From an uncultured Actinomycetes bacterium (GTDB lineage: Bacteria > Actinomycetota > Acidimicrobiia > IMCC26256 > PALSA-610), in assembly GCA_963781425.1 (NCBI GenBank), contig CAWAGX010000011.1:10476-74475 (forward strand): DNA of 64,000 bases, given 5' to 3'. Both the position numbers and the translations under genes were made by a program. Positions 1 through 64,000 of the stretch are shown piece by piece (position 1 is the first letter of the stretch; every line of letters starts with the position of its first letter). Under the pieces are notes generated by a model, which was not told the origin of the DNA, searched no databases, and saw nothing but the letters and a program-made list of their open reading frames with translations.

Positions 1-723
1 GCCTGGGACGGCACCCACTTCGTGTTGTTCGGCGGCGCCGACGTAAGCGGGGGCGGCGCGGCTGTCGACGATACGTGGATCTTCGACGGCGTCGCCTGGA
101 CCAAGGCGTGCGGCAGCTCGAATGGTGGAACCGCGTGTGGGCCGCCCGGCCGCGGGTTCGGCGCGTTCAGCTACGCACCCCATACCAACAAGGCGCTCCA
201 AGGCGCGGTCCTCCTGGTCGGCGGAGACCTGTTCGCCAGCAGCGGCAGCGCCACCGCGTATCGCGACGCCTGGCTGTGGCGCGACGCCCGCTGGACAAGG
301 CTTTCACCGCCCTGGCATGGGCCGCCAGTGTCATGGCCGAACGCCGGGTTTCCGCCCGCGGGACCGGCTCCGCTCCTCGGGCTCGCCGCGCCACGCGCCG
401 CGCAATGCCAGATCCTTTTCCTTGGCCAGTCGGTTGCGACAAGCGGCGCCAACCCTGACGTCCGTTCTCACAGCTACATCGGCGGTCGTGACCTCACCGG
501 CGACGCGCGGCCCGACAGCTGTGTCGCCGCAATCCCGACCGCAACACCGCCTCCGCAGTCGGACGTGGCCACACCGCTGCCTGCGGCCGAACTTCCCCGG
601 ACTGGGACCACAACACTCCCGCTCCTCGCGCTCGGCGTCACGACGCTCAGTACCGGCCTACTCATCGTCGCCCGGCGACGAGTCCAAACACCCGCAGCGG
701 AACACTCTGTGACAAACGAGTAG
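1..723 (+). CDS. Kelch-like beta-propeller surface protein, C-terminal part, LPXTG sortase-anchored (5-prime end outside window)
   Basis: Frame 1 is open from base 1. It carries Kelch-like units (DDTWIFDGVAW, DAWLWRDARW, GG doublets). The C-terminus has LPRTG (nt 592-606), a hydrophobic stretch and RRR, which together form a sortase sorting signal. Confidence 0.6.
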   Translation, partial: AWDGTHFVLFGGADVSGGGAAVDDTWIFDGVAWTKACGSSNGGTACGPPGRGFGAFSYAPHTNKALQGAVLLVGGDLFASSGSATAYRDAWLWRDARWTRLSPPWHGPPVSWPNAGFPPAGPAPLLGLAAPRAAQCQILFLGQSVATSGANPDVRSHSYIGGRDLTGDARPDSCVAAIPTATPPPQSDVATPLPAAELPRTGTTTLPLLALGVTTLSTGLLIVARRRVQTPAAEHSVTNE

Positions 724-1037
724 CTGCCGCAACAGAACCGCGCCTGACCAAATGGGCGTAAAGCCTGCCCGCTGCAGCCGGGCGCTGCCTTCGCTATGAC
801 ATTCGCGCCCCCAGTCCATCGCTCCGGACGGCGGACCGACCTTGACCCGCTCGCGTTCAGTGGACGCCGCAGTAGTAGTCGCAGCCGCTCCGATGTCAAA
901 ACGACGCACGGCACCGGGTCACCTTCGTGGCGTGACTCGCGGCCGCGGCAGCCGCCGGGGTTCGTCATCCTCGGTGCATCTCGCGACCGTCCCGTCGGCA
1001 TGAAGGATCAGTCCGGCGCGACAGTTCCCCACGTCGT

Positions 1038-1562
1038 CTAGCGCGGGTACCGCTGTGATGCGTGGGCGGTGCGCCAATCTGCCGTCTTGAGTTTGAGCCT
1101 CCGCGCAGCGTTCACCCGCGCGGTACGGAGCGTCGACGCGCTTGGCGACGACCCCCTTCGACGTCGTGGCCCGCGCACGCTTTGAGGACGTCGCCGACGA
1201 GCCGCGCAACCGGCGCACGGCATACCAGGCCGAGACGTTGTCGAGCTCGAGCCCGTCGAGCAGCGCGCGCCGCTCCGAATAGGCCGGTCGATGATGGGCG
1301 CGTCGAAAGCGAGCACGTCGACGCAACGAAAGGCAGTGGCACGCGCCCCTTGCGCGCCGCGACGCCGGGGAGGACGCCATAGAAGTCGTTCGCGCGCCTT
1401 GGCCGGCGACGGCTCGCCGTCGAGCGCGACCGGAACATCCACTGCGTCGGCAAGCGGTGCGAGCTCGGGCAACCTTTCGGTCACGTGGCCACGCCGTGTC
1501 CACACGCGGAACTCGCTCTCGATCGCGACGATGACTCGCCACCCGTCGAACTTCGGTTCCAT
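1038..1562 (-). pseudogene. ATP-dependent DNA ligase adenylation-domain remnant, multiply frameshifted and truncated
   Basis: The ORF begins MEPKFDGWR (ligase motif I, KxDG). Further ligase-like pieces (FDVLAFDAPIIDRP, GVVAKRVDAPYRAGER, LKLKTADW) lie in three different minus-strand frames. No OB-fold portion is present. Confidence 0.5.
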
Positions 1563-1776
1563 GACCCACCGGCCGACGAGCGAGCGGGGTGCGACACCTT
1601 TGCCGCCGGGCGAGCGCGCCCCGAGTCGTCGTGCTGGGCACCCGGCTTGCTCGAGCTATATCGCCGTGAAGGACGAACCCCTCACCCGTCGCGGCACCTC
1701 AAAGACGTTCCATCGAGACGTGAACAACTACTCGAGAGTTGTCAGGTCGGCGGTCGGGCCGGCCGATGTCAACTTC

Positions 1777-3414
1777 GTGAGCAGACGCGCAGCGAGGCTT
1801 CGCGCGCCGGAGCCTGACACCGCCGGATTCGACGACACCGACCGGTCCTCTGCGGGCAACCTCACTCGCAATACCACTGCTGGGCAGGACGGCCCGGCGG
1901 GCTCCGGCACGGGCCATGACGCTGTCCGGGCCACCCGGCGCCGTTACGCGAGTGGCTGGCTCGGCCGCTATATCGGATTGCTCATCGCAGGCATCGCCGT
2001 CGGCGGAGCTCTGCTGCTGTGGTTCGTGGTGTCGGCACGCTCGCCTTCTGTGAATCAGTCCCCGAAGTCGTCGGCGGTATTCGGCGCATGGCACATCTTC
2101 TACGACACCCAGGCGCCCGCCATCACCATTGTGATCGGTGCGATTGGTCTCGGTGTGATCTTCGCCGCCGGCGTGGCCCTCATCGAACGGCTTGTCATGG
2201 ACCGATCGCGACGCTCAACCGATGCGGAGGTGAAGCTGCTCGCCCCCAAGCTCGTGATGGCCGAGACCCGTGGCGGGTTCGGCGGGCCCGTCACGGTCAC
2301 CGTCGTCATCCCGGCCCACAACGAGGCGGCCTCCATCGGAGCGACGCTTGACTCGCTCGGTGCCCAGGATCGTGCGCCGAACCGTGTCATCGTCGTTGCT
2401 GACAACTGCACCGATGCGACCGAAGCCGTAGCGCGAGCGCACCGGGCGGAGGTATTTGTCTCCGTGGGCAACACCCAGAAGAAGGCGGGGGCACTCAACC
2501 AGGCGTTCAGCGGACTGCTCGACGGACTCGGAGACAACGACGTCGTAATGTGCATGGACGCCGACACCGTGCTCGACGACGGCTTCCTCGCCGCAGGCGT
2601 CCAGCGCTTCACCAGCGATCGCGCCCTGATGGCAATCGGCGGCCTCTTCTACGGCGAAGCAGGCCACGGCATACTCGGCCAGCTCCAACGAAACGAGTAT
2701 GTGCGGTACTCACGGGAGATCCGGCGCCGGCGCGGGCGCGTGTTCGTGCTGACCGGCACAGCATCGATGTTTCGAGCCCGGGCGCTACGAACCGTCGCCG
2801 AGAGCAGAGGACGCCTGCTGCCAGGCGTTCACGGCGATGTGTACGACACGGCCGCGCTCACTGAGGACAATGAGCTGACCCTGGCGATCAAGTCGCTCGG
2901 AGGCCTCATGGCGTCCCCCGATGGCTGCCGGGTGGTCACCGAGCTCATGCCCACATGGCGCAACCTGTGGACCCAGCGGCTCCGTTGGCAGCGGGGAGCC
3001 CTGGAGAACCTTGGCGCCTACGGACCGGCTCCCACGGTGCTTCGCTATTGGGCCCAACAGATCGGCATCGGCTACTCGGTCATCGCACTCAGTTCATTCT
3101 GGCTGCTCATCATCGTCACCGCCCTCGCCACGGACCGGTGGGTGTGGTTCCCGTTCTGGCTCGGCGTGGGAGGCCTGTTCGTTGCCGATCGGGTCGTCAG
3201 CGCCTGGAGCGGCGGATGGAAGGCACGTCTGCTCGCGGTGCTGCTGGTCCCCGAGCTCCTCTACGACATGTACCTCGACGTCGTCTACGTGAAGGGCATC
3301 GTCGACATCACCTTCGCGTGGAACGCCATGTGGGGTCATGTGGACCACGCACCGCAACCCACCACTGCGACCAACCGGACCCAACAGCTCGATACCGCGG
3401 AGGTGACCACGTGA
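1777..3414 (+). CDS. Family 2 glycosyltransferase, membrane-embedded processive synthase type (PNAG/cellulose-synthase-like)
   Basis: Motifs VVIPAHNEAASI, ADNCTDAT, DADTVLDDGF, LTEDNELT and QRLRWQRGALE (QxxRW), with flanking TM segments. The longest ORF starts at 1291 but overlaps the ligase remnant and a lower-GC stretch. GTG 1777 is the first plausible start, and the start remains uncertain. Confidence 0.8.
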   Translation: MSRRAARLRAPEPDTAGFDDTDRSSAGNLTRNTTAGQDGPAGSGTGHDAVRATRRRYASGWLGRYIGLLIAGIAVGGALLLWFVVSARSPSVNQSPKSSAVFGAWHIFYDTQAPAITIVIGAIGLGVIFAAGVALIERLVMDRSRRSTDAEVKLLAPKLVMAETRGGFGGPVTVTVVIPAHNEAASIGATLDSLGAQDRAPNRVIVVADNCTDATEAVARAHRAEVFVSVGNTQKKAGALNQAFSGLLDGLGDNDVVMCMDADTVLDDGFLAAGVQRFTSDRALMAIGGLFYGEAGHGILGQLQRNEYVRYSREIRRRRGRVFVLTGTASMFRARALRTVAESRGRLLPGVHGDVYDTAALTEDNELTLAIKSLGGLMASPDGCRVVTELMPTWRNLWTQRLRWQRGALENLGAYGPAPTVLRYWAQQIGIGYSVIALSSFWLLIIVTALATDRWVWFPFWLGVGGLFVADRVVSAWSGGWKARLLAVLLVPELLYDMYLDVVYVKGIVDITFAWNAMWGHVDHAPQPTTATNRTQQLDTAEVTT

Positions 3415-3641
3415 CCGGCATCAGGCTCCTCGCCGGCATCGTGCTGCCGCAGAGCACCATGCACACCGCATGGTTCGACGTGCTGAGCGTGTTCGTGGCC
3501 GTCAACACGGTCCTGTACCTGACCCTGGCGATCATCAAGCTCCTCCCGAAGGCCTACCTGAGCGACTGGGTCGACCAACGCAACCGACGTGCCGAGAGCC
3601 GCAGCATCTACCCCGACAACGAGGGCGGCGCTCAGCTCTAA
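3411..3641 (+). CDS. Small membrane protein translationally coupled to the GT2 gene
   Basis: GTG 3411 overlaps the GT2 stop (GTGA). The product is 76 aa with one strong hydrophobic helix (FDVLSVFVAVNTVLYLTLAIIKLL). Confidence 0.5.
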   Translation: MTGIRLLAGIVLPQSTMHTAWFDVLSVFVAVNTVLYLTLAIIKLLPKAYLSDWVDQRNRRAESRSIYPDNEGGAQL

Positions 3642-3715
3642 AGCCGCCTCCGACAGCCCTCAGCCCGACGTCGAAGCCGATCTGGAAGCTTTCCGCTCGA
3701 GGCTCGTTCGGTCCT

Positions 3716-4590
3716 TCAGCGCACCACAGTGAACAACTGCCATGCGCCGGGCACGCCCTTGAGCGGGTGCTCACCCCGATCGTTGAAACCGATTCCCGAT
3801 CCAGTCACCAAGTCGGTCACCGTTCGCGATACCCAAACCTCGCCCGGCTGCGCACACCCCTGGACTCTGGCCGCGATATGCACGCCGATCCCCGCGACGT
3901 CATCCCCGCGTCGCTCGACTTCACCGGTGTGCACACCGACGCGCATTTCCATGCCGAGCTGGCGCGCGCCATCACAGATCGCAAGCCCACATTGAATCGC
4001 GCGCGCCGGACTGTCGAACGTTGCAAGGATGCCATCACCCGTGGTCTTGACCTGCCGACCGCCGAAACGATGTACCTGACGCGCAGCCATCCGGTCGTGG
4101 CTATCGAGCAGCTCACGCCAGCGACGGTCCCCGAGGCCGGCCGCCCGCGTTGTCGAGTTCGACGATGTCACTGAACAGAATCGTCGCCAACATCCGCTCG
4201 GTGTTGATGTCCCTCTCGTTCCGGTCAGGAACTCCTGCAGCTCCTCGAACGCATCAGTGTCACCGACAAAGGGAAGATGATCCGCACCGGGCAGTTCGAT
4301 GAGCTTGGCTCCGAGGATGTGTTCGGCGAAATACCGACCATGACCGACTGGGATTAGCGCATTGTCCAAATCGATGCAGCACCATCGCCGGACTGTCGAT
4401 CAGCGGCACGACCGCGCGGACATCTGCAGCGCTCCCCAAAAACATTGCTGCCCTGGCAATCGACGGACTGGCGCCCCGCTCGCCCGCACGCTTCCACCAG
4501 GATCGAAACTCGACACATGACGATCCCCGCTCTTGGCGTACTGAATCTCCCCGACTTCCACACGGGGCAGCCTACGAGCCTCCACCGCGA
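3716..4590 (-). CDS. Alpha/beta-hydrolase-fold plus class III adenylate/guanylate cyclase fusion, frame-disrupted
   Basis: The C-terminal domain has cyclase motifs VKTTGDGILATFDSP, RVGVHTGEVE and GIGVHIAARV. Upstream pieces (IQYAKSGD, ELPGADHLPFVG) are hydrolase-like but sit in other frames. The LFSDIV / STTRAAGLGDRRW junction is split by an indel. Confidence 0.65.
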
Positions 4591-4949
4591 AGCAGCCACG
4601 TCCGTCGACTCGCGCGGTCCGGGATACGGGACTGCTCCCCGAGTCCGCGAAGACACCACCGATGAGCCTTGACGCGTTCGTGCCTATCCGCCAGCGGCAA
4701 ACGGGACGTTGGCGCGACTCACGACAATATGGCCACTCGTTCGGTCGCGGTTCATCTGCCCAAACATCTGTCCGTATAGCGCTCGTGCGCTCAACATGAA
4801 GGAAGTGATCGCCAAGCGTCCGGGCCTTTTCGATCCTCGACGATGGAGCAGGCTCGCCTTTCGCACCTCAGCGCACGAGGCGTACCGTGCGTGCGGCAAG
4901 CGTCCCCTCGCCGGGGGTAGGAAGCGCGTCGCGTAGCAAGGAGAGTTCG

Positions 4950-6985
4950 GTGTCGAGACCACTGGTCGTGGATCTCCGGGACGAGGCAGCGCTCGACCCC
5001 AGATTGACGGGCGGGAAGTCGGCGGCGCTGGCGCGAGCGTCAAACGCCGGTATCGGGACGCTCCCGGGCGTGGTGCTGACGACCGCGTTCTCCGACGCGG
5101 CGGACGAGGGCGCGGACGTCGAAGCACATCCGGCCGTCAAGGAGGCGTTCGCGCGGGCCGCCAGCGACGGCCGTGCGCTCGTTGCAAGAAGCTCGTCGGT
5201 GGTCGAGGACACCGCGGACTCCTCAATGGCCGGGCAGTTCGATTCGGTCATCGGGATTCGTGGCTTCGACGCCTTCACGGTCGCAGTGAAGCAGGTGCTC
5301 GACTCGCGCGTGCGCGCGGCGCCGAGAACGAGCCCATCGCGGTCCTGATCCAACCTTTGCTCGAGCCCACGTTCGGCGGGGTCATGTTCGGCGGCGATCC
5401 GGTCACCGGTCGGTCGGACTGTCGTGTCATCTCCGCGGTGCACGGCGCGCCGGAGAAGCTCGTGAGTGGAGAGGTCCGCGGTTCCCGCTACGTGCTGACT
5501 GCGAGTGCGAAGGTGCTCGACTTCGAGGCGAACGACGGACCGACACTGGGACGCCCCCACCTTCGGCGACTCGTCGCGTCTCGAGCTCGGTCGCTTTGGT
5601 GTTCGGCGGACCGCAGGACATCGAGTGGGCGCTCGCGGAGGATGGCACGCTGTGGCTGCTCCAATCACGACCGCTGACCACCGAGCTGCGCGGCACACCG
5701 CGCGGGCCCATCTATGGTCCGGGCCCGGTCGCGGAAACGTTCCCCGAGCCCCTGACGGAGCTCGAGTACGACCTCTGGGTGCCGCCGTTGCGTGATGCTG
5801 TGCGCGAAGCGGTATTGCTCTCCGGAGCGGCGACGCACGCGGAGATCGACGCCAGCGAGATCGTGATCGCCGTCGACGGCCACGTCGCCATCGATCTTCG
5901 ACTCGCGGGAGAGGTCTCGCCGAAGCACGGGCTCCTCCAGAAACTGAACCCGATCCCCGCCGCGCACCGGCTGCGCGGAGCATGGCGCGTCGGCCGGTTG
6001 CGCGCGGCGTTGCCCCGCTTGGCCGAGCACCTCCTCGACCGCGTGGATGCCGACCTCGAGGCGGTGCCTGCCCTCTCCGATCTCACGAGCCGCCAGCTCA
6101 TCGCGCTGTTGCATCGCAGCCGGGCGATCCTGCGTGCGTTGCACGCGCACGAGATCCTCATGGGCATGCTCACCGACACGGGCCGCAACCGCATGACCGG
6201 TGCGTCGGTGGCGCTGCGAGTGCTTGTCGAAGCACGTCAGGACGGCCTGAGCGACGCCGACATCCTCTCGCGAAGTCCCGTTGTGCTCGCGCTGACGCCG
6301 CCGCGGGTGGCGCCTGCGCCGGTGCTGCCTGCCGATGCGTCCGCGATCCATCTCGGCCGTGACGAGGACAGCGGCAACGACAACGGCATCTTGCGTGAGG
6401 CGCTCCGGCTTCGGGTGCGGTGGATGCAGGAGGTTTCCGGCCGGGCCGCGTGGGAGCTCGGTAACAGACTCACGTTGGCCGACCAGCTGACCGAGCCCGA
6501 GCTGATCCGGCACATGACACTCGAACATGTCGAGGCGGTCGCGACCAAGCGCGCGGTCGTCATTCCCGCCCTCGTGGCGACCCACTTCCACGAGTTCGGA
6601 TCCCCGCTCCCCGCGGCGTTCCAGATCTCCGACCGCGGCAAGGTGATCCGCGCGCAGACTGCGCGGCGAGGTTGGTGGAGGCACAGGCGCGGGCGGTGGC
6701 GTCGCCAGTGGACCGGTCACCTACGACACCGAGAATCCGCCGGCAGGTTCGGTGCTCGTCACCACGACACTGCAACCGGGGCTCGCTCCCCTGCTCACCC
6801 GGCTCAACGGCATCGTCGCAGAAACCGGTTCCGTCCTGTCGCACCTCGCGATCCTTGCCAGGGAGGCGCGTATCGCGACGGTGGTGGGTTACGCAGGCGC
6901 ATTGGACGACTTGCCCGAGGGTGCTGTTGTGCACGTCGACGGCGAGAGTGGACAGGTCACCATCCAAGAAGAGGGGACATCATGA
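4950..6985 (+). CDS. PEP-utilising phosphotransferase (PPDK_N-type ATP-grasp plus C-terminal swivel His domain), about 3 frame breaks
   Basis: GTG 4950 lies 5 nt after AAGGAG. N-terminal motifs are GGKSAALA, ARSSSVVEDTADSSMAGQFDS and GPQDIEWALAEDGTLWLLQSRP. The C-terminus reads GIVAETGSVLSHLAILAREARIATVVG (phospho-His mobile domain). Frame switches occur near 5350, 5600 and 6660. Confidence 0.7.
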
Positions 6986-7500
6986 AGGTCATCGCGTGGC
7001 TCGCCGGGATCAGCACTCTGTTGACAGGTGCGCTCTACATGATCGTCTCACTCAACCGTTGGGAGTGGACCCGCGCGCTGTTCTTCGGTCTCATCGTCTT
7101 GATCGCCGAGGTTGGGCTCGCGACCGGAGTCGTGTTGCGGCGGCTCACTCGCCTCGAACACTCACGAACTGTCGACCGGGCGATCGCCGAGATCCTCCGG
7201 GAGACGCGTCCCACGCGCGACCGGTTCGCCTGGCTCAAGCGGTCGGCCGAGCAGTCGAACGTGTTCATCACGTTCCTCGTCGGCGGAGGCGTGTTGCTCT
7301 CCGGGATCGCGTGGGTCGTCGATCGGGTTGCGGCAAAGACGTCGTCACCCGCGGGCGAGCAACGGCTGGCGAGCGATCTCGCCCCGATCAGCTACCCGCC
7401 CGGGGGCTTGCTGCTCGACGACATCACGGTGCTCGCGCAGGACGTGCCCGGTGCCGATGACGTACAGATTCGCAAGCTGTTGCGCCGCGCCGGTCACTGA
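6982..7500 (+). CDS. Membrane protein (about 3 TM helices), coupled to the PEP-utilising enzyme gene
   Basis: ATG 6982 overlaps the upstream TGA (ATGA). Hydrophobic helices are VIAWLAGISTLLTGALYMIVSL, ALFFGLIVLIAEVGLATGVVL and VFITFLVGGGVLLSGIAWVV. Confidence 0.55.
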   Translation: MKVIAWLAGISTLLTGALYMIVSLNRWEWTRALFFGLIVLIAEVGLATGVVLRRLTRLEHSRTVDRAIAEILRETRPTRDRFAWLKRSAEQSNVFITFLVGGGVLLSGIAWVVDRVAAKTSSPAGEQRLASDLAPISYPPGGLLLDDITVLAQDVPGADDVQIRKLLRRAGH

Positions 7501-7502
7501 GC

Positions 7503-7901
7503 ATGCGCGTCGAGATCAAGCTCCTCCTCGCCGGGGTCGGTATCGCGATCGGCGTGGCCGCGGTGGTGGCGTTGCGCGAAGCCACGCTGTCGACCCATGA
7601 GCCCGTCGCTCCCGACTCACAGATCGAGGTCGTGGTGAAGGGGCGGTCGAAGGGCGGCGAGGCAGGTCAGACCGTCGAGGAGATGGTGCAGGCGCAGCTG
7701 CTTGCCTGCCGTCTCGAAGTGAGCTCGGACCTACTCGGTCCGATCGAACCCCAGGGGAACAACCGCTTTCGCGCCGTCCTCACGCCGTCGATGGACGAAA
7801 CGAATCGCAGACAGTTTCGTGGCTGTCTCGAAGACTGGCGTATCGACCAGTTCCAACTCGACGTCATTCGACTCGGGGACGGCCCCGACAACGACGATTG
7901 A
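7503..7901 (+). CDS. Hypothetical protein with N-terminal TM anchor
   Basis: It starts 3 nt after the previous stop. It has an N-terminal helix LLLAGVGIAIGVAAVVAL and then a soluble domain of about 100 aa. I recognise no family. Confidence 0.5.
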   Translation: MRVEIKLLLAGVGIAIGVAAVVALREATLSTHEPVAPDSQIEVVVKGRSKGGEAGQTVEEMVQAQLLACRLEVSSDLLGPIEPQGNNRFRAVLTPSMDETNRRQFRGCLEDWRIDQFQLDVIRLGDGPDNDD

Positions 7902-8593
7902 ACGACGGGTCGGCCTGATCGGGACTACTGCCACCGCGGCGCCCGAACGAATGCGCGGTCTCGACAAACTGCTCCGCCACCGCGACGCCGATGATGGCGA
8001 GAAGCAGACTGCCGACGACATCAGAAGGCCAATGCACCCCGAGCACCACGCGACTGGCCGCGACGAGCACCGCGAGTGCCCACACTCCGATCGAGATGCT
8101 CCACCACACCACTCGGCGTTTCGTATACAGCGCGGCGACGAGCGGGAGCAGGCCCCAACTCGCCGCGGTCGCGAGCGGATGGCCGCTCGGAAACGACGGT
8201 CCGGTACCGCGGACGAGGCGCTCGCCGGTTGGACGCTCACGGTTGACGAGCTCCTTGATCGCCCATTCTGCGAGTGGTCGTGCCAAGGCGATTACTACGA
8301 TCGCAATCGCGAGGCGCGGACATCGCCGCCACGCGAGGAGCGCGGCGAGCGCCGCGACGGTCAGGACGACGGGGGTCGAGCCGAGAAATGACACGCGTCG
8401 CGTGCAGCGACTCGAGCCATGGCGTGCGCGCATCGACCACGGCTCGGAGAATCGGCGCGTCCCACGGGAGCGCGTCGAACGCGGCGCCGACCGCGAGCAA
8501 CGCGAACAGCACCGCGGTCACGGGCAGGATCCACAGGTGCCGGGCGCGTAGTCGCCCCAGCGTCATCGGTGGATGTTGATGGAGGTCGATCAA
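7864..8593 (-). CDS. PAP2-family (acid/lipid phosphate) phosphatase, one frame break
   Basis: PAP2 motifs KELVNRERP, PSGH and SRVVLGVHWPSD. The N-terminal TM part (ORF 8237-8593) is in another frame, with the break near 8400. Confidence 0.7.
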
Positions 8594-8743
8594 GGCGACG
8601 AACCGCTGCTCGGCGGAGGTGGCTGTCCGAGGCTACCGGCGGATCACAAGATGCGCGTCGCGTGAGACCTCAGTGCCTTTTCCCCGAACGCGCGGACGCT
8701 TCTAGGCTCCCGTGGGAGGTCATCCAACCTTCGGGAGCGATAG

Positions 8744-9870
8744 GTGAACGAGGTATCGCGACGGCACTTCCTTTCGATGAGTGGACGCGCGACGGCGTTC
8801 GCCGCGGTCGCGGGCACCGCCGCAGGGTCCGCGCTGCTCACGGCATGTGATCCGGGCGCGCTCCGTCCGCCCGACGCGAATGGCTTGCGACTCCTGAAGG
8901 GTTTCGTCGCGGAAGATCGCGACCACCGGCCTGCAGGTCGCCGCCACCGGGTATGTCTGGCATGCCGCACCCGATGGCGGCGCATGCTTCCCGCTCCCCG
9001 ACGGTGGATGGTCGTACGTCAGCAACAGCGAGGCGGCTCCCGGTGGCGCGAGCTACGTCCGCTTTGCTGCCAATGGCCGCATCGTCGGTGCCGGTCGATG
9101 CCTGACCGGCACGATCATCAACTGCGCCGGTGGTGCGACGCCGTGGGGCACCTGGTTGAGCTGCGAGGAATTCGGCGGTGGACGCGTCTGGGAATGTGAT
9201 CCCATCGGCGCGAGCATCCCCGTGGTCCGGCCCTTGCTCGGGGTGTTCAGCCACGAAGCCGTGGCCGCCGACGTCGCCAATCATTGCCTCTACCTCACCG
9301 AGGACCGGCCCGACGGCGCGTTCGTACCGATTCCTCCCGACCACGTGGGGAAATCTCGGATCCGGCGAATTGCAGGTTCTCACCGAGACGTCCGGGACGT
9401 TGACGTGGGCGAAGGTGCCCGACCACTTGGGCGTTCCGACGGCAACCCGGAATCAGGTCGTCAACACGAAACGATTCAACGGCGGCGAAGGCACCGCGAT
9501 GAGCCGAGGGCGTCTCGTGTTCACCACGAAAGGCGACAATCGCGTGTGGGCGTACGACCCCGCTACCAACGTGCTGTCCGTCATCTACGACGACGACGTG
9601 CAGGTCAACGGGGTGCTGTCCGGCGTGGACAACGTCGGCGTCGACCGCGGCGGAGCGATCTGGGTCGCCGAAGACGGCGGCAACATGCAGGTCGTCCTCG
9701 TGCGCAACAACGGAAAGACGTTTCCCGTCGTCGAGGCCTCGGGCATCGCCGACTCCGAGATCACCGGGCCCGCCTTCGACCCCTCCGGCACAAGGCTGTA
9801 CTTCAGCTCGCAGCGCAATCCCGGCGTGACCTTCGAGGTCAGCGGCCCCTGGTCACGATTCACGAACTGA
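8744..9870 (+). CDS. Tat-signal secreted DUF839/PhoX-like beta-propeller protein, frame-disrupted
   Basis: The N-terminus SRRHFLSMSGRATAFAAVAG is a twin-arginine signal. INCAGGATPWGTWLSCEE, LYLTEDRPDG and ITGPAFDPSGTRLYFSSQ are typical of DUF839/PhoX. The pieces are spread over at least 3 frames. Confidence 0.65.
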
Positions 9871-9933
9871 CTTCATCGGGCTCCCACGGGATGCGCTGCG
9901 CACCGGGTCGCCTTCGTGGCGTATCACGAGCGG

Positions 9934-10818
9934 CTAGTTGTTTTTGCGAAGGGTGTGCGGCTGGACGTGTTCGGAGACGACACGATTGAGGAAGTACGCC
10001 TGCGGAATGTCCTCGGACGCGAACGGGTGAGCGGTGCCCTTCGAGAAGTGCACCCAGAAGCTTGTCCCGTCGTACTTGATGTCGAGATCGGTCGCGCGCA
10101 TTGCTCAAGGAGGTGGTGCAACACCGACCTCCCGACGACGAGGTTGAACACCTCCGACCGAAAGTGTGGCGCGTTCGCATCACACGCGGCCATCAACGCT
10201 GGAGTCGAGTAGCGCGCAACCCGAGAAGTCAACGAGGGCAAAAACTCTAGGGACACATCATTGGTGGTCAGGCGCTGGACAGCTCCCGCTTGGAGGAACC
10301 CCCGAGTCAGCGCGCCACTCCCGGCACCTATTTCGAGGGCGTGCTCGGGCGTGTTGCCGAACTGATCGATGATCGTCTTCCATTCCGTTCCGGTCTGCCG
10401 GATCACTGACTCGTCGATTCCCATGTACGCGCTGTAATCGTGGATCTGATCCAACGTGGTCCCGACAGTGGAGTCATCGAGCAGCACAGGTATGCCATCA
10501 ACAACGGGGAAATGGCGATCGCAGGACGTACATGACAAGCGATCCCTTCGAGAGGGCAAACCGTGCACCGCACGCACTGCAAGCCAATACGTCGGTCAGG
10601 TACCGTAGCTCCAACTCAGATTCCTCCAGTGCCGCTGGCCGCCAACTTCGGTCGCAACGGATGAGTCTGCGACACCGCACGACCTGACGATCAACGGTAG
10701 GTAGCCACCCCCCGCACATCTTGCTCGCTCGGTAGCCGACCTGCACGCGCGCGAACTTGCAGACCGCGAGCTCCGGTGGCGCGAGCAGAGCAGCGCGGTG
10801 ACTCGCGCAACGTTGCAT
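9934..10818 (-). CDS. Trm112-like zinc-ribbon plus class I SAM-dependent methyltransferase, frame-disrupted; start uncertain
   Basis: LACSACGAR...LSCTSCDRHFPVVDGIPVLLDD is a Trm112-type ribbon, and LEIGAGSGALT is SAM motif I. The C-terminal 55 aa (DIKYDGTSFWVHFSKG...RKNN stop at 9934) are in a different frame from ORF 9924-10577. Confidence 0.55.
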
Positions 10819-11042
10819 GACACGGCAGTAGCATCCGCGGACGCATGACTACGATTACCGGGATCTTCGTCTCTGCGGTTTACTGCCGACTGTCACAAGA
10901 CCGCTGCGGGACCACGTCGCGCGCCGCACGGCGTTCGATCGGGTGAGGCGCTGGAATCGGCAGTCCGCGGCGACCGGCCAGGGTGCGCGGCGCCCCGAGC
11001 CCTCGCAGACCGACCTCGACCGCGGCCCTTCTCGCGCGGCTG

Positions 11043-12552
11043 ATGAACGCCCAACCTGAAATGCATCCTGGTAAACAGTCTTCCTCCGGAAAAGCGCGAC
11101 GCTCCCCTGCGAGAAACATCACGTATGTCGTTCTCGTCGTAGCTGTCGTGGGCGCGTTCGCATTCGCGGTGAGCACTGGCGTTTCCCGAAAGCATGCTCG
11201 ACCGCCCAACATTGTCATGATCATGACCGATGATTCTCATCTGAGCGAACACGACATCGTCGCGAATATGCGGCCAGAGGGTGGTTTTGCCTGGGTGCGC
11301 AATCACGGCGTCAAGTTCGACCGAATGTGGAGCACCGACAACGTTTGTTGTCCCGGTAGAACCACGATGCTGACAGGCCAAACGCCGTACAACCACGGCA
11401 TCTTCGAGGCGAACAAGAAATTCAAGAGGATTACCAACGCCTTACCTTCTTGGCTTCAAAAGGCTGGTTACGATACCGGGTTCGCCGGCAAGTATCTGAA
11501 TCTGTATCCCAACGTATACAAGGACCCGCAGTATCGCCGGCCTCCAGGCTGGACCTACTGGGAACCCGTGCTCGAGCCCCAGGGCGATACCGGCTTCGGC
11601 GTAATGGATCGTGCCGGCAATGCTGTGATGCCAGGTGGCTATCAAACCGACTATTTGGCGGCGGAGAGCCGCGCCCAGTTGAAGGACTCCCTGGACCGGG
11701 GGAAACCCACGTTCATCGCGTCTGTGGCCCATTGCGCCCCACACAGGCATCAAACCCAAGCCGGTGTACGCCAAGGTCCCGGTCGACTGGGTGAACACCG
11801 ACCCGAGCTACAACGAGCAAGATCTCAGCGACAAGCCGCCCCAGGTACAGAAGGGTGCGCGCAACTTCTTCAGCAAGGCCGCGTCGCGGACGGCACCGAT
11901 CTACGCCAAGGACCAAATACGCACTCTTCTGAGTGTCGACGACGCGCTCAAAGGAATCATCGACGATCTTACGGCCCGGCACCAGATCGAGAACACGGTC
12001 TTCATCCTCACGACCGACAACGGTTATTTGCTTGGCGAGCACCACCTGGTGAATTTCAAGCTGTTCGTGTACGAGGCAGCTCAACTACCGCTCGCGATTG
12101 CCGGGCCCGGGTTTCCGGCCGGCGTCACTAGCGACGCGTTCGTGACCAACTTGGATATCGCGCCAACGATTGAGCGAATTGCGGGCGTGAAGGGCAACGA
12201 CGCAATCGTCGACGGCCGCGCGATTCAGGATCTGTTGTCTGACCCCAATCACGGTCACGATCGTTTTCTGCCCATCTTCGTGCCCAACATGGTGCCGACC
12301 GGTGAGGGAGTAAAGACGTGGCGCTACAAATACATCAGGTACAAGAACGGCTTCGAGGAGCTGTACGACTTGGCGGTGGATCCATATGAGCTGGACAACA
12401 AGAACAAGGATCCGGACTACGCCAACGTCAAGGCGAAAATGATCGAGCTGATGCGCCAGGCCATCGCGTGCAAGGGCCCAAGCTGCCGCGTCAGCGCGCC
12501 GGCCGATCTGCAGGGCACCCGCGGCGAACGAACGACGCAGGCGTCGGGATGA
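11043..12552 (+). CDS. Sulfatase (formylglycine-dependent), signal-anchored, one frame break
   Basis: PNIVMIMTDD, the CCPGRTTMLTGQ (CxPxR) signature, GYDTGFAGKYLN and TTDNGYLLGEHH. The frame switches near 11730 (ORF 10983-12131 to ORF 11764-12552). Confidence 0.8.
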
Positions 12553-12833
12553 TTGACGTTGTCATGTTGTCTTGTGTTCGCCACCGGTAACCGGCAACGA
12601 CCCTTCAGCTCGTGATTCTCATCGCGCGGTCGGGAACGCACAGCTCCATCAACCACTTCATCACCCAGCGCAGCACAGCCCACCCCCTTCCGTCTTTGGG
12701 GGAGGGCGGCCAGTCATGGACGCCGCAAGGGAAACGCTTTCGCCGCGACCGGCCCCCGCCCGCCCCCAGGGAACGAGTAAAGCACGAACCTCCGATACTG
12801 CGCTATTGGTATTTTCTAGACAGCGAAGCGTGT

Positions 12834-15800
12834 TCAGGGTCCGGGCGAGCCGGCAGGCGGAGTCGCGCACGCCGAGCGGTACGCGCCCGTCGCCGAGAAG
12901 TACGTGTTCCACTCGACCCGCGTGAGATCGCGGCCCGCGAGCGTGCATGCCTTCGCCGGCCACTTCGCGACATCGAGGCTCCAGATGGTGGTGGCGCTTC
13001 GCCCGGGCAGCACCATGGCGTGTCCGTCGGGGGCAAAGCCGCCGAGCCCGAAGAGCCCGGAACCCGGGAACGGGTCGCCCATTCGTGCTCGTTGCGCGAC
13101 GTCGACGAGATGGTTTTGCGCCATGACGTCCTGCACGACGATCAGATTTCCGTCGTTACTCCAGACGATGCTGGCGAGCAGGCCTGACGAAACGGGGATG
13201 GAACTGCCCACCTGCTTCGAGGTCGTGGCGTCGAGGAACGACACCGTGCCGTCGATTCTGCCGATCGCAAGGAGCTTGCCGTCGGGGCTGAACGCCGCGG
13301 TCTCCGGCGGCGCGCCCTCGACGGTCAGGATGCTGCCTCGCCCAATCTCACCGCCGGATATCGGATAGCGCCCGCCGCCGCCGATTGCAGTCGTGACGAT
13401 CAGCTCCTCGCCGTCGGCCCGGAACGTCGCGGCCAATGCGTGCGGAATTGCGGGGTCGAGAGATCGCACCCGGCGCGATCCGACGTCGATCACGTGCGCG
13501 CCGTTGACGGTGGCCGCGTTGCTGGTCGCGACCAACGAACGCCCATCGGGGCTGAAGCTCAGCGCCACAACGGCATTCGCATCGGTCTTGATCGGCCGGC
13601 CCGTCTTTCTGTATGAACCGGCTTCGAAGAGCTGCACGTTGCCGAATCGATCACCGATCGCGATCAGGCGCGAGTCAGGACTGAACGCGACGGGCGTCGA
13701 ACCGTCGAGCACGCCGCGCGCACCCGCGCCGCTGGCCGAGAGCGCGTGGATACGACCGACATCGTGCGTGCGGTAGAGCACGACCGTGTCGTCGTTCCCG
13801 GCGACCGCCAGAAGCTCTCCGTCTGGGCTGAACGTACCGCCTGCGCTCGGCGCGCCCTCGAGGTCGCTTGCGATGGTCGGCAAGCCGTTCGGATCCCAGA
13901 CGGTCATCGTGCCATCGAAGCCGGTGAGCACAAGACCGGTCGCACGTGTGCCGGCGATCTGGGCCGGGCCGTGTTGGGTCACCATCGGCTCGGTGGTCGC
14001 GCGTGTCCAATCCTCGGTATCCCACGCATCGACGGTTTCACCCGCAGTGATGAATTGTTCGTTGTCTGCGGTGAACACCACCGTCATGAGGCTTGCCGAA
14101 CCGAGCTGGGCAACTTCGCGCCGCGCCGCCACGTCGAACGCGTGCGCGCTGCCCGGCCCGCTTCGACCGAAGGTTCCGACACCCAACCACCGGCCGTTGG
14201 GAGAGAACGCGAGATTGAAGATGCCCTCGCGGCGATCCAGCTGAAGTGGTCGACCGACGGGCGCGCCGTTCGCTGCGTTGTGGAACACGATCCGACCGTC
14301 GTTGTCTCCCGCGGCGAACACGCGACCGTCGGGGCTCGCGGCGAAGGTGTTGACCGACCGCGTGTGGCCGCTCAGACTTCCGGATCGCGTCCGACTTCCG
14401 ACGTTCCACAGCTGCGGGGTCGTCGCCGAGCTGATCGGGTCGGTGCTCTCCACGACGCCGACCGCGACGGCGAGCTGCTTGCCATCGCGGAGGAACGCAA
14501 CGGCCGTGACCGGTGCACCGGAGTCGAGGGGTTCGCCGACCCTCTGCAAGGTGTGCGCGTCCCAGAACGTCACGCTTCCGTTCGAGCTCCCGGCCGCGAT
14601 CAACGTGCCATCGGGGCTGACCGAGATGCCGGCCGGGAATCCCGAAACCCCGAACGATCCGATCTTCTTGCGCGCGACGACATCCCAGACGTCCGCGCCG
14701 TCGCGGCCCAAGACCGCGAACCGTTTGCCGTCGGGGAACGCGGCGAGGGACGTGTAGCCGGCACGGCCGCCCGAAAGCGTGAGGCGCAGTCGCGGTTCGC
14801 CAAGGAGCGCGGCGAGCAACGCACTCTTGGTCGCCGCGCTCGGGCGAACACGCTGGGCTTGCACCGCCAGCAGCAACGCGAGACTGCGGTCGCGTTCGAG
14901 AAGCTGTGGTACTTCGGCCACCGCCCGATCGACTTCGGCGGACACCGACACCGCACGCGCCTGTCGCGCCTGCCGGTCTGCACGGCTCCGTTGGGCGAAG
15001 GCGACGACGCCGGTCGCCACGGCAACCACGAGCAGCAACGCGGTCGCGGTCAACAACACGCGGAGGCGGCGGTTCTGACGCGTTTGCGTCGCGGCCCGCT
15101 GTTCAGCATCCGCGCGTTCCCGATCGGCAAGGGCCCGGCTTGCACCGAGGAATTCGCGTTCGGGAACGGTGAGTGGGAGCTGTGCGGCGACCTCGTCGGC
15201 TGCCGCGAGCCTCGTGCCGCGGTAGAGTTCCGACTCGTCGCGGCGATGTTCTTCCCAATCCGCGGCGCTCTGGGCGAGCATACGGCGGACGCGTATCGCG
15301 TCACGATCCTCGTCGATCCACTCCCGCAGGCGCGGCCATTCGCGTAGCAGTGCTTCGTGGGCCACTTCGATCGTGGGCTCGCGCGTGATCGGGTGGTGGT
15401 CGAGCACGAGGAGCCGATTGGCGCGGTAGCGGTCGACCACTTCCGGGGCGACGTCGGCGAATTCCGGCATCGTCGCACGCCGGCGCAGGTCGTCACCGTC
15501 GTCTCCGGGCGTCACGAGCCGGGTGAACAGACGCCGTACGTCTGCGCGTTGCTCGCCGGCGGTGTCGTCATAGAGCTGCTCGGCCCGGCGCGCGAGCGCA
15601 CCGCCGATCCCGCCCAGCTCGGCATAGGCCGCGGCGGTGACGGTCGCGGTCGTCCGCCGTTCGTACAGCTCGGTCAGCGTGAACTGGAGGAGCGGCAGCG
15701 CGCCGGCCCGGCTCACGACGTCATCGACGATCGTCGCGACCAGACCCGGCTCGAAATGCACACCGACGCGCTCCGCAGGCGCGACGATCGCCTGCTGCAG

Positions 15801-16484
15801 CTCGGGAGCGCTCATGGGCGTCACCGCGAAGGTGGCATCACGCACGAGCGGCCCGAGGCTCGGGTGTTGCAGCGGACGGTCGTACAGGTCGGCGCGGAGC
15901 GTCACGACGATGCTCACCGATGCCTGCTGCTTCGCGGCCCGCACGAGCAGATCGGTGAAACGGTCGCGCGCCCGTCCGGACTCCACGAGGGTCCACAGCT
16001 CCTCGAACTGGTCGACGACGAGCACGAGGCGCGCCCCGTCGGACGCAATCTCGCCGGCGATGTCGACGAGCCCGTCGGGTGTCAGGAGATGGTCGCGCAG
16101 CGCGGCTGCGTCGGCGGCGGTCGCGACGCGCCGCAGTGCCGCTTCCAGCTCGGCGAGCGGGTCCGCACCGGGGACCATCGACACGACGAGCGCGCCGTCG
16201 CGCCGCAACGACGGCACGAGCCCGGCGTGCACGAGCGAGCTCTTTCCCGACCCGGACGGACCGACGACCGCGACGAACGTGGTGGCCTCGACCCGCGCAA
16301 CGAGCGCCGCGACGAGCTCGTCGCGTCCTTCGAACTCGGACGCGTCGGCCTCACGGAACGCCCGCAACCCCTTGTAGGGATTGGTGCCTCCAACCTGCAG
16401 GCTCGCGACGGTCTGCGACGTGGTCCGCGGGCTGGACGCGCCGGAGAGCCTGCCGGTCGTGCGCGACGGCATCCGTGCTCGCAA
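12834..16484 (-). CDS. STAND P-loop NTPase (nSTAND1-like), single TM helix, about 14 WD40 blades; probably continuous with the upstream kinase ORF
   Basis: Intact 1216-aa ORF with NPYKGLRAFREADASEFEGRD, Walker A GPSGSGKSS (nt 16236-16262) and Walker B LVLVVDQFEEL. A hydrophobic helix LRVLLTATALLLVVAVATGVVAFA lies at nt 14994-15065. About 14 SPDG/...W repeats follow. Confidence 0.8.
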   Translation of the reverse strand: MRARMPSRTTGRLSGASSPRTTSQTVASLQVGGTNPYKGLRAFREADASEFEGRDELVAALVARVEATTFVAVVGPSGSGKSSLVHAGLVPSLRRDGALVVSMVPGADPLAELEAALRRVATAADAAALRDHLLTPDGLVDIAGEIASDGARLVLVVDQFEELWTLVESGRARDRFTDLLVRAAKQQASVSIVVTLRADLYDRPLQHPSLGPLVRDATFAVTPMSAPELQQAIVAPAERVGVHFEPGLVATIVDDVVSRAGALPLLQFTLTELYERRTTATVTAAAYAELGGIGGALARRAEQLYDDTAGEQRADVRRLFTRLVTPGDDGDDLRRRATMPEFADVAPEVVDRYRANRLLVLDHHPITREPTIEVAHEALLREWPRLREWIDEDRDAIRVRRMLAQSAADWEEHRRDESELYRGTRLAAADEVAAQLPLTVPEREFLGASRALADRERADAEQRAATQTRQNRRLRVLLTATALLLVVAVATGVVAFAQRSRADRQARQARAVSVSAEVDRAVAEVPQLLERDRSLALLLAVQAQRVRPSAATKSALLAALLGEPRLRLTLSGGRAGYTSLAAFPDGKRFAVLGRDGADVWDVVARKKIGSFGVSGFPAGISVSPDGTLIAAGSSNGSVTFWDAHTLQRVGEPLDSGAPVTAVAFLRDGKQLAVAVGVVESTDPISSATTPQLWNVGSRTRSGSLSGHTRSVNTFAASPDGRVFAAGDNDGRIVFHNAANGAPVGRPLQLDRREGIFNLAFSPNGRWLGVGTFGRSGPGSAHAFDVAARREVAQLGSASLMTVVFTADNEQFITAGETVDAWDTEDWTRATTEPMVTQHGPAQIAGTRATGLVLTGFDGTMTVWDPNGLPTIASDLEGAPSAGGTFSPDGELLAVAGNDDTVVLYRTHDVGRIHALSASGAGARGVLDGSTPVAFSPDSRLIAIGDRFGNVQLFEAGSYRKTGRPIKTDANAVVALSFSPDGRSLVATSNAATVNGAHVIDVGSRRVRSLDPAIPHALAATFRADGEELIVTTAIGGGGRYPISGGEIGRGSILTVEGAPPETAAFSPDGKLLAIGRIDGTVSFLDATTSKQVGSSIPVSSGLLASIVWSNDGNLIVVQDVMAQNHLVDVAQRARMGDPFPGSGLFGLGGFAPDGHAMVLPGRSATTIWSLDVAKWPAKACTLAGRDLTRVEWNTYFSATGAYRSACATPPAGSPGP

Positions 16485-18030
16485 GCGCGACCTGCCATGC
16501 GCGCGCGAGCTCGGCGATGCTCGGGAAGCGATCGGCAGGATGCGGTGCCGTCGCTTTGCGCAGCAGGAGGTCGATCGCCTCGGGGACGTCGGGGCGGAAC
16601 TCGGTCAGCGGCGGCACCGGCACGCCGAGTTTCGCCCGCAGCACCTCGCTCGCGGTTGAGCCCGCGAATGGTGCGTGTCCCGTCAGCGCCTCCCACAGCA
16701 GCACGCCGAGCGAATACTGATCCGAGGCGGCGTTTGCCACACCGTCGCGCGCCTGCTCCGGACTCGCGTAGAGCGGAGAACCTGCGGACCGCAGGTCGAG
16801 TTGCACGTCGGCGTCGTCGGCACCGTCCGCCACCGAGATGCCGAAGTCGGCGAGATAGCTGTTCCCTGCCTCGTCGAAGAGCACGTTCGCGGGCTTCACG
16901 TCACGGTGCACGATGCCGAGCGCATGGGCGGCATTGAGTGCACCACCGATCTCGTCGACAAGACGCGTCACGCGCTCGATCGGAAGCGGTCCCTCGGTCA
17001 CGAGATCCGCGAGCGATCCACCGCGCAGCAGCCGGAACACGAGATAGGCGCCGCCCGGCTGACGCCAGAAGTCGTAGAGCGGAACGACATGTGGGTGCTC
17101 GAGACGTGCGACGAGCTGCGCTTCAGCCTCGAACCGCTGCACGAATCTCGGGTCGTCGGCCAGCTCCGGCCGCACGACCTTGATCGCAACCTCTCGGCCG
17201 ACGCTGGGCTGCACCGCGCGGTACACTGCACCGAACGCGCCTTCGCCGATGACCTCGGCCAGCTCGTACCCCGGAATCGCGATGCCGGTCGCGGCAGCCA
17301 GCGTCGGGTCGCCGAGCGTGATTCGGCGTTCGAGATCGATCAACGTCTCCGACGGCTCGAGCCCCGTCTCCTCGGCGAGGTAGTCGGAGTAGCGCCGGTA
17401 GCCACGAAGCGCCTCTGCCTGCCGGCCGCCGAGGTACAGGGCCCGCATGGAGAGCGCGACGAAGCGCTCGCGCAGTGGATGCTCCGCGATGAGCCGTTCC
17501 AGCTCCGCAACCGCCTCGGTGTGGCGCCCGGTCTCGAGGAGGCACTCGGCCCGCTCCTCGAGCGCGACCAGGCGAAGCTCTTCCAATCGCACTGCCACCG
17601 GCCGCAACCACCACTCGTCCGCATCGTCTCCGAACGCACGACCCGACCAGAGCGCGAGCGCGTCGTCGTACACAACCAACGCATCCGCGGGAGGGCGATC
17701 CCACGCCTCTGCCAATCTGGCCTCGAACTCCGCGGCGTCGTACGTCGCACCGTCGAGCGCCAGCGAGTAGCCAGCGTCGTTGTGGACCACATGCTCCTCG
17801 CCGATCGCGGTACGCAGACGAGACACGTAGGACATCACGGTGCGGCGCGCGCCTTCGGGCGCACTGCCATCCGGCCACAGCGCTTCGACCAACCGGTCGG
17901 CGCTCACGACCTGGTTGTGGTCGGCGAGCAGTCCCGCGAGCAAACGACGCTGCTGCGGACCGCCGAGCGCAATGGCGTCGCCGGCGTCAGTAGTCGCGCC
18001 GATCGAACCCCGCAGAACTGTGAACCGCAC
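16351..18030 (-). CDS. SARP-type regulator (winged helix plus BTAD) fused to a Hanks-type Ser/Thr protein kinase
   Basis: N-terminal segment GGPQQRRLLAGLLADHNQVVSADRLVEALWPD and BTAD helices (HPLRERFVALSMRALYLGGRQAEALRGY). Kinase motifs are GEGAFGAVY, VAIK, HRDVKPANV, ADFG and SPE. The last ~40 aa are Arg-rich nonsense overlapping the next ORF. Confidence 0.8.
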   Translation of the reverse strand: MRFTVLRGSIGATTDAGDAIALGGPQQRRLLAGLLADHNQVVSADRLVEALWPDGSAPEGARRTVMSYVSRLRTAIGEEHVVHNDAGYSLALDGATYDAAEFEARLAEAWDRPPADALVVYDDALALWSGRAFGDDADEWWLRPVAVRLEELRLVALEERAECLLETGRHTEAVAELERLIAEHPLRERFVALSMRALYLGGRQAEALRGYRRYSDYLAEETGLEPSETLIDLERRITLGDPTLAAATGIAIPGYELAEVIGEGAFGAVYRAVQPSVGREVAIKVVRPELADDPRFVQRFEAEAQLVARLEHPHVVPLYDFWRQPGGAYLVFRLLRGGSLADLVTEGPLPIERVTRLVDEIGGALNAAHALGIVHRDVKPANVLFDEAGNSYLADFGISVADGADDADVQLDLRSAGSPLYASPEQARDGVANAASDQYSLGVLLWEALTGHAPFAGSTASEVLRAKLGVPVPPLTEFRPDVPEAIDLLLRKATAPHPADRFPSIAELARAWQVALASTDAVAHDRQALRRVQPADHVADRREPAGWRHQSLQGVAGVP

Positions 18031-18056
18031 CGCAGTCCCCCTGTTCCTCGGTGACG

Positions 18057-18986
18057 CTAGGCGTCCCGCCGAGATCGCACCCAGTCGACGGCATGCAGCA
18101 TGTGCGCGCCACTGAGCCCCTTCAGCTCGACGCTGCGGGACTCGCCGAAGGCGAGATCCCCGCGCGACTCGACGATCTCGCGCACGAGCGACGAGACGAG
18201 GATCTCCCCGCCGCGCGCTTGGTTGGCGATACGCGCCGCCAGGACGACGGGCCGGCCGAAGAGGTCACCGTCTTCCAGGATCGCCTCGCCCGTGTGCATA
18301 CCGATGCGGATTCGGAGCGCGTCAGTCGGCCGCGACCGGCCATGTGCATCGAGCGCTCGCATCACGTCGATGGAGCAGAGCAGTGCGGCCCGTGCGCTGG
18401 AGAACGCAAGCATGAACCCGTCTCCCTGCGACTTCACCTCGTAGCCGCCATGGCGTTCGACGTGGCGCCGAATGAGCGAGTTGTGGAAGCCGAGGAGCTT
18501 CAGCCACCCTTCGTCGCCGAGCTCCACCGCCCGCCGGGTTGACTGCTCGATGTCGGAGAACACGATCGTGAGCGTTCCGCCGTCGGGTACCGCGCGCGGG
18601 ATCGAGCCGCTCGCGACCGCGGCGTCAGCGACGAGATCGATCGATGTGCGGCGAAGCGGATCATCCGACGGCCCGGCCCCGGTGCTCCCGTTGACCTCGA
18701 CCACTTCGAGCGTGCAGTTGCCGAACCGGACGACCTCCCCGTCGCGGAAGCCGGTCGGGCCGACGAGCGGAGCGCCGTCGAGGGTCGAGCCGTTGGTGCT
18801 GCCGAGGTCCTGCACCGTGACCCGTCCCGCGGTGGCACTGAGTCGTAGGTGACAGCGAGAGAGCTCGCCGTCGGCCAGCAGCACGCCGTCACAATCCCGG
18901 CCCACCTCGACCGGCTGCCGGAGGATCAGGTGCAACGGCGTCCTGCCGGGTTCGCTGATCTTGACGATTGGGTTCGATCGCATCAC
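18057..18986 (-). CDS. FHA domain plus class III nucleotidyl cyclase
   Basis: Intact 309-aa ORF. The FHA domain reads VGRDCDGVLLADGELSRCHLRL...DLGSTNGSTLDG. The cyclase domain reads TIVFSDIEQST, VKSQGDGFMLAF and RIGMHTGEA. The canonical GxxVNxAxR reads GRPVVLAAR, so the Asn is replaced by Val. Confidence 0.85.
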   Translation of the reverse strand: MMRSNPIVKISEPGRTPLHLILRQPVEVGRDCDGVLLADGELSRCHLRLSATAGRVTVQDLGSTNGSTLDGAPLVGPTGFRDGEVVRFGNCTLEVVEVNGSTGAGPSDDPLRRTSIDLVADAAVASGSIPRAVPDGGTLTIVFSDIEQSTRRAVELGDEGWLKLLGFHNSLIRRHVERHGGYEVKSQGDGFMLAFSSARAALLCSIDVMRALDAHGRSRPTDALRIRIGMHTGEAILEDGDLFGRPVVLAARIANQARGGEILVSSLVREIVESRGDLAFGESRSVELKGLSGAHMLHAVDWVRSRRDA

Positions 18987-19149
18987 CGCCTCAGCCTCGT
19001 GGAAGCCGTCTGCAAAACGTCGACAACGCCCGGGAGGAGCACGGACGGGGCCGAGCCGGACCTGGCGCGGCCACTGGTGGTGCCAGCACCACCGTCATCG
19101 GTGAGCGACCGCTCTCGTCGCCTCCCCGTGACCGTCCTACGTTTGCCGT

Positions 19150-21553
19150 GTGAGGAGCCGCGACAGATCCGCTGCCGGACTCTGGGCGCGCGCCGATCGT
19201 CGAAAGCGCTGGCGGTCGCTCACTGCCGTCGCGCTGTTGGCCGGCGTGGCGGGCGGTCTCGCGCTCGCGTCGCTGGCCGGCGCCCGCCGGACGAATACCG
19301 CGTTCGAACGCTTGCGCACACGGACTCTCGCGGCCGACGCGATCGTGTTCTCGAGCCAGGTCGGCGAATTCCACCCCGATTGGTCGAAGCTTGCCGCCCG
19401 GCCCGAGGTCGCGACCCTCGCACGTTGGTACTTGACGTTTGGCGTGATCCCGGGACAGGCAGACGAAGGCGTCCTGTTCGGTTCGATCGACGGGGAATGG
19501 GGGACGACCATCGACCGGCCGGTGGTGATGCACGGCCGCATGTACGACCCGCACGCGGTCGACGAGATGGTCATCGACGAGGACACTGCCAAACAGGAAC
19601 ACCTGCGGGTGGGATCCGTCATCCCGTTCCACGCGTACGGACCGCGCCAGGATGACACGAGCGGCGATCCGCCGACCGGCGCGCAGTTGCAGATGCGGGT
19701 CGTCGGCATCGTACGCATGACACCCCAGTTCTTGTTCACGCCGCTCGTGATCCTTTCGCCCGGAGTGCTCACCGCGCACCGCGACGACATCCTCTGGATC
19801 GAGAACGCGTTTGTGCGTCTCCGACCGGGAGGAGGCGGCGTCGCCGCGCTGCAACGGGACGCGAACGCGCTGGTCGCCAACGGCACACCGGTGCTCGACC
19901 TGCGCGCCACCCAACGACGCGTGGACACGACGATCAACGTCGAGCAGTCGGCACTCGTGTTGATTGCGATCGCTATCGCGGCTGCCGGGCTCGTCCTGGT
20001 CGGTCAGATCCTCGGGCGCTCGGCATCGACGATCCGCGGCGATGCCCCGGTGCTGCGGGGCATCGGGATGACGCGACGCGATCTTGCGCTCGCGGGCGCC
20101 CGGGCGCATTCATTCGTTGCGATCGGGGCTGCACTCGGGGTGATCGCGACCGCGGTCGTGGTCTCGCAGTGGTTTCCGGTCGGTCTCGCGGGTCGCGTCG
20201 ATCCCGATCGCGGCGCGCATGCCGATTGGCTCGTGCTCGTCCCCGGCGCGCTCGTCGTCGCCGTGCTCGTGTTCGGTGGTGCGTACCTCATCGCGTCGCG
20301 AGCGGCGCGTACCGAACCGATCCGGAGTGCCGGTCGGCGGGGCGGCGCGCTCGCGCGGGTTCGCAGCCACACGCCGGTCAGCGTGGGTGTCGGTGCGACG
20401 ATGGCGTTCGACCAGCGGCGCGGTCGCGTGGACGTCGCCGTGCGTCCGGCGGTGATCGGTGCGGTGGTCGGCGTGCTCGGTGTGGTCGGCGCGCTCACGA
20501 TCGACCACGGCTTGCGCGACACGCTCGCGCACCCGGAGCGAGCGGGAGTGACCTGGGACGCGACCGTCGCGCCCAAGTCGGGGGACTACGCCGAGCGCGG
20601 CCTGAAGCCGGATCTCACGGCGCGCATCGCGGCCGTTCCCGGCGTGCGGGGTGTCACCGTCGTCGACCGACTGGTCCTCGACGTGAACGGCGTCGGCGTT
20701 CCCGGATTCACGATGCGCCCTCCCACGGCGAATGGCACGCCGATCTCGTTCACGATCATCGAGGGACACGCGCCCGAGAACGCCGACGAGGCTGCAATCG
20801 GACCGGCGACCCAGCGTGACCTGCACGTCGAGGTCGGCGACGTCGTCACGGTCGGAGCCAAACACAGACGCGTGCGGATCACGGGTCGGGCGTTGTTCCC
20901 GTCGGACGTGCACGCGGCGTTCGATCAAGGCATCTGGCTGACCGCTCCGGGCTGGGACACCGTGGTGCCGCCGAACGACCTTGCCGGTGGGATCGAGGCG
21001 TCCGCCGCGCGCGCCGCGAGCCTCGTGGCAGTTCGCTTCGCGGCCGGCGTCGATCACCAGGAGGGGATCGCCCATTTGACCACTGCGCTCGGCGATCGCA
21101 TTGACGGCGTCGCGCCGGCGGAGGAGCCAATCGAGCTGATCAACCTTCGCAACGTGCAACGACTGCCGGAAGTGCTCGCCATCCTCCTTGCGCTGCTGGC
21201 GATCGCGGCCCTGACGTATCTCCTCGTCGCGATCACTCGCGCTCGCGCGGGACTTCGCCGTGTTGCGCGCGCTCGGTTTCACGCCCCGGCAGAGCGGCGT
21301 CGTGGTCGCCGCGGAGAGCACCGCGATAAGTGTCGTCGGCTTGGTGCTCGGCATCCCGATCGGCGCGATCCTCGGGCGAGTGGCATGGCGCCTCATCTCC
21401 GAGCGGGTGCCGCTCCAAGACGTGCCTCCGGTCGCGGCGATCGCGCTCGTCACGATCGTGCCGCTTGCACTCGTCGGGGCCAACCTGCTGGCCGCGTGGC
21501 CGGCGCGGCGCGTCGCTCGCCTCCCGGCCGCCGAAGTCCTGCGGACCGAATAA
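19150..21553 (+). CDS. FtsX-like (MacB-type) ABC permease with two FtsX domains, one frame break, no adjacent ATPase gene
   Basis: The N-terminus RKRWRSLTAVALLAGVAGGLALASLAGARRT is typical of large actinobacterial FtsX-like permeases. The first FtsX block lies around 19950-20300. The C-terminal block (FAVLRALGFTPRQ...LPAAEVLRTE) is in ORF 21260-21553 after a shift near 21240. Confidence 0.75.
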
Positions 21554-21556
21554 CGG

Positions 21557-22009
21557 CTACGTGCGGGCCGCGAGGCCTCGCACCGCGTCGGCGATGTAGG
21601 GCTCTTGGATGTACGTCATCCCGGCTGCTTCGACGACCTCGCGCGCGCGTCGCGACTCGTCGTCAGGGAACCAACACCCCTTTGCGTCGGGTGTGCCACC
21701 CTTGGCGAATCCCGATTGAATCCATAGCGCGGTCGCGCCGAGCGTCTTTGCGACTCGACGATTCCCGCGAGCTCGTCGACCGGTCGGTGCGTGTAGACCA
21801 GATCGGCGTGCTCGGGTGGGGCGCCGAGACGCCGCGTGACAACCTGGCCGTCCCGCAACTCGTACGCCGAAGAGTTGTCCGGCTCCGGACCGCCGTGCTC
21901 AACCGTCGCGTACCCGGCGCGCCGCGAGCGTCTCGGGCACGTCGATGAGCGGCCAATCGACGACCAGCACCGATTTCGCAGTCTCGAGGATCCGCTTGCC
22001 TTCAGTCAT
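21557..22009 (-). CDS. Hypothetical protein, possibly CoA_binding_2-like, frame-disrupted
   Basis: Pieces MTEGKRILETAKSVLVVDWP, ELRDGQVVTRRLGAPPEHADLVYTHRPVDELAGIV and AKTLGATALWIQSGFAKGG...YIADAVRGLAART lie in three frames. The family call is weak. Confidence 0.35.
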
Positions 22010-22074
22010 ACGCGTCCCTTCGCGCTGGTCAACGGCACCGACGCGGGCTATGAAACCGGCCGAGACGAATTTGA

Positions 22075-22530
22075 GTGCGGGTCGTCCCCGGACGCAACAC
22101 CGGTTGCCACCGTTGCCGGCAGGAAGGGAACACGTTGACGAACCCACCGCACGGGTCCCGCCCCTCATTGCGTTGGACGGGCGTGTGCATCGACTGTGCC
22201 GACGCAGACGAGATGGCTCAGTTCTATGAGCGACTGCTCGGATGGGAAGTGCGGAGCCGCGACGGTACCGGTTGGATCGCGATGCGCGACCCGGCCGGAG
22301 GCACCGACCTGTTGCTCCAGGCCGATCCGGCGTACCGCGCGCCGACGTGGCCGGAGCGGCCGGGCGGTCAGGACAAGATGCTCCACTTCGAGATCAAGGT
22401 CGACGACCTCGAAGCGGCGGTAGCCCATGCGGTCGCGTCAGGAGCGCGGCTCGCCGAGTACCAGCCGCAGCCGCGCGTACGGGTCATGCTCGACCCGGCC
22501 GGCCATCCGTTCTGCCTGTACCTGGACTGA
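22075..22530 (+). CDS. VOC (glyoxalase/bleomycin-resistance fold) family protein
   Basis: CIDCADADEMAQFYERLLGWEV...MLHFEIKVDDLEAAVAHAVASGARL...DPAGHPFCL is a typical VOC pattern. The true start may be later, near 22135. Confidence 0.7.
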   Translation: MRVVPGRNTGCHRCRQEGNTLTNPPHGSRPSLRWTGVCIDCADADEMAQFYERLLGWEVRSRDGTGWIAMRDPAGGTDLLLQADPAYRAPTWPERPGGQDKMLHFEIKVDDLEAAVAHAVASGARLAEYQPQPRVRVMLDPAGHPFCLYLD

Positions 22531-22535
22531 CCGCC

Positions 22536-22718
22536 TTATCGCGGCACGTACACGGCGCTGGCGCCACCCAGAAGTGCAGAGACGAGGATCCCGAGCGGCA
22601 GGGACCCCCAGTAGGACAGACCGAGACCGACGTTGCCGAGGAACAACATCAGCAGCCAGGTCGCGGGAAACGTGGCGATCAGAAAGATGGCGAGCGCGGC
22701 GATCAACGCGCGAATCAT
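22536..22718 (-). CDS. Small two-helix membrane protein
   Basis: A 60-aa ORF that is almost entirely hydrophobic (IRALIAALAIFLIATFPATWLLMLFLG...LPLGILVSALLGGA). No homology is recognised. Confidence 0.35.
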   Translation of the reverse strand: MIRALIAALAIFLIATFPATWLLMLFLGNVGLGLSYWGSLPLGILVSALLGGASAVYVPR

Positions 22719-22874
22719 CGGAGCCTCGAATCGTGCCGGCGTTCCCTGTCACGTGCGATGGTCTGGTCCATGGCCGAGCGGTCCTCCCGAGTAGGTAGAG
22801 GCGACGGCGCCATCGTGCGCGTCCACGCCCGTCACGTCCTCATCCGAATTGGGTGAGGACGCGGATCTCAGTAC

Positions 22875-23579
22875 CTACCTACGGCCGGTCAACGTGTCCC
22901 GCGCCTTGTCGACGATGGCTGTCGCGGCGCCGATGAGGATGTTCCCGGGCGGCGTCGAAGGCGCGTTTGGGTGCGGCCGCGTCGGCGCTGACTTCTTGGC
23001 GGCGCGCATCAACGCCGCCATCTCACGAAGTTCGCCTGGTGACGTGTGCTTGCGAAGCCGGCCGAGAATTCCGTCGGACGCTTCTTCTTCCTTGACATGG
23101 TGGCGGACCTCGTCGCGAACGCGCGTCATGAGCTCATCGAACTCGTCGGCCTCCGGCCCGCACTTGTCCAGCTCTGCAAGGACCTTCTTCACCGACTGGT
23201 GCTCGTCGATCGCTTCCTTGACGAGTTGCTCCCCCTTGGGTACGGCCGTGCGCACCTTGGGATAAAGGATCTGCTCTTCGACGGCGGCGTGCACCGAGAG
23301 CTCCTTGATCACGCGTTCGGCGACCTGGCGGCGGCTCTTGAGCGCGCCCGGCCCGAGGTCTCCGTAACGCTTGAAGAGCTGGTTCACCGCGGCGTGATCG
23401 GCCTTGATCAGCGCGATGACGTCGGTCGGCCGCTTGACAGGGCCGGCGGGCGCGGCCTTTGCCCTCCCTGCCACCTTCTTGGTCGCCTTCCGGGTCGCAC
23501 TCTTCGCCTTCGTCGCGCCTTTCGTCTTCGCACGGCTCTTTGCCACCGGACGCGATCGGTTGGTCGACGTTGCCGCCAT
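22875..23579 (-). CDS. Hemerythrin (HHE cation-binding) domain protein with Lys/Ala-rich basic N-terminal tail
   Basis: IKADHAAVNQLF, ELSVHAAVEEQILYP, IDEHQSVKKVL and VRHHVKEEE supply the His/Glu ligands of a hemerythrin four-helix bundle. The first ~50 aa are AKxK-rich and resemble a histone H1/HupB tail. Confidence 0.75.
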   Translation of the reverse strand: MAATSTNRSRPVAKSRAKTKGATKAKSATRKATKKVAGRAKAAPAGPVKRPTDVIALIKADHAAVNQLFKRYGDLGPGALKSRRQVAERVIKELSVHAAVEEQILYPKVRTAVPKGEQLVKEAIDEHQSVKKVLAELDKCGPEADEFDELMTRVRDEVRHHVKEEEASDGILGRLRKHTSPGELREMAALMRAAKKSAPTRPHPNAPSTPPGNILIGAATAIVDKARDTLTGRR

Positions 23580-23661
23580 TGGTATTGACCTCCTGGGAGA
23601 TTGATCGTGGTACGTACGAACTGATCGTCACGAGGTACAGGGTCGTGCCGCCATAGCCTCG

Positions 23662-24297
23662 CTACTTGGACTTGCGCGCGGCCTTCGTGCTCTCGAGCTC
23701 GTCGGCGACGTCACTCACACGACCCTTGGCGGCGAGCGCGTCGCGCTCGTGTTGGAGCGCGTCGCGCTCGGCGGCAATCCGTGTCGTGCGGGCGGCACGG
23801 TCCTCCCGCTCGACGATCTTCTCTTCGATCGCCTCGACCTGAGCCGCTCGCTGGCGCTTGCGTGCGCGCTCTTGGGCGGCGGTGCGCTTCTGCTCCGCGC
23901 GTTCGCGTTCCAGCGCGGCCTCGCGTTGGTCCGCTTGCCGCTGGAGGTCATGACGGTGCTGTTCGTCGGCCTGCCGGCGCTGCTGGAACTCGGCATCGGC
24001 CTGCGTCTTGCGCTGCTCGGCGACGGCGTCCAACTCGACCGCCTTTCGGAGCTGCGCGACCCGCGCCTGGCCGACACGCCCATCCTGGGTGAGCTCGTGG
24101 TCGTGCATGATCGATCCCGCCAGCTGCTTCACCGTCGCTTCGAACGCATCGAACACGATCGCGGGCGGCCACCCGACATCGTGTTCGCCGCGACGGACGA
24201 CCGCCTCGACCGCATCAAGAGGAAGCCGCGCCGTACGCAACCAGGTGCACACGACCGTGCGGGGGATCCGTGCAAGCTGCATCGAACGCATCCTCAT
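23662..24297 (-). CDS. Coiled-coil protein (E/R/A/Q-rich), coupled to the upstream CsbD-like gene
   Basis: ATG 24297 overlaps the upstream TGA (ATGA). The C-terminal ~130 aa are heptad-like charged repeats (ERERAEQKRTAAQERARKRQRAAQVEAIEEKIVERED). Confidence 0.55.
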   Translation of the reverse strand: MRMRSMQLARIPRTVVCTWLRTARLPLDAVEAVVRRGEHDVGWPPAIVFDAFEATVKQLAGSIMHDHELTQDGRVGQARVAQLRKAVELDAVAEQRKTQADAEFQQRRQADEQHRHDLQRQADQREAALERERAEQKRTAAQERARKRQRAAQVEAIEEKIVEREDRAARTTRIAAERDALQHERDALAAKGRVSDVADELESTKAARKSK

Positions 24298-24806
24298 GTT
24301 CCCGTTCGATCTGTCGCCCGGTCGAGAACCTCGGCGGTCGCGCGGGCCTTGTCGGCTTCTTCTTCAATGCGGGCCGCCGCGCCGAGCTGCTCGGCGCGTG
24401 CGGCCGCCGCGCGCGCCTCGTCGGCGTCGAGCACGGCTTGCTGGGTCTGCTCCTGGCGCTTCACGACCGTCTCACGGCGCGCGTGCTCGCGCTCGATGCC
24501 AGCTTCGGTCTCGCGCCGTTCGCGCTCCAGCCTCGCCTCACGCTTCTCCGCCGACTCCTCGGCAACGAGACGCTGCTCCTCGGCTGCGAGCTCACGCTCC
24601 CGAGCGGTGATCTCGGCTCGGGCTCGATCCTGCGCCGCCTCGGCGTCGAGTCGAGCCGCGTCCTCGACGGCGTCCGCCTTGCGTTCGTGCAACTCGCCTT
24701 CGTGTTGCAGCTCCTCATTGCCCATGACCGAGCCGACGACCTGCTTCGCCTTGCCTTTCAGACGCTCGACGAAACCGCCGGCGCCTTCCGTCACGTCCTC
24801 TGACAT
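24294..24806 (-). CDS. CsbD-like stress protein with long charged coiled-coil extension
   Basis: ATG 24806 is preceded by GAGGAG. The N-terminus GFVERLKGKAKQVVGSVMGNEELQHEGELHERKADA matches the CsbD pattern, and an E/R-rich coiled coil follows. Confidence 0.6.
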   Translation of the reverse strand: MSEDVTEGAGGFVERLKGKAKQVVGSVMGNEELQHEGELHERKADAVEDAARLDAEAAQDRARAEITARERELAAEEQRLVAEESAEKREARLERERRETEAGIEREHARRETVVKRQEQTQQAVLDADEARAAAARAEQLGAAARIEEEADKARATAEVLDRATDRTGT

Positions 24807-24926
24807 GAGTCTCCTCGGTGTGGTTGGTCGCCGCTTCCTACCCCCGACGCTCGGCTCCTCACACACTTCTGCAGATGTCTTGCGGAGATATTGCCGAACG
24901 GTGGTGGATGTACTACAACGTGTGCC

Positions 24927-25337
24927 ATGGCCTTTCGAGATGATGCGGAACCGACCGGCACGACCGAGGAAGCGTTGCGGTGGTCTGTGCAGTGCGGAGC
25001 CGACGGGATCGATATCCGGGTCGCCGGCGAGATGGACCTCGCGACCGTCCATCCGTTGGGGCTGGCGCTCACTCGTGCAATCGATGCGAGGCCGGCGACG
25101 GTACGGGTCGACCTTGCCGAGGTGTCGTTCCTGGATTCGAGCGGTGTCCGGTGTCTTGTCGTCGCCGCCGAGCAGGCGGCGGTGGTCGGCGGTCATCTCG
25201 TTGTCCGGAATCCGATGCCTATGGTCCTACGAGTGCTGGAGATTTGCGGCGTCGACGAGTTGTTGTCGGTTGACGGCACAGGTGCCGACGGCCCGGCCCG
25301 GACCGGGAACGGCGCCGCGAGGTCAGACAGTGACTGA
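24927..25337 (+). CDS. STAS-domain protein (anti-sigma-factor antagonist type)
   Basis: IDIRVAGEMDLATV...VRVDLAEVSFLDSSGVRCLV...HLVVRNPMPMVLRVLEICGVDELL is a typical SpoIIAA/RsbV-like pattern that includes the DSSG serine. Confidence 0.75.
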   Translation: MAFRDDAEPTGTTEEALRWSVQCGADGIDIRVAGEMDLATVHPLGLALTRAIDARPATVRVDLAEVSFLDSSGVRCLVVAAEQAAVVGGHLVVRNPMPMVLRVLEICGVDELLSVDGTGADGPARTGNGAARSDSD

Positions 25338-25986
25338 GCAGGGCATCTACAGCATCGGAGCTCTTGCGCGGATGCTCGGGATTTCGCCCACGACGCTTCG
25401 CTCGTGGGAAGAACGCTACGGCGTTGTGGTTCCCGAACGGAGCGCGGGATCGCAGCGCCTGTATTCCCGCGACCAGTTGGATCAGCTGCAGTTCGTGTGC
25501 CGGCAGATGGGACTCGGACTGAGCGCGGCCGACGCGCATCGCGCGCTCGCAGAACGGCTGGCCGCCGGCAATCCTCGATTCGCCACCGACCGAGACGAGC
25601 CCGCGGAACGGAGAATCCTGCTCGTGGAACGTGATCCGTACGCCGCGGAGCTCGCGGAGTACTTCCTGCGCACCGAGGGCTACGACGTTGACGTTGCCCG
25701 CTCGATTCCGGATGCCGAACGACTGATCGGCGAAGAAGTCGTCGACCTGGCCATCATCGATCTGATGATCGGCGGCGGTGCAGGCTTGGGACTCTGTCAG
25801 CGCCTGGGCGACACGCTGCGGGTACTCGCAGTGTCGGCTCTTGACCAGCGTGAGCGCGCGATTGCCGGCGGGGCCGACGCCTTCATCCGCAAACCCTTCG
25901 AGCCTCTGACGCTGGTCTCCACCGCAAGGGACCTCGTCGGAACGAGCGCGACGGTCCGCGAAGTGCAGCGAGTCTCGACTGAATGA
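25330..25986 (+). CDS. MerR-type HTH fused to a response-regulator receiver domain
   Basis: GTG 25330 overlaps the STAS stop by 8 nt. YSIGALARMLGISPTTLRSWEERYGVV..RSAGSQRLYS is a MerR HTH. The receiver domain shows RILLVERDP, DLAIIDLMI, LAVSA and FIRKPF. Confidence 0.75.
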   Translation: MTEQGIYSIGALARMLGISPTTLRSWEERYGVVVPERSAGSQRLYSRDQLDQLQFVCRQMGLGLSAADAHRALAERLAAGNPRFATDRDEPAERRILLVERDPYAAELAEYFLRTEGYDVDVARSIPDAERLIGEEVVDLAIIDLMIGGGAGLGLCQRLGDTLRVLAVSALDQRERAIAGGADAFIRKPFEPLTLVSTARDLVGTSATVREVQRVSTE

Positions 25987-27377
25987 TGGAACGCGTCACG
26001 AGTGGTCACGACCGGCTCGACCGGCTGCTGGACGGCGGCCTTCCTGCCAACGGGATCAACCTCATCATCGGCCACCCCGGGAGCGGTAAGACGATCCTGG
26101 CCGAGCAGTACATGTTTCACAATGCGCGACCGGACTCGACGGGCCTGTACCTGTCAACGGTGTCCGAGCCGTTCGACAAGGTTCTGAGGTACGCAGAGTC
26201 GCTGTCCTTCTTCGATCAGGACGCGATCGGAACGTCGGTCTTCTACGACGACCTCGGCGAGACCGTCGATCGCGACGGTCTCGACGGTGTGCTCGACCAC
26301 ATTGACCACATCCTCAAGGAGCTACAGCCCGGCTTCGTGGTGATCGACAGCTTCAAAGCGCTTCGGTCCTTCGCCCCGGACGAAGCAATGTTCAGACGAT
26401 TCCTGCACAATCTTGCAGGCAGGCTGACCGCCGTCGCCGCAACGACCATGTGGATCGGAGAGTACGACCGCGCGCAGGCGGCGGACGCGCCGGAGTTCGC
26501 GGTCGCCGATTCCATCATCGCCTTGGCCGCGAAGCGCACCGCCGAGCGCGAGCTGCGTGTGCTCCAGGTGCTGAAGCTCCGCGGCAGCGCATTCCAATCA
26601 GGCGAACATGCATATCGCATCAGTGCCGACGGCCTCGACGTATTCCCGCGTCTGGCCGACGACCTCGATACCAGCGACTACGAGCTTGGCGACGACCGCG
26701 TCTCTACGGGCATCCCAGCCCTCGACGAGACGCTCGGCGACGGCTACTGGCCCGGCGCGGTGACCCTGATCTCGGGCCCAACCGGAGCAGGGAAGACACT
26801 CATCTCGCTGCACTTCTTGTTCCACGGTGCGAAGAGCGGGGAACCCGGCGTCCTCGCGACGTTCCAGGAGAACCGCACGCAGCTCGCGCGCATCACTACC
26901 GGCTTCGGCTGGGACATCGAGAGCTCGGACGTGCACGTCCTGAGCCGTTCACCCGTTGACCTCTACGTCGACGAATGGGTCTACGACCTTCTCGCGCTCA
27001 TCGACCAAACGGGTGCCCGACGAGTCGTGGTCGACAGTCTCGGCGACCTCATGTTCGCGTCTCCCGACAACATCCGCTTCCGAGAGATGATGTATTCCCT
27101 GTCCCAACGTCTCTCCCGACGCGGGATCAGTCTCATGATGACCCACGAGAGCATCGAGCTCTTTCACGTGACGCGCCTTTCTGAAATCGGCATGTCACAC
27201 ATCGCCGACAACGTCGTGATGCTGCAGTACCTGCGAACCGAATCGCAGGTCAAGCGCGCGCTCCTCGTGCTGAAGACTCGCGCCAGCGCCCATCACCCCG
27301 AAATTCGCGAGTTCCACATACGCCCCGAAGGCATCGTCCTCGGCGAGACGTTCGGCGCCGACCAACAGTTCGACTAA
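25983..27377 (+). CDS. Double-domain KaiC-like RecA-superfamily ATPase
   Basis: ATG 25983 overlaps the upstream TGA (ATGA). Intact 464-aa ORF with two Walker A loops (GHPGSGKT, GPTGAGKT) and two Walker B strands (FVVIDSF, RVVVDSL). TGIPALDETLGDGYWPG and KTRASAHHPEIREFHI are KaiC/COG0467-like. Confidence 0.8.
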   Translation: MMERVTSGHDRLDRLLDGGLPANGINLIIGHPGSGKTILAEQYMFHNARPDSTGLYLSTVSEPFDKVLRYAESLSFFDQDAIGTSVFYDDLGETVDRDGLDGVLDHIDHILKELQPGFVVIDSFKALRSFAPDEAMFRRFLHNLAGRLTAVAATTMWIGEYDRAQAADAPEFAVADSIIALAAKRTAERELRVLQVLKLRGSAFQSGEHAYRISADGLDVFPRLADDLDTSDYELGDDRVSTGIPALDETLGDGYWPGAVTLISGPTGAGKTLISLHFLFHGAKSGEPGVLATFQENRTQLARITTGFGWDIESSDVHVLSRSPVDLYVDEWVYDLLALIDQTGARRVVVDSLGDLMFASPDNIRFREMMYSLSQRLSRRGISLMMTHESIELFHVTRLSEIGMSHIADNVVMLQYLRTESQVKRALLVLKTRASAHHPEIREFHIRPEGIVLGETFGADQQFD

Positions 27378-27509
27378 CGGCGAAGCCTTGACCCCACACC
27401 TGAACTGAGGAAGGGTTTCGAACTGGGTCCGCCGAAAGAGTGGGGTTGATCACTCGTGGTTCGCGGCAAGTTCGAGCTCTTGCGCAAGTAGACGTTCGCA
27501 ACTGGCGCA

Positions 27510-29523
27510 GTGCTGTTGACGACAATGTTCGCATCGCTCCCGACCGCGGCGACGGCGTCGGCGGCGTCGATCTGGGCGCCAGTGACGACTCCGACCCCGC
27601 TGGGGCCGTCCGACGCAGAGTTTCGGGTGTGGCGTGCGCGTCGCAGTGTTTCTCGGTCGGGAACTTCGTCAGTCCCTCAGGATTCACGCGGCCACTGATC
27701 CATGTACAGAACGGCAACGCGTGGTCGAACGTGTCTGCACCGTACGTCGTCGGTCACGACAGTTCGTTGGCCGGCATCGGGTGCTTCGGCGATTCGCTCT
27801 GTGTCGCGGTCGGGTCGCGGACGACCGGCACACAGTTGTTGACCTTCGTCGAACGCTGGAACGGCACGGGTTGGTCGATCGTCTCGAGCCCGAACCCTGC
27901 GGGCGCGGCGCGGAGCGAGCTGTCGAGTGTCGCGTGCGCGAGCGCGACGACGTGCTTCGCGGTCGGGCGGACGACGGCGACGAACGTGTCGGACGACGTC
28001 ACGTTGATCGAGCGGTGGAACGGCACGTCGTGGTCAGCCGTATCGAGTCCGAATCCCGCGGGCGCCGACTTCTCCCTGTTGTCCGGCGTGGCCTGTACGA
28101 GCCGACGGATTGCTTCGCGGTCGGCGAATCCACGAACCCGTCCGGGCACCGCGAAGTGTTGATCGAGCGTTGGAACGGCACCACGTGGGCGATCGTCGCG
28201 AGCCCGACGTTGAACCTGGAGTCGCGCTTGTCGTCGATCACCTGCACGAGCGCGACGAGCTGTTTCGCCGTCGGTGACCGGTCGGGTTTCCTCTCGCTCA
28301 CGTTGATCGAGCGGTGGAATGGCACATCGTGGTCGGTCGTCCCGTCGCCGACCCCGAACGGCGGCGGGCCGAACCAGCTGCTGGGTGTCTCGTGCACGAC
28401 TGCGCAGAGCTGCGTCGCAGTGGGTTCGCACAAAACCGAGACGCTGGTCGAACGTTGGAACGGCACCAAGTGGTCGATCGAGCCGAGCCGCAACCGGACG
28501 CCGGGAAGCAACGTGTTGCGGTCAGTGTCGTGCGCCGGCGACTGCTCCGCCGTCGGCTCATCCGGCACGGAGATCCGAACGATGATCGAGCGGGACGTCG
28601 CCGGCAGTTGGTCGATCGTCTTCACGACCAGTCCGAGCGGACCTTCCAACGCGCACCTACACGGCGTTGCATGCGTGAGCGCGACCAACTGTTTCGCGGT
28701 CGGCGATTCCCTCAGCCAAGCCCTCATCGAGCGGTGGGACGGCACGTCGTGGTCGATCGTCGCGAGCCCCCGACCCGCCGGTTCGATCGATTCCGAACTT
28801 CAGGACGTCACCTGCGTGTCGGCGACGACCTGTTTCGCCCTCGGCAATTACTCGACCGATACCGAGTTGCGCACGCTCGTTGAACAATGGAACGGCACTG
28901 CGTGGTCGGTCGTCCCGCCGCCCAATCCCCCGTCCCCGGCATCCGGCGAGTTGTCGGGTATCGCGTGTACGAGCGCGACGAATTGTTTCGCGGTCGGTTC
29001 GCAGTCGTTCCACTCCCTGATCGAGCGGTGGAACGGCACTTCGTGGTCGATCCTTGACAGCCAGGGCGATGGGTTGGTCCAGGATGTCGCCTGTCCGTCC
29101 ACGACGCGCTGTTTCGCCGTCGGCAGTCAGAGCAGCGGATCAGCGATCGAGACGTGGAACGGCACCAGCTGGTCACTCCACCCCAGCACGATCTCTTCCG
29201 GCTCGCTGCAAGGTGTCTCGTGTGTGAGCATCACCAACTGCATCGCGGTGGGGTACAAAGCCTCCGGGTCCGCACTCTTGAGCTTGCGGTGGAACGGCAC
29301 GACATGGTCGCAACTCGCCGTGCCGAACCCGGGTGGCGGGGACCCCGAGGTGTTCAGGAACTTCCTCGGTGTGGCGTGCACGAGCGCGACGAGTTGGAGC
29401 GGATCGAGCTGGTCCATCGTCGAATCGTCCCAACTCGGCTTCCTTCGGGATGTGTCGTGCACGAGCGCCTCGAGCTGCTTCGCCGTCGGTGATCGGAATG
29501 CGCAAACGCTGGCCCTGCGGTAG
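27510..29523 (+). CDS. Secreted Cys-containing tandem-repeat (beta-propeller-like) protein, about 13 repeats, 2 frame breaks
   Basis: Signal-like N-terminus MLLTTMFASLPTAATASAAS. About 13 units of 40-53 aa follow, with consensus L[IV]ERWNGT[ST]WS[IV]V.SPNP.G....L.GV[AS]C.SAT.CFAVG. Frame switches occur near 27620 and 28100. Confidence 0.7.
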
Positions 29524-29553
29524 GCGGCGCCGGCTCGTAAGTCCTGGTCAACG

Positions 29554-29639
29554 TGGTGCCCGAGGAGGGATTTGAACCCACACGCCCTTGCGAGCAACGG
29601 ATTTTGAGTCCGTCGTGTCTGCCATTCCACCACTCGGGC
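29554..29639 (-). tRNA. tRNA-Leu (anticodon CAA), class II with long variable arm, CCA encoded
   Basis: The reverse complement reads GCCCGAG UGGUGGAAUGGCAGACACGACGGA CUCAAAA UCCGU UGCUCGCAAGGGCGU GUGGGUUCAAAUCCCUC CUCGGGC ACCA. It has a 7-bp acceptor stem, anticodon loop CU-CAA-AA and T-loop GGUUCAAAUCC. Confidence 0.9.
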
Positions 29640-29693
29640 GCGGCTCGAGCGCGAGGCGCGTCCCTGCATTTTGCCATTCGGTACCATCGCCGG

Positions 29694-29957
29694 GTGGTGG
29701 AGTTCGTCGTCGGCATCATCGTCGGGGCATCGGTCGCGGCTTTGCTGATGATCCTCATCGGACCCTCGCGACGCGTCCGCGCCGAACGGCCGCTGCCACG
29801 CGAGTCGAAGACCAAGCTGCTGCTCGGCCAGGACCCGGATCAGCCGACGATCCCGCCGGCACCTCGCGTCGAGCACCCCCGCCAGTACTCGCCCAACGAG
29901 CTGGCCGCACTGGCCAAGCTCGGCGAGGAGCAACAGCGCCGCCGGCGCCGGAGCTGA
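29694..29957 (+). CDS. Possible small membrane-anchored protein
   Basis: GTG 29694 lies downstream of the tRNA. It has an N-terminal helix VVEFVVGIIVGASVAALLMILIG and then a charged tail. The part of ORF 29553-29957 that overlaps the tRNA is discarded. Confidence 0.3.
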   Translation: MVEFVVGIIVGASVAALLMILIGPSRRVRAERPLPRESKTKLLLGQDPDQPTIPPAPRVEHPRQYSPNELAALAKLGEEQQRRRRRS

Positions 29958-29962
29958 GCTCC

Positions 29963-30369
29963 GTCAGGCGAGGGCGAAGAGCAGGCGGGCCGCGGCAGCA
30001 CTGCGCGTCGTCGACCGTCGCGATGCCGCGTCCCCATCCGCCCCGCGCGCTCAGCCGCTCCATCTCGACCGCGAGCACCAGCTCGTCGCCGGGGCGGACG
30101 AGCCGGCGGAACCGCACGTCCTCGACGCCCCCGAACAGCGGCAGCTTGCCCGCGTAGCGGGCGTCGGCGAGCACCGCGATCGCGCCGGTCTGCGCGAGCG
30201 CCTCGAGCTGCAGCACGCCGGGGAACACGGGGTTGCCGGGGAAGTGGCCGGCGAGGAACGGCTCGTCGCCCGTGACGCGATAACGGGCCCGCACCGTGAC
30301 GCCGGGCTCGCACTCGTCGACCGCGTCGACGAACGGAACGGCGGCCGGTGCGGGAGCAGCGCGAGCCAC
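29963..30369 (-). CDS. fabZ: 3-hydroxyacyl-ACP dehydratase FabZ-like, one frame break near the 3-prime end
   Basis: TGDEPFLAGHFPGNPVFPGVLQLEALAQTGA is the hotdog-fold FabZ motif. The C-terminal LLFALA stop (29963) is in another frame. The GTG 30369 start is tentative. Confidence 0.65.
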
Positions 30370-30562
30370 CGCGTCGGCGTCCGGCGAGCACGGTTCCGGA
30401 CACTCAGTTTCGCAGTACCCCGTGGTTACCGTTCCGTACGAAACCCGTCGTTCATGCACCATGTACGCGGTCGACACGGGCTCGTGTAACCCTGCCTCGC
30501 AGGCTGCGGTCCAACCGTTTTCGACCTTCGCTCACCCCCCCACTCCTCCTCGGAGGTCTGTC

Positions 30563-31538
30563 TTGCGCGTCGCCGTCGTGTTCCCCGGCCAGGGAACGCA
30601 GCAGCCCGGCATGGGCGCGCCGTGGCAGGACGACCACCGGCGTGGAAGATCGTCGAGCAGGCCGAGGCCGCGCTCGGCGAGCCGCTCGCACCCCTGCTGC
30701 TCGACGCGCCGGCCGAGCAGCTCGCTCGCACGCGCAGACGCGCAGCTCGCGGTGCTGTGCACCTCGCTCGTCGCGTGGGAAGCGGCCGCGGCCGATGCTC
30801 GACGACATCGTCGCGTTCGCGGGCCACTCGCTCGGCCAGGTGACCGCGCTCATCGCGGCCGGCGTGCTCGACCTCGACGACGGCGTGCGCTTCGCCGCGC
30901 GCCGCGCCGAGCTCACGCAGGCCGCCGCCGACGCGCACCCCGGGCGCATGGCCGCGCTGCTCGGCGCGTCACCTGCGAGCAGGCCGAAGACGCGTGCGCG
31001 GCCGCGCCCGACGGCGTGCTGGGTCGCCAACGACAACGCACCCGGCCAGGTCGTCATCGCCGGGACCGCCGACGGTGTCGACGCCGCCGATCGCCCGGGC
31101 GAAGGAGCTCGGCGTGCGCCGGGCCATCGGCCTCAACGTCGGCGGCGCGTTCCACACGCCGTTGATGAGCACCGCGGGCGATGCGCTCGCCGACGTGCTG
31201 GCGGACGGTCACCTTCACGGCGCCGAGCGCGCCGGTCGTCTCGAACCACGACGGCGCCGCCTACGACGACGACACCGACGGCTGGCGCACCCGCCTCGCC
31301 GAGCACGTCACCGTGCCCGTGCGCTGGCGCACTTCGATGGAAACGCTCGCCGGGCTGCGGCGCCGCCGCGTTCGTCGAGGTCGGCCACGGCTCGATGATC
31401 GCCGGGGTCGCCAAGCGCACGGTTCCCGACCCGTGCTCCCGTGCGGCTCGCCTGACCGAATGTGCTGCTCTCACGGCCGAGCTGGGCGCCGAGCGACCGC
31501 AGACGTGTTCGGACAACCCCAGAGAGATGTTGTCGTGA
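30563..31538 (+). CDS. fabD: Malonyl-CoA:ACP transacylase, about 7 frame breaks
   Basis: TTG 30563 lies 6 nt after GGAGG. Motifs VVFPGQGTQQPGMG, AFAGHSLGQVTALIAAG, ANDNAPGQVVIAG, GGAFHTPLM and VEVGHGSMIAG are distributed over three frames. Confidence 0.75.
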
Positions 31539-31805
31539 CCGTCCCCGTGACTCGACCGTCGAAGGCGAGCGGCTCGCGTGGTCGAGCGCATGATCGTCGC
31601 GCCGGCCGTCGGCGTCTTCCGGGCCGCTCGGCATCGACGAGGGCGCGACCGTCGCGCGTCGGCGAGATCGTGGGCGTCGTCGAGGGACCCGGGCACCCGC
31701 GAGCCCGGTGCGCAGCCCGTTCGCGGCGTACTGATGGGCATGCTGGCCCACTCGGGCGAACGCCTGCGCGAAGGCCAGCCCGTCGCCTGGTTGCGGGTCG
31801 CGTGA
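31535..31805 (+). CDS. Small biotinyl/lipoyl-attachment-fold protein lacking the modifiable Lys, frame-disrupted
   Basis: The GTGA overlap with the fabD stop is followed by IVAPAVGVFRP...[48 protein letters not shown]. This has the hammerhead-fold pattern, but no (A/E)MK motif is visible. Confidence 0.45.
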
Positions 31806-32800
31806 CGTGCTTCCGACCGGCAATCGTCGGCTGGGGCACCGCCGTCCCGGACGGCAAGCGTCACGAACGCCGACCTCGAGGCCCGCGTCGACACGACCGA
31901 CGCGTGGATCGTCGAACGCACGGGCATCCGCGAGCGTCGCGTCGCGCGCCGTCGGCGAGACGACCGCGTCGCTCGCGGACTGCCGCGGCCGCGCAGGCGA
32001 TCAAACGCGCCGGCCTCGCACCCGCCGACATCGACCTCCTGATCATCGCCACCGCGTCACCCGAGCAGCCCATCCCCCACACCGGCGCGTTCGTCGGCGA
32101 GGCGCTCGGGCTTGCGGTGCGGCTCGTTCGACCTGAACGCGGCGTGCGCCGGGTTCGTGTACGAGCTCGTCGTCGGCGCGTCGATGCTCCAGATGGGGTA
32201 CGACCACGTGCTTGCTCGTCGGCGCGGAGACGCTGAGCCGCATCATCGACCCCGAGGACCGCACCACCACCGTGCTCTTCGGCGACGGCGCCGGCGCCGC
32301 GGTCATGCACGCGGCACGACGGGTGACACCGGGTCTGCTCGCCTGGGATCTCGGTTGCGACGGCTCGGCCGCGGGCCTGCTCGAGATCCCGGCCGGCGGC
32401 CGAGGCTGCCCGCATCAGCCCAGACCGTCGCCGATCGCGCGCACTACCTGAAGATGGCCGGCCAAGAGGTCTTCCGCCGCGCCGTGCGGGCCGTCGTCGA
32501 ATCGGCGACACACGACGCTCGAGCGTGCCGGAGTCGACGCGACCGAGGTCGACTGGTTCGTGCCGCACCAGGCGAACGCCCGCATCATCGACGCCGCCGC
32601 CGAACCGGCTCGGCTTCGGTCCCGAGCGCACACTCGTCAACATCGATCGCTACGGCAACACGTCGTCGGCATCGATCCCGCTCGCGTTGTTCGAAGCCGT
32701 CGACGACGGCCGGGTCCGCGACGGCGACCTCGTGCTCTGCTCCGGGTTCGGCGCGGGCATGACGTGGGCGAGCGCGCTGATGCGGTGGGGCGCGCGGTGA
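31802..32800 (+). CDS. fabH: 3-oxoacyl-ACP synthase III, many frame breaks
   Basis: GTGA overlap with the upstream stop. Motifs [26 protein letters not shown] (active-site Cys), [20 protein letters not shown] and [16 protein letters not shown] lie in alternating frames. Confidence 0.75.
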
Positions 32801-33564
32801 CGGAACGAGCTGGCGACGCCCGACGTGTCGCGTTCGTCACCGGTGGGTCCCGAGGGATCGGCCGCGCGACCGTCGTCGCGCTCGCGCGGGCCGGGTCATC
32901 CGGTCGGGTTCTGCTACTCGTCCGACAAGGACGGCGCGCGGGCGACACACGAGGCTGCCGAGCACGCGGGCGGCAAGGCGGTCGCGGTGTGCGCCGACGT
33001 CGCCGACGCCGACGTCGATCGACACGGCGTTCCGCGAGGTCGAGAGCGCGTTCGGGCCCGGTCACCGTCCTCGTGAACAACGCCGGGATCACGCGCGACG
33101 GGCTCGTCGTGCGCATGACCGACGAGCACTGGCGCGACGTGCTCGACACCAACCTCACCGGCGCGTTCCACACGATCCGCCGCGCCACGCCGGCCATGAT
33201 GAAGGCCCGCTACGGCCGCATCGTGAACGTCTCCTCGGCCAGCGCGCTACATCGGCCAGGCCGGGCAGGCGAACTACGCGGCCGCCAAGGCCGGGCCTCG
33301 TCGGCCTCACCCGCAGCGTCGCCCGCGAGCTCGCCCGCAGGCAACATCACCTGCAATGTGGTGGCGCCGGGACCTATCGTGACCTCGATGACCGACGAAC
33401 TGACCGACGACTGGCGCGGGGAGGCCGAGCCGCAGTGCCGCTGGGCCGCTTCGGTACTGCCGAGGAATGCGCCGCCGTCATCGCATTCCTGTGCTCGGAA
33501 GCTGCGAGCTACGTCACGGGCGCAGTCGTGCCCGTCGACGGCGGGCTCGGCCATGGGCCACTGA
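32797..33564 (+). CDS. fabG: 3-oxoacyl-ACP reductase, frame-disrupted
   Basis: GTGA overlap with the fabH stop. Motifs VTGGSRGIGRA, LVNNAGITRDG, IVNVSSA, NYAAAKAG, NVVAPGPI and YVTGAVVPVDGGLG lie in several frames. Confidence 0.75.
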   Translation: MTERAGDARRVAFVTGGSRGIGRATVVALARAGSSGRVLLLVRQGRRAGDTRGCRARGRQGGRGVRRRRRRRRRSTRRSARSRARSGPVTVLVNNAGITRDGLVVRMTDEHWRDVLDTNLTGAFHTIRRATPAMMKARYGRIVNVSSASALHRPGRAGELRGRQGRASSASPAASPASSPAGNITCNVVAPGPIVTSMTDELTDDWRGEAEPQCRWAASVLPRNAPPSSHSCARKLRATSRAQSCPSTAGSAMGH

Positions 33565-33585
33565 TCCGAACCAGGAGGAACGGCA

Positions 33586-33831
33586 ATGGAACGCGCCGAA
33601 GCGCTCGACACGATCAAGGAGGTCGCCGCCGAGGTCTTGAGCGTCGACCCCGACCAGGTCACCGAGACCGCACGGTTCAAGGAGGATCTCGACGCCGACA
33701 GCCTCGACCTCGTCGAGCTCGTGATGGGCCTCGAGGAGCGCTTCGACATCGAGGTGCCCGAGGAGGATCTCGAAGGCGTCACGACCGTCGGCCAAGCGGT
33801 CGACCTCGTGCTCGCGAAGGTGGATGCGTGA
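33586..33831 (+). CDS. acpP: Acyl carrier protein
   Basis: Intact 81-aa ORF with the DLDADSLDLVELVMGLEERF phosphopantetheine-Ser motif, in fab operon context. Confidence 0.9.
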   Translation: MERAEALDTIKEVAAEVLSVDPDQVTETARFKEDLDADSLDLVELVMGLEERFDIEVPEEDLEGVTTVGQAVDLVLAKVDA

Positions 33832-33879
33832 AAGTGAGCGTCCGCGAACCGAAGGCGCCGAGAGCAAAGCGATGAACAG

Positions 33880-35128
33880 ATGACGACCGACCACCGCGGC
33901 CGCGTCCGCGTTGCCGTCACCGGTATCGGCGTGAAGACGCCCGCGGGCAACGACCTCGACACGTTCTGGTCGACGATCGCAGCCGGCCGGTCGATGGCGG
34001 CGACGATCGGCCGCTTCGATCCGTCGCCGCTGCCGGTGCGCTTCGGTTGCGAGGTCCGCGACTTCGACTCGGCCGCGTATCTCGGCGCCAAGGAATCGCC
34101 GCCGCGTCGACCGCGTGACCCAGCTCGGCTTCGCCGCGGCCGCCGACGCCCTCGACGACGCCGGCGAGCATCGGCGCCGATCCGGCCCGCAGCGCGGTGA
34201 TCATCGGCACCGGTATCGGCGGTCTGATCACGCTCGAGGAACAGGTCTCGGTATATCTCGAAAAGGGCGCCGGCGCGGGTCAGCCCGTTCCTCGTGCCGA
34301 TGATGATGGCGAACGCGACCGCGGGCACCATCGCCATGCAGTTCGGCTGGAAGGGCCCGAACCTCTGCGTCGCGACCGCCTGCGCGGCGAGCGCGAACGC
34401 GATCGGCGAGGCGGCGCGCCTCATCCGCGACGACACCGCCGACGTCGTGATGACGGGCGGTACCGAGGCGTGCATGACGCCGACCGCGATCTCCGCGTTC
34501 GCGCGCATGACCGCCCTGAGTACGCGCAACGACGATCCGGAGCACGCGTCGCGGCCCTTCGACGCCGATCGCGACGGGTTCGTCATGGGCGAAGGTGCCG
34601 CGGCCCTCGTGCTCGAGCGGTGGGATCGCGCGGTGGCACGCGGCGCACGCATCTACGGCGAGGTCGTCGGCTACGGCCGCAACGCCGACGCGTACCACAT
34701 CACTGCGCCGTCGCCGGGTGGAGAAGGCGCCGCCGCGTGCATGCAGCTCGCGTTCGACGACGCCGGCCTGGCGGCGGCGGCGATCGGTCACGTGAACGCG
34801 CACGGCACGTCGACGCCATTGAACGACGCGGCCGAGGCCGAAGCGATCCGCAAGGTGTTCGGCGATACCCCTCCGCCGGTGACGTCGACGAAGGGCGTGA
34901 CCGGACACCTCATCGGCGCCGCCGGCGCGACCGAAGCAGTGGCGTCCCTGCTCGCGTTCGACACACGGCGAAGTCCCGCCGACCGCGAACCTCGAACGGC
35001 TCGGCGACGACATCACGCTCGACGTGGTCGCGGGCGCGGCGCGCGCGCTCGCACCTGCACCCGCGCTGTCGAACTCGTTCGGGTTCGGCGGCCACAACGC
35101 GACCCTCGTGTTCGCGCCGGGTTCGTGA
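33880..35128 (+). CDS. fabF: 3-oxoacyl-ACP synthase II, about 4 frame breaks
   Basis: VAVTGIGVKTPAGN, ATACAASANAIGEA (Cys), NAHGTSTPLND, KGVTGHLIGAAGA and SNSFGFGGHNATLVF stop. The frames alternate. Confidence 0.8.
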
Positions 35129-36469
35129 CCGCCGTTCCGCTGAACGCACGCGCCGACGCCGCCGCGTCGGCGGAGCTCCGAGATGTCGACGGCCGGAAGA
35201 TCGTGTGGTTCCGAATCGCGGGCGGCAAGCACCACGGCGCCATCGGGCTCAGCGGCGCCGCGACCGTCGAGCGCGCGGTGCAGCATGGCCGGCACCCTCG
35301 GGCTCCCGCTCGTCGGCGAGCTCGACACCTCGGGCGCAGAGCTCCGCGACGGCGTCGCCGCGCTGCACGCATGGGGCCGGCTCGCCCGAGCGCTCGTCGA
35401 GCTCTCGGGACGGGTACCGACGCTGGCCGTGGTCACCGGCGCGTGCGTGTCGGGTCCGGCGCTGGCCCTCGGGCTGTTCGACCACGTCGTGATGACCGAC
35501 GACGCGTTCGCGTACGTCACCGGGCCCGAGTCCGTCGAGGAGTTCACCGGGGATGTCCGTGTCGCGTGAACAGCTCGGCGGCGCGGCGATGCACGGCGGC
35601 GCGCACCGGCGTCGCCTCGATGGTCGTGCCGGACGAGCTCGCGGCGCGCGACGCGATCGCAGCACTGCTCTGTCGTACCTGCCCGACCACCACCTCGCCG
35701 ATCCCCCGCGGCACGTCGTCGACGACATCCGCCGACCGGTCGTGCGAACGCGCGGCCGCGGCGGTGCCGGCACGCCCGGCCGCCTCGTACGACGTGCGCG
35801 TCGTCGTCGGCGACGTGCTCGACGCCGGCTCCTTCCTCGAAGTGCGCGCCCGCTACGCGCCCAACCTCGTCACCGGGCTCGGCACGCTCGCCGGCCGCCC
35901 GGTCGGCATCGTCGCGAACCAGCCGTGCCACCGCGCCGGGCACGCTCGACATCGAGGCGTCGCGCAAGGCCGCCCGGTTCGTCGCGTGGTGCGACACCTT
36001 CAACCTGCCGCTCATCACGTTCGTCGACACGCCCGGGCTTCGAACCCGGCCGCGATCTCGAGTGGCGGGGAATGATCCGCCACGGCGCCGAGCTCGTCCA
36101 CGCCTACGCGGCGGCAACCGTGCCGCGGATCTGCGTCGTGCTCCGCAAGGCGTACGGCGGCGCGTACATCGTCATGGACTCGCGTCGCATCGGCAACGAC
36201 TTCTGCGTTGCGTGGCCCGGTGCCGAGATCGCGGTCATGGGCGCGGCGGGCGCCGTCGCGATCCTCAACAAGGGCCGTACCGATCCGGAGCTCGTCGAGA
36301 GTACCGGGACGGCATTCGAGAACCCGTACCGCGCCGCCGAGCGCGGGCTGCGTCGACGCCGTGATCGATCCGCGAAGACACGCGGCGCGTGCTCTGCGAC
36401 GCGCTCGAGATGCTCGTCAACAAGCGCGACGCGCAGCCGGCTCGCCGCCATTCGAACACCCCCCTATGA
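35125..36469 (+). CDS. Acyl-CoA carboxylase carboxyltransferase (beta) subunit, frame-disrupted
   Basis: GTGA overlap with the fabF stop. Motifs are [85 protein letters not shown] and [11 protein letters not shown]. Confidence 0.7.
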
Positions 36470-36491
36470 GCCCCACCAACCGGAGGGTCGC

Positions 36492-37250
36492 ATGCTGCTG
36501 GCCGACAAGCGCATCCTCGTCACCGGCGTCCTGAACGACGCGTCGATCGCGTTCCAGCGTTGCCCGGCAGGCGCAAGGAGGAAGGCGCGGAGGTGGTGCT
36601 CACCTCGTTCGGCCGGGCGATGAGCCTCACGCAGCGGGCGGCGCGCCGGCTCCCGACCGAGCCGCCGATCATCGAGCTCGACGTCACCGACGCCGCCCAT
36701 CTCGACGCGCTCGCCGGACGTGTCGGCGGCCGGCTCGACGGCGTGCTCCACGCGATCGGCTTCGCACCGGAGTCGTGCCTCGGCGGCGGGTTTCTCACCG
36801 CGCCGTGGGAGGACGTCGCGGTCGCGTTGCAGATCTCGGCGTACTCGTTGAAGGCGCTCGCGGTGGCGTGCCGGCCTTTGATGGACGGACGGCACCATCG
36901 TCGGCCTCGACTTCGACAACAGCCGGGTCGCGTGGCCCGTCTACGACTGGATGGGCGTCGCCAAGGCCGCGTTCGAGTCAACTGCTCGCTACCTCGCTCG
37001 CGACCTCGGGCCGCAAGGGATACGCGTGAACCTCGTCGCTGCGGGACCGATCCGCACGATCGCCGCCCGCAGCATTCCTGGCTTCGAGCAGTTCGAGGAA
37101 GCCTGGGACGAACGGGCGCCGCTCGGATGGAACGTCAAGGACCCCGAAGCCGTGGCGAGCGCGTGCGTCGCGCTGCTCTCGGACCTGTTCCCTGCGACGA
37201 CCGGCGAGGTCGTCCACGTCGACGGCGGCTACCACATCATCGGGGCGTAA
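36492..37250 (+). CDS. fabI: Enoyl-ACP reductase (NADH), InhA/FabI type, about 2 frame breaks
   Basis: ATG follows GGAGGG. KRILVTGVLNDASIAF, LDGVLHAIGFAP, YDWMGVAKAAFEST.RYLARDLGP.GIRVNLVAAGPIRT and TGEVVHVDGGYH. Confidence 0.75.
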
Positions 37251-37317
37251 TTCTGGGTCGCTGCGCACCCTTCGGGCTGCTTCGCTCGCCGCATCGTTGA
37301 CTGCTACTGCTCCGCGA

Positions 37318-38085
37318 TCAGCCCACGCGGGAGGCGAGGGCGGCGCCGAGCTCGTCGGCGATCGCGACGGCGACCAAGCGCTTCTGGAGCGGCGCGCGCG
37401 TCATGTCCGCCGCATACAGCACGAGCCGGCCGTATTCGTGGCCGCGGCCCTTGACCGGCACTTCGACCCCACCGGTCGGCAGGAGGAAGTCGCCCGACGC
37501 GACCAGGCGGGCGCGCTCCAGCGCGCCGCGTTGACCGAGGCGCGGCAGCTCGGGTCCGGACGGAACCGGCTCGTACACGCAGTCGACGAGACCGAACAGG
37601 CCGATCAGCTCGGCTCGAGCCGAGGAGACGACGTCGTCGACGTCGGCACCCCGCGACGACAGGTCTGCGACGCGGTAGAGCCGGTCGAGCTCGGAGCGGG
37701 TCTCTCGCGCGTCGACGCCGCCGCGCCGGGCGCGGACGCCGAGCTCGGCGGCGACGAGACCCACGATCGCGAGCACGACGAACGTCGCGACGTCGTCGCC
37801 GCTCGCAATACGCAGCGACAAGTACGGCTTGGTGAACACGAAGTTGAACGACAGCGCCGCCACGATTGCCGAGACCACGCCCGCGATCCGACCGCCGATG
37901 ATGGCGCCGAGCAGGACCGGGATGACGAGCGCGAGCGCCATGTCCGCGTTCGGAATGTGATCGCGCAGCGGCACGAGCGCAAACGACAGGAACAGCGCGC
38001 CGAGCGCGCCGACGGCAGTGCCGATGTAGACGCTGCCCTCGCCGATCTCCCTCGGGCGTTCGGGACCGAGCTCGTAGTACGGCAT
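37318..38085 (-). CDS. DUF4118-type (KdpD membrane-domain-like) protein with C-terminal GAF-like region
   Basis: Intact 255-aa ORF. The helices ALALVIPVLLGAIIGGRIAGVVSAIVAALSFNFVFTKPYLSLRI...ATFVVLAIVGLVAAEL match the KdpD TM-domain pattern. It lies immediately downstream of kdpE. Confidence 0.6.
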   Translation of the reverse strand: MPYYELGPERPREIGEGSVYIGTAVGALGALFLSFALVPLRDHIPNADMALALVIPVLLGAIIGGRIAGVVSAIVAALSFNFVFTKPYLSLRIASGDDVATFVVLAIVGLVAAELGVRARRGGVDARETRSELDRLYRVADLSSRGADVDDVVSSARAELIGLFGLVDCVYEPVPSGPELPRLGQRGALERARLVASGDFLLPTGGVEVPVKGRGHEYGRLVLYAADMTRAPLQKRLVAVAIADELGAALASRVG

Positions 38086-38086
38086 G

Positions 38087-38770
38087 TCAGCTCTCCTCGT
38101 CGACGAATCGGTAGCCCATGCCGGGTTCGGTGATGAAGTAGCGCGGGCGCGACGGGTCGGGCTCGAGCTTCCGGCGGATCTGACTCATGTAGATGCGCAG
38201 GTAGTGCGTCTCGCGCTCGTACTCGGGGCCCCACACCTGTTGCAGCAGCTGCTGCTGCGGCACGAGCTTGCCGGTGTTCCTGGCAAGCACCTCGACGATC
38301 TGCCACTCGGTCGGCGTGAGGTGCACCTCGCCGTCGGGACGGCGAACGTGCTTGGCGCCGAGGTCGATCGTGAAGTCGGCGGTCGTGATGACGGGCGCCT
38401 CCTCACCGGTCGCGGCCCGGCGCAAGGCGGCTCGCACGCGTGCCAGGAACTCGTTCATCCCGAACGGCTTCGTGACGTAGTCGTCGGCGCCGGCATCGAG
38501 CGCCGCGACCTTGACCGACTCCGCGTCCCGCGCCGAGAGCACGACGATCGGCACGTTGCTCCACCCGCGCAACGCGGTCGCGACCGCGACGCCATCCATG
38601 TCGGGCAGCCCGAGGTCGAGGATGACCGCGTCGGGGTGTTCCCGCGCCGCGAGCGCGAGGCCCTCGGCGCCGTTCGCCGCGAGGACGACGGTGTAGTCGT
38701 GGGCCTCGAGGAAGATTCGCAGTGCCCGCCGCAGCGGTGCCTCGTCCTCGATCACGAGCAGCTTGCTCAC
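38087..38770 (-). CDS. kdpE: OmpR-family response regulator KdpE
   Basis: GTG 38770 overlaps the kdpD stop (GTGA). KLLVIEDE, AVILDLGLPDMDG, VVLSAR, DDYVTKPF, LTPTEWQIVEVL and GMGYRF. Confidence 0.85.
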   Translation of the reverse strand: MSKLLVIEDEAPLRRALRIFLEAHDYTVVLAANGAEGLALAAREHPDAVILDLGLPDMDGVAVATALRGWSNVPIVVLSARDAESVKVAALDAGADDYVTKPFGMNEFLARVRAALRRAATGEEAPVITTADFTIDLGAKHVRRPDGEVHLTPTEWQIVEVLARNTGKLVPQQQLLQQVWGPEYERETHYLRIYMSQIRRKLEPDPSRPRYFITEPGMGYRFVDEES

Positions 38771-41280
38771 GGCGTCGGCTCCGGTCTCGCGAACGTGAAC
38801 ACCATCGTCGTGCCGCCGCCGGGCGTGTCGTCGACGCGTAGCTCGCCGCCGAGGGCCTCCGTGAACCCACGCGCCACCGCCAGGCCGAGGCCCACACCAC
38901 CGGGTGACGCGTCCCCGAGCCGCTGGAAGGGCTGGAACACCCGGTCGCGATCCTCGGGCGAGATGCCCGTGCCGCGGTCGATCACGCGCAGGACCAGACG
39001 GTCGCCGACAACCCCGGCGTCGATCCGCACGGCCGTCTCGGGAGGTGACCACGACAGCGCGTTGTCGACGACGTTCGCAATCGCACGCTCCAGCAACGCC
39101 GGGTCGGCGCGCACCCGGGGCAGGCAGTCGGGGACGTCGACGACCACTGCCGCGGCGCGTTCGCCGAGGCTGACGAGCGCGCGGCCGACGACCTCGTCGA
39201 GCGCGACATCGGTCGTCGCGAGCTCGAGCGCACCGGCCTGCAGGCGGCTCATCGCGAGCAGGTTGTGCACGAGCTCGTCGAGGCGGTCGACCTCTTCGTC
39301 GATCGTCTCATGCAACTGGTGCACGGTGTCGTCATCGAGGTGCAGGTCGTCGGCGAGCAAGGTGGTCGCCGCGGCCTTGATCGACGCGAGCGGAGTGCGA
39401 AGATCGTGCGACACGGCCCGCAGGAGCGCGGTACGGAGCGCGTCGGCCTCGGCGAGCGTCGTCGCCGACGCGGCCTCGGCGCGGAGCTCGCGGCTCGCGA
39501 GCGCGACAGCGAGCTGCGACACGAACGCGTTGAGCACCCGACGTTCGTCGGCGGTGAGGTTCGGCCCGACGTACGCGAACACGTCCTCATCGGGAAGCTC
39601 GGCGGTTGCGCTGGCCTCGCCCGGATTTGTCGGCCCCGGCATGCCGGCGTGCGCCACGACGGACCACGCCTTGTTCGGCGCGGCCCGCAGGACCGCGACC
39701 GACTGCAGACCAAAGGTCGCGAGGAGCTGTTGCATGATCTCCGGCAGCGGGTCACCCTCGGACAAGAGCGCGCCGGCAAGCCGCACCAGCGAGCCGGCCT
39801 CGCTCCGCGCCCGGGCCGCCTCGATCGCGCGGCGCGTGGCCAGCGTCACGAAGACACTCACGACCGCGGCGACGACGAGGAAGACAACGAGCGCGACCAG
39901 ATTCTCGTGCTGCTCAATCGTCCACTCGTGGAACGGCGGGGTGAAGTAGAAGTTGACGAGCAGGAACGCGGCGACCGCCGACACCATCGCGACCCACGCA
40001 CCGCCGATGGCCGCCACTACCACGACGACGAGCAGATACAGCAGGAGGTCGCTTCCGAGCGACACACGATCGCGCTGTTGTGCGAGCACGATCGTGAGCA
40101 GCGGCAGGACGGCGAGCGCGACCACTGCCGCGATCAACTGCCGTCGCTTCGAGATCCCGAGCGACAGCCGCGCCGGGCGGTGCTGTGCGCCGGCGCCTCC
40201 CCTTCCTCCTGGGTCGAGATGACGTGCACGTCGATGTCGCCGGACGCGCGCACGACACGGTTGATCACCGATCCGCGGAAGAGCGTCGCTCCAGCGCGAA
40301 CGGCGGCTCGAACCCAACACGAGCTGCGTAGCGTGCTCGCTGCGCGCGAATGTGACCAGGGTCGGTGGCCGGTCCGGCGCCGACGACCTCGTGATACGTG
40401 CCGCCGAGATCCTCGAGGAGCTTGCGGTGGCGTTCGAGCAGTCCTGGCGGCGGACCGGCCAGTCCCTCGCCGGCACGCACGTGCACGCCGAGCAGGTCAC
40501 TCTTCGTACGCGTCGCCATGCGCGAAGCGCGCCGAACGAGGTGTTCGCCACCGGGCGCGCCGGTGAGCGCGACCACGATGCGTTCGCGCGTCTCCCACGC
40601 CGCGGTGATGCCGTGGTCCTCCATGTATTGCTGGAGGCTCTCGTCGACCTTGTCGGCGACCCAGAGCAGCGCGAGCTCTCGCAACGCCGCGAGGTTGCCG
40701 GGTCGGAAGTAGTTCGCAAGCGCGGCGTCGACCTTCTCGGGCCGGTAGATGTTGCCGTGCGCCATGCGCCGGCGCAGCGCCTCCGGCGTCATGTCGACGA
40801 GCTCGACCTGGTCGGCGCGTCGCACGACCTCGTCGGGCAGCGTCTCCCGCTGCTGTACGCCGGTGATCCGCTCGACGACGTCGTTGACCGACTCGAGGTG
40901 CTGGATGTTGACCGTCGAGATCACGTCGATACCGGCATCGAGCAGCTCCTCGACGTCCTGCCAGCGCTTCTCGTGCTTCGAGCCGGGCACGTTCGTGTGG
41001 GCGAGCTCGTCGACGAGCACCTGCTTGGGCTTGCGGCCGCAGGATCGCGTCGATGTCCATCTCCTCGAAGTCGCGTGCCGCGGTACTCGATGACCTGGCG
41101 GGGCACGACCTCGAGGTCGCGGATCTGCTCGGCCGTTCGAGGCGCCCGTGGGTCTCGACGAAGCCGACCACGACGTCTGTACCCCGCGTCGTGGCGGCGG
41201 CATCCCTCGTTCAGCATCGCGAACGTCTTGCCGACGCCCGGCGCGGCGCCGAGATACACGCGGAGGCTGCCGCGGGCCAC
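38767..41280 (-). CDS. kdpD: Sensor histidine kinase KdpD, several frame breaks in the N-terminal half
   Basis: N-terminal segment LRVYLGAAPGVGKTFAMLNEG, then Usp-like, DUF4118-type TM helices, GAF-like, H-box SHDLRTPLASI and G-boxes DRGTGI, GGVGLGLAV. ORFs 40921-41280, 40265-41392 and 38767-40719 carry successive parts. Confidence 0.8.
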
Positions 41281-41404
41281 GTTCTACTGCCCGCGATCGA
41301 GGGCGAGGTTGAGTTCGAGCACGTTCACAGTCTGCTCCCCCAGGAAGCCCCAGTGGACGCCCTTGCGTGTGCTTGCCGATCAGCGCCCGCACTGATGCTT
41401 CGCG

Positions 41405-42055
41405 TCAGGCCCCGAGCGCCGGCGACGCGCGCGCGGCCTGCAGCCGCGCGTTCGCGACTGAGATCTGCGGGTCGAGCCCCGACGCCGATGACGTGACCGC
41501 GTCGACCGGCACCTCGCGTGCCGGGGGCCAGGCCGTTGAGCTCCCGGTACGCCATTGCCCGTTCCGGCACGGTATTCGGATCGCACACGTAGGTGCCGTC
41601 CTTGTTCTTCTCGTACACGGGATTGCCGGCGGCATCGGTGATCGGGTTGTCGGACTCGTCGGTCGACTCGACGGGCAGGCAGTATGGGTCGGCGGGCGTT
41701 GCGTACGGATTCGTCGGGGTGTCGATGCTGACACCGGGGACGTTCCCGATCAGCTTCGGGTTCGACGGCCCGAGGTTCGTGCCCCAGCTCGACATCGCGT
41801 CGTAGCCGTCGCCCGCGGCCGACGGACGGGGCTGGAAGTACTTCGGTAAGCGGGTTGCCGTCGGCGTCGGTGAAGCTCTGGCCGATCAGCGACGAACCGA
41901 CGATCTTTGCCGTCGACCGTCACGAGCGATCCGTTGGCGCGCTTCGACATGAGCCCTTGCGCGACGCCGGTGACAGCCAGCGGATACAGCAAGCCGACCA
42001 GCACCATGAGCACGACGGTCATGAGCAAGCCGGTGAGAAGTTGACGGCGCAGCAT
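41405..42055 (-). CDS. kdpC: K+-transporting ATPase subunit KdpC, frame-disrupted
   Basis: [33 protein letters not shown] at the start. [29 protein letters not shown] at the end, in a different frame. A Pro/Asp-rich insert lies between them. Confidence 0.7.
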
Positions 42056-44156
42056 CACTTCACCCCCAAGGCGACGACGATGAGGTCGATGAGCTTGATC
42101 CCGATGAACGGGGCAATGATGCCCGCCGATGCCGTAGATCAGGATGTTGCGGCGCAGGACCGCTGCCGCACCCATCGCGCGGAACTTCACCCCCCGCAAG
42201 CGCCAGCGGGATCAGCGCCACGATGATCAGGGCGTTGAAGATGACTGCGGACAGGATCGCCGAGTGCGGGTTGTCGAGCTTCATGATGTTCAGCGTGTCG
42301 AGCGGCGGGAACACGCCGACGAACATGGCGGGGATGATGGCGAAGTACTTCGCGACGTCGTTCGCGATCGAGAACGTCGTCAGCGAGCCCCGCGTGATCA
42401 GCAGCTGCTTGCCGATCTCGACGATCTCGATGAGCTTCGTCGGATTCGAATCGAGGTCGACCATGTTGCCGGCTTCTTTGGCGGCCTGGGTGCCCGTGTT
42501 CATCGCGACACCGACGTCGGCCTGCGCCAGCGCGGGCGCATCGTTCGTCCCGTCGCCGGTCATCGCCACCATCGACCCGCCGACCTGCTCGCGCTTGATC
42601 AGCGCCATCTTGTCTTCGGGTGTGGCCTCGGCGAGGAAGTCGTCGACGCCGGCTTCCTTCGCGATCGCGGCCGCGGTCCGCGGGTTGTCGCCGGTGATCA
42701 TCACCGTGCGGATGCCCATGGTGCGCAGCTGGTCAAAGCGTTCGTGCATGCCTTGCTTGACGACGTCCTTCAGATAGATGACGCCCAGGACATGGAGCCC
42801 GTTCGCGACAACGAGCGGGGTGCCGCCCTGCGTCGCGATGCCGTCCACGATCGTCTCGAGCTCGTCGGGCACTGACCCGCCCTGGTCTTCCACCCAACGA
42901 CGCACGGAATCGGCAGCGCCCTTCCGAATGGAATGACCTCCGAAGTCGACGCCGCTCATCCGAGTTTGGGCGGTGAACGGCACCAGTTCGGCGTTCGGGA
43001 TGTCGCGAACGGCCAACCCGTAGTGGTCGTGTGCGAACGTCACGATCGAGCGACCCTCGGGGGTCTCGTCGGCGAGGCTCGAGAGCATGGCGGCGTCGGC
43101 CAGCGTGTGCTCTTCGACACCGGGGACAGGGAGAAACTGCGCGGCCTGGCGGTTGCCGTACGTGATCGTGCCGGTCTTGTCGAGCAGGAGCGTCGAGCAG
43201 TCACCGGCCGCCTCGACCGCGCGACCGCTCATCGCGAGCACGTTGCGCTGCACGAGCCGGTCCATGCCCGCGATACCGATGGCCGAGAGCAGCGCACCGA
43301 TCGTCGTCGGAATGAGGCACACGAGCAGCGCGATCAGCACGACGAGGTCCTGGCTCGCCTTGGAGTAGATCGCGAACGGCTGGAGCGTCACGGTCGCGAG
43401 GAGGAAGATGATCGTCAGCCCGGCCAGGAGAATGTTGAGCGCGATCTCGTTGGGCGTCTTCTGACGGGAGGCGCCCTCGACGAGGGCAATCATGCGGTCG
43501 AGGAACGTCTCCCCCGGCTTGGCCGTGATCTGCACGACGATCTCGTCGGAGAGCACGCGGGTGCCGCCGGTGACGGCCGAACGGTCGCCGCCCGACTCCC
43601 GGATGACCGGGGCCGACTCCCCCGTGATCGCCGACTCGTCGACGGTGGCAATGCCCTCGACGACCTCACCGTCGCCGGGGATGAGCTCGCCCGCGGTGAC
43701 GACGCACAGGTCCCCGAGCTGCAGGTCGTTCGAGGACTTCTCGACGATCGACCCGTCGGCCTGACGGATGCGCGCGATCGTCTCGGAGCGGGTCTTGCGG
43801 AGCGTGTCGGCCTGTGCCTTGCCGCGCCCTTCGGCGACCGCTTCGGCGAAGTTCGCGAACAGCACGGTGAACCACAACCACGCCGACACGAGGCCGGTGA
43901 AAACGCTGTCGGACGCCTTTGCCGAAGGGAGTTTCTGAAAGAACAGGATCGTGGTGAGGACGCTGCCGACCTCGACGATGAACATCACCGGGTTGCGCGC
44001 CATCTGACGCGGGTTGAGCTTCTTGCACGAGTCGACGATTGCTCGCCGCACGATCGCGGGCTCGAACAACGAGCTTGCACCCGCGGCACGTGTACGCACC
44101 TTCGGAGGGCGCTCGCGCGATTCCGGTTGATGGAGTGCTCCGGGTGTGGTTGCCAT
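42055..44156 (-). CDS. kdpB: K+-transporting P-type ATPase subunit KdpB, frame break(s) in the last ~50 codons
   Basis: [20 protein letters not shown] and [17 protein letters not shown]. The true C-terminus ...[26 protein letters not shown]...LGVK ends with TGATG at 42055, in another frame from ORF 42060-44156. Confidence 0.85.
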
Positions 44157-44165
44157 GCCCGCTCC

Positions 44166-45881
44166 TCAGAACTTCCCGACGAGCTGCTCGACGAGCGGAC
44201 CGAGCGCGATGACGGGGAAGTAGGTCAGTCCGACGACGATGACGACGACGCCGGTGAGCAAGCCCGCGAACAGTCCCGTGTTCGTCGGGAACGTGCCGGC
44301 GGACGCCGGGACCGCCTGCTTACGTCCGAGCGAACCTGCGATCGCGAGCACGGGAATCATCAACAGGAACCGCCCGACGAGCATGCAGATGCCGCCGGTG
44401 GTGTTGTACCAATTGGTGTTGCCGGTGAGGCCACCGAACGCCGAGCCGTTGTTGTTCGCCTGGGACGTGAACGCGTACGTGATCTCGCTGAGGCCGTGCG
44501 GACCCGGATTGGCGATCGAAGTCATTGCCGTCTTCATGACGACCGACACCGCCGTGAACGCGAGGATCACGAGCGGCACAAACAAGATGTACAGCACGAC
44601 GAGCTTCATCTCCGGGGCCTGGATCTTCTTGCCGAGGTATTCCGGCGTTCGACCCACCATCAGGCCGGCGATGAACACCGACAGCAGCGCGAAGACCAGC
44701 ATCCCGTACAGGCCCGAGCCTGTCCCACCGGGAGAAACCTCGCCGAACATGATGTTGACGAGCGGTACCGCGCCCCCGGCGGGCGTATAGCTGTCATGCT
44801 GCGAGTTGACCGAGCCGGTCGACGTCCCGGTCGTCGACGCGGCGAACAATCCAGACGCGGCCGGACCGAACCTCGCCTCCTTGCCCTCCATGTTGCCGCC
44901 CGCCTGCGTGGCGCTCACCGTCTGCGTCACGCCCGCGAGATCGAACTTGTTGTTGCCCTTGGCCTCGAACGGCATCACGATCATCGCGGCAGCGAGCCAG
45001 AGCACGAACATCGCGCCCAGCACCGCGAGACCTTGTTTCACGTCGCCGGCCATCTTGCCGAACGTCCACGTGAGCGCGAACGGGATCGCGAGCAGCATCC
45101 ATATCTGGAGAACGTCCGTGATCGGATTGGGGTTTTCGAACGGGTGCGATGAGTTGGCGTTCAGCGGTCCACCACCGTTCTCGCCGATCTCCTTGATCGC
45201 TTCCTGGCTCGCGATCGGACCGCCGGGAAGCTTCTGCTCCCGACCGGCGATCGTCGTCACGGTCTTGGCGCCATGGAAGTTCTGTATCGCACCCTGACTC
45301 ACGAGCACGAAGGCGAACACAAACGCCATCGGCAACAGGATGCGCGTGGTCGTGCGCGTGAGGTCCACCCAGAAGTTCCCGAGCGTGTGCGTGCGCGGGC
45401 GGACGAGGCCGCGGATGAGCGCCACCACCACGGCCGCGCCGGCCGCGGCCGAGACGAAGTTGTGGAACGCAAGCCCGGCCATCTGGCTCAGGTGCGACAT
45501 CGTCGACTCGCCGGCGTAGTTCTGCCAGTTCGTGTTCGTCAGGAAGCTGATCGACGTGTTGAAGGACAGGAACGTGCCGACACCCTTCTGGTGGTCGGGA
45601 TTCAGCGGCAGGTGCTCCTGGAGCCGCAGCTGCGCGTACAGCACGATCACCGAGACGAAGCTGAACGCCAGCAACGAAAGCGCGTAGGTCTGCCACCGCT
45701 GTTCGCTGTCGGGGTCGACACCACATACGCGGTAGATCGCGCGCTCGACTGGGAGGAACACCCGATCGCCGGGCGCTCGCTTCGAGCCGTACACCTTCGC
45801 CATGTAGGTGCCCAGGAGTGGCGTGCTGATCGCCAAGAGGCCGACTACGAACGCGAGCTGGGTCCAGCCCGCGGCCGTCAC
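44166..45881 (-). CDS. kdpA: K+-transporting ATPase subunit KdpA
   Basis: Intact 571-aa ORF with typical KdpA sequence (LGTYMAKVY..., [38 protein letters not shown]). Confidence 0.9.
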
Positions 45882-45970
45882 AGCTTCTCCGGGAACAACA
45901 GCGCGTACACGAGGTACGCGGCCGCGAGCACACTCAACACGATGCCGATCACGGCTTCTGTCCCGGTCAT
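45878..45970 (-). CDS. kdpF: K+-transporting ATPase subunit KdpF (30 aa)
   Basis: Not in the ORF track. The reverse complement reads [30 protein letters not shown] stop. Its TGA overlaps the kdpA GTG (GTGA). It has the typical single-helix KdpF ending in PE(K/R)(F/L). Confidence 0.75.
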
Positions 45971-46113
45971 GCGGCTGCCCGGTCCTCGTCGACGTCGGTG
46001 TCGACCCGTTGCGACTCGACGTCGGGCCCGATGATTCGTTCGCACGCCTTCACGAACAGCACGGCGAGGGCGAAGAACGCAACGATGATGGCGAGGAGAA
46101 TCACATCGACCAT
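45967..46113 (-). CDS. Small single-TM protein translationally coupled to kdpF
   Basis: ATG 46113 gives [48 protein letters not shown] stop. The TGA overlaps the kdpF ATG (ATGA). The upstream remainder of ORF 45967-46461 is Arg-rich and unconvincing. Confidence 0.5.
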
Positions 46114-46513
46114 GCCGGCATCATCGACCCTTGCCCGAGCGGACGCAGCGGCTCTTGATGCCTTCCTTGCGACCGGGTGGTGGTTCTTTACGCGTCCCTT
46201 GCGCCGGACGCGGACGTCCCCACAGTCAGCGCGCATGTCCCCGCCCCTTGGTCTCATCCGCCGGTGTCGTGACCGACACATCGGAAGCGCCTTCCCCGAC
46301 ATGCCCCGGAGAGGCCCCGTGCAGCACGAAGTCCGGATAGCAGAGCGCCCCGAACTCGGGAACGTCGAGGCCCTCTCTCTCAGCCTCCGACGAGACGCCC
46401 AACTCGACGACGGCTTGCCTTCGTCGAGATCTCGCGCTTGGGTCAGCCGCGTGAACGGCATCTGTCCGAAGAAATACGGCGAGCCCCGAGGGCTCGTTGT
46501 GACGGTGCAGTCG

Positions 46514-46987
46514 CTACGGACCGGTGGTCGTCCAGCGGTTCAGCTCGTGCACCCGCGCGAGGACCGTGTCGAAGGCGTCGAGCGCCTTGCACGCCGCCGC
46601 GTGCTGGGCGGCCCGGGCGCGTTCGATCGCCTTGTCGCGCGCAGTCGGTCCGAGACCGGCGAGGCTGATCACGCGGGGTGTCGGAAGGCGCGAGAGCGCG
46701 GACGTCGTGCGATACTCGGCGAGCGCCGCCTTGACGAGCTTGCGGAGCTTCCTGTCGCGCAGCCTGCGCGAGCGGTGCTCCAGCTCGGACTCGACGTTCC
46801 GGCGCTCCTCGGTCAGGTAGCGGTCCTGTGGCACCCCGCCCTGCGCGATCACCTCGGCCAGGAAGTTGTAACAGTCCGCTGCGAGACCTTCGACCTCTGA
46901 GGCGCGTCCGGCGCGCCACCAGAAGAAGGTGCCGGCGAGCGCCGTGACGGCGAGCAAGAGCGTGGCAACCGGAACCGCGATATTCAC
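46514..46987 (-). CDS. Hypothetical membrane-anchored protein
   Basis: GTG 46987 overlaps the bcp stop (GTGA). It has an N-terminal helix IAVPVATLLLAVTALAGTFFWW and then a helical soluble domain. No family is recognised. Confidence 0.5.
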   Translation of the reverse strand: MNIAVPVATLLLAVTALAGTFFWWRAGRASEVEGLAADCYNFLAEVIAQGGVPQDRYLTEERRNVESELEHRSRRLRDRKLRKLVKAALAEYRTTSALSRLPTPRVISLAGLGPTARDKAIERARAAQHAAACKALDAFDTVLARVHELNRWTTTGP

Positions 46988-47454
46988 CGCTCCTTCAGCG
47001 CTCCTTCGACCTTGGGCACGGTGTCCTTCGGGCTCACCTTGTAGAAGACGCCCGCGAGCTTGCCCTTTTCGTCGACGACGAACGCTGAGCGGACGATGCC
47101 CATGAATTTGCGTCCGTACAGCGACTTCTCGCCCCAGACACCCCACGCCTCGGCCGTCTCGTGATCGACGTCGGCAAGCAGCGGGAAGCCGAGGACGTAC
47201 TTGTCGTCGAACTTCTTCTGCTTCTCGACGACGTCCGGGCTGATCCCGACCACCGCGGCGTGGAGCTTCTTCAACTGCGGGAAGGCATCGCGCAGGTTGC
47301 ACGACTGCTGCGTGCATCCGGGCGTGTCAGCCTTTGGATAGAAGTAGACGACCAGCGGCCGGCCCTTGAAGCCGGAGAGCCGCACGGTCTTGCCGTGCTG
47401 ATCCTTCAAGGCGAACGCCGGTGCCTTGTCGCCGACAGCCAGTTTGGTCATCAT
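46984..47454 (-). CDS. bcp: Thiol peroxidase Bcp (peroxiredoxin)
   Basis: GDKAPAFALKDQHGKTVRLSGFKGRPLVVYFYPKADTPGCTQQSC with GGAGGG upstream of ATGATG. Only the C-terminal 156 aa of ORF 46984-47970 look coding. Confidence 0.85.
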   Translation of the reverse strand: MMTKLAVGDKAPAFALKDQHGKTVRLSGFKGRPLVVYFYPKADTPGCTQQSCNLRDAFPQLKKLHAAVVGISPDVVEKQKKFDDKYVLGFPLLADVDHETAEAWGVWGEKSLYGRKFMGIVRSAFVVDEKGKLAGVFYKVSPKDTVPKVEGALKER

Positions 47455-47487
47455 CCCTCCGGGGCGGTTGCACGAGCCGCCCGTAGC

Positions 47488-49089
47488 ATGCCGCGCGTGT
47501 CGAGACTTTCGCCGCATCGCCTTGCCGCGCCCCCCGATGCTGTGCGCGCGGCAGCGATCGAGCGACTCGGCGGAACTCCACAACCCAATGGCACTGTGGT
47601 AGTCGAAGCACCGCCCGAACGGCAACCGGCAATTGGCGTCACCATTGTCGTAATACCCGACGGGGACGGCTGCCACGTCACGGTGACACCGGCCGGCGGC
47701 ATCGACGTTCCATTCTTTGGGTTCTTCTTCAGACCGCTCGTTCGCGTCGCGCACAACAGAATGGTCGCGCACACCCTCGCGATGCTCGAAGCCGCGCTCG
47801 ACGACAACCCGGACCCAGATCCTCCCAAGCCGGTCGTCGGGCTCCCCCCGGTCGTGTTCTCTCCCGAACAGGCGACGCTGCTCGCGACCGCGTCGGCCGC
47901 GGCCGCGGTCGTCGGTTTTGCAAGCGCGCTCTTCGGGCAGCTGTCGGGTCCGATCAGTGACAGCTTCCATGCTTCCGACTCGCGCATCAGCTTGCTGCTC
48001 GCGATCACGCGCATCGGTGCGCTTTTGGCGCTGCCGGTCACCGTGCTCGCAGACCGGCGTGGCCGGCGCCGCTCCATCCTGATCGGGGTGGTCGGATCGT
48101 CGCTCGCGTGTGCCATCTCCGCGGTCGCGCCGAACCTGTTGATCTTCACCAGTGCCCAGGTCCTCCAGCGCGGGTTGTTGATCACGACCGCCACCGTCGC
48201 GGGCATCGCGGTGATCGAGCAGTCGCCGGAACGGGCGCGTGCGTATTCCGCGTCAATGCTCGCGCTGGCGGGTGGCTTCGGGTTCTCGCTTGCAGTGGTG
48301 GTATTGCCGCTCGCCGATCTCGGCGACTGGGGCTGGCGGCTCCCGTTCGCGCTCGGCTCGTGCACGGTGTTCCTCGCCCCGAACATTGCGCGCCACCTCG
48401 CCGAGACGACGCGGTACACAACACTCACCACGCGCGCCGAGGTCGTGCGTGGCCGTTTGCGCGACGTCATCACGCGCCATCGTCGCCGGTTCGTGCTGCT
48501 CGGTGCCGCCGCCTTCCTCACGAGCCTGTTCAATGCGCCGTCGTCGCAGCTGATGAACCAATACCTCCTGGACGATCGCGGGTTCTCGAACACTGGCGTC
48601 GCGTTGTTTCGCAGCGTCACGACCGCCGTGCCCGGCCTCATCGGCATCCTCCTCGGCGGCCGTCTCGCCGAAGCACGAGGACGGCGACCGGTCGCGGCGA
48701 TCGCGCTCGCGATCTCCACCGTCACGCAGATGGTCTTCTTCCTCATGGGTGGACCCGTGATCTGGCTGATGTCGGCGGTCTCGGTCTTGACGGCCGGCGC
48801 GGGCGGTATCGCGTTGGGCACGCTCGACGCCGAGCTCTTCCCGACCGAGGTGCGCGGGACGTCCAACGCGTTGCTCACGATCGTCGGCGTCATGGGGTCC
48901 GCAGCCGGCTTCGGCATCGTCGCAGGCTTCCGCGATCCCCTCGGCGGGCTCGGTCCCGCCATCGCGTTGACCGGGATCGGCTCCGTCATCGCGGCCATCG
49001 CGGTCGTGCCGCGACTTCCCGAGTCCGTTGCGCAGAATCTCGACGACGTGAGCCCCACCCAGTACGGCGAGTACGGTCCGAGCCCATGA
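47488..49089 (+). CDS. MFS transporter with ~90-aa N-terminal extra domain
   Basis: About 12 hydrophobic helices and an MFS loop motif LADRRGRRRSIL. ATG 47488 is the first start outside the bcp gene. Confidence 0.7.
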   Translation: MPRVSRLSPHRLAAPPDAVRAAAIERLGGTPQPNGTVVVEAPPERQPAIGVTIVVIPDGDGCHVTVTPAGGIDVPFFGFFFRPLVRVAHNRMVAHTLAMLEAALDDNPDPDPPKPVVGLPPVVFSPEQATLLATASAAAAVVGFASALFGQLSGPISDSFHASDSRISLLLAITRIGALLALPVTVLADRRGRRRSILIGVVGSSLACAISAVAPNLLIFTSAQVLQRGLLITTATVAGIAVIEQSPERARAYSASMLALAGGFGFSLAVVVLPLADLGDWGWRLPFALGSCTVFLAPNIARHLAETTRYTTLTTRAEVVRGRLRDVITRHRRRFVLLGAAAFLTSLFNAPSSQLMNQYLLDDRGFSNTGVALFRSVTTAVPGLIGILLGGRLAEARGRRPVAAIALAISTVTQMVFFLMGGPVIWLMSAVSVLTAGAGGIALGTLDAELFPTEVRGTSNALLTIVGVMGSAAGFGIVAGFRDPLGGLGPAIALTGIGSVIAAIAVVPRLPESVAQNLDDVSPTQYGEYGPSP

Positions 49090-49940
49090 CCGCGCGCACG
49101 ACGACCATCGTCGCCGACGGTTTCGCCTTCCCCGAGGGGCCGCGCTGGCACGAGGACCGCCTCTGGTTCTCCGATCAGCACGACCGCCGGGTCGTGGCAA
49201 TGGGCACCGACGGCGCATCCGAGACGATCGTCGAGGTGCCGCAACAACCGTCCGGGTTGGGCTGGCTCACCGACGGCCGCATGCTCGTCGTCTCGATGAT
49301 CGATCGGCGCGTGTTGCGTCTCGAGCGCGACGGAAGCCTCGCGCTGCACGCGGACCTCGGAGCACTGGCGCCCGGCCAATGCAACGACATGGTCGTCGAC
49401 GCTCACGGCCACGCGTACGTCGGCAATTTCGGGTTCGACATCTACTCCGGTGAAGCACCGCGCGACACGTGCGTGATCGCCGTGGAGCCGGACGGCACCG
49501 CGCGGGTCGTCGCGGAATCGGTTGCGTTCCCGAATGGATCGGCGATCACACCCGACGGACGGACACTGCTCGTCGGCGAGAGCATGGGCCGGCGCATCAG
49601 CGCGTTCGACATCGCTCCCGATGGCAGCCTGGCGAACCAACGGGTGTGGGCGCAGCTGCACGGCGCGACCGTCGACGGCATGTGCCTCGACGCCGAAGGT
49701 GCGATCTGGATCGCGTGCCCCGGTACCGGGCGTTGCCTCCGGATCCGCGAGGGCGGTGACGTCGTCGACGAGGTCAAGGGCACGCATCCCGGAGCGTTTG
49801 CCTGCATGCTCGGAGGCGCCGACCGGCGCACGTTGTACGTCTGCACGGCACCCAGCCATGTGCCCGACGAGTCCCGAGCTGCGCGCCAAGGGCGAATCGA
49901 GGCCGTCGACGTCGACGTGCCCGGCGCCGGTTTGCCGTAG
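49086..49940 (+). CDS. SMP-30/gluconolactonase/LRE-family beta-propeller protein
   Basis: ATGA overlap with the MFS stop. FPEGPRWHEDRLWFSD, NDMVVDAHGHAYVGNFG, FPNGSAITPDGRTLLVGES and DGMCLDAEGAIW. Confidence 0.75.
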   Translation: MTARTTTIVADGFAFPEGPRWHEDRLWFSDQHDRRVVAMGTDGASETIVEVPQQPSGLGWLTDGRMLVVSMIDRRVLRLERDGSLALHADLGALAPGQCNDMVVDAHGHAYVGNFGFDIYSGEAPRDTCVIAVEPDGTARVVAESVAFPNGSAITPDGRTLLVGESMGRRISAFDIAPDGSLANQRVWAQLHGATVDGMCLDAEGAIWIACPGTGRCLRIREGGDVVDEVKGTHPGAFACMLGGADRRTLYVCTAPSHVPDESRAARQGRIEAVDVDVPGAGLP

Positions 49941-50018
49941 CGCCGGCGTCCCGCGCGCTCGCGCGAACCGGTACGCGCGCTCACTCAAGATCCGTCGCCC
50001 TTCGCGTCGATCACCCCG

Positions 50019-51365
50019 TTGGGCGTGCTGCGAGACACGACCAGACGGGGGAACAGACTCGTGCCGCAGCCGGCCGACATTGCTCATCTACTCCGGCGAG
50101 CCGGGTTCGGGGGCACTCCGAGCCAGATCGCGATGCTTGCGGCTCAGCCGTGGGCGACCACCGTCGACCAGCTGGTGGACTTCTCCGCGGCGACACCCGA
50201 CCAGCCCACCTTCCTCACCGACGGAAGCAGCGAGGACTGGGAGAAGGAATACAAGCTGCAGCAATGGTGGCTCGACCGCATGGCCACGACGACGGCGCCG
50301 CTGCAGGAGAAGCTCACGCTGTTCTGGCACGGTCATTTTGCGACCGCGAACTACAAGGTCACGGACATGGTGCTCATGTATCGCCAGAACGCGTTGTTCC
50401 GCGCGATGGCGACGGGACCATTTCGCGATCTCGTGCAGACGATGTCGCTCCAGCCCGCGATGCTCATCTGGCTCGACAACGATCCCAACACGAGAGGCCA
50501 TCCCAACGAGAATTTCGCGCGGGAGCTGATGGAGCTCTTCACGCTCGGGGTCAACGAGTACACCCAGGCCGACATCGTGGCGTCGGCACGAGCATGGACC
50601 GGTCACAACACGCTCGATTCCGACCGAACCCAGTACCACTTCTATCCGTACCGCCATGACACGGATCTCAAGACGTTCATGGGCGTCACCCAGAACTGGG
50701 ACGGCCCCGACATCATCAACTTCCTCCTGCGCGACGACGCGACGCACAAGCAGATCGCGTCCCGCTTCATCGCGAAGAAGATGTGGTCCTTCTTTGCGTA
50801 TCCCGATCCGGACCCCGGGCTCGTCGCGACCCTCGGCGACACGTTCGCCGCCGCGGATCTCTCGATCGCCGCGCTCGTGCGGGCGATCTTCAACCATCCC
50901 GAGTTCCTGTCGACGCGCGCCAAGCAAGGCCTTGTGCGCTCGCCCGCGGAGTGGATCGTCGCGTGCATGCGTGCGGTCGGCATCACGGCCGGAGACGCGA
51001 ACCCACAGTGGTGGATGGAGGACATGGGTCAACAGCTGTTCGAGCCTCCGGATGTGTCGGGATGGCGGCCGAACGACTACTGGCTGACGACGTCGCGGAT
51101 GTGGGCACGCGCCAACTGGGCCGCATACCTGGTGTGGCAGAACAACGTGCGCAACACCCTCAATGCCGTCGTCGGCATGACCGTGGCCAATGCCGTACAG
51201 CACGCGTTCGACGTCATGCGCATCGACACACCGTCGTCCCACACCCGCTCGAAGCTCGAGGCCTGGTTGACGAGCCAGCGCGGCGACACCAACGCATGGG
51301 GCGACTGGACCTTCATCAACCTGTTGACACTCGTGATGCTGACGCCCGAGATGAACCTCGCGTAG
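50019..51365 (+). CDS. DUF1800 domain protein
   Basis: Intact 448-aa ORF. HLLRRAGFGGTP, LFWHGHFAT, NENFARELMELFTLG and PPDVSGW match the DUF1800 pattern. It is paired with a DUF1501 gene, as is usual. Confidence 0.75.
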   Translation: MGVLRDTTRRGNRLVPQPADIAHLLRRAGFGGTPSQIAMLAAQPWATTVDQLVDFSAATPDQPTFLTDGSSEDWEKEYKLQQWWLDRMATTTAPLQEKLTLFWHGHFATANYKVTDMVLMYRQNALFRAMATGPFRDLVQTMSLQPAMLIWLDNDPNTRGHPNENFARELMELFTLGVNEYTQADIVASARAWTGHNTLDSDRTQYHFYPYRHDTDLKTFMGVTQNWDGPDIINFLLRDDATHKQIASRFIAKKMWSFFAYPDPDPGLVATLGDTFAAADLSIAALVRAIFNHPEFLSTRAKQGLVRSPAEWIVACMRAVGITAGDANPQWWMEDMGQQLFEPPDVSGWRPNDYWLTTSRMWARANWAAYLVWQNNVRNTLNAVVGMTVANAVQHAFDVMRIDTPSSHTRSKLEAWLTSQRGDTNAWGDWTFINLLTLVMLTPEMNLA

Positions 51366-51374
51366 GAGATCGTC

Positions 51375-53367
51375 GTGACCGAATCCGCTCCCAGCCTCTT
51401 CGCGCAGAACGGCTTGTCGCGCCGGCGCTTCCTCCAGTTCAGCGCGATGGGCGCCGGCACCGTCGCGGTCAGTCCGTACCTCTCGCGCCTCGAGGCATTC
51501 GCGGCGCCACCCGTCGCAAAGGACCAGGGAATCCTCGTCACGATCCAGCTCAGCGGTGGCAACGACGGCTTGAACATGGTCGTGCCGACCGGCAACGCGA
51601 CCTATGCGGCGTTGCGGCCGACGCTGAAGATCACCAACGGCCTCTCGATCGGCAGCGGCTTCGCGTTGCACCCGTCACTCGTGAAGACCAAGGCGCGCTA
51701 CGACCACGGGAACGTCGCGATCGTGCGCGGGGTCGGGTACCAACCACCGGACCTCAGTCACTTCACCTCGACGGACATCTGGATGCACGGCTGGGGTGGC
51801 AGCGGCACCTCGACGACCGGTTGGGCGGGCCGCTTCCTCGACGGTCTTCCGAATACGACACACGAGTCGCTCTACGGCGTGTCGCTGCACGGGAACGTGA
51901 ACCCGCACCTGAACGGCGCGGTGGCACACCCTTCGTCGTTGCCGTTGAGCATCGGCGACGCGTTCGGCATCGATCGCAGCGATCCGTCGCTCGCCCGGAT
52001 GTTCGACGCGGTCGCGAGCTTCGGGAACGGCGCATCGGAGCTCGGTCCGCTCGGCGATTCGTACGACACGACCGCGATGGAGCTGATGCAGCTGACGCAG
52101 CGCGTCCGACCCGCCTACTCGTTCCCGCGCCAGGACACGAACCTCGGCCAACAGCTCGTGCTCGCCGCGCACCTGATCAACGCCAACCTCGGCATCCGTG
52201 TGATCGACACTTCGATGGGCGGCTTCGACACGCACTCGGACCAAGCCGGGTTCCACGCGGAGCTGCTCGTCGCGGCTCGACACCGCGATCGACGCGTTTT
52301 TCGCGACGCTGTCGCCTCGGTGGCGAGGCACAGGTCGCGATGATGACCTTCTCGGAGTTCGGGCGCCGGCCGGACGAGAACGGCGACGGCGGTACCGACC
52401 ACGGCGCCGCTTCGCCGCTGCTCGTGATCGGCGATCACGTCCGCGGCGGCCTGCACGGCGCCCAGCCCAGCCTCACCGACCTCGACGACGACGGCAACCT
52501 CAAGCCGTCCGTCGACTTTCGCTCCGTCTACGCCACCGTGCTCGACACGTGGCTACGCGCCGACGACCGCGAGGTGCTCGGCCGCACGTACTCGCCGCTG
52601 TCGTTGTTCTCGTCGCCGCCGAGCGCGCCGCCGTCGGACGCCACCACACGGCGCAGCGCCGGGTACTGGCTCGCGGGGCCGGGAGGCGGTGTGCACGGCT
52701 TCGGCACTGCGACGAAGTTCGGCTCGCTCGCCGCGCGTTCGACAAGCCGATCGTCGCGGGGGCGGCGACAGCGCACGCACCACGGGCTGTGGCTCTGCGG
52801 TACCGACGGCGGCATCTTCAGCTTCGGCGACGCCGAAGTTCCACGGGTCGATGGGCGGCCGACACTTGAACAAGCCGATCGTCGCGCATGGCCGCGACGC
52901 CGTCCGGCAAGGGCTACTGGCTCGTCGCGAGCGACGGCGGCATCTTCTGCTTCGGCGACGCCAAGTTCCGCGGCTCGACGGGCGGCCGGCACCTGGACAA
53001 GCCGATCGTCGGCATGAGCGCGACGCCGTCCGGCACGGCTACTGGCTCGTGCGCGAGCGACGGCGGCATCTTCTGCTTCGGCGACGCCAAGTTCCGCGGC
53101 TCGATCGGGCGGCAAACGCCTCGACAAGCCGATCGTCGCCATGGCGGCGACGCCGTCCGGGCAACGGCTACTGGCTCGTGCGCGAGCGACGGCGGCATCT
53201 TCTCCTTCGGCGACGCCCACTATCACGGGTCGAAGGTCCACACGTCCGCGCCGGTGTGCGGCTTTGCCGGCAACGGCTACTGGATGACCGCCCGCGACGG
53301 CAAGGTCGCCGCGTTCGGCGACCGCCCTCGGCCGCGCCCACGCGCCACCGCGGTGCTCGTGCCGTAG
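51375..53367 (+). CDS. DUF1501 (sulfatase/phosphatase-superfamily) Tat-secreted protein with C-terminal GYWLV-DGGIF-FGDA repeat extension, frame-disrupted
   Basis: Tat signal SRRRFLQFSAMGAG. LSGGNDGLNMVVP, LSHFTSTDIWMHG, GGFDTHSDQ, FSEFGRRPDENGDGGTDHGAA. Six ~41-aa repeats follow to the stop at 53367. Frame switches occur near 52270 and within the repeats. Confidence 0.7.
52650..53330 (+). repeat. Tandem coding repeat, period ~122 nt, three central copies nearly identical at DNA level
   Basis: ggctactggctcgt(c/g)cgcgagcgacggcggcatcttct(g/c)cttcggcgacgcc recurs at about 52913, 53035 and 53165. Diverged copies lie at about 52660, 52785 and 53275. Confidence 0.8.
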
Positions 53368-53383
53368 GAGGAGTTCGACTCGC

Positions 53384-53806
53384 TCAGGCGGAGAGCCCTT
53401 CCCAACCGGGAGGTGGCGGCTCGAGCCGCCAGTACTGCTCGGGTGCGGGCGACGCAGCTTGCGCCGATCTGCCAGTCGTCCTCGACGTGAGCAGTTGACT
53501 CGGGTAGCAGCTGAGCGGGGTCGCGTCGAGCACGAGCGGCGTGATCTTCCTTGCGCCGTGCTTCCATCACGTCGTCGCCCGGTTGGAATCCGCTCTGCAC
53601 GTCCCAGACACGCATCGGATCCGGATAACGCGGTGGGTTGCCCGCGAACACCGTGACGACCGTGCAACCCGGGTGCGCGGCCATGAACCTCGCACAGCCG
53701 AGGACTGCATCATCGAGATGCGGCGACACGATCACCGCACGGTCGAGCTCTCCGTCGCGGGAGTCCCCACTGGGATCGGGAAGGTGTGGTCCCGAATCGC
53801 GGTCAT
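53384..53806 (-). CDS. PIG-L/LmbE-family deacetylase-like protein, short and frame-disrupted
   Basis: AVIVSPHLDDAVLGCARFMAAHPGCTVVTVFAG is the PIG-L N-terminal motif. ATG 53806 overlaps the upstream stop (ATGA). The C-terminal part ...QYWRLEPPPPGWEGLSA stop (53384) is in another frame. Confidence 0.45.
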
Positions 53807-54122
53807 CGGCGGCGCTTGAGCCCGTGCCGAACCGCCGTGACGTGTGCGCGGGATGTTGCGCATGTGGTCGTCGACGTAGTGCTCGAACTCGAAGTGTTCG
53901 GCGACCACTGATGCAAGCCGCTCGTGCATGTGCGTGAGATGTGCTCCTCGGCGGGTCAACGCCGTGTCCGCGCCAGACGACCATCGGCACCGCGCAGATC
54001 TCGCATTCGGCGATCCAACAGATGTCGTCTTCGTGAAACCACGGCGTGATGCGCGCCGCTTCACAGAGATCGCATCCATCTGCGCGCGCCAGGTCGTCGG
54101 CCACGCCACGACGATAGAACAC
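53803..54122 (-). CDS. Hypothetical CxxC...CxxC (zinc-binding-like) small protein, frame-disrupted
   Basis: GCDLCEAARITPWFHEDDICWIAECEICAVPMVVWR, then HLTHMHERLASVVAEHFEFEHYVDDHMRNIP in a second frame. The GTG 54122 start is tentative and no family is recognised. Confidence 0.35.
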
Positions 54123-54153
54123 CGCCCCCCGGGTGCGGCTAGCATGGGCGCCG

Positions 54154-55263
54154 ATGAAAGGGCTGATCCTCGCCGGCGGGGCTGGAACGCGGCTCCGCCC
54201 GATCACGCACACGAGCGCGAAGCAGCTCGTGCCGATCGCGAACAAGCCGATCCTCTTCTACGTCGTCGAGCAGCTGGCGGCGGCCGGCATCAAGCACATC
54301 GGCGTCATCATCAGCACCGACGACACCGGCCTCGAGATCGAGGCGGCGCTCGGCGACGGGTCGCGGCTCGGCGTCGAGGTCGAGTACATCCCGCAGGAAG
54401 CACCCCTTGGTCTCGCCCACTGTGTGCAGATCGCGCGAGCGTTCCTCGGCGACGACGACTTCGTCGTCTACCTCGGCGACAACATGCTGCAACAGGATCT
54501 GAAGACGATCGTCGATCGCTTCGAGGAGAAGCGCAACCGACCGCTCGAGCTCCACGAACCGGGCGCGCACCCACCCGTCGCGCAGATCCTGCTCGCGCAC
54601 GTCGACGATCCGCGCCAGTTCGGCGTGGTCGCGCTCGACGGACAGGGCCGCGTCGTGCGGCTGATCGAGAAGCCGCTCGAACCGCCGTCGGATCTCGCGC
54701 TTGCCGGCGTCTACCTGTTCGACAAGACCGTGCACGAGGCGGTGCGTGCGATCGCGCCGTCGGCCCGCGGCGAGCTCGAGATCACCGACGCGATCCAGTG
54801 GCTGATCGACCAGGGCCACGAGGTCGCGCACGAGATCCTGCAGGGCTGGTGGATCGACACCGGCAAGAAGGATCCACTGCTGCATTGCAACCGGCTGGTA
54901 CTCGACACCATTGCCGCGCGGATCGACGGCAGCGTCGACGATCAGTCACGCGTCGAGGGGCGCGTGATCATCGAGGTCGGCGCCCGCCTCGAGAACTCCG
55001 TCGTGCGCGGACCCGCGATCATCGGTGCCGGGACGGTGCTCGTCGACACCTACGTCGGGCCGTACACCGCGATCGGCGCGGACTGTGAGCTGCGCGATGC
55101 CGGCATCGAGCACTCGGTGGTACTGGAGCGGAGCCGCATCGTGGGCGTGCACCGCTGCCAGGACTCGCTGATCGGCCGGGAAGTCGAAGTCACACGCACG
55201 GGCGAACGACCGAAGGCAACGCGTCTCATGCTCGGCGATCACTCACGGGCGGATTTGGAGTAG
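54154..55263 (+). CDS. rmlA: Glucose-1-phosphate thymidylyltransferase, long form with C-terminal left-handed beta-helix
   Basis: MKGLILAGGAGTRLRPITHTSAKQLVPIANKPIL, GDNML, EKP and hexapeptide-like repeats at the C-terminus. It is intact and heads the rml operon. Confidence 0.85.
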   Translation: MKGLILAGGAGTRLRPITHTSAKQLVPIANKPILFYVVEQLAAAGIKHIGVIISTDDTGLEIEAALGDGSRLGVEVEYIPQEAPLGLAHCVQIARAFLGDDDFVVYLGDNMLQQDLKTIVDRFEEKRNRPLELHEPGAHPPVAQILLAHVDDPRQFGVVALDGQGRVVRLIEKPLEPPSDLALAGVYLFDKTVHEAVRAIAPSARGELEITDAIQWLIDQGHEVAHEILQGWWIDTGKKDPLLHCNRLVLDTIAARIDGSVDDQSRVEGRVIIEVGARLENSVVRGPAIIGAGTVLVDTYVGPYTAIGADCELRDAGIEHSVVLERSRIVGVHRCQDSLIGREVEVTRTGERPKATRLMLGDHSRADLE

Positions 55264-55265
55264 CG

Positions 55266-55817
55266 ATGGCGAAGGTGAACGAGAGTGGAACGATCGCGGG
55301 CGTGTACCACGTGCAACCCTCCGTGCACGGAGACGCGCGCGGGCTGTTCGTCGAGACCTTCCGGCGCGAATGGATCCCGGGCGCCCGCGAGATGATCCAG
55401 GCGAACCGCGCCGACCGCAAGGCCGGCGCGATCGTCGGGCTCCATTTCCACCTCCACCAGGCCGACTACTGGTACGTGCCGTTCGGGCAAGCCCGCGTCG
55501 TGCTGCACGACCTGCGCACCGGCGGCCCGACCGATCGCGCGACCGAGACGTTCGACCTCGGCGGTGACGAGCACCCGGGCGTGTTCATTCCTCCCGGCGT
55601 CGCGCACGGTTTCGCGTCGCTCACGGACGCGACGATCACGTATCTCGTCGACGGCTACTACAACGCGGCCGACGAGCTCGGGGTCGCGTGGGACGATCCC
55701 GAGATCGCCGCCGACTGGGGTGTCACGAACCCGGTGCTGTCGGAACGCGACCGCACGAATCCCAAGCGCGCCGAGATCGGTGAGCGGGTGCGGCCGGCGT
55801 GGCCGCTGCGCACATGA
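55266..55817 (+). CDS. rmlC: dTDP-4-dehydrorhamnose 3,5-epimerase
   Basis: HGDARGLFVETF, GLHFHLHQADYWYV and PPGVAHGF. Intact 183-aa ORF. Confidence 0.85.
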   Translation: MAKVNESGTIAGVYHVQPSVHGDARGLFVETFRREWIPGAREMIQANRADRKAGAIVGLHFHLHQADYWYVPFGQARVVLHDLRTGGPTDRATETFDLGGDEHPGVFIPPGVAHGFASLTDATITYLVDGYYNAADELGVAWDDPEIAADWGVTNPVLSERDRTNPKRAEIGERVRPAWPLRT

Positions 55818-56813
55818 ACATTCTCGTCACCGGCGGCGCCGGTTTCATCGGAGCGAACTTCGTTCGGTACTGGGCCGAGACACGCGACTCGGACGACACG
55901 ATCGTCGTCGTCGACGCGCTCACCTACGCAGGGAATCGCGCCAATCTCGATGACGTTCGTCATGAGTTCGTGCACGCCGACATCTCCGATCTGGCGGCGA
56001 TGGAAGAGACCTTGCGCCGCGCATCACATCGACGTGATCGTCAACTTCGCCGCCGAGTCGCACAACTCTTACGCGATCACGAACCCGGGCGCGTTCTTCC
56101 GCACCAACGTCGTCGGTACCCAGACCCTGTGCGAAGCGGCTCGGCGCGTCGGCGTGGCGCGGCTGCATCACATCTCCACCTGCGAGGTGTACGGGGACCT
56201 CGACCTTGACTCCAACGAGCAGTTCACCGAGGACTCCCCGTATCGTCCGCGGACGCCCTACAACGCGTCGAAGGCCGGCGGCGACCATGCCGTGCGTGCA
56301 TACTTCGAGACGTTCGGTGTGCCGATCACGATCACGAACTGTGCGAACAACTACGGGCCGTACCAGTTCCCCGAGAAGGTCATCCCGCTCTTCGTGACGC
56401 TCGCACTCGACGACGACCCGCTGCCGCTCTACGCCTCCACCGAGAACCGGCGCGAATGGATCCACGTGCTCGACCACTGCCGCGCCATCGCGCTGGTCGT
56501 CGAGCAGGGCCGGGTCGGCGAGACCTATCACGTCGGCACCGGCGTGGAGCGCAGCATCGAGGAGATCGCCGATGCCGTGCTCGTCGAGCTCGGCAAGCCG
56601 CAGACGCTGAAGACGATCGTGCCCGACCGGCCCGGACACGATCGCCGGTACGCGCTCGACTGGAGCAAGATCCGCGCCGAGCTCGGCTGGGAGCCGACGG
56701 TCGACTTCGGTCCGGGGCTCGCGGAGACCGTGCAGTGGTACGCGGCGAACCGGGCGTGGTGGAAGCCGTTGCGAGAGCGCGCGCCGGTGCGCGAGGACGC
56801 CGCCTGGGCGTGA
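55814..56813 (+). CDS. rmlB: dTDP-glucose 4,6-dehydratase, one frame break near 56020
   Basis: ATGA overlap with the rmlC stop. ILVTGGAGFIGANF, NFAAESH, STCEVYGD, YNASKAGGDH and PGHDRRYA. Confidence 0.85.
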
Positions 56814-56820
56814 TGTGCTG

Positions 56821-57635
56821 ATGCGCGTCGTCGTGACAGGGTCCAACGGACAGGTCGGCCTCGAGGTCGCGGAACGCGCTGGAGGTGGCATCGGGTCGGT
56901 GGACGTCGACCTCGCGCGAAGCGATGCGCGAGCACATCACCGCCACCGCGCCCGATGTCGTCGTGCACTGCGCCGCGTACACGGATGTCGACGGCTGCGA
57001 GAGCGACCTCGACCGGGCCATGCACGTCAACGCCGAAGGCGTGCAGGTGGTGGTCGACGCCGCCGATGCGTGCGGCGCCTTCGTCGTCGCCGTCTCGACC
57101 GACTACGTCTTCGACGGCACGAAGACGTCGCCCTACGTCGAGAGCGACGCACCCCATCCGCTCAGCGCGTACGGCCGCTCGAAGCTCGCGGGCGAGCAGG
57201 CCGTCGACCTCGACCGGCACGCCGTCGTGCGCACGTCATGGGTCTGTGGACGGGTCGGCCGCAACATGGTGAAGACGATCCTGCGCTTGATGCGCGAGGA
57301 CATGCCGATGCGATTCGTCGACGACCAGCGTGGCCACCCGACGATCGCCTCCGACCTCGCGGGCGGGTTGCTCGACGATCGCCGCGCAGCGCCGCGCCGG
57401 GCTCTGGCACGTCACCAATCAGGGCGCGGTGAGCTGGTACGAGTTCGCCCGCGAGGTGGTGAAGGCCGGAGGCGGAGACCCGTCCCGGGTCGAACCGATC
57501 ACGACCGCCGAGCTGCAGCCTCCGCGCCCCGCGCCCCGCCCCGCGAACTCCGTCCTCGACTCCGAGCGCCTCACGCCGAGCGAGCTCCTCCCCGACTTCC
57601 GCGAGACCCTCCCCGCGCTCGTCCGTCTGCTGTAG
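56821..57635 (+). CDS. rmlD: dTDP-4-dehydrorhamnose reductase, about 2 frame breaks
   Basis: [45 protein letters not shown] and the end [20 protein letters not shown]...LVRLL stop (TAG 57633-57635). Confidence 0.8.
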
Positions 57636-57676
57636 AGGCGTGTTTGAGGTGCGGTATCCGCACCTCAAACACGCCT
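57636..57676. repeat. Perfect palindrome, 19-bp arms, 3-nt loop (copy 1)
   Basis: AGGCGTGTTTGAGGTGCGG-TAT-CCGCACCTCAAACACGCCT starts 1 nt after the rmlD stop. Confidence 0.9.
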
Positions 57677-57679
57677 AGG

Positions 57680-58610
57680 CCGTGCGGCGGTTCGAGCAGT
57701 GTCCGAAGGGCGGCGGCACCCTCGGGAATGCCGGCATCGAGATCGTCATCGGTGATCGTCACACGGTCCCAGCCCATTGCCTGCATGAGCCGCGTCCGCG
57801 ATGCGTTCTTCTCGTACCGCTCGCGATCACCGTGGAACTTGTACGGATCGAACTCCGCGCCGACCCCGAGGCTCGGCCACGCAAAGTCGAGCCGAATCCG
57901 TTCACCATTCGGAAGCGTGCGCCAGAACTGCGCGCACGGGCTCCGGCAACGAGTGTTCGCGGAGGAGCTGGAGCAACAGGGTTTCTGCCGCGCGTCTCGG
58001 CGCTGCGTTCGGGCGGGACGAAGTGCTGCAAGCGCGTCCAGGATGATCTCGCCTCCTAGACGCACGGAGCCGCCAAGGCGCTCTTGCGCGCGCCAAACGC
58101 TGCGGACGTCGACCAGGTTCCGTCGAACGGATTCGAGGAGTGCGAGGTCGAGGGTGCGTCGATCGAGTGCGTGCAACTCGACGAGACCGGCGAGATCGCA
58201 GAGGGTTCGTGCGGCTCGCGTGACCGGGATCGAGTCGACGATCATCACGTCGAGGTCGGAGAGATGTCGACTCTCGTGCACGATCACGTCTGGATACGGC
58301 CAACGATGGTGGCGCAGCGTCGTGATCTCGACGACCTCAGCCCCGCCCGGCAGCCCATGCAGGAACGCCGCTGCGCGGAACGAGGCGGCACTCGGCTTTC
58401 CGCCTGCGAGGCAGGCGGCCAAAGGGACTGGTGCCACGAGCGGGCTGTCGAGGGCACTCGGTACACCGAGTCGTAGACACGAATGAGGCGTCCTGACTTG
58501 ACGCGCCGAGTGATCTGGTCCCGACTCCCGACGGCCACGAGCTGGTCTCGGGTGACGAGGCCGTGTTGCTGTGGTGCCAACTCAGCGACGGTGCGGTCGA
58601 TCGCTCGCAT
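57680..58610 (-). pseudogene. AbiEi_4-like N-terminal domain plus DUF559 (Vsr-like endonuclease fold) protein, at least 3 frame breaks, no in-frame stop before the palindrome
   Basis: N-terminal segment [52 protein letters not shown]. The C-terminal part reads LLQLLREHSLPEPV / RIRLDFAWPSLGVGAEFDPYKFHGDRERYEKNASRTRLMQAMGWDRVTITDDDL, spread over three frames. Confidence 0.6.
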
Positions 58611-58659
58611 TGCCGAAGCGTCCCATAGCGCTGAGACACCATCGCGTCCCGTTCAGGTA

Positions 58660-58698
58660 GGCGTGTTTGAGGTGCGGAAACCGCACCTCAAACACGCC
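58660..58698. repeat. Perfect palindrome, 18-bp arms, 3-nt loop (copy 2 of the same element)
   Basis: GGCGTGTTTGAGGTGCGG-AAA-CCGCACCTCAAACACGCC ends 18 nt before the icd stop codon. Confidence 0.9.
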
Positions 58699-58715
58699 CC
58701 GCCTCCGCCGGGTCG

Positions 58716-59915
58716 TTACAGGCGGTCGACGATGGCTTGGGCGAACTGGCTGGTCTTCACCTCGGTGGCGCCCTCCATCAGGCGGGCGAAGTCGTAGGTC
58801 ACGATCTTCTCGGCGATCGCCGCTTCGAGGGCGCGCACGATGTCGGCGGCTGCCTTCGTCCAGCCCGAGGTGCTCGAACATCATCACGCCCGACAGCAGC
58901 ACCGATGACGGGTTGACCTTGTCCTGGCCCGCGTACTTCGGCGCGGTGCCGTGCGTGGCCTCGAACACACCGTGCCCGGTCACGTAGTTGATATTGCCGC
59001 CCGGTGCGATCCCGATCCCGCCGACCTGTGCGGCCAGCGCGTCCGACAGGTAGTCGCCGTTCAGGTTCGTCGTCGCGATGACGTCGAAGTCATCGGGCCG
59101 GGTGAGCACCTGCTGCAGCGTGATGTCGGCGATGTTGTCCTTGACCAGGATCTTGTCGCCGGGCTTGCCCCCGCAGTCGTCCCATCCGACCGCGACATCA
59201 GAGAACTCCTCACGCACGAGCTCGTAGCCCCAGTTGCGGAAGGCGCCCTCGGTGAACTTCTGGATGTTGCCCTTGTGCACGAGCGTCACGCTCTTGCGAT
59301 CGTGCTCGACCGCGTACTGCAACGAGGCCCGGATCAGCCGCTTCGATCCCGTCTCCGAGATGGGCTTGATGCCGACCCCGGAGTCCTCACGTATGTTCCA
59401 ACCGAAGTTCTCCTTCAGCAGCTGGATCAGCTTGCGTGCCTCCGGCGTGCCCTCCTCCACCTCGAGACCGGCGTAGATGTCCTCGGTGTTCTCGCGGAAG
59501 ATCACGATGTCGACGCAGCTCGGGATGCTTCACCGGCGACGGCACACCTGCGAACCACCGCACCGGCCGCAAGCACACGTACAGGTCCATGATCTGGCGC
59601 AAGCGCGACGTTCAGCGAGCGGATGCCACCACCGACGGGCGTGGTCAACGGGCCCTTGATCCCGATCAGGTACTCGCGGAACGCGGCGACCGTCTCGTCG
59701 GGAGCCACGACGCCCGTGGCATTGAACGCCTTCTCGCCCGCCAGCACCTCTTGCCATGCGATCGACTTGCCGTGCTTGGCAGCCGCCGCGTCCATCACGA
59801 GCTGCGCGGCCGGCCAGATGTCGACGCCCGTGCCGTCGCCCTCGACGTACGGGATGATCGGCTCGTCGGGCACCGACAGCGTGCCGTCGGACTGCATCAG
59901 GATCTTCTCAGGCAT
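58716..59915 (-). CDS. icd: NADP-dependent isocitrate dehydrogenase (prokaryotic homodimeric type), about 3 frame breaks
   Basis: [70 protein letters not shown] and GTAPKYAG. The C-terminus ...FAQAIVDRL stop (TAA 58716-58718) is in another frame. Confidence 0.8.
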
Positions 59916-59951
59916 GAGGAAGGACGCTAGTGCGCGCGCCGGTCCCGCGGG

Positions 59952-60729
59952 TCAGCAGCCGTCGTCGAGCGCCTGCCGTAAGGAGGCGACGAACGTGGCC
60001 GCCTCTTCCGGTCCGCCGCCGTCGAGCAGCCGGCGCACGAGCGCGCTCCCGACGATCACGCCGTCCGCGCTGGCCGCGGCCTCGGCGGCCTGTTCGGGTG
60101 TCGATATGCCGACGCCGAGGAGCACCGGCTTGTCGGTCACGGCCTTGCACCTCCGCCCCATGTTGCCGGCGTGCGCGGCCAAGTTGTTCCCGCTCGCCGG
60201 TCACGCCCATCAGCGACACGCCGTAGACGAAGCCGCGCGATCGCTCGCAGATCGCCGCCAGGCGATCGTCGGGCGTCGTCGGCGCGGCGAGGAGCACCGT
60301 CTCCACTTCGGCCGCCTCGGCCGCTTCGCCCCAACCATCGAGCTCGTCGAGCGGAAGGTCGGGCACGATCGCGCCGTCGACGCCCGCGGCGCGCAAGCTC
60401 TGCGCACAACGTTCGTGGCCGAGCCGGTAGACGAGGTTGTAGTACGTCATCACGACGGTGGGAGCCGCGACGTCGAGTCCGGCCATCGCATTGATGACGC
60501 CGGCGGGTGTCGCGCCGAGGTCGAGCGCGCGCTGGCTCGCTTCCTGGATCGTCCGGCCGTCCATGATCGGGTCCGAGAACGGGATCCCGACCTCGACGGC
60601 ATCGGCGCCGGCGTCGACGACCGCGCGCACGACGTCGCACCACTCGCGTCCGAGGCCGCCGGTGACATATGGGACGAGCAACTTCCGGCCCTCGGCGCGC
60701 CGGGCGCGCAGGTGCGACTCGAGCTTCAT
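59952..60729 (-). CDS. trpA: Tryptophan synthase alpha chain, one frame break near 60170
   Basis: [38 protein letters not shown] and [13 protein letters not shown]. The tail [14 protein letters not shown]...SALV is in ORF 59952-60182. Confidence 0.8.
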
Positions 60730-61964
60730 GACGAGAGCTCGCCCAGACGCTCGGCGACCTGCTCGGCGTCCTTGTCACCCCGGCCCGACAAGGTCACGAG
60801 CACGGTCGCGCCCCGCGGGATGGCCCGACCTGCTTCGCGAATGAGCCACCCGATCGCGTGCGCGGGCTCCAGCGCGGGCACGATGCCTTCGGTCGCGGAC
60901 AGCAGCTGGAACCCGGCGAGCGCTTCCTCGTCGGACGCGGAGTGGTACTCGGCGCGGCCCTGGGCTGCGAGCATCGCGTGCTCGGGTCCGACGCCGGGAT
61001 AGTCGAGTCCGGCACTGATCGACGTGGCTTCGAGCACCTGGCCGTGCTCGTCCTGCAAGAACAGCGAGCGCATGCCGTGCACGACACCCGGGACGCCGCG
61101 CTCCACTGCGGCGCCGTGGTGCCCCGACTCGAGCCCGAGGCCGCCTGCTTCCACGCCGACGAGACGCGCGCCGGTGTCGATGAAGCCGGCGAAGGTCCCG
61201 ATCGCGTTGGAGCCGCCACCGACACAGGCAACGACGACGTCGGGGTCGGCGTCGTCCAGGATCACGCGACATTGCCGGCGTGCCTCGTCGCCCACGACCC
61301 GTTGGAACTCGCGCACCATCCAGGGAAACGGATGCGGTCCCATCGCGGAGCCGAGGCAGTAGTGCGTGTCCTCGACGCTGGCGACCCACGCGCGCATCGC
61401 CTCGTTGACCGCGTCCTTGAGCGTCGCGCTCCCGGACAGCACGGTCACGACGTCGGCACCCAGCAGCTTCATCCGCCACACGTTGAGCGCCTGACGTTCG
61501 ACGTCGACCGCCCCCATGTACACGGTGCAACCGAGCCCGAACAGGGCGGCCGCGGTGGCGGTGGCGACACCGTGTTGGCCGGCGCCGGTCTCCGCGATCA
61601 CCCGGTGCTTGCCCATGCGCCGGGTCAGCAGCGCTTGGCCCAAGACGTTGTTGATCTTGTGCGAACCGGTATGGGTGAGGTCCTCACGCTTGAGCAGCAC
61701 GCGGACGCCCAGGCGGTCCGAGAGCCGGTGACATTCGGTGACCGGCGTCGGGCGGCCGGCGTAGCTCCCCAGCAGCGACGAATACTCGGCGCGGAATGCG
61801 TCGTCGTGCCAAGCCCCGCGGAACTCGCGTTCGAGCTGCTCGAGCGCCGGCACGAGCGTCTCGGGCGCGAAACGACCCCCGAAGTCCCCGAAGCGGCCGA
61901 GACCGACCGGCTCGGGGCCGGGCGGTTCGAGTTGGACGGGCGCGCCTCGCTCGACAGCTGCCAT
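60726..61964 (-). CDS. trpB: Tryptophan synthase beta chain (TrpB1 type)
   Basis: Intact. [51 protein letters not shown] and the ATGA-type overlap with trpA. The start is taken at M33 of ORF 60726-62060. Confidence 0.9.
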
Positions 61965-61983
61965 CCCGAGATCATATGGGCGA

Positions 61984-62012
61984 GTGTGGAGCTCGATTTT
62001 CGAGTTCCACAC
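61984..62012. other. Intercistronic hairpin between trpF and trpB (13-bp stem with one mismatch, 3-nt loop)
   Basis: GTGTGGAGCTCGA-TTT-TCGAGTTCCACAC lies about 20 nt upstream of the trpB start on the transcribed (minus) strand. No U-tract follows. Confidence 0.5.
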
Positions 62013-62060
62013 ACGCCCGCACGGCACCGCACGTCCGCATGCCGAACAACACGCCCACAA

Positions 62061-62750
62061 CTATTCGTCGAGCTGCCAGTCCCATGGTCTGGTGACGCCG
62101 GCGACTTCGTCGGGCTGCGTCAGATCGATCGGCCGGTCGGCGACCGCTTCACCGGCCGCACGCGCCGCGATCACGAACTCGCGCAGCTTCTGCGCGTCCT
62201 TGCGACCCGGCTTCTCCTCCACCCCGCTCGAGACGTCGACACCCCACGGTCGCACGAGCCGGATCGCCTCACCGACGTTGGCAGGTGTGAGCCCGCCCGC
62301 AAGTAGCAAGCGGATGCCACTCGGCGCGCCTTCCGCCAGGCGCCAGTCGAAGACCTTGCCCGAACCCGGGTCGGGCGAGTCGACGAGGATGACGTCGGCC
62401 GCGCTCTTGCCGGCATCCGCGAGCGCGGGGTCGCCGGCGGCGAACGCCTGGATCACGAACTGCACACGTTCACGAATCCACGCGACCTCGGACGCGGGTT
62501 CGGCGCCGTGCAGCTGCACACCGTGCAAGCCGGTGCGGCCGACGATCTCCACGATCCGCTCGGGCCGCTCGTTGCGGAACACGCCCACGGTGTGCACCTC
62601 GCGTGGGAGTCGCTTGGCGATGTCGCGGACGGTCTCCGGGTGCACCTGACGCCCGCTCGGCGCGAACACGAACCCGAGCGCGTCCGCGTCGAGCGCGGTC
62701 GCGAGCAGCGCGTCGTCTTCGTTCGTGATCCCGCAGATCTTCACGAACAT
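62061..62750 (-). CDS. trpF: Phosphoribosylanthranilate isomerase
   Basis: Intact. MFVKICGIT, ADALGFVFAPS.RQV, GVQLHG, DSPDPGSGKVFDW, LAGGLTPANV and GVDVSSGVE. Confidence 0.85.
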   Translation of the reverse strand: MFVKICGITNEDDALLATALDADALGFVFAPSGRQVHPETVRDIAKRLPREVHTVGVFRNERPERIVEIVGRTGLHGVQLHGAEPASEVAWIRERVQFVIQAFAAGDPALADAGKSAADVILVDSPDPGSGKVFDWRLAEGAPSGIRLLLAGGLTPANVGEAIRLVRPWGVDVSSGVEEKPGRKDAQKLREFVIAARAAGEAVADRPIDLTQPDEVAGVTRPWDWQLDE

Positions 62751-62768
62751 GGTGAGCCCGCTTCCGCC

Positions 62769-64000
62769 TCAGGCATCGATGAGTCGGCCGTGATTGAAGT
62801 CGTCGTAGGCCTGGAGATCGAGGAAGCCGTGGCCGGAGTAGTTGAACAGGATCACCCGCGCCTCGCCGGCTTCCTTCGCGGCCAAGGCGTCGTCGATCAC
62901 TGCCCGGATCGCGTGCCCCGTCTCGGGCGCGGGGATCTTTCCTTCGGCGCGCGCGAACTGCACCGCCGCCTCGAACGTCTTGCCCTGCGGATACGCCACC
63001 GCCTCCATGCGCCCGTGCTTCACCAGCGACGAGATGATCGGCGCGTCGCCGTGATAGCGCAGGCCACCGGCATGAATCGACGGCGGCACGAACTCATGCC
63101 CGAGCGTGAACATCGGGAGGAGCGGCGTCATCCCGGCCGTGTCCCCGAAGTCGTACTCGAACGCGCCCTTGGTGAGCGTCGGGCACGAAGACGGCTCGAC
63201 CGCGACGAGTCGCACGTTGCGATCGGTCATGAACGGCAACGCGATGCCGCCGTAGTTCGAGCCACCGCCGACGCAGCCGATGACGACGTCCGGGTGGTCC
63301 TCGCCCGCGACGCGCGAGCTGCTCCTTGGCTTCGATGCCGATCACCGTCTGATGCAACAACACGTGGTTGAGCACCGAGCCCAGCGAGTAGTGCGAGTCC
63401 TCGCGCGTCGCCGCGTCGCGGACCGCGTCGCTGATCGCGGCGCCCAATGACCCGGGGTGGTCGGGTTGGTCGACCGGTGACGGCACGACCTCGGCACCCC
63501 ACGTCTCCATGAGGACCCGACGGTACGGCTTCTGCCGGTACGAGGCGCGCACCATGTACACCTTGCAGTCGAGGTCGAACTGCGCACACGCGAATGCGAG
63601 CGCGCTCCCCCACTGTCCGGCGCCCGTCTCGGTTGCGAGTCGCCGCGTGCCGTCCTGCTGGTTGTAGTACGCCTGCGCGACGGCGGTGTTCGGCTTGTGC
63701 GAGCCGGCCGGGGACACCGACTCGTCCTTGAAGTAGATGCGTGCGGGAGTGCCGAGGGCTTCCTCGAGCCGGCGGGCGCGCACCAACGGAGTCGGCCGCC
63801 ACAGGCGCAGGATGTCGATCACTGCGCCCGGGATGTCGACGGTCGGCGCCTGCGTCATCTCCTGTTCGATCAGCGCCATCGGGAACAGGGGCGCGAGGTC
63901 GTCGGGATCGACGGGTTGGTTCGTCGCGGGGTGCAGCGGCGGCTGCAGCGGCTCCGGCATGTCGGGCAGCGCGTTGTACCACGCGGAGGGAATGCGGTCC
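62769..64000 (-). CDS. TrpB2-type tryptophan synthase beta-like PLP enzyme, 5-prime end outside window, one frame break near 63300
   Basis: [38 protein letters not shown], then [12 protein letters not shown]-like region and [27 protein letters not shown]. This is the TrpB2 pattern, distinct from the TrpB1 copy at 60726-61964. Confidence 0.75.

Follow-up and report, generated by a model that had tools for sequence, protein, structure and literature searches.

A conserved gene pair in Acidimicrobiia joins an FHA-cyclase to a predicted membrane-spanning SARP-kinase-STAND-WD40 protein

Introduction

How might a bacterium use a phosphothreonine-reading cyclase encoded directly beside a protein that is at once a candidate transcription activator, kinase, NTPase switch and repeat sensor? 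The question is raised by a two-gene unit of about 6.2 kb on the minus strand of the window, the 64,000-nucleotide stretch of DNA analyzed here, which comes from an uncultured actinobacterium of the class Acidimicrobiia: an FHA-cyclase gene is followed by the gene for a megaprotein. Acidimicrobiia are abundant, mostly uncultured soil and water bacteria. The parts are familiar from actinobacterial signaling (SARP, Hanks kinase, FHA, STAND, class III cyclase); their wiring is undescribed in the literature searched, where we found no paper on a SARP-kinase-STAND-WD40 protein combined with an FHA-cyclase, in line with an earlier, sequence-only reading of the same DNA that knew of no characterized system with this combination. 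Here we propose that the pair most likely represents an uncharacterized signaling pathway assembled from known parts. In its specific form, whose chances of being right or wrong we regard as evenly balanced, the proposal is a two-gene Acidimicrobiia module in which a receptor-type STAND kinase would act through phosphothreonine (pThr) and an FHA domain on cAMP synthesis, and through its SARP on transcription.

Results

The first gene of the pair (18057..18986, minus strand) is intact and encodes a 309-aa putative FHA-adenylyl cyclase, as judged from its ORF, Pfam matches to FHA and Guanylate_cyc, homologs that are 93% identical and an AF2 model with a mean pLDDT of 87. A 26-nt spacer (18031..18056, minus strand, from the ORF ends) separates it from the megaprotein gene, which starts at 18030. 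Both the intact cyclase gene and the short gap had been recognized in the sequence-only reading, and profile searches uphold, with strong Pfam scores, every domain assignment made there. The genes flanking the pair are ordinary ones, encoding a sulfatase, an ABC permease, a glyoxalase and a hemerythrin.

The second gene had been described as a ~5.2-kb reading unit from 18030 to 12834; its string of domains holds, but the segment is not a single ORF. It consists of two minus-strand ORFs in different frames, 16351..18030 (ORF A, 559 aa, the N-terminal part, ending at a stop made by the frameshift) and 12834..16484 (ORF B, 1,216 aa, of which 12834..16464 represents the C-terminal part of the megaprotein), which overlap by 134 nt. 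Alignment with locus L002, an 88% identical relative, places one extra and previously unreported base in a GCGCG run at 16461..16465 (minus strand), just ahead of the Thr-rich RTTGRL linker; upon its removal a single 1,731-aa ORF emerges, with a linker (..STDAVRTTGRLSG..) like that of the homologs. At loci L005, L006, L014, L016, L021, L023, L026 and L042, the gene forms one uninterrupted ORF (1,742-1,929 aa), and its Pfam architecture is the same. Being frameshifted, the window's copy could be inactive, and it is conceivable, though in our view unlikely, that the receptor gene is truly a pseudogene in this genome, belonging to a decaying module of which only the FHA-cyclase, or nothing, is functional: the 1-nt insertion does disrupt the ORF, and L002, assembled from short reads, has a 1-nt indel as well, a different one that falls within the WD40 region. 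Two genes near the megaprotein gene are frameshifted as well, which could be counted toward decay but rather makes an assembly error likely, since three frameshifts in unrelated genes within 10 kb resemble an indel-prone assembly. Against a true pseudogene also stand the full-length domain matches, a third-position GC of 0.80-0.82 and the absence of internal stops in both halves, as well as the occurrence of the same gene in 2-4 pieces in many long-read MAG relatives.

When intact, the megaprotein is a predicted membrane protein of ~1,730 aa, in which a SARP is followed by a Hanks kinase, nSTAND1, one hydrophobic helix and, finally, 14 WD40 blades. Its N terminus has the makeup of a SARP, as had been noted from the sequence, with an OmpR-type winged helix (Trans_reg_C, aa 24-79, 17794..17961, minus strand; 38.4 bits vs. 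a Pfam cut-off of 26.2) followed by a BTAD domain (aa 98-237, 17320..17739, minus strand; 118.9 vs. 22.1 bits). In a simple scan of window positions 12500-19300 for direct heptamer repeats, no SARP target promoter was identified. The Hanks-type Ser/Thr kinase domain (aa 255-501, 16528..17268, minus strand; Pfam Pkinase, 149.9 bits vs. 31.7) is complete, as claimed earlier: GEGAFGAVY, VAIK, HRDVKPANV, DFG and SPE are all present in ORF A, and K284, E303, H375, D377, N382, D395, F396 and G397 are invariant or nearly so across 20 homologs. Its activation loop features Ser but no Thr, and in the Thr-rich linker beyond it the RTTG motif is kept in the closest clade only, with TT found in 14/55 linkers. 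Assignment of the NTPase to the nSTAND1 clade is borne out by a PF20703 match covering model positions 1-378 of 379 (ORF B aa 36-417, 15234..16379, minus strand; 396.3 bits vs. 27.1, E 2.7e-118), by the lead-in NPYKGLRAFREADASEF ahead of Walker A and by the Walker motifs themselves (GPSGSGKSS and VVDQFEE, the latter within LVVDQFEE in the translation), which are preserved in the A2 consensus. Related nSTAND1 proteins carry an N-terminal SARP, LuxR/GerE, XRE or sigma-70 region 4 HTH, with or without a kinase, and none of those examined has a toxin, nuclease, TIR domain or protease as its N-terminal domain.

Residues 476-497 of ORF B (VLLTATALLLVVAVATGVVAFA; 14994..15059, minus strand), immediately preceded by RQNRRLR, form a transmembrane helix predicted from hydropathy and charge: the 22-residue segment contains no charged residue, an uncharged core of 20-24 residues recurs in 14/14 homologs, and the mean flanking charge is +4.3 on the N-terminal side vs. 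+0.6 on the C-terminal side. Pfam matches and motif counts assign the remainder of the protein (12837..14804, minus strand) to about 14 WD40 blades in two propellers and a Cys-containing C-terminal tail, predicted from charge to be extracytoplasmic; 13 FSPDG-type motifs and one double-length gap account for the 14 blades. Blade number and single hydrophobic helix thus match what had been read from the sequence. Given the helix and its positive N-flank, the WD40 propellers would face the exterior and the SARP, kinase and nSTAND1 the cytoplasm, a topology predicted solely from hydropathy and charge. The step from sensor to STAND module would then have to span the membrane, a crossing missing from the earlier scheme of a WD40 sensor acting on a STAND switch, whose domains are otherwise as described. 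Between relatives, the WD40 region is 22-44% identical vs. 66-74% for the cytoplasmic domains.

In the cyclase, the FHA domain (aa 27-89, 18720..18908, minus strand; PF00498, 40.1 bits vs. a cut-off of 20.7) retains the pThr-binding residues G29, R30, S43, R44, H46, N65 and G66 (GR, SxxH, NG) with no variation across 64 sequences. The class III cyclase homology domain (aa 138-292, 18111..18575, minus strand; Guanylate_cyc PF00211, 58.1 bits vs. 21.9) is equally well equipped: among 109 sequences the metal-binding aspartates are conserved in 106 (D145) and 109 (D189) and the substrate-specifying K185 in 104, with its partner D241, Arg252 and Lys289 likewise conserved; conservation of D241 is at least 90%. 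K185 and D241 align with K101 and D157 of the mycobacterial cyclase Ma1120, and on the basis of this pair ATP is the predicted substrate and cAMP the predicted product. The canonical Asn-Arg transition-state pair is present only in its Arg252 half, the Asn being replaced by Val248, and the same position holds Val in 87/109 and Ile in 16/109 sequences. The sequence-only reading had correctly seen this Val (GRPVVLAAR) and cautioned that the chemistry may be atypical, but the caveat does not stand: Ma1120, with Ala164 at the Asn position, is an active adenylyl cyclase whose activity is lost upon introduction of Asn (PMC4215837), and the Ma1120/LipJ-like clade as a whole lacks the Asn, so the substitution is no argument for unusual catalysis. 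Ma1120 is also the best PDB match (E 9e-44, about 46% identity), and the cyclase model superposes on its full-length structure (4wp3) with a Foldseek TM of 0.91 that includes the N-terminal helix, to which the conserved helix between the FHA and cyclase domains (aa 113-126, RTSIDLVADAA, 18609..18650, minus strand) aligns.

The cyclase-megaprotein pairing is real. Among 51 species-level loci with a full-length FHA-cyclase, searched for neighbors within 10 kb, 29 have a kinase-nSTAND1 gene in that range; at a cyclase-domain identity of at least 60% the count is 16/21, and four of the five unpaired loci in this group lie on truncated contigs whose ends carry SARP, kinase or WD40 sequence. FHA-less cyclase relatives have an nSTAND1 neighbor in 0/29 cases. 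Within Acidimicrobiia the pair occurs in three arrangements, the cyclase gene preceding, following or diverging from its partner, and at L043-L045 and L052 the cyclase directly follows a SARP-less kinase-nSTAND1-TM-WD40 gene. The further a cyclase has diverged, the further the nSTAND1 beside it has diverged too (Spearman 0.94, n=27), a correlation confounded by species phylogeny. Synteny, which had been named earlier as a check, is thus upheld from the cyclase side and fails in the reverse direction: 3/3 more distant SARP-kinase-nSTAND1 genes are devoid of a cyclase neighbor, making the cyclase an accessory partner in some lineages and not a universal output. Neighborhood comparison revealed no third conserved gene or effector beside the pair. 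The cassette, 88% identical to L002 at the nucleotide level, is embedded between unrelated flanks, L026 harbors three tandem paralogous copies, and the module is widespread in Acidimicrobiia, often with multiple copies per genome, so it may be a major sensory device of the class.

Discussion

In the pathway we propose, the intact second gene would encode a single-pass membrane receptor and the first a soluble, Ma1120-type adenylyl cyclase with an FHA domain. Ligand binding by the external propellers would promote nucleotide-dependent switching or oligomerization of the STAND module, bringing kinase domains together for autophosphorylation on Thr, with the Thr-rich segment that links kinase and STAND as a candidate site; the cyclase FHA domain would then dock onto the pThr, and docking would shift the Ma1120-like inhibitory helix and/or pair two cyclase domains, leading to cAMP production. 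In parallel, the membrane-tethered SARP may switch on target promoters, as ToxR/CadC and AfsR do. Such a module would link Ser/Thr phosphorylation directly to cAMP synthesis via an FHA domain, a link that is testable, and would exemplify a STAND switch separated by the membrane from its repeat sensor; to our knowledge, there is no characterized precedent for a STAND switch governed across the membrane by external repeats. More tentatively, and with correspondingly less confidence, all of these elements might operate together in an NLR-like membrane-spanning receptor, where extracellular WD40 repeats would set off an nSTAND1 oligomerization switch and thereby phosphorylation, FHA-recruited cAMP synthesis and tethered-SARP transcription at once. 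Its external ligand would be, for example, a cell-envelope fragment, a polymer or the surface of another cell, and the protein would, if this is true, constitute a bacterial receptor kinase/NLR hybrid with a direct pThr-to-cAMP link.

Instead of being the output of the kinase, the FHA-cyclase could also regulate it, scaffold it or serve as its substrate, a reading that we rate as distinctly unlikely and that overlaps with the proposed pathway without excluding it. One possibility is that the kinase phosphorylates the R-[RQ]-[TS]-S-I-D motif, conserved where the inhibitory helix begins (T114 in 84/109 and S115 in 108/109 sequences), and that FHA domains then recognize one another's pThr, as they do in DgcB, an FHA-GGDEF cyclase that is a fold-level match; alternatively, the FHA domain might keep the kinase off. 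Many bacterial FHA proteins are indeed both substrates and regulators of kinases, but FHA domains need pThr, whereas residue 114 is Ser in 25/109 sequences, and the conservation of every catalytic residue argues that catalysis matters.

Least probable among the alternatives weighed here is an NLR-like anti-phage or conflict system, an option of the sequence-only reading that has gained no support, in which nSTAND1/WD40 would detect an invader and the cyclase's nucleotide messenger would switch on an effector, encoded elsewhere, that arrests growth or kills the cell. The nSTAND1 clade was defined in the setting of predicted conflict systems, some with an N-terminal S/T kinase or FHA (PMC8195603; PMC10907252), but here the N terminus bears a transcription activator together with a kinase as outputs, replaced in relatives by other HTHs and not by nucleases, TIR domains or proteases. 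Rapid divergence of the sensor region, the tandem paralog expansion in L026 and the varying genomic contexts of the cassette would all fit a conflict role, yet the sensor is predicted to face the outside, where phage proteins are not usually encountered, the pair adjoins no conserved effector or third gene, and the flanking genes are ordinary. The cyclase does show a weak PycC match (E 5.3e-5, 20.5 bits); the Lys/Asp pair and the kinship with Ma1120 instead indicate ordinary cAMP. In PADLOC-DB v2, there is no system-specific match for the STAND/sensor protein or the pair: no system model fits the STAND-WD40 protein, which matches at the P-loop level only (E 3.5e-5), and the kinase matches reflect the generic kinase domain.

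Returning to the proposed signaling pathway, several known systems share parts of its design. In AfsR, NOD and repeat domains autoinhibit the SARP, ATP relieves this inhibition and AfsK phosphorylates the protein (PMC10936776). The Streptomyces AfsK/AfsR system, a Hanks kinase with a β-propeller tail and a SARP-NOD(STAND)-TPR activator on which it acts, resembles the megaprotein in its order of SARP, STAND NTPase and repeat sensor and in its kinase-attached propeller, but in the present case a single polypeptide contains all of these parts, its NTPase belongs to nSTAND1 and not to the NB-ARC type, WD40 repeats behind a predicted transmembrane helix take the place of TPRs, and only the module described here has a dedicated FHA-cyclase partner. 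The megaprotein's partial NCBIfam matches to AfsR (133.6 vs. a cut-off of 1430) and AfsK (108.4 vs. 1300) lie so far under the equivalog cut-offs that orthology to either is rejected.

The Mycobacterium tuberculosis pair PknH/EmbR likewise combines a receptor Hanks kinase, SARP/BTAD and an FHA domain by which pThr on that kinase is recognized; there, however, the FHA belongs to the SARP-BTAD-FHA regulator EmbR, which has no STAND module, whereas here the SARP is on the kinase and the FHA on the cyclase. A cytoplasmic output, one transmembrane helix and an external β-propeller or sensor, the topology predicted for the megaprotein, recur in M. tuberculosis PknD (kinase, TM helix and extracellular NHL β-propeller) and in ToxR/CadC, OmpR-type winged-helix activators acting while membrane-anchored, all without a STAND NTPase between output and membrane. 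The described nSTAND1 conflict-system proteins (Kaur et al. 2021) share the NTPase clade but feature EAD adaptors, FGS sensors and toxic effectors, with no SARP, TM helix, WD40 or FHA link. The TIGR03903 TOMM fusions unite Hanks kinase, class III cyclase and STAND ATPase in one system, again with no SARP, TM helix, WD40 repeats or FHA link, and the match to this family scores 137.7 against a cut-off of 705.75.

On the cyclase side, Bdellovibrio DgcB, whose N-terminal FHA controls a nucleotide cyclase that has the palm-type fold in common with the class III domain, matches in sequence and fold over both domains, but it has a GGDEF (c-di-GMP) in place of the class III (predicted cAMP) domain and superposes poorly overall (TM 0.35-0.40). 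Its closest known counterparts are the class III adenylyl cyclases Ma1120 from Mycobacterium avium and Rv1900c/LipJ. Ma1120 has in common with the FHA-cyclase the Lys/Asp pair, the absence of the Asn (Ala in Ma1120, Val/Ile here) and a homologous N-terminal helix; the LipJ model (NF058673) scores 117.4, below its NCBIfam cut-off of 800, and Ma1120 differs in having neither an FHA domain nor a linked kinase. With a close relative in Ma1120 that is both crystallized and enzymatically characterized, and at only ~6.2 kb, the pair is small enough for expression and reconstitution.

Organization of the FHA-Cyclase and Megagene Locus

On the minus strand, the ORF listing of the window shows three large ORFs in succession: the FHA-cyclase ORF (18057..18986, 309 aa), in which domain searches place FHA at aa 27-89 and the class III cyclase domain at aa 138-292; ORF A (16351..18030, 559 aa), which begins 26 nt after it and encodes Trans_reg_C, BTAD and a complete Hanks kinase; and ORF B (12834..16484, 1,216 aa), which matches nSTAND1 over its full length (396 bits) and, after that, WD40 propellers. 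Every motif quoted in the sequence-only reading is found in the translated ORFs. What it called a 5.2-kb reading unit is broken: ORF A and ORF B are not in one frame, and the two share 134 nt. Scanning 12500-19300 for promoters, terminators, and SARP boxes gave no promoter-like site and a sole terminator-like site, which is intragenic. Upstream of the cyclase gene, the minus strand has two additional ORFs (18991..20109 and 20110..21483), the neat tiling of which resembles an operon. They were rejected as members: their translations are Arg/Asp-rich and devoid of family matches, and an FtsX-like permease is encoded on the plus strand.

ORF A homologs that are 67-69% identical carry SARP, kinase, and nSTAND1 on one protein, and their linker (..TDATRTTGSLP..) corresponds to frame A through STDAV and then to frame B starting at RTTGRL. 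Nucleotide alignment with L002, the closest relative's locus, from an Acidimicrobiia MAG (87.9% identity across 6,185 nt), shows one additional base in the window at GCGCG (16461-16465), deletion of which restores a 1,731-aa ORF. Unbroken ORFs of 1,742-1,929 aa with identical Pfam architecture are present in eight loci from metagenome-assembled genomes (MAGs), namely L005, L006, L014, L016, L021, L023, L026, and L042. L002 itself, from a short-read MAG and 88% identical in nucleotides, has a separate 1-nt indel at 15125 in the WD40 region, a site different from that in the window, and in many long-read MAG relatives the megagene is found in 2-4 pieces. Database match lengths are unfit for judging whether relatives are full-length, since the longest of the 360 matches listed does not exceed 975 aa though the loci hold the intact 1,742-1,929-aa ORFs.

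Two neighboring genes are likewise frame-split. A plus-strand sulfatase gene (10983..12552) is broken across two frames, with ORF 10983..12131 matching Pfam Sulfatase positions 1-175, ORF 11683..12552 matching positions 181-301 plus SGSH_C, and the frameshift falling near 11750-11840. In the plus-strand FtsX/MacB-like ABC permease gene (19150..21553), divergent from the cyclase gene, the frame changes near 21215-21240 and the first frame continues as Arg-rich nonsense; the long first part gave no match in a Pfam search. Given these two split neighbors and the fragmented megagenes of many long-read MAG relatives, the break is more likely an assembly indel than the mark of a true pseudogene.

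Conservation of the Gene Pair

A synteny scan with the FHA-cyclase alignment as the query and one genome per species yielded 80 loci, which were then searched with the window's six domains. The 51 loci with a full-length FHA-cyclase all derive from metagenome-assembled genomes, nearly all labeled Acidimicrobiia or unclassified Actinomycetota, and 29 of them feature an nSTAND1 homolog within 10 kb of the cyclase gene. Among the loci of the closest clade, where the cyclase domain is at least 60% identical, 16 of 21 have nSTAND1 nearby, and of the remaining five, four lie on short contigs that break off within SARP, kinase, or WD40 sequence beside the cyclase; the 29 cyclase relatives that lack FHA, mostly from Thermoleophilia, are all without an nSTAND1 neighbor. 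The synteny between FHA-cyclase and STAND-kinase genes that the sequence-only reading proposed as a check is thus present, and in three arrangements: cyclase-first (window, L002-L007, L010, L016, L017, and L046), cyclase downstream of the megagene, either directly (L008, L029, and the SARP-less L043-L045 and L052) or two genes away (L014 and L021), and divergent (L012, L023, L040, and L042). Because adjacency outlasts such rearrangement, there is good evidence that cyclase and megagene are functionally linked. The cyclase and the nSTAND1 next to it also diverge in step (Spearman 0.94, n=27), a correlation to which species phylogeny contributes.

The conserved unit appears confined to the pair. 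When every ORF of 30 module loci was clustered, no third gene family turned out to be common beyond a handful of close loci, and the window and L002 have the cassette alone in common (window 12853..19033) between unrelated flanks, for which tblastx of the L002 flanks against the window returned only short, low-score noise and no detectable homology. Comparison of 12500-12900 with 18980-19400 gave no common word of at least 10 nt, direct or inverted, and hence no sign of a mobile-element boundary.

Pairing is not reciprocal. A metagenome scan with the SARP-kinase alignment was unusable as a reverse synteny test because its back-translated patterns are generic kinase motifs, and nearly all of its 80 loci hold ordinary kinases; the reverse direction was instead judged on three more distant SARP-kinase-nSTAND1(-WD40) homologs (46-50% identical), none of which has a cyclase gene within 8 kb.

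Several loci depart from the simple two-gene layout. In L026 (1..20954, an Acidimicrobiaceae MAG) the module is locally expanded, with three tandem SARP-kinase-nSTAND1-WD40 paralogs and two cyclase genes in 21 kb. L021 (2384..10930) and L014 feature a four-gene operon with 4-nt overlaps, encoding in order the megaprotein, a 218-aa protein without family match, a membrane protein of 525 aa that weakly matches NQR2/RnfD/RnfE, and the FHA-cyclase. L033 (5184..12250) carries a second FHA-cyclase subfamily, 45-55% identical and 758 aa in length, the C-terminal half of which is without annotation, divergent from an operon for a DUF11/DUF5979 protein and an ordinary Hanks kinase; there is no STAND gene.

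Predicted Activity and Control of the Cyclase

Metal-binding Asp145 and Asp189, along with Lys185, Arg252, and Lys289, are conserved among the 109 family members. The replacement of the canonical transition-state Asn by Val, reported in the sequence-only reading for the window cyclase, proves to be family-wide (Val in 87/109, Ile in 16/109). The hint of atypical chemistry drawn from it is not supported: the nearest solved structure, Ma1120 of Mycobacterium avium (E 9e-44), is that of an active adenylyl cyclase with Ala at this position, the activity of which is drastically cut by A164N (PMC4215837), so that absence of the Asn is no sign of inactivity. The substrate-specifying K101 and D157 of Ma1120 align with K185 and D241 of the window cyclase, and from this match cAMP is the expected product; the same alignment, by giving D241, rules out position 245 (K/R/H) as the substrate-specifying Asp.

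The AlphaFold2 model of the FHA-cyclase (mean pLDDT 87) superposes best on full-length wild-type Ma1120 (4wp3; TM 0.91, 189 columns), and the superposed part takes in the helix of the conserved RTSIDLVADAA segment (aa 113-126). In Ma1120 an N-terminal helix reportedly blocks the dimer interface and is autoinhibitory (Barathy et al. 2015, J Struct Biol). The likeness to this helix suggests that FHA engagement could free a comparable lock in the family studied here. Every pThr-binding residue of the FHA domain is retained, and DgcB, an FHA-GGDEF cyclase, is a precedent at the level of fold for a nucleotide cyclase controlled by FHA. In L001, the module is closely followed downstream by a gene of the metallo-beta-lactamase fold (15746..16678, minus strand) that matches Anti-Pycsar_Apyc1 in Pfam and the product of which could be a cyclic-nucleotide phosphodiesterase; the gene is not kept in the other module loci.

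Architecture and Topology of the Megaprotein

Kinase catalytic residues, Walker A, and Walker B are all conserved. An uncharged core of 20-24 residues occupies the same place in 14/14 full-length homologs, its hydrophobic character kept while its sequence varies, and RQNRRLR precedes it. The 15 flanking residues carry a mean net charge of +4.3 on the N side vs. +0.6 on the C side, from which the positive-inside rule predicts cytoplasmic SARP, kinase, and STAND domains and two WD40 propellers outside. The 14-blade WD40 region is only 22-44% identical among relatives, vs. 66-74% for the cytoplasmic domains, as expected for a ligand-binding surface. Beyond the last blade, the megaprotein tail (12834..12940, minus strand; ..WPAKACTLAGRDLTRVEWNTYFSATGAYRSACATPP..) contains two Cys, which could pair as a disulfide if the tail is extracytoplasmic. 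The kinase-STAND linker is Thr-enriched (7.0% vs. 3.8% in whole proteins) and represents a candidate FHA docking site; its RTTG[RS]L motif is shared within the closest clade and is not conserved more widely.

Signaling Versus Defense

AfsK/AfsR is the best-characterized analog, with PknH/EmbR, PknD, and ToxR/CadC providing the remaining pieces of the analogy. In that system NOD and repeat domains autoinhibit the AfsR SARP domain, ATP relieves the inhibition, and the kinase phosphorylates both the NOD and the repeat domains (PMC10936776). In the nearest nSTAND1 relatives the N termini carry SARP, LuxR/GerE, XRE, or sigma-70 region 4 HTH domains, with the kinase present or absent, and these are regulatory outputs. 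Together with the results on PADLOC, effectors, and neighboring genes, they lead us to favor a receptor-type signaling module, a reading to which we assign about an even chance of being correct. That the pair is instead a defense system, as the conflict-module option of the sequence-only reading had it, gains some plausibility from the naming of the nSTAND1 clade during work on predicted conflict systems (PMC8195603), but is improbable given that PADLOC returns no system-level match for the pair, that no effector gene adjoining it is conserved in the ORF clustering of the 30 module loci, that its neighbors are ordinary genes, and that the relatives' N termini are regulatory.

All domains of the putative signaling module are already known and comparable combinations exist, as in the TIGR03903 kinase/cyclase/STAND fusions. 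What is new is the fusion of SARP, kinase, nSTAND1, TM helix, and WD40 in one protein, the conserved partnership of this megaprotein with an FHA-adenylyl cyclase, and a STAND sensor predicted to lie on the far side of the membrane. In agreement with the earlier statement that no characterized system with this combination is known, our literature search, which reached few subscription journals, found no paper on the pair or the architecture.

Elsewhere in the window are a KaiC-like double-ATPase gene (25983..27377, plus strand; PF06745, E 2e-72), overlapping stop-to-stop frames for rmlA-like (NTP_transferase) and rmlC-like (dTDP-sugar epimerase) genes (54118..55817, plus strand), and a minus-strand kdp cluster (38767..46049) encoding KdpA (44166..46049, a full-length match), KdpB (42060..44165), and a KdpD-like histidine kinase (38767..40788) that lacks the usual KdpD N-terminal domain in that frame.
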